Assembly: GCA_951406725.2 (NCBI GenBank)
Contig: OX597831.1
Coordinates: 49,352,001 to 49,416,000, forward strand
Direction of reading: 5' to 3'
Length of the DNA stretch: 64,000 nucleotides
Source: Octopus vulgaris
Lineage: Eukaryota
Shown here piece by piece: positions 1 through 64,000 of the stretch. Under the pieces are notes generated by a model. It searched no databases and was not told where the DNA came from. It was given only the letters and a program-made list of their open reading frames with translations. Within the stretch, counting starts at the first letter, position 1; every line of letters starts with the position of its first letter. Both the position numbers and the translations under genes were made by a program.

Positions 1-1000
1 ATATGCTGATCAATGGTCAACACTGACCAACTGAGGCCCAAGAGTAACCAGTATCGGTGTCGTTGATTCTGTGGTTAATTCTGTAATACAGCATTATTCT
101 GCTATATTACAGAATTGCAGTTAAGAAGTTTGCTTCGTAATGAAGGTTATGAGTTCGAGCCCTAGAAAATATAGTTCTTCAGTTAAGTGACTTTAATTTT
201 AGCCTCTTGAAATTTGGCAGTCAAACACTATGCGGAAGTCTGTCGTTTTTATGTGTGTGTGCGTGCGTGTCTTCTTGTCAGTGTTTAGTGTAACATTTTG
301 GAATTTTACAGACAAAAAACTGCACAAATCAGTTGTATTTATGTGTGTACATGTCTAAAAATGAGTATTGGTAATGTTATATACTATTACGTAAATTAGC
401 GTAAATTAACGTAAATTAACGATAAATAGACACTGCAAAAATGTACTGGAGGCGATATAATGACAAAAATCTCGGACGCAAAGCACTGACATGGCGCAAC
501 TTAGCGATTGAAACCAGAAGAAAAATGAAAAAAAAACACATCACAGACAACACACTTCTTGTGTAATATGTAGAAGAGGATACATTTAAAACAAATAAGT
601 CTTCATGTTTAAAACAGATATATGCCTCAGCTTGTAAAATGGCATGCCAATGTTGTTGTAGTTAACCCAAGATCAGCTCTGATAGAAAAGATATGTAATC
701 AAAGGGATTCTAGCCTTTCATCATATGCCTTTAACAATCCAACGGTAAGAAAACTCTAACAGTCATCAAACTGTTACAATTTTCTTTTGTATATCTAGAG
801 ATAAAGTAAAGTGTATAAAGTATCTCTTAAACATTTAAGATGATGGAGTGTGACATGAGGAAGATTTGATGGTAATTTTTGTTCAGGTCTGATTGGTTGT
901 ACTTGTATCATTATTAATGTATTCTACTATATCAACCCCACTACGTAGACACTCATATACGTACATATATACAAACACGCAGTCACATATATACACGCAA

Positions 1001-1058
<58 letters not shown>

Positions 1059-1969
1059 TATATATATATAAAGTATACGTATATCTTTATATACACATGT
1101 ATATATGTATACACATATACACACACATACACATACAACACACATACTCACACATACACACACATATATATATAGACGTCGACACATACACGTATACACA
1201 TTCACATATACATATTCGAACAAAAATATATGCGTGCGCATGGATGTATTTCCGTGCACGCTATATTAAAAACATGACTTCGTTACATTTTTATATTTTT
1301 CTGGAAGTATTTTCCTAACTTTCTATGAGTTTCTTGCATTTTATTTGCAAGAGCTTACTTCGCAAATCCATCATCGTCGCTTCTAGACATATTCCCATTT
1401 TCCCGATGCAGAGTTTCTGACGAATATCTATGTCCCTTTAAAGTTGAGAGAGTTAATAATATTGACATAGAAATTTCTGCCGGGTTTTGAAGTTTTGACT
1501 GTTGGTTTTAGACGCCATCAGTCAGTTGTTTATTTTTGGCAAGTAACAAATGTTAGCGGCATTATAAGTATTATTTCCATCAATAATATCCTATTTTCGT
1601 CAGGAAATATTCAGAGTATTGATGTCTTGTACACTGACATTTCCCTGTCCAGTTTTGTTGCATGGAGTATCGCAGTACTCCTTGATCTAAGTGAACGATA
1701 AACAAACAGGTAAGTGTTGCACTTGTACGGAAAACATAGCAGTTTGAATCCTGAAGATTACAACGTTCACGTTTGTTTTCGAGTGAGTTTATGAAACCAT
1801 GTTGGCTATTTGCATGCCAACTCGTTTATTGAGTTTCCATGTTTACATGACTGTAGCTTGTTATAACATTGATAAGAAGATTCATATATCTGTATGTGTG
1901 CGTATGTGTGTGTGTATGTGTGTATGCGTGTGCATGTGTGTGTGTACATGCGTATACATACAAATATAT

Positions 1970-2199
1970 ACCTATTTCTTTACTACCCACAAGGGGCTAA
2001 ACACAGAGGGAACAAACAAGGACAGACATAGGTATTAAGTCGATTACATCGACCCCAGTGCGTAACTGGTGCTTAATTTATCGACCCCGAAAGGATGAAA
2101 AGCAAAGTCGACCTCGGCGGAATTTGAACTCACAACGTAACGCAGACGAAATACCGCTAAGCATTTCGCTCGGCGCGCTAACGATTCTGCCAGCTCGCC
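1970..2199 (-). mobile_element. tRNA-derived SINE family B
   Basis: ggcgagctggcagaatcgttagc..gagttcaaattccgccgaggtcgactttgcttttcatcctttcggggtcgataaattaag (central block resembles the Meta-SINE domain). Further copies near 9060, 21792, 22630, 34888, 35215, 35900, 44410 and 49885. Confidence 0.8.
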
Positions 2200-2597
2200 G
2201 GTTAGATGTGCTCTCGGATAGAACCGGGAAGCTTTACACTATAAACTCCAGTATGTATAATAATGTTATATATAAGGAATTGTTTAAGAACTATGCGCGT
2301 GGAAGGCCAAGCTGGATACAATTAAGCACAATTAATAGTCGTGCACACCAATTAGTCACGAAACTCTAGGCTGATTACAGAACCGAGCATTTTGACCCTC
2401 AAAGCACCAACTTCTTTCTCAAGGACTATCTACATATACATGCGCGCGTGTGTGTATGCATGTGTCTAAATGTGAATTCAGTACACTACATTTCAAGCCA
2501 AAATTAGAAAATGAGACAAGAAAAAAATTCAAGAAGGACTAAATAAATACTAAATTTACTTTTTATCTCATTTTGCTTTTCTCTTCTTTTCAAATGT

Positions 2598-2666
<69 letters not shown>

Positions 2667-4083
2667 ACGCGCATCTTTATGCGTATATATATGTACATAC
2701 AAGTTTTTCATATATATATACCTATATATATTTATATATGCATATATATATATATATACATATATATATGTGTATTATATAGAAATGTATATTTATATAT
2801 GTTTTATGCACACCACCTGTGAGTGTGTGCAAGTATGTGTGTGTTTATAGAACAAGTTTATAGGGCTGAAATTAGAGTACGTTGGAAACATATTGGGCTG
2901 AAAAGTTCTTCTTCAATATAAATTGATAATTAAAAAAAATAAAAGAAAAGCACATATTACAAGAATTTCTTCCAGTCAATAATTATTTTCCATTTGCAAG
3001 AAATATCTCGCTTCCTAAAATGTTCAATTTATATATTTCAGTTCTGCCATGCAGTTGGTTTCTAAAAAGAATGAAATGGTACTATACGCGATTATTGCCA
3101 CTGACTAGATATTTTAAGAATTTTGTAATAAGGAAGCAAGAAAATAAATGAATAGATGTGTTCTATGCATCTGTACCCCTTAATCTTTAATTTCAAATTG
3201 AAGCTTATAATCCTGCCAAATAACATAAAGATATGATTATCGCCTTTTCATCAACCTTCTGCTGGAGAACACTACTTGTCTAAGAAATTCTAAGCTAACT
3301 GTTCAAAATAGCTGATACATATACATAGACATACATAGAGATATATTTATGCGTATATCATAGATAATGAGATACTTAGACATGCACACGCAGAACTCTC
3401 ACTCCCACTCACTCACTCTCTCTCTCTTTCCTTTTTAACACACATCCATACGCATATGTGCATACACGCACATATGTACACACACAGACATACAGACACA
3501 CAGAGGCACACACGCACACATACACGCACACACACACGCACATATACACACACATACACGCATACACACATCGTTTTTGTATCTGGTTTGCAAGGTTCCT
3601 TATGTGAATTCGTGTGTCTAAACAAATTTCGTTGTGTCTGGGGAGAGTCATACTGTCTTAGTATAAAACACTCTCCGGTTCAGTGTCCACTCATTTATTA
3701 AATGAAAAAGCGACGAAAAGGCTTTCTGAAATAGATAAATAGATAAATGAGCGTAAATTGAATCGATGCGTGTGTTATATTAAGGTACTATGACCGTCCC
3801 AAGACACAACAATATATATACATTCATGTGTGACTGGGAATAATTTAACGTGCTGTATATACATAATGTTATATACTTTCCACGCTCTTATATACCACCC
3901 ATAGAAGCGCAATACACATAAGCACCTATGTAAATACACATTTTCTCTCAAACACATACGTTAAGACATACACACAGATGTATGTATTTATGGGTATATA
4001 TGCTCATTTATATGTATATATATTGATACATACATACACCTACATAAATTCATCAAGTAAATGAACCTACGTGAATATTTAAA

Positions 4084-4182
<99 letters not shown>

Positions 4183-4974
4183 TTATGGGTGTATATATAC
4201 ATGGAAAAATACACACATATACATATTTATGTGGTGTTCCTAACGAACAGAGTCGGAAATCCTTTAGTGCATCAAAAAACTATTATTTCTTTTGATGTAT
4301 GTTTAAGAATCGTAGATCAACGTGTCCCTTGAGTTTATATTTTGCTAAGCCATTTTTCTCAATTTTTTTGATTTGGGCTTTTTTTCGAAAATGATTTTAG
4401 ATTTACGCTCAAAAAATGTTGCACATATTTTTTTAAAATGTCATAATCTCGCATGATAAAACATAAATCTGGAAAAAATTTACAAAACAGTCAAAACTAA
4501 AAAGAGGTGAAATCTCTCCGTTTCTCAAAACAAATGAATAATTTTGCCGAACAGTGAGCGGTGTAATCTACGATGCCACAACATGGACATACGAAGAAAT
4601 TACAGTTTTTGGAGCTCTAGAAAAATTTCTACTCTATTCTATATATGCATGCATACAAGTGTGTATGTATCTGCTACATGTGTATAAATATGGTTATATG
4701 TATATTAGTGCTAAGGTGAAGCTAAGTGTGTGGAAGTGGTGATATCGTGTGCATTATGTAGAAATAAAACAAAAAAGATTTAGCAAACTAAAATGCAACT
4801 AAACACTAAAAAGCTATGAAGGAACAACCAACAGTTACCCATGTCACGGTGTCCATGTTACAGAGCTGCTGTGTAGAACAATAGTCACACAGCGGCGGTT
4901 AATGATAAGGTCTGATTGAAGTTTTTGACCATTGAGATCGACAAATTTTGAAGTGGGACAGAAATTAAATAAAC

Positions 4975-5063
<89 letters not shown>

Positions 5064-5348
5064 GCCTATGTATATAGAGTACGATATACATTCATATATA
5101 TGTATATATAACTACATATGTACTTGAAATGCATACATATTATGTATATATATGTCACGTATATCACTACTTATATATATATATATAGAGAGAGAGATTT
5201 ATACACACACACACATATATATATAAATATATATATTGTACGATATACATGTCTATATATGTGTATATACATATGTGTATAAATATGTGCATTTATACAT
5301 ATATGTATTTAAAAATACACATATAAATAATTATATGTATGTACATGC

Positions 5349-5410
<62 letters not shown>

Positions 5411-5535
5411 GTATGCATGTATGTATGTATGTATGTGTGTGTGTGTATGTGTGAATACTGGTATATAAATAGATATAGCTATGGATGGGTGTATTTGTGT
5501 CGTGAATTTGTTGCAGTGTGTACAGAAATTGTGAA

Positions 5536-5588
<53 letters not shown>

Positions 5589-5709
5589 GTATATATGTAT
5601 GTATGTATGTATATATGTCTGTGTGTACTGTGTGGGTGTATATATATATATATATATATATTTAAATAAATATATACATATATATATTTATACATACGTA
5701 CATATGTAC

Positions 5710-5802
<93 letters not shown>

Positions 5803-6013
5803 AGAACAACACAATAGCGGTTGTAGATTTAATAGAATTTTGTTCATAGCCGATGACAAATCCATGGCTGTATAGGATTTCACAGGATGTATCAACAAGC
5901 TGGTGGCACTACTCTATACGCCACCCGAACGTTTTGCAAATGGCGGAATCACCAATTTCGAACTGATATAACACAGGATATGTAAAGAAGTTAGCTGTTA
6001 CGCGTGGATATTA

Positions 6014-6141
<128 letters not shown>

Positions 6142-6197
6142 GCCTGTCTCTCTATCTATCTGCATGCACGTACGTATACACAAACGCAGGAGAATAT

Positions 6198-6242
<45 letters not shown>

Positions 6243-6480
6243 TGTGTGTATGTACTTGTGTAGTTGTGTCTTCGTGTTCATGGCACACATATGTATAACT
6301 GGGGCTGTTGCACAATCATTTATTTGCAGCTATATACATACATATATATTATATCATATATATGTAGAAATTCACACACACACACACACACACACACTCA
6401 TGTTTATATATACACATATATATACATACATGTTCACACGCATACGCACCCGCATACACACACACACATATTCTCTTTCG

Positions 6481-6852
6481 CTTTTCTCTTTTATTTATTT
6501 CAGTCATTTGAATGCGGCCAAGCTGGAGCACCGCCTTTAGTCGAGCAAATCAACCCCAGGACTTATTCTTTGGAAGCCTAGTACTTATTCTATCGGTCTC
6601 TTTTGCCGAACCGCTAAGTTACGGGGACGTAAATACACCACCATCGGTTGTCAAGCGATGTTGGGGGGGATAAACAGAGACACACAAACATATGCACACA
6701 CATACAAATATATATACGACGGGCTTCTTTCAGTTTCCGTCTACCAAATCCACTCACAAGGCTTTGGTCGGCCCGAGGCTATAGTAGTGGGAATGAACCC
6801 GGAACCATGTGGTTGGTAAGCAAGTTACTTACCACACAGCCACTCGTGCGCC
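6481..6852 (-). mobile_element. tRNA-derived SINE family A (CORE-like body, internal microsatellite, LINE-derived tail)
   Basis: A/B-box head, conserved body, tail ggcggtgctccagc..cagtcaaatgactgaaa; more than 12 copies in the window. Confidence 0.85.
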
Positions 6853-6876
6853 TATATATATATATATATATATATA

Positions 6877-7072
6877 GAAAATAGTAAAAACCGGTCTTTC
6901 TTCAAAAACTATGTCATTGTATGAAAACAATTTAAACAATTTATAACATTCTTCAGACATAATGACTCAAATATATATTTTTTAACCTTCTAAAACAAGC
7001 CTTCTGTAGTTTTTTCACTTTTTACTATTTTCTATATATTCAACCACGTGCTTTCACACACCAACTCTCTCA

Positions 7073-7074
<2 letters not shown>
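6877..7074. mobile_element. TA-embedded short element with inverted termini (same family as 39460 and 49561)
   Basis: Shares agaaaatagtaaaaa, ctacagaaggcttg, tgtctgaagaatg and aaccggtc blocks with the other two copies, in opposite orientation. Confidence 0.75.
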
Positions 7075-7125
<51 letters not shown>

Positions 7126-9815
7126 CGCAGCATATGACATTTCCAACGAATTTTGAATACTGTGAGGCTTATAGTAAGTCGAGACATATTTTTCCTGTGC
7201 AGTCGTTAAGTAATGTAAAAAATATGAGTCCATTTGGAACTCGAGGTGAAGCCGTTTCGTCGGTCCTGCGAGAATTAATCTCTTGACCAATATCTTTTAC
7301 GCACAAGCAGAATTTGTTTTTATTATCGACAAATAGATACGGTAAGTAATGAACGGTTTCCGTATTTTTAGTGGTGTAAAACGTTTTACTTGGGAATATA
7401 ACAAAGAGCTATTTGTGTCGAAATAAAATAAAAATCGAAGACTTTTATGGCCAATGTCCCATCTAAATGGTCTCTCTGCTTTTCGATAAAGATATGAATA
7501 AAGACAACTTTTAGTAGTCAGAATTCATGTGTACGGTCATACACACAAGCGTATCCAGACACATGCATTAAGATTTTTCAATTTCTTTTACTACAGAAGT
7601 GCCGATTATTTATTTGTTCACAACTATTAATTCGAAGTTGTTTTAAGTAGCCATGGCCGAAGACTAGTGTGTCTAGTTTTACTGCAGTGCTTCTATTACT
7701 ATTTTAGCCATTGTTACTGTTCTGGATAAATAAATAAAAAATAGCATAATATTTTTGGTTGGAGATAGGGCTTGATCGTAAAATTATACAAGAAGGAAAA
7801 TGAAGCAACATGTAATGTTGCATAAATGTTCCCTGAAGCCATTAGAGACAGAGAGAGAGAGGAAATGAAATGGTTTGAAGTGGGAGAGGAAACCGCGATG
7901 TGAAATAACATCTTGTGCTACTGCGCTTGCTGTTGATAAACAGAATTACTTCAAACGAATATGCACGATACTAATCTAAAATGAAATAATGAAATAATCA
8001 GTCAATTGAATCTACCAAACCATTTAGAATGATACTTGGCAAAGACCCAGTGCATCTATAATCATAGAGTAGTACCCATGAGATTGAAAGTTCCCCATAT
8101 TGATCAATGTGGACACTGAATAATTGATGACTATTCGGCTAGTTTGTAGTATCGAAATCAAACTATCCCAGGAGTGTAAAAGTGGTAGCGAAGAGATGGC
8201 ACTACTATATATTTTCCCTTGAATTATTATACTAATTTGAAATCTGTCGTTCCTTTGTGACACAATAAGTTTCTTACTGTTACTGCCACTTACTTTATCA
8301 CAAAGTCAAACATTTGTAGAATAGAGATATAGTTAACTGAATCAACCATTAGGTCGTATTTTAACGACACCCGGAGGAGAAACACTAAAATCAAATAGGA
8401 TGGGATTTGAATGTTTTTATGTAAGACAATTCTGTGTTTAACTTTGTCCTATTTTTTGATTACATTGGTTACTGCATTAGTTGTATTCTTGTCATGAAAA
8501 AGAGTCAGTGTTGATTTTAGTCGATTTGGTAGGTTCTTTGAAATTCACTTTTACGATTCCGAAGAAGCACACAAAAAAAAAAAGGTAAGTCGAAAATTGG
8601 CAGAAGTTTTATCGAAGTCTTAGTGTGCAAATTAGAAAACAGTGACTAATCTATTACAGCTCGTCACGGCATGTGGTAATTCTACAGACTAATAAATAAA
8701 TATCAATCAATCACTCATTAATCAAGACTTTGTATACATCTGTCAAAGTAAGATAAGCAGAATCAATTAAGTAAAAGTGTTATGACTAGGCCCCTGGATT
8801 TACGATGAAAGTGACACGAACACACATTCCGCTCTCGTTCTCTTCTCACTCACCCGACACAACCTTCCACACACCCACATGCACACATCGTACTTTAGTT
8901 ATTTCGAAATTTATGGAAACGGGAACCATGCTGTAGCGCTCAATTTTCAGCAGACTTTCAAAGCTTATTCTTCTTTGATTATGTTAGTTTTTGCTCCTAC
9001 AAGATGTTATTCTTGTTTTTTTCTCAATTTTTTTTTTGTGAAAAAGGGCAGTGGATAAAAACGGCAGACAAAATAATGCCTTACGCTTTTTGTTCCACTC
9101 CTTTATATTCTAAGTTCAAATCCTACCGAGCTCAACTTTACTTTTCCTTCTACCGAGATCGATAAAATAAAGTACCAGTCAAATACCGGGGTCAACTGAA
9201 CCAACTGAACCAACTGTTCCCATTTTCCAAAATTCCTGAATTTCTGTCATTATTGGACACTACAATATTTTTGTTAAAATTCTTTCGGTTTTACGAACCT
9301 CTCGATTTACTGTTTGTTTTTTATAATTCTATAATATTTTAATATTTGTATTCTTGTTCTTTCAGTAATTATGTTCTTGCGTTTGAAATAAATTGATCAA
9401 AGTTGCTGTAAAAGAGATATATTTTCTAGGCTCAAGAACAACTTTTTTGTAAGAACGAGCACATTGTACATACATACATACATACATACATACATACATA
9501 CATACATACATACATACATACATACATGCATGCATACATACAAACATACATACATATGTATGTGTATATGAATATATATATATATGTGTGTGTAAGTGTG
9601 TATGTATGAGTGTGTTGTGTATGTGTATTTAAACGCACATGTATGTAAGTGGCAAAGTACGAAACTCTCGGCCCATCAGTCACTCTGTAATTCTGCCGAT
9701 TATAAATAAAAACCTGAATATGTATATATATATATATACACATACTTACGCGCGCGTACACACGCACTCACACATACACACGAATATATATATATATACA
9801 TACATACAGATATGT

Positions 9816-9883
<68 letters not shown>

Positions 9884-10382
9884 GTGTATATATGTATCAA
9901 TGTGTCTGTCTACGTGTGAGCGTTGAATATAGAACTTAGCACCTTAAAGGCGGGGTATTTATATGAGTAATACATATTGTATTAGGTGTACTATTGTTTC
10001 GCATATAGCAACTCACCACTGCAATGGCCGACCGGTAATTCACCATCCTGGTGAATTATTAATCAACCAAATACAGCTAAAACTAACCTTGATCGAACAT
10101 GTAGATTAGCTACATAATTGCTTGCGTTTTACATAAATTATCACATGTTTACATGCGATTGTCTTATAGGAATTGGTGTCAAGAAGACATGATTAAGTAT
10201 CCAATTTTTTGCAAATACTGTCTATTTTCAGATGAATGGAAGAAGTTGAAAGCATACAAAATATTGTGTCACACTCGGTGAAACTGCCTGAGGATTAAGG
10301 ATAGATGTTTTTTTTAAATATAATAATCAGTCACAATGTATAATTATATATACATACATACATACATTCATATATATATATG

Positions 10383-10467
<85 letters not shown>

Positions 10468-10650
10468 GTAAATATATATACATATATATATATGTATATA
10501 TATATAAACATATGTATACAAATGAATACATATATATATATGAATATATATATCCGTTTATATAATACATATGCTCGTACCTATGCATATGGATGTAAAT
10601 ATGCATATACATACGTATATATATACATACATATATATACATATACATAC

Positions 10651-10713
<63 letters not shown>

Positions 10714-11515
10714 CATGTGTATATTCACACATACACACACACTCACACAATCGAATGCACACACAACCACTTATATGTACACATACACACATAGATATAC
10801 ATTCACATGTTTATATGCATATGCGTGTTAATGCACTTTAGTTTGACATAATGTCGACATTCATATAGAGATTACTTAGCATTGCTTTCAAAGCTAATCT
10901 TCTACACACACATATACACGCATATTCATAGAAGCAGTTGTGTAAGCATGAACGTATACAGGTGGTATATGCGTGTATGTGAGCACGCAGGTTTGTGTAA
11001 ATGCCGAAATTTTCATGTCTGAATCCGTTTGGATGATGAATCATAATGTCAGGTTAGGTTAAAAGTTACCAAAGCTTGTCAAGACGACCGGAACATTGAT
11101 TTCACAATCCACACAAAATACGATCTATGCACATGTGTATGTCAGTGCTGGCGAATTCGTGTTTACCTTGGAATAATTCCAATGACACAGACATACACGT
11201 TCGCGTAGACGCCGCTCACTGATTCACAGACATGCTCATACATGGATATTTATGCACGTGGGAAGGTATATATATTGTTATACACACATATATTTCGTGT
11301 ATATTTATTCATGATAAAGACAGTCAAGAGATGGACCACAGAATAGTTTCGAGTCGAGTATGAAACAAATTATTTTACTTGGGAAAAGAGAGACAACGGC
11401 ATCAGAGTATCGCCATTTGTTGGTTTCGCCAGAATAATCCAGCAAACAGTAAAACTATGAGGTTTTTTTTACATCATTATACGGTAAATGCACAAGCGCA
11501 CACATATCACCCATC

Positions 11516-11558
<43 letters not shown>

Positions 11559-11669
11559 ACACATGTAAGTATGTATGTATAGTATATATACACTTGTTCA
11601 TATGCACATATACCTTTTTATTGTTTCATTATTTTCGTCCATAGATGGCTAGGTTTATACAACCACGGC

Positions 11670-11780
11670 TATACATACATGCATATATACATACAAGCTT
11701 ACGTACATACATGCATATATACAAATATACATACATATACATGTATGTATGTATTTATTTCACTATACATACATAGATAT

Positions 11781-11847
<67 letters not shown>

Positions 11848-11849
11848 TA

Positions 11850-11901
<52 letters not shown>

Positions 11902-11942
11902 GCATATATATATTTATACATATATATATACGTATACACACG

Positions 11943-12011
<69 letters not shown>

Positions 12012-12170
12012 CACACACACATATACGAATGCATGTGTGTGCGTATGCATATTGAAATGTCGACTAAAGAAAGTTGTGTTATGTATGCGTAATCTTCCAT
12101 AACTACTAGAAATTACATATTAAATGCATTTGGTTTTGTGTTTATTCTGGCATATATATGTTTATATATA

Positions 12171-12209
<39 letters not shown>

Positions 12210-12343
12210 TATATATATATAAATATGTGTATATATATATATGTATATATATATAAGCATATATATCTATATGTGTATTTATATATATATGTATCTGGAC
12301 ATGTATATATATGTATATATGTATATGTATGTATATATGTATA

Positions 12344-12426
<83 letters not shown>

Positions 12427-12714
12427 GCATAGATACACATGTACATACATAGAGTATGCGTAGAATATATATTATCAAATGAATGATTTTGACTTCGTAT
12501 GCTGTTTTTATGTGTGTAGGTATGTATGTGTGTATATATATATATGTAAATATATGTATATATACATATATATATATTATATACATATGTATATATATTC
12601 ATATATATAATATCTATATATCTATATATATATACATATATAAATATATAGATATATGCATTACCTTTTAATATATTCATATATATACACAAGTGTACAT
12701 ATATATATATATAC

Positions 12715-12772
<58 letters not shown>

Positions 12773-12815
12773 GTATGTATATATATGCATTCATTTATGT
12801 TCATATATATAAATA
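11670..12815. repeat. (TA)n-rich compound microsatellite field immediately 3' of the OPR stop codon
   Basis: Directly visible. Similar fields at about 950-1230, 4975-5800, 10340-10810, 20075-20405, 20880-21305, 39270-39460, 56790-57140 and 63695-64000. Confidence 0.95.
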
Positions 12816-12897
12816 TGCGTGTGTTTGACTGTAGTCATCTGTTTGCGTGTGTACATACATATATGTTGTATAGAATATAGGAAAACGAGAATGCATG

Positions 12898-13181
12898 TTA
12901 ACAGGGACTCGATGACATGAGTGCTGTGGTGTTCGTATCATCAACATTAAGCGTCTTCCGAGCCGTACTATTGCTTGCAAACGTGACGTGTTCGGCTCCG
13001 AACGAGGTACGCTTCTTAGCTTCAAGCTCGACAAGGTACGTATTGGTGGTTTGTGTCCAGGTGCGAGGAAAATTTTGACTTTGTTGTCGACACCATACCT
13101 TTCCACTGAAGGCCAGGTAGATCCAGGGATTGGTGCAGCTATTCAGACTTGGAAGCAGTGACAGGATTACCAGCGCAGGAG
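12898..13181 (-). CDS. OPR: Octopressin receptor, terminal coding exon: TM7 and C-tail
   Basis: Acceptor ttcttttcattccaactag|CT. In phase 1 it reads (T)PALVILSLLPSLNSCTNPWIYLAFSGKVWCRQQSQNFPRTWTQTTNTYLVELEAKKRTSFGAEHVTFASNSTARKTLNVDDTNTTALMSSSPC* with the NSCxNPWIY motif; TAA at 12900-12898. 976+284=1260 nt, i.e. 419 aa plus stop. Confidence 0.95.
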
Positions 13182-13551
13182 CTAGTTGGAATGAAAAGAA
13201 AATATATATATAAGCATTTTTTGTGGACTCAATGAAATAACAAAAAGCTTGCTAAAAAACGAGCAATAAATGAAGGAAAATATTTGTTTTTAAAGAATAA
13301 ATTATGAAATACAACCGGGATTTTAAGATAGAAAATTAAAAGTGAAAGCCAAAGAGGTTATATAATGTTTTGTTGGTGGGCGAGTGCGCGAGGTCATGTA
13401 TACAGCTAAATAGATATGTGTACATATATTGCACAATATACGTACTCATGTATATTATATATTTTTACATATACCAATATATATTTGTACAGACAGATGT
13501 ATGTGAATGTGTATGTATGTGTGTGTGTGTGAGTGTGTGTGTATTTCTTTT

Positions 13552-14199
13552 GAAGGTGCATGGCTCAGTATTTAGGGCATCAGGCTCACAAACATGAAAT
13601 AGTGCGTTCGATTCTCGGACCGAGCTGTGTGTTGTGTTCTTCAGCAAGACATTTTATTTCACCTTTCTCCAGTTCCCTAGTTCACTGGTGCCAAGGTGTT
13701 TCGGCCTTTGCCTTTCCCTTGGACAGCATCGGTGGCATGGAGAAGCGAGGCTAAAATGCACGGACGACTGGTGATCTTCTAATCAACAACCTTGCTCGAA
13801 CTTGTACCTTGGAGGGTAACTCTCTAAGTGCAATCCCATGGTCATTCATGACCGAAGGTGTCTTTATATACATACATACATACATACATACATACATACA
13901 TACATACATACATACATACATACATACATACATACACACACATATATATATAAATACATATATAAACATATAAAGAGATATATATTTATTCCCATGGTCA
14001 TTCATGACCGAAGGGAACTTTATATACATACACGCATACATACATGCACACACACATGTATATACATACATATATAAACATATAAACACATAAATACATA
14101 TGTATATGTATATATGTGTAAATACACACACATATAAAGTGTTGTATATTTATTTCCATGGTCATTCATGACCGAAGGGATCTTTACATATCCATACAT

Positions 14200-14254
<55 letters not shown>

Positions 14255-14370
14255 CATATATAATCATATAAACACATACATATGTATATGTATATATGTG
14301 TAAATACACACAAACATATAAAGAGATGTATATTTATTACCATGGTCATTTTATAACCAAAGGGGTATTT
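13552..14370 (+). repeat. SINE C-type copy followed by tandem re-duplications of its tail plus microsatellite
   Basis: ccatggtcattcatgaccgaagg recurs at about 13836, 13992 and 14156, and diverged at 14340. Confidence 0.8.
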
Positions 14371-14571
14371 ATATACATGCTTACATGCATACTTACATGC
14401 ACACACACACACGCACTTGTATATACATACATATATATAAGCATATGAACACATACATACATATATATATGTAGAGATGTGTAAATGCACACATATAAAG
14501 GGATGTATATTTATATATATTGCCTACATCATTACAGTTTAGGAACTTCGAGAATATGTGAAATAATTTGT

Positions 14572-14960
14572 TATTCTTTTAATCCTTTATTTGTTTCAGT
14601 CAATTTAACTGCAGCCATGCTGGAGCACCACCTTCAGTCGAGCAAATCGACTCCAGGACTTATTTCTTGTAAGCCTAGTACTTATTCTATCGATATCTTT
14701 TGCCAAACCGATCAGTTCCGGGGACGTAAACACACCAGCATCGGTTGTCAAGCGATGTTAAGGGGACAAACCTAGACACACAAACATATACATACATACA
14801 TACATACATACATACACACACACACAGACATTCACACACACACACACACACACATATATACATACGACGGGCTTCTTTCAGTTTCCGTCTACCAAATCCA
14901 CTCACAAGGCTTTGGTCGACCAGAGGCTATAGTAGAAGACACTTGCCCAAGGTGCCACGT
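14572..14960 (-). mobile_element. SINE family A, 5'-truncated
   Basis: Homology to the other copies. Confidence 0.82.
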
Positions 14961-14995
14961 TTTATTAATTTTGATTTCAATCTTAAAAAACGAAC

Positions 14996-15070
<75 letters not shown>

Positions 15071-15090
15071 GTCCGTCCGTCCGTCCGTCC

Positions 15091-15138
<48 letters not shown>

Positions 15139-15205
15139 GTATATTCTTTTATGGAAGAGATGGTGTCCTGGCATAAACAAAGAACTTACAAATGAATTAA
15201 TATTT

Positions 15206-15236
<31 letters not shown>

Positions 15237-15711
15237 AGTATATGTTTGTTTGTGTGTAAGTATATGTTTGTTTGTGTGTGTGTGTATGTGTGTATACATG
15301 TATGTATATACAATGAAAAACGAAAAAAAACCTCGTAGCAGTTATAGGTGACTCCTAGTTTAAGGCGAGTGACAATTTCAAGATGTTCACATTGTTAAGA
15401 TGTGCTCTTTTCTTGTTTATTAGCCTGTTATATATATGCCAGTTATAAGCTTATTTTTTTGAAATTATAACTCATCTGTGAAGTACGGTCTTTCACAAGC
15501 TCTAATCCATCAACGCAGATTGTTACCGCATGTGATCGAGCATAGAACAAGCTCTCTTATTCTTAAATGCAACAATACTTAAATGCCAAGTGTCGAATGC
15601 AGCCACATTACGAATGGGATATGAAGTGAAGTGTATGGGCGAATGATAAAGCAGTATACAAGTAAAGAAGTGTATTTTATACGAAAGTGTGTATCATATG
15701 TCAGCAAATAC

Positions 15712-16676
15712 GTTATGCAGATGATACAAAAGTCTCACAGGTAATACAGAACCCTGAAGACACTATGCACCTGCAATGTAAGCTGGATGAAATATATAAG
15801 TGAGCTGAAAAGAATAGCATACAGTTTAATGCTGAAAAGTTTCAAGCCTTGTGCTATCAGCATGCGGAACTAAATGCAATACCCAATAAATACACTGGAC
15901 CTGGAGGAACTGCAATCCCAGAGGCACAGTCAGTGCGAGACTTGGGTATTTACATGAGTAATGATGCATCCTTTCATGTGCAAGTTGCTAAATTGGCAAT
16001 GAAATGCAGGCGGCTGACCGGGTGGATTCTTAGAACTTTTAGAACAAGGGACCAGGAAACCATGATAGTCCTCTGGAGGACACTTGTCCTAAGCCACTTT
16101 GACTATTGCTCTCAGCTATGGTCACGAACCAGTGTTAATTAATCTAAGAACTTGAGGCAATCCAACGAAGCTACACGAAGAAGATAGCCTCTATGCAGCA
16201 TAGAAGCTATTGGGAAAGACTCAAGAGATTAAGACTCTATTCCTTTGAGCGTAGGCGAGAAAGATATGCCATAATATACATCTGGAAGATCCTGGAAGGA
16301 CTTGTCCCAAACTTTGGCATCGAGAGTTACACAAATACTAGAACTGGGCGCCACTGCATAGTGCCAAGGACTCCAAATTTACCATCAAGATGTAGGAGAA
16401 GATACTGCAACAGCCTGGGCTTCAGAGGTCCACAGCTCTTCAATATCCTCCCGAAGGACCTGAGAGACCTGCATGGGGTGGATGTAGGTATCTTCAAAAT
16501 AAAACTGGACCTCTTCCTGTCCGGAGGTGCAGATGAGGGCAGCTGCATCAAATTCTCTCATGCACCAAATGTCAATTGCTAAAAAGCATTCGTGAAGTAA
16601 AATTATGTAGTAACACCAAATGGCGGTGCCCCAGCATGGCCAAAGCTCGTGAGCTGAAACTAGATAAAATAAAAAA
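15712..16676 (+). mobile_element. 5'-truncated non-LTR retrotransposon (CR1/L2-group LINE): RT C-terminus and 3' tail, inactivated
   Basis: YADDTK at 15714, then QFNAEKFQ, VRDLGI, LSHFDYCSQLW, YWERLKRLRLYSFERRRER, FNILP and FKIKLD, with stops and frameshifts; ends in a stem-loop and A-rich tail. Confidence 0.9.
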
Positions 16677-17074
16677 TTGGCAAAAGTACAAAAATCATTT
16701 ATGTTTTGATTTATGTTTGGGCTGGTCAATCTCATCCTATTCATTTAAGTAAAATATTGTTGGTCGGTATCATGGATGTAGATTTTCCGCTTGAAGGTGA
16801 TGTAGTGGGTGGTGTCCTTAGAAATTCTTGATTATTGTGAATTAACTCAACGATGGAAGGGGGAAAAAAAGGAAAACAATTTTTAGCAACCCGAAAAAGA
16901 AGGGGAGATAATTATTAATAATTAAGCATTAATTCGTTAGTATGATTTTCCTATTAGGGTGAAAATCTTATTTATTGTTGGCAAAGAGACGGACTGCTAC
17001 AAATGGTTCTGTCTTATTTGACGGTATCAAGCCAACTTTGTCAGTTAACAAACTTTCACAAAAGGGGATCCCAC

Positions 17075-17154
<80 letters not shown>

Positions 17155-17793
17155 GCAATTATCCGGATAAACAAATTAGATATATTAAATATAACAGTTT
17201 GGGTATGTATACATGCAAAATTGGAGAAACCAAAAGTGTAAGACTTTCTGACGATGAATATTTAAGTATAAATATACAGATATTTATATTAATAGATTCA
17301 ACTTACACGGAGAAAATTAAAGAGATAATTAAAGGGGAAGATGAAAGGTGTAATAAATCCAATATATGTCTTGGATGTAGTTCCTCGCAATATGCAGCTG
17401 TAATGGAAGCAATCAAGACTGGATAAATCGAGCCTCCGTCAACAGGGAAGAAAGACCGTACATTTCAGATCATAATGAGAGAAGTTCAAAGGTAGAATTA
17501 TATATGTAAATATATCACCGTGATCACCGTGACCGATAAGATGTAGCTACACATTGCTGATCACAATGCGCTTCGTATTGCTTTAACTTTCAAATGACGC
17601 CAACAGAAGATTGAATGAGAGAAAGTTGTGGTGAAAGAGAACAGCAGGTATCACCTGCTGCCCCCTGCCGGAGACTCGTGGAGATTTAAGTGTTTTCACT
17701 TAATAAACACTCACAACGCCCAGTCTGGGAATCGAAACCGCGATCCTACAACCGCGAGTCTGCTGCCCTAACCACTGAGCTATTGCAACTCCA

Positions 17794-17868
<75 letters not shown>

Positions 17869-17869
17869 C

Positions 17870-17900
<31 letters not shown>

Positions 17901-18081
17901 AGTCTGTGTCTGTGTATATGTGAATTTCATCACACACAACATGGACCAAATTTCTTCTTAAGAAAAAATATATATTCAAATAAATTAAACATAATATCAT
18001 GAATAGCGATAGCGAAACCGGTCGATATATTAAAAATTATATTAAAAACATGTAAGTGTGCGTATTTTCCTTTTTTAATTT

Positions 18082-18121
<40 letters not shown>

Positions 18122-18425
18122 CACAATTGCAGCGTGGAAGGTGTTTATAAGCCATTTAAAAACACACAAAAACCGTTAGATTCACTTCAACATTTACATT
18201 TAATTTGTCAAAATGTTTTCGTCGCTTTGAGACCGCAATCTGTTCACAGATAAAATTTCGTGCTGTATCTGAGAAAGTAACAGTTAGTTCATGATATGTA
18301 TGTATGTATGTATGTGTGTGTGTGTATGTATGTATGTATGTATGTATGTATGTGTGCATATAAGTATGTGCGTATGCATATGTGTACATACGTATACATG
18401 CGTATACATGCGTGCATGCCTATAC

Positions 18426-18729
18426 ACCGACCAAAGCCCTGTGAGTGGATTTGGTAGACGGAAACTGAAAGAAGCCCGTCGGGTATACACACACACACAC
18501 ACATATATATATGTTTGCGTGTGTCTTTGTGCCGATGTTTATTCCCTTTAACTCCCTGACGACTGTTGTTGGTGTGTTCATGTCCACATAACATAGCGGT
18601 CTGCCAAATAGACCGATAGAATAGCAGAAAAAAATCCTGGAGTCGATTTGTTCGACTAAAATAATCCCATTCAAATGTGGTGCTCCAGCATGACCGCAGT
18701 CAAACGACTGAAACAAATAAAAGAATAAA
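18426..18729 (+). mobile_element. SINE family A, 5'-truncated
   Basis: ccgaccaaagccctgtgagtggatttggtagacgg... through the tail. Confidence 0.8.
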
Positions 18730-18748
18730 AGAGCCAAAGAACAAAAGA

Positions 18749-18799
<51 letters not shown>

Positions 18800-19618
18800 G
18801 AACAATCTTACTTAGAAATAGATGCGTGCGTTCCGTCATATAATAAATTGATAAATAAAATAAAACATATGCATATATACATACATATATGCATGTTTAT
18901 ATGCATATGTTTTATTTTATTTATTAATTTATTATATATAAATATGTATGTATGTAACGTTCTACTTTAACCCTTCTCCCACCCTATCGCCTTGATGGCA
19001 AATTATCCTCTCTCATCTCTCCTCTTTCACCTGTTCTGTCTTTATTGCTCATTGTCTTTGACTTTGGCCGAGCCTTTCTTCTATTCTTCTTTCTTGTGTT
19101 GTCCTATTCTTTCTCTATTGTATTTTTCATGTTTCCTTATTTTAATCTCAACTATAAGTTTTAATTTCAATTTTAATTTTAATTTTAAGAATTGTTATAT
19201 TCTTCTTTGACTGTTTGCAATTTCTTATTCTTAATATAATCTCTCTTATTCTGTTTAGTTTTTTACGCGTACCAACAGTACATTGTTTCTGTAAGTATTT
19301 TTTATATAATTTTTTCCATTCAACTATTTTTTATACATCTTTCCCGTTACGGCCAACCCGCCCTTAATACTACTTTACACCGTTATTTCAAAATTGGTAT
19401 CCGTAAGCATTATGTATACTCACAGGTTATATAATTTTTTCTAGTACTGTACATTATCACAACTGCCTGTGAAGTTTCTGAAGTTTTTCTCGCTTCAGTA
19501 AAACAATTTGCTGTATTTCTTTGCTATTCATGTACAATTTTTCTCATTTTGTCTTGCATCTAAATACTTCCTCAAGTCTATGTATGTACATATAAGTTCG
19601 ATATATATACGTACATCA

Positions 19619-19708
<90 letters not shown>

Positions 19709-19798
19709 GCATCTATGTATGTATGTATGTATGTATGTATCTACCGATCTATCTATAGATAGATAGATGTATATGTATATATATATATACATACATAT

Positions 19799-19836
<38 letters not shown>

Positions 19837-20075
19837 TACATATAACTACGCACACACACACATACACATATTAATGTATGTGTATATACATATATGCATA
19901 TATATATCCACACAGACATATGTATCGAACTTGCCATGATGCGCATGCGCTTGCTGTCTTAAAGGTCGCAAAACTGGATGTAGAACGAAATATATTTAAA
20001 GAGGCAGTTCAAGATCACGTTGGTTCATTTGGCGAATTCTCAAAATCGCACTGCCTCTTAACTTAACTCAAAACG

Positions 20076-20106
<31 letters not shown>

Positions 20107-20310
20107 CATACATACATACATACATGCATGCATGCATGCATACATGTGCACACATACACATATATGTATATATTTATATGTATTTATATGTGTATACGTA
20201 TTACCTTATATACATATACATATATGTGTATATATTTATATGTATGTATACATGTATATACATACACATATATATGTATACATACATGTATATAGGTGTA
20301 TATATATGTA

Positions 20311-20392
<82 letters not shown>

Positions 20393-20937
20393 TATATATA
20401 TGTAAATATCTTTCCGTGTATGTATCTATGTATGTAAATATGCATGTATGATCTCTGTGGAAAAACGGATACTTTCTGAGAGCGAATATAGACACAACAA
20501 AATCTAAAAGCTGCAACCAATTGCTATCTGACGCTTTATCGTGTCTTGCATTGATCGTCCATTTTGTAAAATGTAGTAATTTTATTTAACAGCTCAACTT
20601 TCCTATTTCTACAGCTGTCTGTTAATCTCAAGCTTTATGTCTAGCTAAGTAACATATATAATCGGAATGGAAAGTAGCAGACATTATTATAATCAAAGTG
20701 AAGTTATGTCTTTTCTAATATGATTTATTTACTATTGTATTCGCAAGAAAGACACATGCTCACATGTGTATTTATTTATTTATTTATTTATTTAATAATT
20801 TATTTATTTATGTATTTATTTATTTATTTATTTATTTTTTCACTTGTGTCTGCGTGTGTGTTCGTTTATATGTCTAAATATACAACTATATGTGTATATT
20901 TATATATACATACGTGCATAGATACATACATACATAT

Positions 20938-20993
<56 letters not shown>

Positions 20994-21186
20994 TATATTT
21001 TTACACACACACAATATATATATACATATGTATACAATAAGTTTTTAGTGCACATGCATATATATATATGTTTATTTTTACAATACGCATATTGTATATA
21101 TACAGATATATATATATATATTTATATATATGTATGTATATATATATATATATGTATGTAAGTACATATATATATATATACGTATG

Positions 21187-21217
<31 letters not shown>

Positions 21218-21252
21218 ATATACATATATATATATATATGTATGTATGTATG

Positions 21253-21283
<31 letters not shown>

Positions 21284-21404
21284 ATATATATATATATATA
21301 TATATAACGGGAAGCTTTATGAAAATAGACAAAAGACGAAGGCAGGTGGAAAACAAACGAACAATTGTATTAGTATGGCGCTCAGGAAATATAAATAAAA
21401 CAAG

Positions 21405-21441
21405 TCTTTAACGTTTCGAGCCTACGCTCTTCAACAGAAAG

Positions 21442-21442
<1 letters not shown>
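21405..21442 (-). ncRNA. Minimal hammerhead ribozyme motif (core A6 mutated)
   Basis: tcttt CTGTTGA a gagc gtag gctc GAAA CG TT aaaga, within a TA-flanked cassette at 21307-21442. Confidence 0.7.
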
Positions 21443-21490
<48 letters not shown>

Positions 21491-21493
21491 TAA

Positions 21494-21690
21494 GGCGCAC
21501 GCCTTAGTGGTTAGGGTGTTGCAGTCATGATTTTAAAATCGTGATTTCGATTCCTAGACCGGGTGATGCGCTGGATTTACCTTGCTCCAGTCCACTCAGC
21601 TGGCAAAAATGAGTAAACCTGTGACGGGCGGCGCCCTGCATAAAGGGTAAATATATACGCCACAGAATCCGGGGAGACTGGCCCTTAAGA
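21494..21690 (+). mobile_element. SINE family C variant
   Basis: ggcgcacgccttagtggttagggtg..tttcgattcct head; an inverted sister copy lies at 22040-22267. Confidence 0.7.
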
Positions 21691-22039
21691 GACTGGCTCT
21701 TAAGGCCAGTTTCACAAATTCACAAACAAAAACATTCACACACACGCTTATGTCCGTACATATGTATGTATACATTATATATATATCTATCCTTTCTACT
21801 ATAAGCACAAAGCCTAAAATTTTAGAGCAGGGGTCTAGTCGATTATATCAACCCCAGTACTCAACTGGTACTTATTTTATCGACACCGAAAGTGGAAGTC
21901 AGCCTCGGTGGAATTTGAACTCAGAACGTAAAGCCGGAAGAAATGCTGCTAAGATGTTTGTCCGTCGAGTTAACAACCAAGTCTTTTCCACTATAGCCAG
22001 CGCGCCATCTTGGTATGAAATATAAAAGTAAATGCACCC

Positions 22040-22267
22040 TTTTAAAGCCTACCAGGCTCGTGGATTCGGTTTCAATGGCATATGTGTCCCTCTGCTGGAC
22101 GAGACGCCAGTCCATCGCAGCGTTACTAATCTTTTGCCAGCTAAGTGGACTGGAGCAACGTGAAATGAAGTGTTTTGCTTAAGAACACAATGCGACGCCC
22201 GGTCCAGGAATCGAAACCACAATCTTACGATCATGACGCTGACACCCTAACCACTAAGCCACGCGCC
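22040..22267 (-). mobile_element. SINE family C variant
   Basis: ggcgcgtggcttagtggttagggtgtcagc..ggtttcgattcctgg head. Confidence 0.78.
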
Positions 22268-22778
22268 TTCTTGTATGAAATATAATAAAATTTATTCTAT
22301 TACCGCGAGAAAAAAAATGATTCTATCATAAAATGGGTTCGGAAGAAAAGGATTGGTCCGATGGTCTTCACAGACTCTCGGTGGCCGAACAGATCGATGT
22401 GGTTGTACTAGATTACTATTCAAATATTTTTACTTATTTCAATTAAAAGTACAGGAGGAAATATAGATGACTTAGAACTGTTAAGATAATCGAAGTAATG
22501 GAATGTGGACGTGGATTGGACAGGTTGAAAGATGTAAAACATGTTTTTAGTATGGCAATTTGGCTAAGCGCTCTTCAATCCACAGAATACCACCACCAAT
22601 GAGAAATAATGGCATAGACAAATAAATGGACCCCAGTACACGACAGGTGCTTTATTTTATCCTGCCTTCGGTAAAATGAGAAGCAAACATAGGCTCAATC
22701 GGATTTGAACTCAGAATGTATAGGGCCATAACTAAACATCTCCAAAATATTTCGTTCAATGCTTGATGATTCTGTTCA

Positions 22779-22971
22779 TTCTTTTACTCTTTTACTTGTT
22801 TCAGTCATTTGACTGCGGCCATACTAGAGCACCGCCTTTAGTCGAGCAAATCGACCCCAGGACTTTGTAAGCCTAGTACTTATTCTATCGGTCTATTTTG
22901 CCGAACCACTAAGTTACGGGACGTAAACACACCAGCATCGGTTGTCAAGCGATGTTGGGGGGACAAACACA

Positions 22972-23027
<56 letters not shown>

Positions 23028-23196
23028 TATACACGACGGGCTTCTTTCAGTTTCCGTCTACCAAATCCACTCACAAGGCTTTGGTGGTCCCGAGGCTATA
23101 GTAGAAGACACTTGCCCAAGCTGTCACGCAGTGAGACTGAACCCGGAACCATGTGGTTGGTAAGCAAGCTACTTATCACACAGACACTCCTGCGCC
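22779..23196 (-). mobile_element. SINE family A, full length
   Basis: Head ggcgcaggagtg..tggttccgggttcagtc, CORE-like cttgggcaagtgtctt, internal (TG)n, tail (gtaaaaga)n. Confidence 0.88.
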
Positions 23197-24273
23197 TCCA
23201 ACATCATTCAACCTTTCAACGAAAGCTTGCTGTCATTTACAGGCTATCGATTTTCATCAAATCTCCACTTTCATAAAGTTATGGCAATTTGTTCCAAAAT
23301 GAAGATCTGTTGCTGTCTCGCCTCAGGCCAACATACCTAAAATGAAATGCTTTCCAACCATAAGCAAACTTTTTTTAAAATCTCAGGCCTACACTATCCA
23401 ATACGTCGACATTTTAAGGTAATAATATTAGATTTTAGTGAGATAGTTCTACTGTTACAGGCTAAGGAAGCACATGAAAACTTGGTTTCTGAGTTTCATG
23501 AGTTTTGATGCCCACAGGGTCACTTTTTATCGTTGATTCCATCTGGACAGAGATCTGTATTATCTTCCCTGATAACTTTTCTAGAGGAGAAGTTCAACTT
23601 AAAACTGCAATATTATGAATTATTCATAAGATACTCGAATCTTATGAATTATTCATAACTGTAGAGTTAGCATGGTCTACAGCGATGGTCTATTTCTCTC
23701 GGCATTCGGTTCTTCTTGACAAGTAGGTGAACTGAAATATTGATAACAGCCGCATTAATTTGCTTTGTTAGTGTATAGAGCAGCATCGATGCCTTGAGTA
23801 AAAAAGCATTCCTTTTATAACGAGGATATGTCATCAGTGACATGTTCAGTCAGTTTAAAAGAGTGATGGTTATACCTACGTTTCACTCATTCAGATATAG
23901 CCACTTAACTGCTCGTGAAGAGACAGACGAAAAAGAATGATAAGTGAATCATGTAAACTGTGATCATGTAAACTTTATTTTCTTTACGCAAGTTTTTAGC
24001 CTGATATGTAGTTGATTTAATCAAGCCAATATATTACTATTTTGTCAAAGTACCAGAATTTCAATATTTCGAGAAGGTTTCTTTATCAGAAATAAGTAAG
24101 TCTGTAATATAAAAATAGGGTCTATTCTCGAGATCCCTGCTCTCCTTCAGTTTCCACTCATTATATTAGTTATCCGAGGAAGGGCCTTGCCTGACAATGT
24201 TAGAATTATATACTTCCGAAACACAGACATTATCTGCTGGATTTATTTATTCGTAGAACAATCGGTTAAGAGA

Positions 24274-24657
24274 ATGGCAGAAGCGTTAGCACACCGGGCG
24301 AAATGCTTATCGGTATTTCGTCTGCCGCTACGTTCTGAGTTCAAATTCCGCTGAGGTCGACTTGCCTTTCATCCTTTCGGGGTCGATTAAATAAGTACCA
24401 GTTACGCACTGGGTAGATATAATCCACTTAATCCGTTTGCCTGTCCTTGTTTGTCCTCTCTGTGTTTAGCCCCTTGTAGGTAGTAAAGAAATAGGTATTT
24501 CGTCTGTCATTAAGTCCTGAGTTCAAATTCTGCCGAGGTTGACTTTGTCTGTCATCCTTTCGGGGTCGATAAATTAAGTATCAGTTGCATAATGGGGTTG
24601 ATCTAATCGACTGGCTCCTTCCCCCCAAATTTCGGGCAATATGCCCAGAGTAGAAAA
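24274..24657 (+). mobile_element. SINE family B, two nested/tandem copies
   Basis: Two gagttcaaatt..catcctttcggggtcgat units with different tails. Confidence 0.8.
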
Positions 24658-24907
24658 GGATCAGTTAAGAAAATGCTTTAACGAAACTTATTGAATTTTC
24701 TTTAGAATTAAGACTGTTAGAGAAAATAGCTGGGGTACCTCCTTGAAGGATTTTAGTCGAACAAATCGACCCAAGTATTTATTTTTTAAAGTTTAGTACT
24801 TATTCCATCGGTTCTTTTGCCGAACCACTAAGTTATGGGGTTGTAAACAAGCCAGCAGCAGTTGTGAAGCGGAGAAGAGGGGAAACACTAACAGAAAGAT
24901 ATATGAA

Positions 24908-25367
24908 TGGCTGTGTGATAAGAAGCTTGCTTCCCAACCACATAGTTCTGGGTTCAGTCCCACTGCATGGCACCTTTGGAAAGTGTCTTCTACTATAGCG
25001 TCGGGCTGACCAAAACCCTGTGAGTGGATTTGGTAGGCGGAAACTGAAAGAAGCCCGTCGTATACATATATATGTATATATATATATATATATGCGTGTG
25101 TGTGTGTGTATGTGTGTGTATGTGTGTGTATGTATGTATGCATGTATGTATGTATGTATGTATGTACGTATTTGTGTGTCTGTGTTTATCCCTCACCATC
25201 GCTTGACAACGATGTTGGTGTGTTTACGTCCCGTAGTTAGCGGTTCGACAAAAGAACCGATAGAATAAGTACTAGGCTTACAAAGAATAAGTCCCGGTTT
25301 GTTCGACTAAAGGCGGTGCACCAGCATGGGTGCAGTCAAATGACAGAAACAAGTGAAAGAATAAAAG

Positions 25368-25368
<1 letters not shown>
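24908..25368 (+). mobile_element. SINE family A, near full length (with an inverted partial copy at about 24730-24880)
   Basis: tggctgtgtgataag A box and gggttcagtccc B box, body and tail. Confidence 0.85.
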
Positions 25369-25398
<30 letters not shown>

Positions 25399-27475
25399 GT
25401 ATGTATGCATGTATATATGCATGCATTATGTTTGTATGTCTGTATGTATATATATACACATATATATATGTGTATATATACGTATGTGTGTGTGACTGTG
25501 AGTATGTGTGTATGTATATATATATGTGTATGTGTGTGTATGTATATATATATATGTGTGTGTGTGCGTGTGTGTGTGTGTGCATATGTACGACGGACAT
25601 CCACACAGTTTCCGTCTAACAAATTCCTCGCAAGGCAATGGACGGCGGACGCTATAGTAGAAGACACTTATCCAAGGTGCTGCGCAATGGAACTGAACTT
25701 GGAACCACGTGGTTACAAAGCGAGATTCTTAACCACGCAGCAATGCTTGCGCCTATCATTAACTATCTATGAAAGACAGCACGGCGATTGACAAACAGTA
25801 AAAACACCGAACACGCGTCACCGCACTCAACTTTGCTCTTCATATTTTCTGGACCAATAAAATTGCTCATCATAATTTTCGATTTTGTTCTAAATTTTGA
25901 AATCAATATTTTTAACACAGAGTCAGTTGGATAGCAACTTCCTATTACACTTCCTATTACGGCCTGCGTTCTACTCTTGATGGGGATAACTCTGCTTTTT
26001 ATCTGGATCATGAAATAAATATCAGTCGTGTATTGGAGTCGATGGGTTTAATCGGTTCTCTCAGTTCTTAAAATTTGTGGTCCTGCCAGAAATGAATATA
26101 TCATACCAAAGGAGACTCGGTGTTCAGACTGGCTCGCATTATATTTCTTGAAATAATCTATGTTGATTCAGAGACTGGCTTTGAAGTTATTTATCATTGT
26201 GTTAAATACGACCGGTGGTTGTATTTGTTTTACTGGTCCATGAATAAAATATTGCAAGTGAAAAGTGCTAAGTACCACTACCAACTGTTTACATCTAAGA
26301 ATTAACGATAATGTTATGAGTAAACGACCGTAATGTACTGTGATGTTCATATAGTGAGTAACTACTTAAGAAAACTAGAGAGGAAAAAAAAGCTGAGATT
26401 TCACTTGAAAGCAGACAATGTCACGATCATTTAGAATCGATTTCATAGAATCTCTAAGAAGATAGTAAGTTAAAATGTTTACGTTAACTTTTGATAATCT
26501 CAACAGGTTGTTGCGGAGATTTTCTTTTCTATATACTCACAGAAAATGTATGTAGACATTATGACAACACAACCATTTCACATTACGTCGATACAAAATA
26601 AGTGAGAAAGTTTAGGAGACACATTTTGCATTCATTATAACAATATTTATTATTTTATATATCGTATGTCATATAGAATATATTATCTATCATACATGAT
26701 ATAACAAAAATGTTTTATATCAAAATGATTTCTAAAGTTAGCATAGTTTCGTCATCTCCTTTATCTAATTCTCTGTTTTATGTGTCTATGCATTGCAAAT
26801 TAGGCGTCAAACTACCAGCCGAAGTGTTGGTGATTCTTAGTTTGTTGTCATCATTAAAATATCTTCCTAGCTAAAATACTTAAACATCAATTGCTGTGTT
26901 CACCTATCTCTAAATAAGGAGTGCAGATGATATAATTCACCAAATACCAGAGACAGTATCGTTCATTTAATGAGTGAATGTTTTGTGAGTTTGCTGTGGA
27001 AACTACACTGCAACCAGTGAGTAAAGCTGAAGACAATTTTCAGGTGACCTATTCTGGAAAAATATTCAACCAATCAGCTTAACTTTAAATAAATCCCAGA
27101 TAGGAACCTGCCCCTATGAAGCAAATGAAAAAAGAAAAAAAAACGTACTAGTTTTTAGCTATGGATTTATTAAATGAATCAACTAGCTAACACTGAGAGC
27201 AACCAATAAGTGAGTAAATTAATCAGTTCATTCAATAAATGAATAAATAAATGAATTAATAAATAGATAAATAAATCAAGCAATAAATCGATCAATCAGT
27301 TTATCTTTTCCTCAGGCTCAGGCGTTGCTATGTGATAAAAAAAATTTCCTAACAGCAACGAGGTTTTTTTTTTACAATCTCATTCCACTGCAACTTAGGC
27401 AAGTGTCCAACATTAGTCGAACAGACTAATGCCTTGTGAGTATATTTGGTACATAAACTTAGCGGAAGTTCGTAG

Positions 27476-27559
<84 letters not shown>

Positions 27560-27786
27560 AAACACACACACACACAGACACAGACACAGACACACACACA
27601 CGTATATATATATGTATGATAAATGAAAGACGAGAATTTATTGTTAATCACAAGAATCGTTTCGATACATCTAGCATCGATCCCTCACGGGTGGGACACT
27701 AAACAACTGGTTCAGGAGCATCCGGCGGTGTAGATGTGTTTTCAAGGGGTGGTGGGGTGATAAATAGATAAAAGCTTTGATATATA

Positions 27787-29061
27787 TCAGGTCATCACAT
27801 TAGTTCTGTCTGATTTTACCTTTTTTAAAACTGAATGAAATTTAATAGTATTTTAGAATGTCTAATGGAATTAAAAATTATTCTTATGCATTTGTGTGCA
27901 TTTCAACTAATTAAATATTATTTTACAGAATAATAGAATTAAAATTTCTTTGATTAAAACCCTTTCTAACATGAAAGTATCCAAAGAGCATTTGAGGCAC
28001 ATAATGCTTTATGAGTACAGAAAAGGAAACTCTGCAGCCGAAGCGAGTCGAAACATACATTCAGTTTATGGGAAAGAATGTTTGAATTAAAGAACTTGCA
28101 GAAGATAATTTGCAAAATTCAGAAGTGGAGATTTCAGCCTTGAAGATGAAGATCGAACAGGACGTCCAGTTGAGTTTGATGATAATCTCCTTGAGGCATT
28201 ACTTAAAGAAAATCCTGCATTATCAATTGAAGAATTGGCAATAAAGCTTAGTTCAAACCATACAACTGTTCATCGTCATCTTCAACAACTTGGAAAGGTT
28301 CCTAAACTTGGAAAATGGATTCCTCATGAATTGTCCGAAAGCAACTGCAAATCCCGAGTTGACATCTGCCCTTCTCTCCATTCTCGCAAACTCATTTCAC
28401 CCTTTTAGGAAAGACTTGTGACTGGTGACGAAAGATGGATCTTCTATCGAAATGTTAAATGACATAAGCAGTGGCTGAGTAAAAGGGAAAAAAGCTCAAC
28501 CACAACCGAGAAGGGAACTTCATGGGAAAAAGGTTCTTCTCTCTATCTGGTGGGATTGCAAAGGAGTAATTCACTTTGAATTGTTGCCACTTAATGCAAC
28601 AATCAATGCTCAAGTCTACTGTCAGCAATTAGAGCGTTTGAACCAAGCTTTGAAGAAAAAAAAGGTCCGCATAAGTGAATAGAAAAGGAGTGATGTTTCA
28701 TCAGGACAATGCGCGACCCCACACTGCAAAGATCACATCACAGAAGATCGAAGAGCTTGGTTGGGAAAAAATTCCTCATCCACCTTATTCTCCCGACCTT
28801 GCTCCTTCAGATTACCATTTGTTTCGTAGTTTACAGAATCATTTGGGGGACATAACTTTCGCAAGCCAGGAGGAGGTCAAAACTGACATTTCAGAGTTCT
28901 TCGCTTTGAAACCAAAAGGGTTTTACATTGATGGGATGAAAAATCTTGTAAATAGATGGAAGGAAGTCATAGATAATCAGGGAAAGTACATTGATGATTA
29001 AATTTCAATTAAATATTACATTTGATCACGTGTTTATTCAAAATATAGAACTTATGGGATG

Positions 29062-29067
<6 letters not shown>
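27787..29067 (+). mobile_element. Full-length mariner (DD34D) DNA transposon, about 1.28 kb, with inactivated transposase
   Basis: Imperfect TIRs tcaggtcatcacattagttct / agaacttatgggatgacctta flanked by TA. Transposase from ATG 27971 to TAA 29001 has WIPHEL, TGDERW, HQDNARPH and YSPDLAPSD, with 34 residues between the second and third Asp. Confidence 0.95.
27971..29001 (+). pseudogene. mariner transposase pseudogene
   Basis: MKVSKEHLRHIMLYEYRKG... with several in-frame stops and frameshifts in A-runs; only the C-terminal 108 aa remain open (28675-29001). Confidence 0.9.
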
Positions 29068-29124
<57 letters not shown>

Positions 29125-29346
29125 AAATGAAGAAAATGCTGACAAAATAATTTAAGTAATTTAAGTAATTTAATTAGGTGAAGTTCTTTTTACCGGTTGC
29201 GCATTTGTTATGCTTATCAAAAGATTAGGCTTCCAAGCATAACAAATGCGCAACCGGTAAATTACTTAAATTATTTTGTCAGCATTTTCTTCATTTCCTT
29301 TTTTATATATCACAACTCGTGTTCCACATCTCCTTTTTTAAATATA

Positions 29347-29397
<51 letters not shown>

Positions 29398-29400
<3 letters not shown>

Positions 29401-29737
29401 TAGATAAATGGTACAACAAGGCACCGATATTTACTGGAAAATAGCAATCGATATAAATACGACACTATTGAATAGCTTCACTGCGTATATACAAGCAAAG
29501 ACGTGTGTGTGCAACAAACATGAAAAAAATTTGTCTTACCTCTAGGAAGAACATTCGATAAATGGACAACCTAGAATCGGATAATGCAGGACCGGTTTCT
29601 AACTCTTCAAATACATTTGACAACGTAAATTTGATTAGTCTTCATCAGCTGCATTTACCTAGACAAATTTTGAAATGTTGCCACATCAATGCCAGTACAC
29701 TCGTCTGAACGCCAAAACGTTAACAGAACGAGAACAG
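29398..29737 (-). mobile_element. TA-anchored hammerhead cassette, copy 1
   Basis: About 340 bp highly similar to 33313-33650 in the same orientation; starts directly at a (TA)n tract. Confidence 0.85.
29583..29655 (-). ncRNA. Minimal type-I hammerhead ribozyme motif
   Basis: aatgcag CTGATGA [stem II] GAAA CCGG TC ctgcatt: 7-bp stem I, intact core, palindromic stem III. Confidence 0.85.
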
Positions 29738-30428
29738 TGAAGGAGTTTCAATGAAAACAATAATGCAATAGAAATGTATATATATAAAAGCTTTTGTGAA
29801 AATTATTTCATACAGTCACAATAATAAAAGAAATATTATTAGAATATTTTTCATTTAATAGAATTTTTTCTGGAAAAAAGTTTTCGTATATTGTGTATTT
29901 TGCGTCTAGTCTGTAAGCGCTTTGTGTGCAAACGCTTTCGTTATTCAACTTTTCAAACACGCGTGTTCCGGGCTAATGCCTATAAAGGAAGAACTAAACA
30001 CAGTACGCACGAGACATAAAATACACACTATACACAAACTTCTTCAAGAAAGGTTAGTGACATTCTGTTAAATAAAAAGTATGTAGCTAATACTGCTGCC
30101 GCCGCTAATAGCGAATTTTTATTAGGCTTGTCGGCTAAATGCGATATTAGTGACTTTTTAATCTCTGGTTGACTATATACCAGGCAGCGGCCGATTTTGT
30201 TCAGCATTCAGTGCCAATAGATAATTCCTTATGACGAAGCTCAAGAAAGCAGAATAACATATTTGGCAATGCACCATTGAAGGAGAACGATTTTCATCTG
30301 CTACTAATATAAGTCTGTCTTGTTTTACACTATACGTCTATAAGAGATGCATTCTCGGGACGAATGGTGTATTTTACCAGGCTTTCAACAATATACCTGC
30401 CTTAATATGATATACAGATTAGTACATG

Positions 30429-30482
<54 letters not shown>

Positions 30483-30507
30483 CACAAACACACACACACT
30501 CACACAC

Positions 30508-30543
<36 letters not shown>

Positions 30544-30664
30544 AAACACACACACTCACACAGATATACGTATACATGAATATATGCATATGTATACATA
30601 TATATTCATACATATATACATATATGCATGTAAATGAATATATGTACATATACATATACGCATT

Positions 30665-30989
30665 TCAGTCCCACTGCGTGGCAGCTTGGGCAACTGTCTT
30701 CTACTATAGTCTCGGGCCAACCAAAGCCTTGTGAGTGGATTTGGTAGACGGAAACTGAAAGAATCCCGTCGTATATATATATATATGTATGTGTGTGTAT
30801 ATGTTTGTGCGTCTGTGTTTGTCCCCCACAAGATCGCTTGACAACCGATGCTGGTGTGTTTACGTCCCCGTAACTTAGCGGTTCGACAAAAGAGACCGAT
30901 AGAATAAGTCTTGGAGTCAATTTGCTCGACTAAAGGCGGTGCACCAGCATGGCCACAGTCAAATGACTGAAACAAGTAAACAGAGTAAA
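30665..30989 (+). mobile_element. SINE family A, truncated within the head
   Basis: Homology to the other copies. Confidence 0.82.
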
Positions 30990-31166
30990 TATATATATAT
31001 ATATATATATTTAAAGTGCTAAAAAACTATGTGGTTAGCCATATGCCAGAAGTAGATCACCTGCGATCAAACTACAAAGAAAAGAGTGTTCTCTAGAGAA
31101 AAATTCAGCGGACACCAGAACAGTATGTGGGCAAGACAAATGAAAATGATATAAAAACAAGAATTA

Positions 31167-31235
31167 ATCGCAGACCTAGGTTTCGCCTATTAACGAATCG
31201 TAATCGTAATCGTCTGTAGGGCTCGTCAGTACGAT
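31167..31235 (-). ncRNA. Minimal type-I hammerhead ribozyme motif at the 3' end of the Penelope-like element
   Basis: atcgta CTGACGA gcccta..taggc GAAA CCTAGG TC tgcgat. Confidence 0.88.
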
Positions 31236-32465
31236 CGTTCCATAGGTAATATAATTTGTAAAACTAACCACCAGTTTTCCGAATAAAAACAGACACATGC
31301 TTAGTTTCACCGATTACATTAGGTTTAGAACTCAGACATTTGAAATTAGCCCCAATGTAATCAGTGAAACTAAGCACGTGTCTGCTTTTATACGGAAAAC
31401 TGGTGGTTAGTTTTACAAATTATATTACTTTGAAAAGGGCATGTTATAAGTTTTCCATAAACACAATTGTTAGTATGCATGTAGTTTAACTTTTCACTTT
31501 TAGTTCATTTTTGGTGGTTGTAGTTGGCTGTAGTTTTTTTTTCAAAGTTGTTTGTTGAGGAATGAGATAATTTAGTTATTAGTTTGTAGTTCTCGTGGTT
31601 GGGGTGAAAATGTATTTGCAGTAATTTGAAAAATGATATGGCTATTAGTGTGGAGACTAGTATGTTGAAGGGGGATTAACCAGATCATTTTTCTTTTTCT
31701 AATTTTACGTTTTTATTTATTAAGGGAGGTTCGCTGTTTTTGTATATTGCTCTTTTTCCTTGTAACTGCTAATATTGAGAGCTTTGTTCCACAGAGTTGG
31801 TATTTATTTAGTACTTTTTCGATTGAAGATAAAGGAGAAAGTCTTAGATATATGTTCTTTATTAAATATACAAAAATGCTTTTGGAGTGGTTGGATTACC
31901 TATGTATATATCGAATCTTTTTGTTCTCTCCTTTGTAGGGTTTATAAATACTAGATTCAAGGTAAAGGTTAAACATCAAGGAAGTTGATTGATTTTCTAC
32001 TGTAATAGAGAAGCCTAAATTTTTAAAGAAGTAGTGTAGTTCTTTTTTAAATTTATTAGTTTTTGTGGGTTATAGTTTCTTTGTAAGAGTCGATCATCAT
32101 CTCTATATAAACCATCTAAGGCGGATGAAAATTTGCTGTGTAAGTCTTCTAATAAGTAAAAGCCAACAAAGTCGCTTATATTTGCCGAGTACTTAGATCT
32201 CATTCTTACATCAAACGGTTCTTTAGTGTTTTTCTTAATCCACAAAGCATTGCTATAGAAGAGGAGTGATTTTCCTGCTTGTAATATTGCTTTTGTTTTT
32301 TAATGTCGTTTATTGTGGTTATTGTTAGCGAAGTTCAAATCAACCTTAAGAATCGGTTCTGTTATTGATGCGTAACGACCCCATCACAACTGAACCCCAC
32401 ACATCTCGGAAATTTTTTTTATCTCAACAGAAAGTATATTGAGCCAAGATTGATTTGATGCACCA

Positions 32466-32506
32466 CAGTCCGATGATGGCTTAGCTGGCCGAAACTTCAA
32501 AGCCTG
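32466..32506 (+). ncRNA. Degenerate hammerhead-like motif, inverted, at the other end of the Penelope-like element
   Basis: CCGATGA t ggct tagc tggcc GAAA cttcaaag cc; stem II and core boxes present, but UH site and stem I are degraded. Confidence 0.45.
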
Positions 32507-32687
32507 TCAATGCTATTCTTGTTAAGGGATATATATATATATCTATAAAATAATATGTGACAATTATTCGAATAAGTACTCGGCTTACAAAGAATAAGTC
32601 CTGGGGTCGATTTGCTCGACTAAAGGCAGTGCTTCAGCACGGCCGCAGTCAAATGACTGAAACAAGTAAAAGAGTAAAGAGTAAAGA

Positions 32688-32759
<72 letters not shown>

Positions 32760-33242
32760 ATATATGTATTTATGTGTGTGTGTATGTGTGTTTGTATGCG
32801 TGTTTGTGTATGCGTGTACGTAAATATAAAACTCATACAAGCAGATATGCATATAAACTCGCACACAACTGTCTTGAAATATTATGACTTTCGTCTGTGA
32901 TTATAGATTGAAGGAAGCGAACAGATGGTAAAAACACGGTTAACTGATCTATATCTTCACTTCCTTCTTCTAACGCATATCTCTTGAAAACTTTCTAGCG
33001 CGTCTCCAATTGGTGACTACATAAAAACAAACATTTCGAAGAAAGACTAGACAAAGACAAACTTAATAGATTTGAAAGATTTCAATGTTCAAAAAAGAAC
33101 AAATAACTAACAGCGATAAAAAAAATATATATATAGAATAAGTTGACAAATGACAAATTTAAGAGCTGAAATACAAGGAAAAATTAACATATGATGTGAG
33201 AGACAACGTGTAACAGTGAGAAAAAGAGAGAAAGAGAGAGGG

Positions 33243-33312
<70 letters not shown>

Positions 33313-33315
<3 letters not shown>

Positions 33316-33650
33316 TAGATAATTGGTACCACAAAGCACCAATATTTACTGGAAAATAGCAATCGTAATAAATACGACGCTATTGTATAGCTTCACTGCG
33401 CATATTCTAGCAAAGACGCGTGTGTGCGACAAACATGAAAAAATTTGTCTTACCGCTAGGAAGAACATCTGATAAATAGACAACTGGAATTGGATAATGC
33501 AGGACCGGTTTCTGACTCTTCAAATACGTTTGACAACGTAAATTTGATTAGTCTTCATCAGCTGCATTCACCTAGACAAGATTTCAAATGTTGCCGCATC
33601 AATACCAGTATACTCGTCTGAACGCCAAAACGTTAACAGAACGAGAACAG
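33313..33650 (-). mobile_element. TA-anchored hammerhead cassette, copy 2
   Basis: Highly similar to 29398-29737; (TA)n on both sides. Confidence 0.85.
33496..33568 (-). ncRNA. Minimal type-I hammerhead ribozyme motif (sister of 29583-29655)
   Basis: aatgcag CTGATGA a gact aa tcaaa tt tacg ttgtcaaa cgta tttga ag agtc a GAAA CCGG TC ctgcatt; three-segment stem II fully paired. Confidence 0.88.
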
Positions 33651-33717
33651 CCATAATATATATATATAGAGAGAGAGAAAGAGAGAAAGAGAGAGCGAGA
33701 GAGAGAGCGCGAGAGAT

Positions 33718-34168
33718 ACTCTTTTACTCTTTACTTGTTTCAGTCATTTGACGGTGGCCATGCTGGAGCACTGCCTTTAGTCGAGCAAATCGACCCTAGG
33801 ACTTATTCATTGTAAGCCTAGTACTTATTCTATCGGTCTCGTTTGCCGAACCGCTAATGTATGGGGACGTAAACACACCAGCATCGGTTGTCAAGCGATG
33901 TTGGGGGGAACACAGACACACAAACATACACACGCACACACACACACGCACACACACACACACACGCACACACACACACACATATACATACATATACATA
34001 TATACGACAGGCTTCTTTCAGTTTCCGTCTAACAAATCCACTCACAAGGCTTTGGTCGGCCCGAGGCTATAGTAGAAGACACTTGCCCGAGGTGGCACGC
34101 AGTGGGACTGAACCTGGAAATATGTGATTGCTAAGCGAGCTACTTACCACACAGCCACTCCTATGCCT
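33718..34168 (-). mobile_element. SINE family A, full length
   Basis: Homology to the other copies; the head segment is tandemly duplicated at about 34170-34197. Confidence 0.85.
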
Positions 34169-34285
34169 ATACTTACCATACAGCCACTACTACGCCTATG
34201 TGATAGTGAAGAAGTGAAAGAAAACAGGCTTAGATATGAGTCACTGTATTTTATTACACTGCACATGTAGCAGCTGAAGGGATGC

Positions 34286-34358
<73 letters not shown>

Positions 34359-34359
<1 letters not shown>

Positions 34360-34845
34360 TACATTGTTTTGTCTTGATATAAAAGATGGGCTACAGCAAA
34401 TATTCTGCTCAATACCACAGATTTGCTTGTCAGTTGTTTGACCTTAACCAGTTGAGCATGTCCCTTAGTGGCTGACGATATGTGCATCTCTGATCACGAG
34501 CAGAAGTAGTGGGGGAGCATCATAGCCATGTGTTGAGAGGGATTCTTTGGGGTTTGAATAATTCACCTCTGGAAACATGGGTGGTTCTTTCAACATCCTT
34601 AAACAACCCTTATTCAGGGACCTTTCGAGCGGGATGGGCTACTCAACCTGAAGAAAATTCTAACTGGGCCCCACCTGCAAGGTCATGTGCTGTTTATCTT
34701 GATATGAGATCACCATGTCGCGCACATATGGTTGTGATGCATGTGCCTGGTGTACCATTATCAGACGGGTAGTCATGATGGGTATATTGGGCTTCGTATA
34801 TTTTATCCCAGTGTCACTTTGATGGCATGCACTGCTCTCTCACTC
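34359..34845. mobile_element. Interspersed element of about 490 bp inserted inside an (AAT)n tract
   Basis: GC-richer block with sharp edges and long (AAT)n on both sides; no convincing ORF; family not identified. Confidence 0.6.
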
Positions 34846-34883
<38 letters not shown>

Positions 34884-35105
34884 CAGTTTCAAATTTTGGC
34901 ACAAGGGCTGCAATTTTAGAGGAGGGAACACTGGAGGTCGATATAATCGATCTCCAGTGTTCAACTGGTACTTATTTCATCGACCCCGAAAAGAAGAAAG
35001 GCAAAGTCAACTTCGATGGAATTTGAATTCAGAACGTTTGCGACAGGCGAAACACTGCTAAGCATTTCTCCCAGTGTCCTAACAATTCTGCCAACTCACC
35101 GCCTT

Positions 35106-35188
<83 letters not shown>

Positions 35189-37838
35189 ATAATAATAATT
35201 CTTTTTTGCTGTAGGCACAAGGGCTGGGGAAAGTAGAGGAGCTTGTCGATCATATCAACCCCAGAACTTAACGGGTGCTTATTTCATAGCTCTCTCCCAC
35301 AGAAGATGAAAATCAAAATTGACCTCTGTGGAATTTGAACTCAGAAAGTAAAGACGGAAGCAATGCCACACGTGCTAATGGTTCTGTCAGATCGCTGCAT
35401 GTTCAAGTATAATACAGCCAACAATCAATCACCAATAAGTATGGATGGTTTGGTTGCATGTATTATGCTTTCGCGATATTTGTTCTGGCTGGATGTGCTG
35501 TGAGTTTAAATCCCACCAAGGCCTTCCGTTCTTTTATGGTCAATACAATTTATAACCAGTCGAGGGAAATGAACTGACAGAAGCTTGAGAGCCTTGGACT
35601 AGATAGCATGCGCTATTTCTGCTCTCAATGTTAGACTTATGTGGTAGACCAAAATCGGTTGCCCGCCACTGGGTTTTGGGTAACTGTAGCAAGCATTCAA
35701 ATCATGTCTTCGGTAAGAAGATAATTTTTTCCCTTTATTTAAGCAACCTCGATGACCCTTAAAATCTAAAGGATCGTATTTGTTGCACTTCCTTTTTTGA
35801 CTAAACAGTAAGAAAAAAATAAAAGAATAAAAATCACTCAAACACCCACATATCCACAACCATAAATATCACTTACTAGCTTTATTAATAGTTTTTCTAA
35901 TACTGGTTTCAAATTGTGGCAGCGATGTCGGAGGAGGGGCTAAGTCGAATAATTGACACCAGTGCTCAACTGGTACTTTTTTATCCACCCCGAAAGGATG
36001 AAAGGTAAAGTCGTCCTCTGCGGAATTTGAACTCAGAACATAAAGACAGCGAAATGCCGCTAAGCATTTTGCCCGGCGTACTCACGATTCTGTCAACTTG
36101 CTGCCTTCAAAGGATTTTCTAATATTGGCCCAGTACTCCACTCAAAGAAGAATATTGTAAATTGAATCTAGCTCTGCTCGTGTCTATTGTTTTAAAATTT
36201 TATCTCAGATCGACGAAATGATAAATCAACACTGACAGGATTGGATCTCACCACGAAGAAAAACGACTTGTTTCTTATCAATGTGATTATTTGCCACGAA
36301 CTAGTGGCATCCATACTTTTCTTTCCAAGCCAGTTAGTCGCAGCCCAAGAGAATTGGTTTAATATCTCACGAACTCTTTTTGCAGGATGTATATTTCTTG
36401 CCGTTACAAGATCTGTTTCTTTTTACTTCGTACACATGCATTATATATTAATGGAAGAGAAATTGAAGTTGTGATATTTTAAAAGGTATATAGTGGTAAT
36501 TGAGTGCGTGGGCTCCAAAGCTTATTTGAAGCTACGCGTCCATCTGAGTTGCCTTGAGTATCGTTTGAGTTATTACTACAACGATGATATTGGTTATAGC
36601 TCCAGGAAAGCACACATCTAATAGACCGATAATGAAAAGCTTTCTAGCCATGACTATTCGACTGTTATTTCGTGTACAGTATAACTAGGTTTCTGTTATG
36701 CAATATCTCCTGCTTGCTGTTAAAAGATTAGGGTCAAATTTGATGGTGATTTTGCTGTATTGATTTGCAAGTTGAGTGACCGCATGAAGATTTCCTCATC
36801 GATTCGTAAATAATCTTTTTTTTTTTTAAGGAAACTTTGAAATCTTTTGTAAATGAATCATTAGTGGTATGGTTGATTGAAGAGACCCTAGAACATTACT
36901 GGTTCTTACTCTAATGATTTCAGAAGTGGCATTGCAAACACATATTCTAGACAGCTTGTTAGATAGATTGAGGGAGAGAGAATCAATAATGTATTGAATT
37001 TAGTTTGACGCTTGCTGTTTCCGTTGCACTGAATGTTATACAACAAAATAATACAACAAAAAAGATTCTGACATAAGATAATATTACTAACTCTTTTGTT
37101 TGCAGTAAAGACAAATACCACTAGAAGAATGTTAACTAACCCATAGAAAGCAAAGCAACGTACATTACTTGACAAAATCTGTTTCATTGGAGACAATCAC
37201 TTCTATACATTTTAATGTGTATCACGCACTCAAAATTAATGGAGCTTTTAGTTCTCTAACACGCAATGCGATAAAGACGCTATCTACATAAATTATTGTC
37301 TAAAAGTGCTCTTCAGAAAAAAAGGCTTTTTGCTCTGTATTTATGGGTGTGTCCATACAAATGCGAATACATACGCACACACATATTCGTGTAAACACAT
37401 ACATATTTTGTACACTCACATATCCCCAACCCCCACACATAAATATATGTTTGCAGTTGATAACTGTTTGCGTCAATGCAAAAAAAAAAAAAAAAAGAAA
37501 CCCGCCAGTAAAAAGCTACACGGCTGTTATTCGTAAACCTTTGTTTGAAATATTGGCTAAGCAAACAGTTTAAAGAGATTTCATATACTTGAAATTGTTT
37601 ATACTATGTTAGGATTTCGTCTAAGTGGAACTCGAAATCCCATATGTTCTTCATTTATTTGTAAATATCGAAATGTCCCCACCCAGCCTGCCAATAGATC
37701 AATGCGGCTGAACACCCATAAATTGTGAGAGGGAATCAACGGAATATGCTTATTAGTCTAATCTTTTATGTAACTGATTTATTGCTGACGGTATTAAGTT
37801 TGACAACTTCATTATTTTGTGACAGCTGGATTGTAGCA

Positions 37839-38678
37839 ATACATACATACATACAAGCATACATACATGCATACATACATACATACATACATACATGCAT
37901 ACATACACACAAGCATACATACATACATGCATACATACATACATACATACATACATACATACACACAAGCATACATACATACATACATACATACATACAT
38001 ACATACATACATGTACATACATGTACATACATACATACATACATACATACACACAAGCATACAAACATACATACATACATACATACATACATGTACATAC
38101 ATGTACATACATACATACATACATGCAAGCATACATATATACATACATGCATAATACATACACACAAGCATACATACATACATGCATACCTACATACATA
38201 ATACATACATACAAGCATACATATACACATACATACATACATACATACATACATACATACATACATACATACATACATACATACATACATACATACACAC
38301 AAGCATACATACATACATACATACATACATACATACATACACACAAGCATACATACATACATACATACATACATACATGTACATACATACATACATACAT
38401 ACATACATACATACACACAAGCATACAAACATACATACATACATACATACATGTACATACATGTACATACATACATACATACATACATACATGTACATAC
38501 ATGTACATACATACATACATACATACATGCAAGCATACATATATACATACATGCATAATACATACACACAAGCATACATACATACATGCATACCTACATA
38601 CATAATACATACATACAAGCATACATATACACATACATACATACATACATACATACATACATACATACATACATACAT
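37839..38678. repeat. (ACAT)n satellite with a higher-order duplication of about 404 bp
   Basis: The variant block acatgcaagc..catacctacatacataatac occurs at 38121 and 38525. Confidence 0.85.
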
Positions 38679-39271
38679 AAATGTAGCCTTTTGCTTGCAT
38701 ATAAAAACTTTTTCACACACACATACACTACACTCACACATACACTCACCCACAAACGCACCCACATATATGTAGTCTGTATTACTAATCGGCATTGTAA
38801 CAATGGTCTGTAACATGAGTCCGAATTATGGTTTGTGAAGATTTTTCAAGTTCAATAAAATAGTATACACACACACGCACACACACGCGCTCAAATACAC
38901 ACACACTCACATTTATATATATATAACAGAGTTATTAGTGAGTGATTATCAATCCGGGCAAAATACTTTATAAGCTCTCTGTTATTACACCAGACTAACA
39001 ATATTATTTTGATTAGTACAGAATTCCATATATTCTTGAGGCAGGGCCCGAGCTTATAGTTCATCACCATTCTATATTGAAAACATATGCCTATGTTCCA
39101 GTTATACAGGATTTTAAACAGTGTGGTATACAAGGCAACCTGTACCCAGTAGTCATTATAGGTTCAGACCTATGACTACTGGTAACGGATGTAAATCAAA
39201 TTTGTTACGATAAAGAAAAAATATGTAATGGTCATTATTTGGACGTTGTCTATATTATATCATACCATCCC

Positions 39272-39327
<56 letters not shown>

Positions 39328-39332
39328 TATAC

Positions 39333-39772
<440 letters not shown>

Positions 39773-39802
39773 AATATACTATATTAATATATATATATAT
39801 AC

Positions 39803-39852
<50 letters not shown>

Positions 39853-40031
39853 ACACACACACACATATATATATATCACCGTGATCACCGTGACCGACCA
39901 GGTTATCAGATGTTGCTACACATCGCTGGTCACAATGCGCTTCGCATTGTTTTAGCCTTCAAATGACGCCACCCCGCTGGCTAAGCGAGCAGGCCAATAT
40001 ATATATATATATAGACATATATATATAGATA

Positions 40032-40085
<54 letters not shown>

Positions 40086-40208
40086 AACACACAAGGTATA
40101 AATGAAGGTCATTTGGGATTTATGTAGGTTCAAAGTTGGGAAAAAACAGGACAGTGGAGACATACAAGGAAACCGAATGAAAACACACACTCATACACAC
40201 ACACACGT

Positions 40209-40242
<34 letters not shown>

Positions 40243-40653
40243 GTATATCACCGGTGTAAGCAGTTGGAGCACTGCGAATCTAACGCGTACTTTGTTCTTT
40301 ACTTATACTGAGTTCACTTCCACAAGAAGAAAAAGGGTATCTGCGATAGGCTAACTTTCTATTCGATGGAGTGAAGAAACAAGATTTATCTGTCAGTCGA
40401 TTAACGTACTGGAATTCGTTGGTAAAGCTGCACAGTAGCCATTTTGACCCCTGTTCTTCAGATTTAGATTTATTTTAATTTCAATTCAAACTTCAATAAT
40501 TGGTGCAAGTGTGATTATCCATATCAAGTTTCTTTACAAAATAAAAATCACGACGTCTTTTCCTACTTTACTGAATTGATTTTGATTACAAAAATATATC
40601 TATGCCTTTTATCTGAAGCCAGATTCGGAAACTATGACAAAAGGAACCAATTA

Positions 40654-40710
<57 letters not shown>

Positions 40711-41507
40711 CTGCCAATACAAAATTCCTACCGCTTTATATAAATCAGTCTTTCACGTAATCAATATTAACGAGCCAATAACGTAAGCAATTTTATTCAT
40801 TTTTTCATATAATGTTATTCTAATTAGAATAGGTAGGTTATATATCAGTTCATTTAGGATTCGGCATCTTTCTTGCACAATCAATATTTAATTAGCGTAG
40901 CAATGGCTATATGTCTCTCTCTATTTCTCTCTCTCACACACACACACATACACATATGTAAGTATGTATTATGTATTTAGCATATATTTTACATTCACAC
41001 CACGCTACACATCATACATTCAGTTAGAGAAAATATTCATATCAAAGCTGAATATATATATATATATATGATTGGATTGTACAATGCAGTGAACTAAAAA
41101 GTGACAATATTTGCTGAATAATCAGCTCAAAAGCGTTGTGCTACGTTAGTATATAACGAAGTGTCTTCAATCTTGCTACTACCAGTTTTAGCTTAACAAA
41201 ACATGCATGTGTGATATACCAATATGTATGTACGTATATACGTATGTATGTATGTATGTGTGTGTGTATGTGTGTGTGTATGAATTATGTATGTGTGTGT
41301 GTATGTATATATGTTGTTATTTCGTAAATGTAAGGTAAATGTATGTATAATTATGTATATTTTTTATTTATGATTTGGTTTGTGTCTACCATTGTTTGAA
41401 TTGCATAATAGTGGTTCTTCTCTAATTTATATACTATATATTTATATTGTGAAATTTGATTTAATACTAAATTGAATTTTTCCCTGTAAGTTTGGAGTTA
41501 TACTCCC

Positions 41508-41538
<31 letters not shown>

Positions 41539-41542
41539 ATTA

Positions 41543-41693
<151 letters not shown>

Positions 41694-41990
41694 TACGTAA
41701 ATTTAAGATATATCAGTATAAGTTTTATTAGGTCACTGTGTTAATGCAATAGGATATGATATAATAATCGACTTTCGTATATATATGATATCGAGTCGAC
41801 TGAGTACCGAACGAACTAATCAAGAGATCAACGGTTTGTCTCGCATCACCGCTTTGTGTAGCGTATTTGTAGCTCTTACATTACTAAGACAAACTCCAAT
41901 TGTTCTCAGAAGGAAAGCTCTTTTGCTGAGAGTGGTAGGTTTTCATCAACAGAGTTTTGTCTTTCATTCGTTTTACCGACAGAAGTTATA

Positions 41991-42499
41991 AACATAAGGG
42001 ACTAAAGCCATCTGAATATGGCTAGGGACAGGGCAGGGTGGTGGGGGTGTTACTGTTGCATTTAGCCCCAGGCGAACATCAACGTCGCCAGATAGGCTTG
42101 ACACCATCACGGCGTCCTTTATCCTGCAAAGGGAGATAATTCCCCGATGAAGCGGAAACCACACACGGACCCAGGTTTCAAGGTGTATTGCCTATCATCA
42201 ACGTGTGGTAGGCCCCCGCTTCCTCGACGAAATCTCACTCTGCAGGATATTTATATATAGATTTTCAAGCAAAATACATTTGCTGATTTCGAAAATCTGT
42301 TCGACAGCAATAATAATTCTCTAAATGAGATATAGACAGTAACTGCTCCATAACATAAGGGACTAAAGCCATCTGAATATGGCTAGGGACAGGGCAGGGT
42401 GGTGGGGGTGTTACTGTTGCATTTAGCCCCAGGCGAACATCAACGTCGCCAGATAGGCTTGACACCATCACGGCGTCCTTTATCCTGCAAAGGGAGATA
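41991..42499. repeat. Exact 148-bp direct repeat pair (41991-42138, 42352-42499)
   Basis: Base-by-base identical by eye; 213-bp unique spacer. Confidence 0.92.
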
Positions 42500-42847
42500 G
42501 GCTTCAATGAATTTGTGATTCGGAAAACAAACAGAAAGAAAAAAATGGAATTCGTGTTACAAAAGTGGAATAAATGTAGCTGGACATGATAACGACAGTG
42601 TTTTAGGAACGAAGATGATATCCATCTTTCGATGCACAAAACATAATGCTGACAATGCCGATGATTAAAAGGAGCTTAATGTTGTCTCGGAGGAGGAGGA
42701 GGTTGATTATGATCAGGGTATGACGAGGAAGTGAAGAGAAGCAGATAATCGATGAGAAAAAAGCAGATAAGTTGATGAGGATCACGAGGACTATGATGTC
42801 AATGATTACAGCGGAGAGAGACAGTAAAAAATATGTAGCAGCTTCCA

Positions 42848-43293
<446 letters not shown>

Positions 43294-43513
43294 AATAAAG
43301 GCATGTGGCCAACTTAAAGTAAAAGGTACGCTCTTTTGTTTGTTTTGGCTGAGAGTCGTAGCTGGTCGTTGAAGTACGGTATCATCTGTCAACCAAGGAT
43401 TCATGGGTTTCCCTAGTAAAAAGGTACGCCGTGAAGTATTTCTAATCTTACCACAAGGCCAGCAATTTGGAAGGCAGGGCGATATTCAATTACACCGAAT
43501 CCTGTAATTGATT

Positions 43514-44174
43514 ATTCTTTTATTTGTTTCAGTCATTTGACTGCGACCATACTGGAGCACTACCTTTTGTCGAGCAAATCCACCTAAGTATTTATTCTCT
43601 GTAAGCCTAATACTTATTCTATCGGTCTCTTTTGCCGATCCTCTAAGTTACGGAGACATAAACACTCCAACATTGGTTGTCAAGCTACGATGCGGGGACA
43701 AACACAGACGCACAAACACACTGACACACAAACGCACGCACAAACACACACTCTCTCACACACATACACACACACACAACGACGACGACGGGCTTCTTTC
43801 AGTTTCCGTCAACCAAATCTGCTCACAAGGCCTTGGTTGGTCCGAGGGTATAGTAGAAGTTACATGCCCAAGGTACCAGGTAGTGGGACTGAACCCGGAA
43901 CCATGTGGTCGGTAAGCAAGATCCTTACCACACAACCACTCCTGTGCCTAGCCACTCCTCTTGGTTTACTCTTTTACTTGTTTCAGTCATTTGACTGCGG
44001 CCATGCTGGAGCACTGCCTTTAGTCGAGCAAATCGACCCCAGGACTTACTCTTTGTAAGCCTGGTATTTATTCTATCGGTCTCTTTTTGCCGAACCGCTA
44101 AGTTATTGGGATGTAAACACACCAACATCGTTTGTCAAGCGATGTTGGGGAAACAAACACAGACATATAAACGT

Positions 44175-44205
<31 letters not shown>

Positions 44206-44410
44206 CACACGCACACACACATATATATATGTGTGTGTATATATATATATACGACGGGCTTCTTTCAGTTTCCGTCTACCAAATCCACTCACAAGGCTTC
44301 GGTCGGCCCGAGGTTATAGTAGAAGACACTTGCCCAAGGTGCCACACAGTGGGACTGAACCCGGAACCATGTGGTCAGTAAGCAAGCTACTTACCACACA
44401 GCCACTCCTG
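43514..44410 (-). mobile_element. Two tandem SINE family A copies (43514-43949, 43966-44410)
   Basis: Two complete head-body-tail units in the same orientation. Confidence 0.85.
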
Positions 44411-45269
44411 GTACTTTATTTTATCGACCTCGAAAGGATGAAAGGTAAAGTTGACCTCATCAGGATTTAAACTCAGGACGTAAAGAGCCGAAAGAAACGT
44501 TGCTAAGCATTTCGTCCGATGCACTAACAATTCTGCCAACTTGCCACGTAATCCATATCTATAAGTCTTTCTAATTCAAGGCCAGCAATTTTGAGAAGTG
44601 AAGTCGATGGCATCGGCCCTAACACTCGACTGGTACTTATTTGATCGATTTCTAAATAGACACAAAGCAAAAAGGCAGCAGTATTTGAACTCACAACGCA
44701 AAACACTGGAAGAAATGTCGTTAAGTATTTTGTGTAATGCTTAAAGCGCATCAGTACAACAGATCGCTACAAGAAACATAATAAGTACGCAATTAACAGT
44801 TATTAAGTAAGCTTAATTACTTAAAGTTTATATGCAGAGCAATTTTCTTCAGGTTCTAATTCTAGATTCGGCTGTTGTGTGTGAGGATTAATGCGAATCA
44901 GGTATAATCAGAGTTATACGTTTATCGACTCCATGCGTTGACTGGCAGTATCATTCGAACGTAGGTCAGAAAGCTTTGCCATTTTCATTCCAGCCATCTG
45001 CTTTCTCAATACAAATCCTGTAAACGCCAAATTTTCCTCATCCTTTCAAGGTGGACAAAGAAAGTGCTAGTGGAGTACTAAGGTATAAAGGCACGAAGCC
45101 TAGTGTTAGGGTGTTTCACTTACGATCGTAAGACAGTGATTTCAATTCCTGGACTGAGTAGTGCCTTGTGTTCTTGAGTAAAACACTTCATTTCACATTA
45201 CTCCAATTTACTCACCTGTACAATTAATTCCATTGATCACCTTACCGTATTCTAAAATATTTCTTTAAA

Positions 45270-45587
45270 GACTCCGCCGGTTACGACGACGAGGGTCCCA
45301 GCTGATACGATCAACGGAACAGCTTGCTCGTGAAATTAACGTGCAAATGGCTGAGCATTCCACAGACACGTGTACCCTTAACGTAGTTCTCGGGGATAAT
45401 CAGCGTGACACAGAGAGTGACAAGGCTGACCCTTTGAAATACAAGTACAACTCATTTTTGCCAGCTGAGTGGACTGGAGCAACGTGAAATAAAGTGTCTT
45501 GCTCAAGGACACAACGTGTCGCCGGGAATCGAACTCACAACCTTACGATCATGAGCCGAATGCCCTAACCACTAAGCCACGCGCCCT
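45270..45587 (-). mobile_element. tRNA-derived SINE family C, full length
   Basis: Head ggcgcgtggcttagtggttaggg..gagttcgattccc and gtgtccttgagcaagacac body. Related heads at 13552, 17790, 21494, 22267, 50948 and 53022. Confidence 0.82.
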
Positions 45588-46415
45588 CACATATTCTAAA
45601 ATATACCTGTAGAGTATTAACCTCCCCAAAACAGAGATGCTGTGCATGGACAAATAAATGATAAGTTGAAAGTGCTCGCAAAATGGTTTGGATTATTTGA
45701 TTGTGACTAAGAGAAAGCTTGTAAGGTTTTTGATAGAACCCGTCCTCAGTGGGAAAAGAAAGAAAGATATAAAACACCAAAACAATATCAACGAACTTAA
45801 CCTCATCAAATAAATAAGTTAATAAATTAAGAAAATGAAAAAAAGCAAAGGGGAAACAATTAATCCTTTTTGTTCAGCTTTCTTCGACGACGAGTTCCGT
45901 TCCAAATGTTAGACCGTTAGACTTCTTATCCTCAGGGCAAAATAATTCATTCCATTTGCGAATTTTGTGTAGTTACCCCATACTAAGCTAAAATGGAATC
46001 TGATAAATTCTGCACTGCATGGCTTATGTAATCGTTGATAGCATGAATTTTCATAAGCGGCTGAAATTCAATTTAAGTTCAAGACCGATGGCTTGCGTAT
46101 ATTCGAGGCACGAAAACACCTCCTATTGATTTACAATAAATCAATGTTTCACGCAGATTCTGTGTCTGGTTTCAGTTAAAGGCAATATGCTAACCAATTG
46201 TTACTTTCACTCTTCCCCTTTACCCCATCATCTCTCTCACTCTCTCACTCTTTTGTCTCTCAACATACGCACGCAGACATACACATATGCATTTCCGGTT
46301 TATCTCAAATTAACGTTTTAGACAACATTTTCAACAAAGCTGTATTGACGATTTTTATTGTTTTGTACTGCAAAATTAAGTAAAAAAAATATGTATATAT
46401 GTGTGCGAGTGTGTA

Positions 46416-46471
<56 letters not shown>

Positions 46472-46616
46472 TGTGTATGTGTGTGTATGTGAGTGTGTTT
46501 GTGTGTGTGAGACCGTTCGTGTACGGTCATTACTCTGTTGAATCGCCTCTCTGCAACCTGAGTAAAAGAAGAAAATATTTGCAGTCAGAATAGGAATGAC
46601 AAAACAGGTTACTTAC

Positions 46617-47592
46617 TTTGAGCTGAGCTCAACTCTGCATCGTAAGTTCGAGCCATGAGAACAGTAAAAAACGGCGTATAGCATATAATAAAACATGCCA
46701 CGACAGAAAAAGTCAGTTTGATGGTTTTGATCTTTGATTTGGAAACACCACGACAGATAGCTCGCGGGTTGCGCGATGAATCTTTGTCCCTTGCGTCCGA
46801 GTAATTCTTCACTCGGTTTTCCGACGATGTTTGGGAGGAGATCCGGCATTTGATCGGCTTGCGTACGTATCTTGATGCCGAGCTACCGACTGACTGCGTG
46901 CATTCACGACCGCGCATGCTCTGCCACACAACGAAGCATATTCTACCATAGAAGAAGATCAAGAGAAGCAAAGGAACAAAGAAGACGGAACAGAAAGCCC
47001 ACCAGCTGTAGGCGATGTTTGCAAGTTCTGTGGTGAGGTTGGGTCGGCATAATTTTCCACCATGGAAATCAACAAGTACTGCATCCAGTTGTGGCAATGA
47101 ACACATCAGGGCCAAAAACAAAGCCAAAGCCGTGGTCATATGAACTCGTCGATTGGTCCACATGTGAGCAGCAAGCGGGTGACATATAGAGATGTAACGA
47201 TCCAAGGCGGTGACAATGAGTACGAATGAAGAAGCGTAAAGTTCGGCGACAGTGATAAACTGATACACTCGGCAGGCAGATATGTCTCCGAGGAAATAGA
47301 CGTTGATTTTGAGAATAATAGTCGGTAGAATATGGAAGAGAGCTACAGAAATGTCAGTAACGCTCAAATACACGATCAAAAGCTGCATTCGAGTGAGAGT
47401 TGTTTTTTTGATGCGTAGTACGATTAATACGACTGCATTTCCGAACAGAGCCATGAAGCATAGAATACACAGGACCATAATTTCAAATTTACCCAATTCG
47501 TCATCGTATTGAGGAAATATTGTGACGTTGTTGTAGACCCGTGTTGTTGTAGTAATCCAAGGATGGAGGTTTTCTTCTGTGAAGTTTTCCAT
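46617..47592 (-). CDS. OPR: Octopressin receptor (oxytocin/vasopressin-type class A GPCR), first coding exon: N-terminus to TM6/ECL3
   Basis: ORF MENFTEENLHPW... has six hydrophobic helices: GN in TM1, LSVTD in TM2, C3.25 and LDRYISICHP in TM3, SLPQ in TM4, FFVP..YGRI in TM5, and SKSKIKTIKLT..CYTPFF (OT/VP receptor signature) in TM6. Donor CAA A|gtaagt has gt at 46616-46615. Matches my recollection of the 419-aa Octopus vulgaris octopressin receptor. Confidence 0.93.
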
Positions 47593-47685
47593 CTTTGCTT
47601 CCGATTAAGCGTGAAGATGAGAAACGTTAACGTTCGAAGAATTAAACAGAATTTAACCTGCAAAAATCCAAAAAGAAAAACAGTA
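47593..47685 (-). promoter_or_regulatory. OPR: Splice acceptor plus 65-nt 5'-UTR portion of the first coding exon; implies an upstream non-coding exon
   Basis: Minus strand reads tgtttttctttttggatttttgcag|GTTAAATTC with AG at 47659-47658, 65 nt before the ATG at 47592. Confidence 0.7.
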
Positions 47686-47999
47686 CAGATATAAGATAAA
47701 ATAAAATCAAGAATTGAAAAGAAAATGATAATTAAGAGAAAATATTAAAAAAAATTGCGAAGAAATGATTACTTAAATTGTTGTTATTTGTAGTTTGGTG
47801 GTATGGCTTAGAGTTAATTGCAACAACGTTTGTTATAATTACACAATTAAACACGTACATAAACACCCACTCTGAAAATATATTAATTATACATAATTTA
47901 ATAATCGTCCATATAATTGCAACTCTATGTAACATTTTTGTTTTTTACATTGTCGAGTTTAGGATGACAGCAAACTTAAAGAAACACCGACATCAGCAT

Positions 48000-48039
<40 letters not shown>

Positions 48040-48665
48040 ACGCACACACACACACACGCACACACACACGCTCTCTCTCTCATTCAAACATACATACACA
48101 CACGCAAAAACGTACTCGCATACACACGCACATACACGCATGCACACACACACATGCACACACAAAGACGTATTCGCACACACGCACATACACGCATGCA
48201 CACACTCATGCACACACACACACACGCAAAACGTACTCGCATACACACGCACACACACACATGCACACACACATGCTATCTCTCTCTCACACACACATAT
48301 ACACACATACACATAGACTGAAAAGCACTAACAAAAATCACTTTACATAAGATAAGTCATAACGGACCGAACTGATAGTGTGTAGGACAACCAGCAAAAT
48401 AATCGATATTCGTATACTGACTTATTCGTATACTGACCGGGTGGAGCTATGGGTTCTTGAGCAAAACACTTCATTTCACGTTGCTCTGCGACCACTTCGA
48501 CATCTGACGCGTGGCACACATTTCACCTGTTCAGACGGCGTCGATTTAATGGAGAGAATGAGCCAATGTACGGCGCGAACATTTGCTCACTATAAACAAA
48601 TCATTTGTGCAGGTCGTTCGCAAAAGCTGAGCGCTCATACGTTGTTTTCAAAGGGAGATTCCATC

Positions 48666-48764
<99 letters not shown>

Positions 48765-48825
48765 TTAACAGAATGAGATAAATATCCAAGGCTGTGAAAT
48801 ATTTCACAACATTTACAAAGAGAAG

Positions 48826-48874
48826 GTCCTTACAGCTGTTTCCGGGATATTTTATACATCCCTTCATCGGAGAC
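48826..48874 (-). ncRNA. Minimal hammerhead motif (CCGAUGA variant), left arm of fold-back element
   Basis: gtct CCGATGA a gggat..atccc g GAAA CAGCTG TA aggac. Confidence 0.75.
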
Positions 48875-49223
48875 TATGTGAGAAAATAGTTAAGCAATAG
48901 TTATTCTAGAGAAGATATGAAATAGAGAGTGAAGTGGAGAAATGAAAACAGACGTGAGATATGCAGGGATATTGTATCTGCAAATCAATAACACCGTGTA
49001 CAAACTCTATGCTTGGAATGACCAATTATGAATACTATTGGAACTTATACACAAGGTACTGGAAACTTATATGTATACCATTCTGCTTAAATAATGGAAC
49101 TGCAGATACAATATCCCTGCATATAAGTTTCCTGCATATTTTACGTCTGTTTTCATTCCTCCACTTCACTCTCTATTTCATATCTTATCTAGAATAACTA
49201 TTGCTTAACCATTTTATCAAACC

Positions 49224-49271
49224 GTTTCCGATGAAGGGATATATCAAATATCCTGGAAACAGCTGTAAGAC
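49224..49271 (+). ncRNA. Minimal hammerhead motif (CCGAUGA variant), right arm of fold-back element
   Basis: gttt CCGATGA a gggata tatcaaa tatcct g GAAA CAGCTG TA agac. Confidence 0.75.
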
Positions 49272-49327
49272 CTTCTCTTTATAAATGTTCTAAAATCTTC
49301 ACAGCCTTGGATTTTTATCTCATTCTG

Positions 49328-49397
<70 letters not shown>

Positions 49398-49560
49398 GCA
49401 TGCTGATATATGACCTACCTTGAACTCATTCGCATAATCACCGAACCTGGAGCTTAACTATAGTCTATCCATAGGACTTACTCTGCATTTCCTGACACCT
49501 TTGGGTTCTCTTAACACCATTACCTCTCATAAGCTATATATGTATATATATATATATACA

Positions 49561-49818
49561 TAGAAAATAGTAAAAAGTGAAAAAACTACAGAAGGCTTGT
49601 TTTAGAAGGTTAAAAAAAATATATTTGAGTCATTATGTCTGAAGAATGTTATAAATTTTTTTCATACAATGACAGTTTTTGAAGAAAGACCGGTTTCGCG
49701 TTCAGCTTTTCAAATTTCTTACATCGTTATGTTTACGTTGAGAAGTTCTGTAGTTTTTTCACTTTTAACTATTTTCTATATATTCAACCACGTGCTTTCA
49801 CATACCAACTTTCTCACC
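49561..49818. mobile_element. TA-embedded short element with 33-bp inverted repeat (family of 6877/39460)
   Basis: tagaaaatagtaaaaagtgaaaaaactacagaa (49561) versus ttctgtagttttttcacttttaactattttcta (49746). Confidence 0.78.
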
Positions 49819-50389
49819 TATATATATGAGACAATAAAATATATATATATGCATGGCAATAAAATATTAGTCCAACTAGATCAGGGGAGGGGTTAATTGA
49901 TTTCTTCGACCCCAGAGTTCAAAAGGTACTTATTTTATCGAGCCCGGAAGAGATGAAAGGCAAAGTTAACCGCGGCAGAATTTGAATTTAGAACGTAAAG
50001 ACGGAAGAAATGCCGCTAAGCATTTTGCTCGGCGTGCTAAAGATTCTACCAGCTCGCAACCTTGTGACAATAAAGTATTAAAATTAGAAACGCCAAGATG
50101 GAATGCCACATGATATTGTTAGCTTGGACGATGTATTTGTCTGGCAAGTGATTTGATGGGAGATTGTATGTCGAAACTAAAGCAATTACTGCATGGGAAA
50201 CATATGTTAGTCATTAAAAAACACAGAAACTGTTATCTTCACTTCACTTAGGCGTTCATTATTTGGTGTGAAATTTTTCGTTTCAGTAACTACAACCTGG
50301 TCACTGGTATTGTAAACAATGGAACTGTGTCAATGACCCATTCGCAGTTACTAAAACGAGAAGTCTGACGCCAAATAATAAATGTTTAA

Positions 50390-50608
50390 CCCTTTAGTGT
50401 TCAGATTATTCTATCAAACATAATACTTATTGATTCACATTGATTTGAATTAATCATGCATTATCTCATATCTTCAAGATGTTGATGGTGTAATTACTTA
50501 ATGTAGAATAACATTGTAGGGTAGGTGTGAGAGCCTGGATCTGGTCAGTTTGAACATAAAACAGGTTAAATATTTTGGCCAGATATGGCCGGTTTAAATA
50601 CTAAAGGG
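50390..50608. mobile_element. piggyBac-type MITE (219 bp)
   Basis: TTAA|CCCTTTAGTGTT ... AATACTAAAGGG|TTAA: TTAA target duplication, CCC/GGG termini, no ORF. Confidence 0.88.
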
Positions 50609-51530
50609 TTAAGTGAAAATCACAGTTTGGAGGTAATTTTGAGTGCTTAATACGTAATTGCTATACACGCTATCGGCCAGACAATCGGGTGTTGTTTCAC
50701 ATCGTTGGTCACAATGCGCTTCGCATTGTTTTTGCATTCGAATGATGCCGCCCCGCTGGCTAGGGCGAACATGCCAACATTACCCCTAATCGGAAGGTTA
50801 GCCCATTTACAGTTGAAAGGACTGGAGCGACTGGAACAACGTTGAATGAAGTTCTCGTCCAAGAAAATAACTCGCCGCCCAGTCTGGCAGTCGAACTTAC
50901 GAGCTAGCGATCGTGAGTGCAACACCTTAACCGCTTGGCCATTCGCCTTCACTATTTGCTATTATGAGTGATGAAATTCTTTAAATCACCCATCTCAAAA
51001 TCGTAGCGATGATGTATATAGATACTGTTTCTAAAATTCTCCCACGCAAACGACGTAATAATGCAAATAATTTCGAATTGTTGGAACATTCTTTGGCTGT
51101 GTCTACCTACATATCATCATTCCAATTAATTTCTGTTTTCCTAATTCACCAAACGTGTCTCTTTCTCCCTGTCTCTTTCACACTTTCTTCTTCTTCCTTC
51201 TCTATGGAAGACGCCGTATGTTTCACAGATTTACAAACATTTCACATTTTCGATGATGCATTTTATCTCAAGTTTCTTCAGCTGTCTCCCTTATATTGCC
51301 TCTAATGTTTCATAGAAACATTCTTGGAAAGATTTCTACGACGAGGAGAAGAAAGCTGCTGTGATGCAGGGTTTGGGTTCTAAGGTTTGGAGTTTACAGT
51401 GAGAGTAAGGAATCGGACAGAAACAAAATAACAAGCACTTGGGGGTATATTTACATATCGTCATACCATTTATATTTATTTGTAATCCGAGGTGTTTCTT
51501 GTAAAGTTGATATACCATATGTAAAAATAC

Positions 51531-51583
<53 letters not shown>

Positions 51584-51600
51584 TAATAATAATGATAATA

Positions 51601-51631
<31 letters not shown>

Positions 51632-52518
51632 TCTTTTAAGTTGTATCTCCACTCTCTTTCCCGCTCTCTTAGTCTATGTAATATAGATTTTACGTATGTG
51701 TGAGCAAGATTATGTGTTTACGTAGATACTTGGGTGGATGTGTTGTCTTGTTTTGTCTTCTCTCAGCTATCGTGGTAAGAAAGTTAGGTTCAAATAGCTA
51801 CCCAGCTGTTGTAAATATTGATAGATAGACGGCTGGCTGTGATAAACAAAAGGGAAGGAAAAAATAACCACGATAAAAAAACCGAAATACTACCGTGAGA
51901 GCACGCACATTTATTCCTTCTGTTCCTTTGTTCCATATGCATGCATACATACATACATACATACATACATACATACATACGTACATACATACATACATAC
52001 ATACGTACATACATACGTACATACATACATACATACATCAACTCACACATGTACACACATATACACAGATATTCAATCGCACATGTATATGTGTATGAAA
52101 AGCACACAGCACAAAGTTACATACAGAAAAGTAATCTCGAAAGTACACGCGCACACACGCTCACACACACGCACACACACACACACGCAAACATAATAAA
52201 ATAACTGTTACGTTAAAGATATATCCAGTGTATGCATATTTGGAAGTGTAGGCGTGTGCATACTTGTGTATATGACTGTACTACTGTATCTATGAGAATG
52301 GCTCTGTTTTAAAGTATAAGTCTGGTCCGTGTATATAGACAGTGACGTTTCGGTTGTTTCGTGTATTTATTATTATAATAAGGTGGTGAACGCAAAAGAA
52401 AATAAGAACCAGTGCCAATCATCCAACATAAGATTTTATAAGAGTAGAAGTGAGAGATTGATGGAGAGTAGTAATTGTTTTCTTTTTTTTGTTTTTAACT
52501 ATACACACACACACACAA

Positions 52519-52650
52519 GGGCGGCGAGCTGGCAGAAACGTTAGCACGCCAGGCGAAATATCTAGGGTATTTCGTACGTCTTTACGTTGTGAGTTCAAAT
52601 TCCGCCGAGGTCGACTTTGCCTTTCATCCTTTCGGGGTCGATAAATTAAG
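52519..52650 (+). mobile_element. SINE family B, 5' half
   Basis: ggcggcgagctggcagaaacgttagc..gagttcaaattccgccgagg. Confidence 0.8.
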
Positions 52651-52663
52651 TATATATATATAG

Positions 52664-53022
52664 TGGCGCTCCGTCGGTTACGACGACGAGAGTTCCAGTT
52701 CATACGATCAAAGGAACAGCCTGCTCGTAAAATTAACGTGCATGTAGCTGAGCACTCCACAGACACGTGTACCCTTAACGTAGTTCTGAAGGAGATTCAG
52801 CGTGATGCAGAGTGTGACAAGGCTGGCTCTTTGAAATACAGATACAACAGAAACAGGAAGGAAGAGTGAGAGAAAGTTGTGGTGAAAGAGTACAGCGGGG
52901 TTCGTCACCCCTCCCCTGCCGATGTTTTCGCTCAATAAACACTCACAACGCCCAATCTGGGAATCGAAATCGCGAGCTTATGACCGCGAGTCCGCTGCCC
53001 AAACCACTTGAGCATTGCGCCT
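52664..53022 (-). mobile_element. SINE family C-related composite
   Basis: Tail shared with 45270-45440, head shared with 17615-17790. Confidence 0.72.
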
Positions 53023-53023
53023 C

Positions 53024-53082
<59 letters not shown>

Positions 53083-53216
53083 ACACAGAAACATATACAT
53101 ATATATATGTATATAGTTAATCCAAACATGAAAACACAAAGAGAAAACACAACAACGCGAGGACGTGGAACAAATATAGTATTATTGGACGCTCAGGAAG
53201 GAAGGAAAGAAGGAGG

Positions 53217-53251
53217 GTTTAACGTTTCGAGCGGAGCTCTTCGTCAGAAAC
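53217..53251 (-). ncRNA. Minimal hammerhead ribozyme motif (35 nt)
   Basis: gttt CTGACGA a gagc tcc gctc GAAA CG TT aaac, within a TA-flanked cassette at 53116-53320. Confidence 0.8.
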
Positions 53252-53870
53252 ATAGGAAAAGGAAAGATCCAGAGAAGGGAGGACGGAGGAAAAATATCGC
53301 CAACGGTACACACACGTCACTATATATATATATATACATATATACACATAATATACATACACACACATACGCACGCATACACACGCATACACACAGAGGC
53401 AAACTTGACGCCCAGGTTTGCGTCGCATCGTAGAGAAATGTCACGTTACACTCTAAATCAGGAGCGGGTAATCCATTTTATCTAACGACGACGGAGATCC
53501 ACAGAAACCACCACCACAACCATCACCACTATGCACGCACATACACTCATATTTGCATATATTTAAGTATCTTTCAATATATGCTTACTAGTTCAGAGCT
53601 CTCAAATCAATTCGTTGATGGCCATCGTTTGTATGTATGTATGTATGTATGTATGTATGTATGTATGTATGTATGTATGTATGTATGCATGTTTGTATGT
53701 TTGTATGTATGTATGTACTAAATTCAGGGGTAGATTTCTTCGACTAAAAAAGGCGGTGCTCCAGCATGGCCACAGTCAAAATGACTGAAGCAAGTAAAAG
53801 AATAAAAGAATATATATATGCAGTTATATATATATATATATATAACTGCATATATATATATGTGTATATA

Positions 53871-53926
<56 letters not shown>

Positions 53927-55134
53927 CACATCCATCCATCCACACACACACTCATATATATACACACCTCCACATACGCATAAGCTAGAATAGATAAGCC
54001 TGCCTATCTCTGAAGTCAAATAGTGTTTTCTTATTGTAGATGGGACTCGATTACTTGACGTATCTCAGCATTTTGTTGAAGCATTACAGATAACTATGTC
54101 TGAAAGCAGAATGTTAAAGAATTGGCAAAGAAACGAAGATATCAAAAGTACTCAGTGCTATCTGGATTCACTTTTAGTCTGAACCGATTCCTATTGATCG
54201 TTTTATTGCATTACATAACTTTACATTGTAGGAAATTGGAAAAGCTGTGTGTCTATAACAGTATGGAGACGGTGATTTGCTTTATACGTAAGATCTCAAA
54301 AATTTATAACGAATCAACTACTACAGAATTGGTGTTGAATATTTTCGAAAGCAGCTTTCGAATCAAATAGTTTTTTTCCTCTATAAAACATCAGTCTGAC
54401 TATATAACGAATGATAGCTGACATACAGAATGACTTAAGATAGGTGGATATAGACAAATACATCAAATTATAAAATAAGTATTAAAAAATATAAATCTGT
54501 GTTAGAGCGAAAGTACGTTTAGTGCAACGTAAGTAGGATGATTTTAAAACTTTTTCTAACCTAATCAATAGTTCTTTTTGTCTTAACACACGCATACACA
54601 CGCATACACAGCCTAAGAAGACTGGGCCAATAAAAATGTTTTCTATGGTACTACAATACAGGACATTACCGTTTATTCAGTTATCGATTCAGCCAGCTGT
54701 TATTCATATCTGTACAATGTATCGATTGTGTTATATGACGTGCCTTTCTAATCCTTGTGTAAATAAATTGATGTACCGTTGTTAGAAAGACACGCAGTAA
54801 TCTTGATTGGAATTCGCATAAAATATTATGCTTAATAACAATATAAATGATTTATTCTAGCAATTTAAGATAGTAAGAGGTGAGGTAGCAAACCACTAGA
54901 TTTGACTAAAAGGAGATGATGAGAAGTGGCTAGAACGTTGGGTCCAGGCTGGTAATCAGTTGATCTAGCAACTTGGGGCCTCTTATCAGAAAGGTGTGGT
55001 GATGCAGATGTGCATTAAAGTCAGTCATCAAGCCTTCGAAATGGTGCACATTCTCTCCTGATGGTCACGCAAACCTACTAGTGTCCAGTATACGGATTTA
55101 TTAGCTGATAACACTTGCATCTGCATTTCGACTT

Positions 55135-55179
<45 letters not shown>

Positions 55180-55744
55180 CAACAACAACAACAACATATG
55201 TATAATTCTAAAGAGATTGTGTCTTTACTTCAAATTAATGGACATTTTACTAGTAAAACTTCTGCTCTGTCAGTCATATTTACAGAATCTCAAGCCAAGA
55301 TTTATGAGCTGCTAGCGAAGACTAGCACCTATTGAGATGCATATTTCCATACAGTTTGATTTATCTCAGGGTTTGGAGTGAACATGGGTCAAAGACGAAT
55401 GCACAGTGCCTACTATATTTCTAGAGAAAGAATGGAGGTTGCGGTAAGTGTACAGACTAACTATGGCAACTTGTATAGTATTTGTAGAAGGTATGAATAA
55501 CTATGTCAAATGGGGGCACCGCCCTGAAGGGTTTGCCTGAACAAATGGACACTAGTATTTATTCCTTTTAAATCTGGTATGTATTCTATCGGTCTTCTAT
55601 TACCAGGCTGCTGATTTAGAGGACGTTAACAAACCAACATCGCTTGATAAGCATTGGAGGGAAAACACAAAGAGGAGCGCCGCCCCCATCCATATATGTG
55701 TGTATAAATATATGTTCAGCCTTTTATTCTTACTAGTCTCAGAC

Positions 55745-55868
55745 ATTAGACCGCGGCTATGCTGAGGCACCGCCTTGAAGGATTTTAGCACAGTACTTAT
55801 TTTTAAGCCGCGAGGTTAGGAGGACGTAAACACACCAACACCAGTTGTCAAGCGACGGTGTTGAGGAA

Positions 55869-55936
<68 letters not shown>

Positions 55937-56100
55937 ACACACACGATTGATTTCTCTCAGTTTCCATTCACCAAATCGACTCACAAGGCATTGATCGGCC
56001 CGAGGTTATAGAAGAAGACGCTCTAGGCACCACGCAGTGGGACTGAACTCAGGATCATGCAATTGGGAAACAAACCTATTCATGCACAGTCACAATTGCG

Positions 56101-56102
<2 letters not shown>
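55745..56102 (-). mobile_element. SINE family A, diverged
   Basis: Recognisable head, body and internal (CA)n; further decayed pieces at about 55510-55670 and 56140-56297. Confidence 0.65.
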
Positions 56103-56138
<36 letters not shown>

Positions 56139-56823
56139 CGATAGGTTTTCACACAGTTTCGTTCTTCCAGATTCACTCAGTATACATTGGTCGGCCTGGG
56201 CTATATAGAAGAAGGCAGCTCACCACGGTTCCACATAGTGGGCTTGAGCCCAAAAGTACGCGGTTGCAAAACAAACTCCTTAACCACACCGCCTTGCATG
56301 CTCATATATCCACAGAACCATGCCTGTCTATTTGTAATCTTTATTTACAGAAGTTTTCGATCAAAACTACACATTGAAATGGAAGCGCCGTAAGATAACA
56401 TGTTAGTGTTTGCAGAATTCGATATCATATAAGAAAAAATATTGTAAGTTAAGTAGAATCACACCCACAGAGCCAGCAACATCCGAAAACAAAATCTGTG
56501 CAACGCAAAATACCATGAATAAAAAAAAGGACAAAATGCTATTCAAACTGACAGGCAATAAAATTAATATCCATCTATTTAAATCCAAGCAGACGTTATC
56601 AAACGATGTTATCATATTTTATGATATATTACACGGAAGATTTGATATATTTATATACACTTAGTTTTTTCCTTTTTCTGAAAGCCATGCTGGCTGAATG
56701 AAAGAAACGCTAAATTTGAGAGGATTTATTAAAGACTGAGAAATAGAAGCATTTAACAAAAAGTTATTCGTACAAACACGTACAATGTATATGTATTTAT
56801 CTGCACACACACACTCACACACA

Positions 56824-56872
<49 letters not shown>

Positions 56873-56941
56873 ACACACACACATATATATGTACACATGC
56901 ATATAGATATATATACATATATATATATATTTGTAAACATA

Positions 56942-56973
<32 letters not shown>

Positions 56974-57091
56974 AATATATATATATACATACATACATTT
57001 ATAAGTATGTATATATGTATGTAAAGATATACTCATATACATATATACGTATGCATATATATACATATATATATGTATATATCTATACATT

Positions 57092-57124
<33 letters not shown>

Positions 57125-57179
57125 ATATACATATATATGTATAGTTTTATATATCAATGAGTATATGTTGGAATGTGCG

Positions 57180-57239
57180 TATAAAAGCTTATGACAAACT
57201 GAAATAAGGCAGGTATGTAGAATGCATGCATGCGTGTGT

Positions 57240-57283
<44 letters not shown>

Positions 57284-57584
57284 GTGTGTGTATAAGTGAG
57301 AATGTGTGTCTATCTGTCTGTGTGCATCACTAAAACTCGAGAACTACCCAACCGATTTCATTCAAATTTTACAGATGCCTTACTTAGAGTCCATGCAGTG
57401 TTATGGGCCAGAAAATTCAATTTCTTGCCTTATGCATATATGAATATATATAAAAATATGAATATTATTTTCCAGCGAAAATATTATATTGTAATAATAT
57501 TAACATTTTTATATAAAACTTTTGCAGTGATCTCGGTTCTGTTTATGCCTAGGGCTATTGGCCGAGTATACAAGCATTGATCTA
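57180..57584 (+). mobile_element. Possible non-autonomous Helitron-like element with internal (TG)n
   Basis: Microsatellite followed by actcgagaactacccaaccgatttcattcaaatttt and a GC-richer end finishing in CTAG; the layout resembles small Helitrons but the 3' hairpin is poor. Confidence 0.3.
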
Positions 57585-57973
57585 GCGGATATTTTAAATT
57601 TAGTCTTTTCTTTAGAACTAGCTGAGGAGGACTAATCAGTTTTACAATAACAAACGTATTCGGAAAAGTTCGAAACTCGAGTACTAGATTGTCCACAGCT
57701 CTAGCGTTCTTCCTAGAGGTAAGACCGAAATTCTTTGCCGCTATACATCCAGTGAAACTTTACTTATCGTTGAACGGTTATCGACTACTATTTTCAGCAA
57801 ATTGGTAACTATTGGTAACTTGTGCCACTATTTCCTATTTATATGAATATAATATATATATATATAAATATATTGATAGACATGTTAAGACAACAAAAGT
57901 ATAAAAGAGACCTCTATATAATGTAAATAGAAGAATTTGTAAAATTAATGTGATAGTTATTCGGTAGCCATGA

Positions 57974-58030
57974 TAAAACTCCGAGTTTCGGATGTCGGGG
58001 CGGAAATCCACGTCCGCATCTCTTCAGTTA
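57974..58030 (-). ncRNA. Minimal hammerhead ribozyme motif with long stem II
   Basis: taa CTGAAGA gatg cgg ac gtgga tt tccgc c ccg a catc c GAAA CTCGGAG TT tta, within a TA-flanked cassette at about 57871-58200. Confidence 0.78.
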
Positions 58031-58659
58031 GAGGTCCATCAAAAAAATTCTATGAAAATGACCATTAAACAAAGGGAAATTATTGTGTGATTGACCGTTA
58101 TTAAGACAAAAGAGCTATTAGAATGATCGCTAAGTAAGGGGAGGGAGTAAAGGTAAGGGAGTAAAAATGTTCATAGCAATCGCGTAAGTGTGCATGTCCA
58201 TATATATATGTACGTCAAATACACACGTACACATGATAGCTCAACTGTCAAATTTTACATTGACTCACCAACTGTCAAATAAAGGAAAGTAAGTAGAAAG
58301 AGAGGAAGGGATCAGAATGTGCTTAAATTTAACATACTCGTCTGTCGGTGAATCAATGAAGAGAATGAGATTGACCATCTGATACCTCAACCCGTGAACA
58401 GAGAACCATAGATACCGTAGCCCAAACTACATCTTCTGGCGGGCTGAAGCTAAAGAAGTGGTAATAATTGTCGCACATATTAGATACATCCCATTACCGC
58501 AACAATAGGCCTCTGTCTTGTGCTCCGAGAAATCAGGATCAACACTCATTATGTAACCATCTAACATGAGACGCAGTTATGTGGTGAGATGGAGATACAG
58601 GTCCACACTCATAAATATGCATATCTAGATATGTAAATAGGAAATAAAATATATATTCT

Positions 58660-59056
58660 GTTACTCTTTTATACGTTTAAGTCATTTTACTGCGGTCATG
58701 CTGGAGCTACCCCTTAAAGAGCTTTAATCAAAGAAATCGACCCTTTGTAAGCCTAGTAACTTATTCTATCTGTTTGTTTGGCAGAACCGCTATGTTACAG
58801 GTACATAAACACACCAATATTTATTGTTAAGCGATGGTGACGGGGGGACAAACACAGATACAAAGGCACACAGACATATATGTATATATGCATACGTATA
58901 TGAAGGGATTCTTTCAGTTTCCGTCTACCAAATCCACTCACGAGGCTATGGTCTGACCGAGGCTTTGTAGAAGACTCTTCCCCAAGGTGCCACGCAATGG
59001 GACTGAACCGGGAACCATGCGATTGGGAAGCAAGCTTTGTACCACACAGTTGCCTA
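58660..59056 (-). mobile_element. SINE family A, diverged
   Basis: Homology to the other copies. Confidence 0.75.
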
Positions 59057-59158
59057 CGATATATATCAACCCAGAGAATATGTATAAATAATTCTAAAAC
59101 GTAGCACACATCCACACACATGCATAAAAACAAATATACACGCACACAGTCACACACA

Positions 59159-59246
<88 letters not shown>

Positions 59247-59966
59247 TTCCCTTCTTATTTTAATTGCTACCAGAAGTGCTGTGTTCATGTTAATGGGCCA
59301 ATTCATTTCCAGGAACACCATGATAGATTCAGACAGTTTGATTGGTAATGCAAACCTGTGATTAATATACAAGACCTTCAGATCTGATAAAATTCATTTA
59401 TACATTGTCTCAGTGGCTCAACTTTTAAAGTGTGTCTGCTTTTGATAATTCACCACGGCTTTTCTTGTTTCACAATGTCACGACTCTTCCTAAAAGGCCA
59501 CAGTCATCAATCACTTGCCTTAACATTTAGAGCTACGTGTCTTTCAAAAATTTCACATGCATGTTTCAGATGGAGAATTCGTACAATAACACCGCAAGAT
59601 TTCTGTTGACTAACTGCATTTACAAATTTGCTTGTATGTCTTCTTCGTCTTGTGCAATTTCCATGCGTTCTCTACTGCACAGTACAGAGCTACATTAAGT
59701 GCTAGCAATATTGTATCTTAAAGAAAACTGTTGCAATTCACTCTAATTTCACACGTATTCTTTTGAATTTCTCTGTCACCTGAAACCACTTGAAATTGTT
59801 AGGATTGTAAAATGCTTGAAAATTTGAAAATAATAAAGAAATCCTAGAAACACCTTGTATCCGACCTGACCACTAAATATTTTTAGAGACTAGAAGTATG
59901 TCTATTCCACGCTGCTCCTAACAAATTCGATACGATCACATCTGTACACAAACACACGCACGCACG

Positions 59967-60076
<110 letters not shown>

Positions 60077-60249
60077 TCTCCTTATTTGACTTTGCTTGCT
60101 TGATAACAGTTAAATAGGCAGTAGTATCCTTGTCAGCTCAGAAATAATGAGATACATGGTGTTGTGGTTTTTTTTGGTGGGGGGGTTCTACTTTCCTCCA
60201 CTAAAATATAAAAATTTAAATTCAAATTTTAGCTTCAGAAAGAATATTC

Positions 60250-60456
60250 TTTCTTTTCTTTTACTTGTTTCAGCAATTTGACTGTGGCCATACTGGAGCA
60301 CCGCCTTTAGTCGAGAAAATCGACTCCAGGACTTATTCTTTGGAAGCCTAGTGCTTATTCTATCGGTCTTTTTTGCCGAACCGCTAAGTTACGGGGACGT
60401 AAACACACCAGCATCGGTTGTCAAGCGATGTTGGGGGGATAAACACAGACACACAA

Positions 60457-60545
<89 letters not shown>

Positions 60546-60659
60546 CATATATACGACGGGCTTCTTTCAGTTTCCGTCAACCAAATCCACTCACAAGGCT
60601 TTGGTCGGCCCGAGGCTATAGTAGAAGCAAGTTACCTACCACACAGCCACTCCTACGCC
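60250..60659 (-). mobile_element. SINE family A with a deletion in the head
   Basis: Homology to the other copies. Confidence 0.82.
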
Positions 60660-62015
60660 TATTTTAAAGTTTACCTCTCTTCTTGCCTTGTACTTTTCCA
60701 AGCTTCCCTTATCTAATAATATTATCATGCCTTTGCTCGCATTTTCCTGCTAGCCCACTCTTATTACAGAGAAGGCTTTTATAGATAAATAACAATTGTT
60801 ATGAAGACAAAAATCTAAAAACAAGAAAATTCAGTTCCTTCAAAAAATTTAAGCTATAGTTAAAAGTAACTTTTATATATTGGCAACAATAAAAAATGCC
60901 AGTGAGAAACTCAAAACAAAGGAGAAAATATTAATAAAACACAGATAGATCGAATGAAGCCAGTGAGAAATCTGTAGAGAAAATCTGAGTCGACTAGTGT
61001 GCGACAAAGAAGTCTGATCATGCTCACATTCTCTAGAAATATTGTGAGTTTCCTCATAGAAGAGGATCTAGGTGCGCTTGATGGAATTATTACAAACCAA
61101 GTACCACATGGGCAGATTGAAATTTGAATATTGTCCTGTAGAATCTTCCGATGGCGTTTATTGCTTTTGCCGCACTCAGACATGGTTATCAGTAGAAGAG
61201 TGATAGAAAAACGAACATAAAAAATCTCCTGAACCAAAATATCTTATATAAAGTTTTATAATATTGAAAGGAAAAAAAAAAATAAATAAAAGATTTCTCC
61301 ATTGATATTCAAATGCAAATAAACCTTGATTAAATCATTGAAATAAAAATATTTTTATAAAATGAATTTGGTAATTATAAATTTTTAATGTCTATTTCTA
61401 GTGTTTTATTACATTCAAATATGTTTGACGAATTTTTGCTAATATAATTCAGAATCACAAATTTAATGCCAAGCTCTCGTACTTATATTAATTATGAATT
61501 TTATGGATTTATTAGCTTTTAAAGTTTGGTACATAAACAAATACAGAAAATAATCTTTGGCATTACCATTATTGAATAAATCTATTTTAAAAACGACAAA
61601 TAAACTGTGCTATTAAATGAGTTTAAATTTGTATATTTATGCTTTACATCTAAAAATAATCTTATTATCAAAGGGTCCTGGAATTTTTAAAATTAAATTT
61701 GAATGAAATTATCTTTTGCACTTTTACATGCACTCAAAACAATATTTTTGCACTTAACAGTTGCACTAAATAAACAATTTTTTCACCTAAACTCCGGTCT
61801 CTACTTATGAAATATTAGATAAACATGCTTTAAAAATATTAGAAAATTGGAAGAATTTTAGATGCGCAACATTATCTTCCAAGCTCGCATCATACGCACA
61901 TCTACAATAGCTCTGAACCTACCAATGACTTGTAAATGAAATTGGTAGACGAAAACTCCGTGGAAGCCCATCGTACACACACATACACGCACACACACCT
62001 ATATATATATATATA

Positions 62016-62067
<52 letters not shown>

Positions 62068-62233
62068 ATAAATAATGAGCTTTACACATTTCTTTATTTG
62101 TGCATCTTTGACTTACAGCTGTTACTTATATGCATTAAAGGTGCATTTATGGTTCCGTTTACTCAATCGGTCTAATGATCGATTGAAAAATATTGAACGA
62201 TTTTGATAAATGCTATCATCATCGGAATATATA

Positions 62234-63114
62234 CAGGGTGTCCCAAAAGTTCCTGATGGGTTCAATTTTTATTAACTTCCTTAACTTTACAAATAAATGC
62301 ATGAAATCTTGATACAATATACATGGCATAATGGACATTAATATGCGTAATTCATATTCTGCAACACTACTACATTACAAATGAAAAGAGACATCGCTTA
62401 AAGGGCAGCCATTTTCGGCTTCGCACAGCTGTGCACTTTCCAAAACTTGCACCATAACACCCTCAAGAATTTCAGACCCCACTTCTTTGATTTCCCTATT
62501 GATGTTCTTCAGTTGCATCAGGCTGTCCGGTTTGTTGACTTAAACCTTCTATTTCAGGTTTCTCCACAAAAAAAAAAACTTGTCAAGTATGGGGAACGTG
62601 AAGGCCATTCAAATTAAACCTCACACATGGTTCCAGCAAGATGGGGCAACTGCTCATACCGCAAGAGAAACAATGCAGTTGTTATGGTAGTGCTTTGGAG
62701 TGAAAGTAATCTCCCAATGCAGCAAGGAAAACTGGCCTTCACGTTCCCCAGACTTGACAAGCCCGGATTTTTTGTTGTGGGGATAAATGAAAGATAGGAT
62801 TTATGTCACCAAACCAGAGACCCTGGTGCAACTGAAGGAGAACATCAATGGAGAAATCAGAGAAGTGGGGTCTGAAACTCTTGAGGGTATTATGGTGCAA
62901 GTTTTGGAAAGAGCGCGAGCGTACGAAGCCGAAAATGTCTGCCCTTTAAGTGATGTCATATTTCATATGAGATGTAGTGGTGTTGCAAAATTTGACTTGT
63001 GCATATTAATGGCTATTGTGTCCTTTGCATTGTATCAAAATTTCATACATTTATTTGTAAAGTTAAAGAAGTTATTAAAACCTGACACCCATCAGGAACT
63101 TTTGGGACACCCTG
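62234..63114. mobile_element. Non-autonomous palindromic Tc1/mariner (DD41D, rosa-like) element
   Basis: TA|cagggtgtcccaaaagttcctgatgggt ... acccatcaggaacttttgggacaccctg|TA perfect TIRs. Plus strand encodes WFQQDGATAH-(D41D)-WPSRSPDLTSPDFLLWG*MKDRIY. The left arm is the reverse complement of the right arm. Confidence 0.92.
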
Positions 63115-63690
63115 TACATAAATGCGCGCACACATACATACATACATATGTGTATGAATGTTTGCATGTGCGTGTTATATTTGTTCTCTACCACCACTTG
63201 ATCACATCACTATGGGGTTGGTTTGTTTACGTCCTCGTAACCTATTCGACATAAATACCTATGGAATAAGCACCAGACTTAATAAAAGGTATAAGAAAAT
63301 TATCCCGTTTAAAAGTTGCATCTGTGCACTGCTTTGTTTTACTCCACCAATTTTCTTTTACAATATCTCATATTTTATGACCTTAACCACTTTCAATTCG
63401 TTCAAGAATTGAATTAGCTACAAGGCATAGACAGACACACAAAAAGTAATTGTTCGCTTCAGAATATTATTCACACAGTGTACTGTTTTAAAGAAAATTA
63501 TACTTTGTCAGAGTTATGTACTTCATAATGTTGCTTCTTTTATATTTCTATACAGTCTAAAACAAATATTTTTTTAAATAAAAGTTATAGTAACTAGTCT
63601 CAAAGTGTGAATCTGCATAGATTATTCATTCATTTTACTAGAATAAGCACATTATTCTAAAAGTAATTCCTAAGCTTTATAAATATTTAT

Positions 63691-63777
<87 letters not shown>

Positions 63778-63948
63778 GTATATATATACACACATACATA
63801 TATAAACATATATATATATATACGTACATATATATGTATATATACATACGTACATGTACATGTATATATATATATATATATATGTACATAGCTATATGTA
63901 TATATATATATGTAGGTATAAATATATATATGTATATATGTATAAATA

Positions 63949-64000
<52 letters not shown>

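Follow-up and report, generated by a model that had tools for sequence, protein, structure and literature searches.

Two hammerhead ribozyme motifs that lie in the same orientation in a single intron of a receptor gene raise the question of whether they act together on the pre-mRNA, or were brought in by separate insertions and merely travel with the gene. We addressed this question in a window of 64,000 nucleotides of the Octopus vulgaris genome (GCA_951406725.2, contig OX597831.1, positions 49,352,001 to 49,416,000), to which all coordinates below refer. The minus strand of the window is sense to a GPCR with two coding exons, the closest solved relatives of which are the vasopressin V1a and oxytocin receptors. 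The intron of this vasopressin/oxytocin-type GPCR (13182..46616, minus strand; 33.4 kb, GT..AG, phase 1) contains both hammerhead-bearing copies, hereafter A and B, spaced 3.9 kb apart, as well as a Penelope remnant, a third hammerhead and interspersed repeats. That the two cassettes share one intron and are sense to the receptor pre-mRNA had been proposed from the sequence at the outset, and this placement holds.

Copies A and B are direct repeats with 91.2% identity over 340 bp (29398-29737 versus 33313-33650), and both are 5′-truncated solo copies on the minus strand. Copy A (29398..29779) retains ~380 of 430 nt; its fixed 3′ end adjoins a (TA)n target tract (29342..29398), and its 5′ end adjoins a short (TA)4. 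Copy B (33313..33650, 338 nt), which represents another sub-branch, has its fixed 3′ end next to a separate (TA)n tract of its own (33249..33313). Read on the minus strand, both carry AATGCAG-CTGATGA-...-GAAA-CCGG-TC/CTGCATT and are predicted to fold as type I hammerheads of the same layout: hammerhead A (29583..29655, minus strand) with a predicted cut between 29590 and 29589, and hammerhead B (33496..33568, minus strand) with a predicted cut between 33503 and 33502. Each comprises a 7-bp stem I, CUGAUGA, an extended helix II, GAAA, the ACCGGU palindrome and a GUC site. The original prediction of two 340-bp same-orientation cassettes with this stem I, palindrome and cleavage site is thereby borne out, and its description of the core as intact is correct in part. 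The CUGAUGA and GAAA elements are present in both copies, as are the consensus CUGAnGA, GAAA, U16.1 and H17, but the core is not fully canonical because positions 10.1 and 11.1, which form a base pair (usually G-C) in the consensus, are A/A. An Rfam scan of the window at the gathering score returned no match, and CTGATGA by itself occurs there no more often than chance would give (5 matches versus 8.5 expected).

Both copies are members of a dispersed, non-coding, ~430-nt head-to-tail hammerhead repeat of non-LTR retrozyme-like character. A genome search with copy B yielded 1627 candidates, with matches on many contigs, and among the best 40 scored, 22 other copies outscore copy A against copy B. 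The family is estimated by capture-recapture, with the overlaps between two copy sets counted by hand, to number ~1,170-1,200 copies. In many loci, the end of one unit is joined to the start of the next, which defines a head-to-tail repeat, and at locus L159 two hammerheads lie 429 nt apart; one natural unit from this locus has a GC content of 35% and a predicted circle fold with a z of -5.9 against 40 shuffles. The family, including one head-to-tail joint, is also present in contigs of four sequencing runs (not on record as RNA) compared with copy B, a comparison informative on presence but not on ends or strand. The 3′ end of the ~430-nt unit is fixed in (TA)n, while its 5′ ends are variable and inversions occur: at 30 loci, the 3′ end runs into (TA)n in 22, into the next unit in 5 and into other simple sequence in 3.

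Against this background, the sequences of copies A and B make it likely that the two entered separate (TA)n tracts of one intron as independent insertions. Copy B ranks only 32nd of 41 as a neighbour of copy A, and in a comparison of 42 copies, A and B have a non-majority base in common in 0 of 30 columns. In a tree of 85 copies, three copies located on other contigs join A (support 0.98), and B is joined by five others (support 0.78). Calling the two cassettes sisters is therefore apt insofar as both fall in one minority A/A clade (10 of 83 copies), but they occupy different sub-branches of it and have no derived base in common. It had further been suggested that they bracket the Penelope remnant like pseudo-LTRs. 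Under such a reading, A and B would be the two ends of a single Penelope insertion holding the remnant or, alternatively, of one local duplication, which would account for their same orientation on both sides of the remnant and their common clade, and would be in keeping with the homology between the unit and the sequence before a Penelope ORF at one other locus. We consider it very improbable, and largely refuted, given the separate sub-branches. Furthermore, the flanks of A and B are unlike each other past the (TA)n; each copy ends in its own tract; beyond that of B come ~700 bp of unrelated sequence and then a repeat, rather than an ORF start; and the remnant belongs to a much older family with a different terminal hammerhead of its own.

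The closeness of the two copies is itself unusual. When the comparison is confined to 85 copies that have A at 11.1 and retain the 3′ half intact, A and B form the only pair 0.5-15 kb apart, where a hand calculation under uniform chance gives ~0.005 expected pairs; among 1,200 copies, ~1 pair at such spacing would be expected. Among other groupings of family copies in the genome, considered as precedents, the near pair on C16 resembles a fragment duplicated locally, the 46.2-Mb series on C18 consists of segmental duplications, the near pairs on C11 and C5 are single tandem or inverted insertions, and the cluster on C6 comprises separate same-strand insertions.

The sequence between A and B is a mosaic of other elements. 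An old, broken Penelope-like reverse transcriptase remnant, putatively of the Hydra type, with a YRDD motif occupies 31430..32420 (minus strand), and its closest genomic relatives are only 72-74% identical. Pfam did not recognise four short fragments of the remnant, and its identification comes from intact genomic Penelope ORFs, which it matches at E 8e-20. These intact ORFs reach up to 962 aa and contain YRDD and CxCX5C; the CxCX5C linker is likewise seen in L063, a relative of the remnant. It is followed by a terminal piece, in inverted orientation, from the family to which the remnant itself belongs (32420..32530, plus strand), with a decayed hammerhead, antisense to the pre-mRNA, that has CCGAUGA at 32470 and GCC in place of GUC. 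The same terminal piece adjoins the ORF in L063, in L181 (inverted) and in L183 (direct, upstream). The intact hammerhead at 31229, originally assigned to the Penelope remnant, belongs instead to a third family. This third sense hammerhead (31167..31235, minus strand; predicted cut between 31173 and 31172) has CUGACGA, an intact G10.1-C11.1 pair, a ACCUAGGU palindrome and a stem I unlike that of A and B. With its paired 10.1-11.1 and a helix III of 2 bp, it may be the best candidate in this intron for cutting as a monomer. Its coordinates fall in a second, unrelated high-copy hammerhead repeat (31011..31428, minus strand), with a body at 31011-31327 and a 5′ inverted arm extending to 31428, which ends in its own (TA)n; the genome holds 1746 candidates for this repeat, and among the best 40 scored, most are 85-89% identical. 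An interspersed repeat that occurs many times in the window, called a SINE in the original prediction, lies at 30664..31013, with a second piece at 32570..32828. The output of a general repeat search of the window was dominated by microsatellites.

As for the mobiliser, the end features of the unit and one locus, at which a 74% homolog of its 3′ half immediately precedes the start of a Penelope ORF, make a Hydra-type partner likely. Such an enzyme would have copied the ~430-nt unit from multimeric or circular RNA, and the hammerhead of the repeat may act as a dimer formed by adjacent units at a distance of 430 nt. Elements of the Hydra clade have (TA)n targets and hammerheads in every family (bioRxiv 2021.04.23.441226), and together with the CxCX5C linker and tandem or inverted insertions, these traits fit both the remnant and the likely mobiliser. 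The cassette differs from this clade in lacking an ORF and in showing no match to any of the intact ORF loci covered: the unit found no match around 36 other Penelope ORF loci, and a search with the strict hammerhead pattern near intact Penelope ORFs found nothing.

It had been proposed that the cores of A and B were kept while the surrounding bases drifted. A flank pattern retrieved 92 family matches, from which 7 aligned over <250 nt and 2 second units of one insertion were dropped, leaving 83 copies. Across these, the rate of change after insertion is 0.99% in the core versus 0.93% in the flanks, and the singleton counts (core 9/908, core plus stems 27/3144, flanks 149/15952; P 0.86 and 0.76) come from a test that is family-wide and blind to selection on one locus. 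Core and flank divergence across genomic copies are hence comparable after insertion, an outcome that counts against the original prediction by its own terms, and the copies likely decay neutrally once inserted. At the sequence level, selection is visible only between subfamilies, as stem covariation. In that comparison, 0 of 11 core sites vary versus 28 of 217 flank sites, and 8 of 26 stem pairs change on both sides; the covariation score was reached in 0 of 500 shuffles, a control that is not to be read as a probability because the 30 rows were hand-picked to span the subfamilies and are related.

These data also bear on whether host selection keeps the pair as a regulatory ribozyme that tunes the receptor mRNA. 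None of the 19 private changes of A and B falls inside the two hammerheads (82 of 652 sites), the proximity of the copies is out of the ordinary, and the conserved intronic hammerheads of amniotes described in PMC6155905 offer a precedent. However, this absence of changes is not significant (P ~0.08) in a pair that was noticed for its intactness, and 47 of the 83 flank-chosen copies are as intact in the hammerhead as A and B. Moreover, at 7 and 12 private changes per 326 sites, both copies are young, and the hammerhead sites are separated from each exon by 13-17 kb. An apparent difference in the core of A traces to mutations in two of its three neighbours. The amniote hammerheads (RECK and others) resemble A and B in being type I, sense and intronic, yet they are single-copy and conserved across classes (PMC6155905), whereas A and B belong, as young copies, to a repeat of high copy number and show no significant excess of conservation. 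We thus regard domestication as extremely improbable. Because no sign of selection for pairing was found, A and B are best seen as likely passengers that belong to an element of a known type.

It was also proposed that the two motifs pair through stem III into an active double hammerhead. Their stem I arms and their palindromes are identical, and the traits predicted for them are of the dimer type, namely a palindromic helix III that is not stably formed in the monomer (where the predicted pairing probability of stem III is 0) and a stem I matched in the partner. Indeed, RNAcofold of the isolated motifs places the double hammerhead at the minimum energy (-46.1 versus -40.5 kcal/mol), so that the proposed geometry is right for the motifs by themselves. 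In a 4.15-kb fold with the copies at its ends, half of the double hammerhead appears in the minimum-energy structure, with the full A-B form 2.4 kcal/mol above the minimum, and in a 6.1-kb fold the A-B pairing is gone. The minimum-energy fold of the natural L159 dimer lacks the double hammerhead as well, and the folds therefore do not rank activity either way.

A real long-range ribozyme may nevertheless have arisen by accident, with A and B swapping stem I strands via ACCGGU and cutting the nascent intron without being selected to do so. Such a ribozyme would cut the intron once or twice, and the released piece would measure 3,913 nt. Beyond the cofold and the half-formed structure, this reading draws on both motifs being sense and intact, and on natural Penelope-repeat hammerheads that can be ~3 kb apart (PMC4209133). 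Weighing against it, joining A and B by a 30-nt linker gains only a predicted 0.9 kcal/mol, before any 3.8-kb loop-closing cost; the pairing vanishes in the longer fold; and B, being transcribed 3.9 kb before A, could close its own stem I first. Reported activities are also discouraging: dimeric and trimeric Penelope hammerheads are described as poor cutters in vitro (PMC4209133), cleavage was seen in just 1 of the 9 dimers of Xenopus retrozymes (bioRxiv 2026.07.22.740005), and a 10.1/11.1 mismatch usually lowers activity (PMC3088659). We therefore judge an accidental long-range ribozyme to be rather unlikely. Instead, two ~430-nt retrozyme-like copies would have inserted separately into two (TA)n tracts and then decayed neutrally; in the receptor pre-mRNA, each would fold first as a local inactive monomer, and a long-range A-B swap across 3.9 kb, though possible, would likely be rare, slow and not selected. 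That A and B are independently inserted, neutrally decaying retrozyme-like copies, with at most such a rare unselected swap, is in our assessment the likely explanation.

On sequence grounds, the A/B family is a further family of the known non-LTR retrozymes, with predicted hammerhead activity. As in the metazoan retrozymes (PMC7229834; bioRxiv 10.64898/2026.07.22.740005), the unit is small and non-coding (150-450 bp class), with a type I hammerhead per unit, low GC and a self-paired circle (predicted here), its solo monomers are dispersed in the genome and often intronic (44% of X. tropicalis copies are), and its origin is linked to Penelope pseudo-LTRs; in the axolotl HHR_Amex2 retrozyme described there, the base of helix II is likewise mismatched (U-U). 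The octopus copies differ in being mostly solo or partial-tandem, in having 5′ inversions and a 3′ end fixed in (TA)n, and in a long extended helix II; the A/B clade differs further by A/A at 10.1/11.1. With the hammerheads of Penelope-like elements (PMC4209133), they share a palindromic helix III that needs a second copy, a long helix II, an extra base after A9 and an occurrence as single copies or a few kb apart. In that case, however, both motifs sit in the pseudo-LTRs of one element, whereas A and B stem from separate insertions, and G10.1-C11.1 abuts the core, whereas A and B have an extra A before G12 too.

Positions 10.1/11.1 vary within the family: in 83 copies, they are A-U in 45, G-U in 14, A/A in 10, A/C in 6, G-C in 4, U/U in 3 and a gap in 1. 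An unrelated family with 5,257 matches shows the same A/A arrangement at the helix II base. The reading of A/A as a simple lesion is weakened. Our literature search retrieved no publication that deals with hammerheads of cephalopods or with an A/A variant at 10.1/11.1, and the main text of Li, Clavereau and Pollet 2026 (bioRxiv 10.64898/2026.07.22.740005) mentions no cephalopod; the supplements of PMC4209133 and of the bioRxiv reports may show such variants. The spread of A/A in the clade and in the 5,257-match family implies either an active variant or spread with a weak ribozyme. The bolder combination, in which a hammerhead with unpaired purines flanking helix II on either side (CUGAUGA-A-helix II-A/G-GAAA) is an active natural variant in at least two unrelated high-copy families and the A/B double hammerhead, assembled over 3.9 kb, cuts the nascent intron of a neuropeptide receptor, strikes us as a long shot.

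The near pair of A and B is probably incidental, and the repeat adds another retrozyme-like family to the many that this genome contains. Should A/A be active, it would be a variant that current search patterns would miss; if it is not, its spread would indicate that elements of this sort can multiply with a ribozyme that is weak. A double hammerhead at this locus, if true, would be a ribozyme that arose by chance out of two transposon insertions. If dimer-dependent hammerheads of separate insertions do meet over kilobases in pre-mRNA, clustered insertions in genomes rich in repeats would create new cleavage sites, and these, if real, may be a possible route to domesticated intronic ribozymes.

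Copy A runs from 29398 to about 29779 and copy B covers 33313-33650, both on the minus strand; as direct repeats they have 91.2% identity over 340 bp, and the original prediction of two ~340-bp cassettes carrying hammerhead motifs in the same sense orientation is borne out. On that strand both have a type I hammerhead layout: stem I is 7 bp long, an extended helix II separates CUGAUGA from GAAA, and the ACCGGU palindrome and GUC complete the motif, with predicted cuts at 33503/33502 in B and 29590/29589 in A; a search of the window against Rfam returned nothing at gathering score. The minus strand is also the sense strand of the receptor gene, a GPCR by Pfam 7tm_1 with the vasopressin V1a and oxytocin receptors as its closest solved structures, and both copies lie between coding exons, in a 33.4-kb intron (46616 to 13182, minus strand).

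Most likely, A and B are two independent passenger insertions. In a set of 42 copies in which B-like ones are over-represented, the difference between A and B is 8.3% and the median 7.4%; the two have no non-majority base in common (0 of 30 columns), and B ranks 32nd of 41 among the neighbours of A, the nearest of which lie on other contigs (3.5-3.9%). When A and B were placed in a tree with the 83 copies chosen by their flank, A joined three other loci (L178, L111 and L108) at a support of 0.98 and B another five at 0.78, both subgroups falling within one 11-leaf clade (0.97). The claim that they are sisters therefore holds at the level of this clade, but not within it. Their origin as pseudo-LTRs of the broken Penelope-like element between them is highly improbable: besides belonging to different subgroups, a separate (TA)n tract borders the 3′ end of each, and the remnant's family has its own terminal piece with a hammerhead.

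Three unrelated items lie between A and B: the old reverse transcriptase remnant (31430-32420; best relatives 72-74% identical), its family's terminal piece, which is inverted, carries a decayed hammerhead at 32470 and also adjoins the ORF at three other loci (L063, L181 and L183), and a member of another high-copy family, with 1746 candidates, that contains the intact hammerhead at 31229. It follows that A and B are not pseudo-LTRs flanking the remnant, and that the 31229 motif is not, as had been proposed, the remnant's own. This third sense hammerhead of the intron (31167-31235, minus strand) has an intact G10.1-C11.1 pair and a 2-bp helix III; it is possibly the best monomer cutter of the intron, although its predicted fold in sequence context is weak. 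Because its stem I and palindrome both differ from those of A and B, it would not complete either. The spacing of partial matches suggests a unit of ~550 nt for its family. The window also holds a DDE transposase fragment (28675-28998, plus strand; Pfam DDE_3, below cut-off), which we take to be mariner-like, with a short inverted repeat after it, near 29150-29300.

The proximity of A and B exceeds uniform chance and counts against their being independent passengers: with uniform placement, 1,200 copies should yield ~1 same-strand pair within 3.9 kb, and the 136 exact-core copies just 0.013, and A-B is the sole pair 0.5-15 kb apart among the 85 copies with A at position 11.1 and an intact 3′ half. 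Insertion placement is, however, clumped. The window contains 65 long (TA)n tracts and at least 8 hammerhead-like motifs; elsewhere, locus L139 (G000:C6:71051500-71054800) and C6:71055141 form a same-strand cluster of the family within ~3 kb, in which unrelated DNA separates two of the insertions, and in a further family the 100 matches listed include two pairs on the same strand, spaced 2.0 and 4.2 kb. A full cassette occurs in 1 of the 19 other loci that were retrieved for either the remnant or the 31229 family.

Could the pair nevertheless act together, cutting incidentally over long range? The predicted pairing into a double hammerhead is recovered for the isolated motifs, for which it is the cofold minimum (-46.1 kcal/mol, against -40.5 for two monomers, with a modelled probability of 0 for stem III in the monomer), and when 4.15 kb is folded with a copy at each end, the 5′ half of B is predicted to pair with the cut strand of A. 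In that fold, however, the full dimer lies 2.4 kcal/mol above the minimum; a 30-nt linker between the motifs leaves a computed gain of just 0.9 kcal/mol, and the A-B pairing is lost once the fold is extended by ~1 kb per side. Such models do not properly charge for long loops, and B could form its local stem I well ahead of the transcription of A. Because the natural tandem at L159 likewise gives no dimer at minimum energy, the folds cannot settle activity. According to the accessible portions of two reports, cleavage in vitro by dimeric and trimeric Penelope motifs is poor (PMC4209133), and it was seen for 1 of 9 Xenopus dimers (bioRxiv 2026.07.22.740005). On balance, cleavage by the pair seems unlikely.

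Both copies have A on either side of helix II, where the consensus places its most conserved pair. Positions 10.1/11.1 are A-U in 45 of the 83 copies, G-U in 14, A/A in 10, A/C in 6, G-C in 4, U/U in 3 and a gap in 1, and by exact patterns 11.1 is A in 85 copies and a pyrimidine in 218; the A/A clade has an extra pair at the far end of helix II. Mismatches here usually reduce activity, U-U least (PMC3088659, available text), and the axolotl HHR_Amex2, with U-U, cuts weakly (PMC7229834, in the part available). Our literature searches, on main texts, found no paper on the A/A layout, which may be a tolerated, slow variant. An unrelated family with 5,257 exact pattern matches occurs at 48870 and 49228. 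Position 11.1 is a purine in 91 of its 100 listed matches (hand count); by eye, A follows the heptamer in 14 of 20 of its motifs, the base before GAAA is mostly A or G, and the core is often CCGAUGA. Its inverted pair (48780-48875, minus strand, and 49225-49335, plus strand) lies a short distance 5′ of the first coding exon of the receptor. The window further contains an old 67% relative of the cassette (57506-57736, plus strand; G10.1-C11.1, CUAG/CUAG stem I, ACUCGAGU palindrome) and a minimal Penelope-type hammerhead at about 53247 on the minus strand (CUGACGA-A-GAGC/GCUC-GAAACGUU).

A cassette search of the genome gave 1627 candidates, and 22 others among the 40 scored exceed A against B. 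Exact patterns matched 136 times (core plus helix II start), 180 times (5′ flank) and 234 times (3′ flank), and the hand-counted overlap of core and 5′-flank lists on contigs 1-11 (73 and 95 matches, 11 in common) gives ~1,170 copies. Their 3′ end is fixed, running into (TA)n in 22 of 30, the next unit in 5 and other simple sequence in 3, and 5′ ends are variable and often inverted. Traced 5′, long copies reach the unit's own 3′ end again after ~430 nt without entering an ORF; L159 has two hammerheads spaced 429 nt apart, and its unit, modelled as a circle, has a fold z of -5.9 (against 40 shuffles) at 35% GC. The repeat has the architecture of a non-LTR retrozyme with a Penelope-type footprint, matching the non-LTR retrozymes in the accessible text of PMC7229834. 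Four segmental duplicates of ~10 kb (L082-L085, G000:C18 46.19-46.23 Mb) hold one repeat copy each.

A Hydra-type Penelope-like enzyme would be a suitable mobiliser. Intact Penelope-like ORFs in the genome reach 962 aa and carry YRDD and CxCX5C; those at L205 (G000:C8 21.32 Mb) and L206 (C5 142.95 Mb) are Hydra-type, ~960 aa, and identical scores at many loci suggest that their family was recently active. Hydra-clade elements have the same linker and (TA)n insertion and carry hammerheads (bioRxiv 2021.04.23.441226, in the part available). At L217:1506-2039 (G000:C7, about 22.038 Mb), a homolog (74%) of the 3′ half of the unit directly abuts a Penelope-like ORF start, a candidate trace of the parent pseudo-LTR, in agreement with the pseudo-LTR origin of retrozymes described in the available text of bioRxiv 2026.07.22.740005. 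L217 stands alone, however: matches to the unit were absent from 36 other Penelope ORF loci, so we can only infer the mobiliser.

The prediction had stressed intact cores amid drifted surroundings. From 92 matches to a pattern 5′ of the hammerhead we removed 7 short ones and 2 second units of one insertion, and in the remaining 83 copies the rate of singleton changes is 9/908 for core sites, 27/3144 when the stems are included and 149/15952 for the flanks (P 0.86 and 0.76). Once a copy has inserted, its core decays at the pace of its flanks and is no better kept. Selection by the host for the pair is extremely improbable. None of the private changes (7 in A, 12 in B) falls in the 82 hammerhead sites (P 0.08), but this is a weak hint from a pair picked for being intact, and 47 of the 83 copies retain the core, the palindrome and 5 bp of stem I. 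Between subfamilies, no core site varies (0/11, against 28/217 in the flank), and 8 of 26 stem pairs are changed on both sides among 30 hand-picked motifs, a covariation score reached by 0 of 500 shuffles and far above slid controls, although the motifs are related and it is hence not a probability. Together, core constancy and stem covariation indicate that selection acts on the replicating element, in a family that is a fresh addition to the already known class of non-LTR retrozymes.
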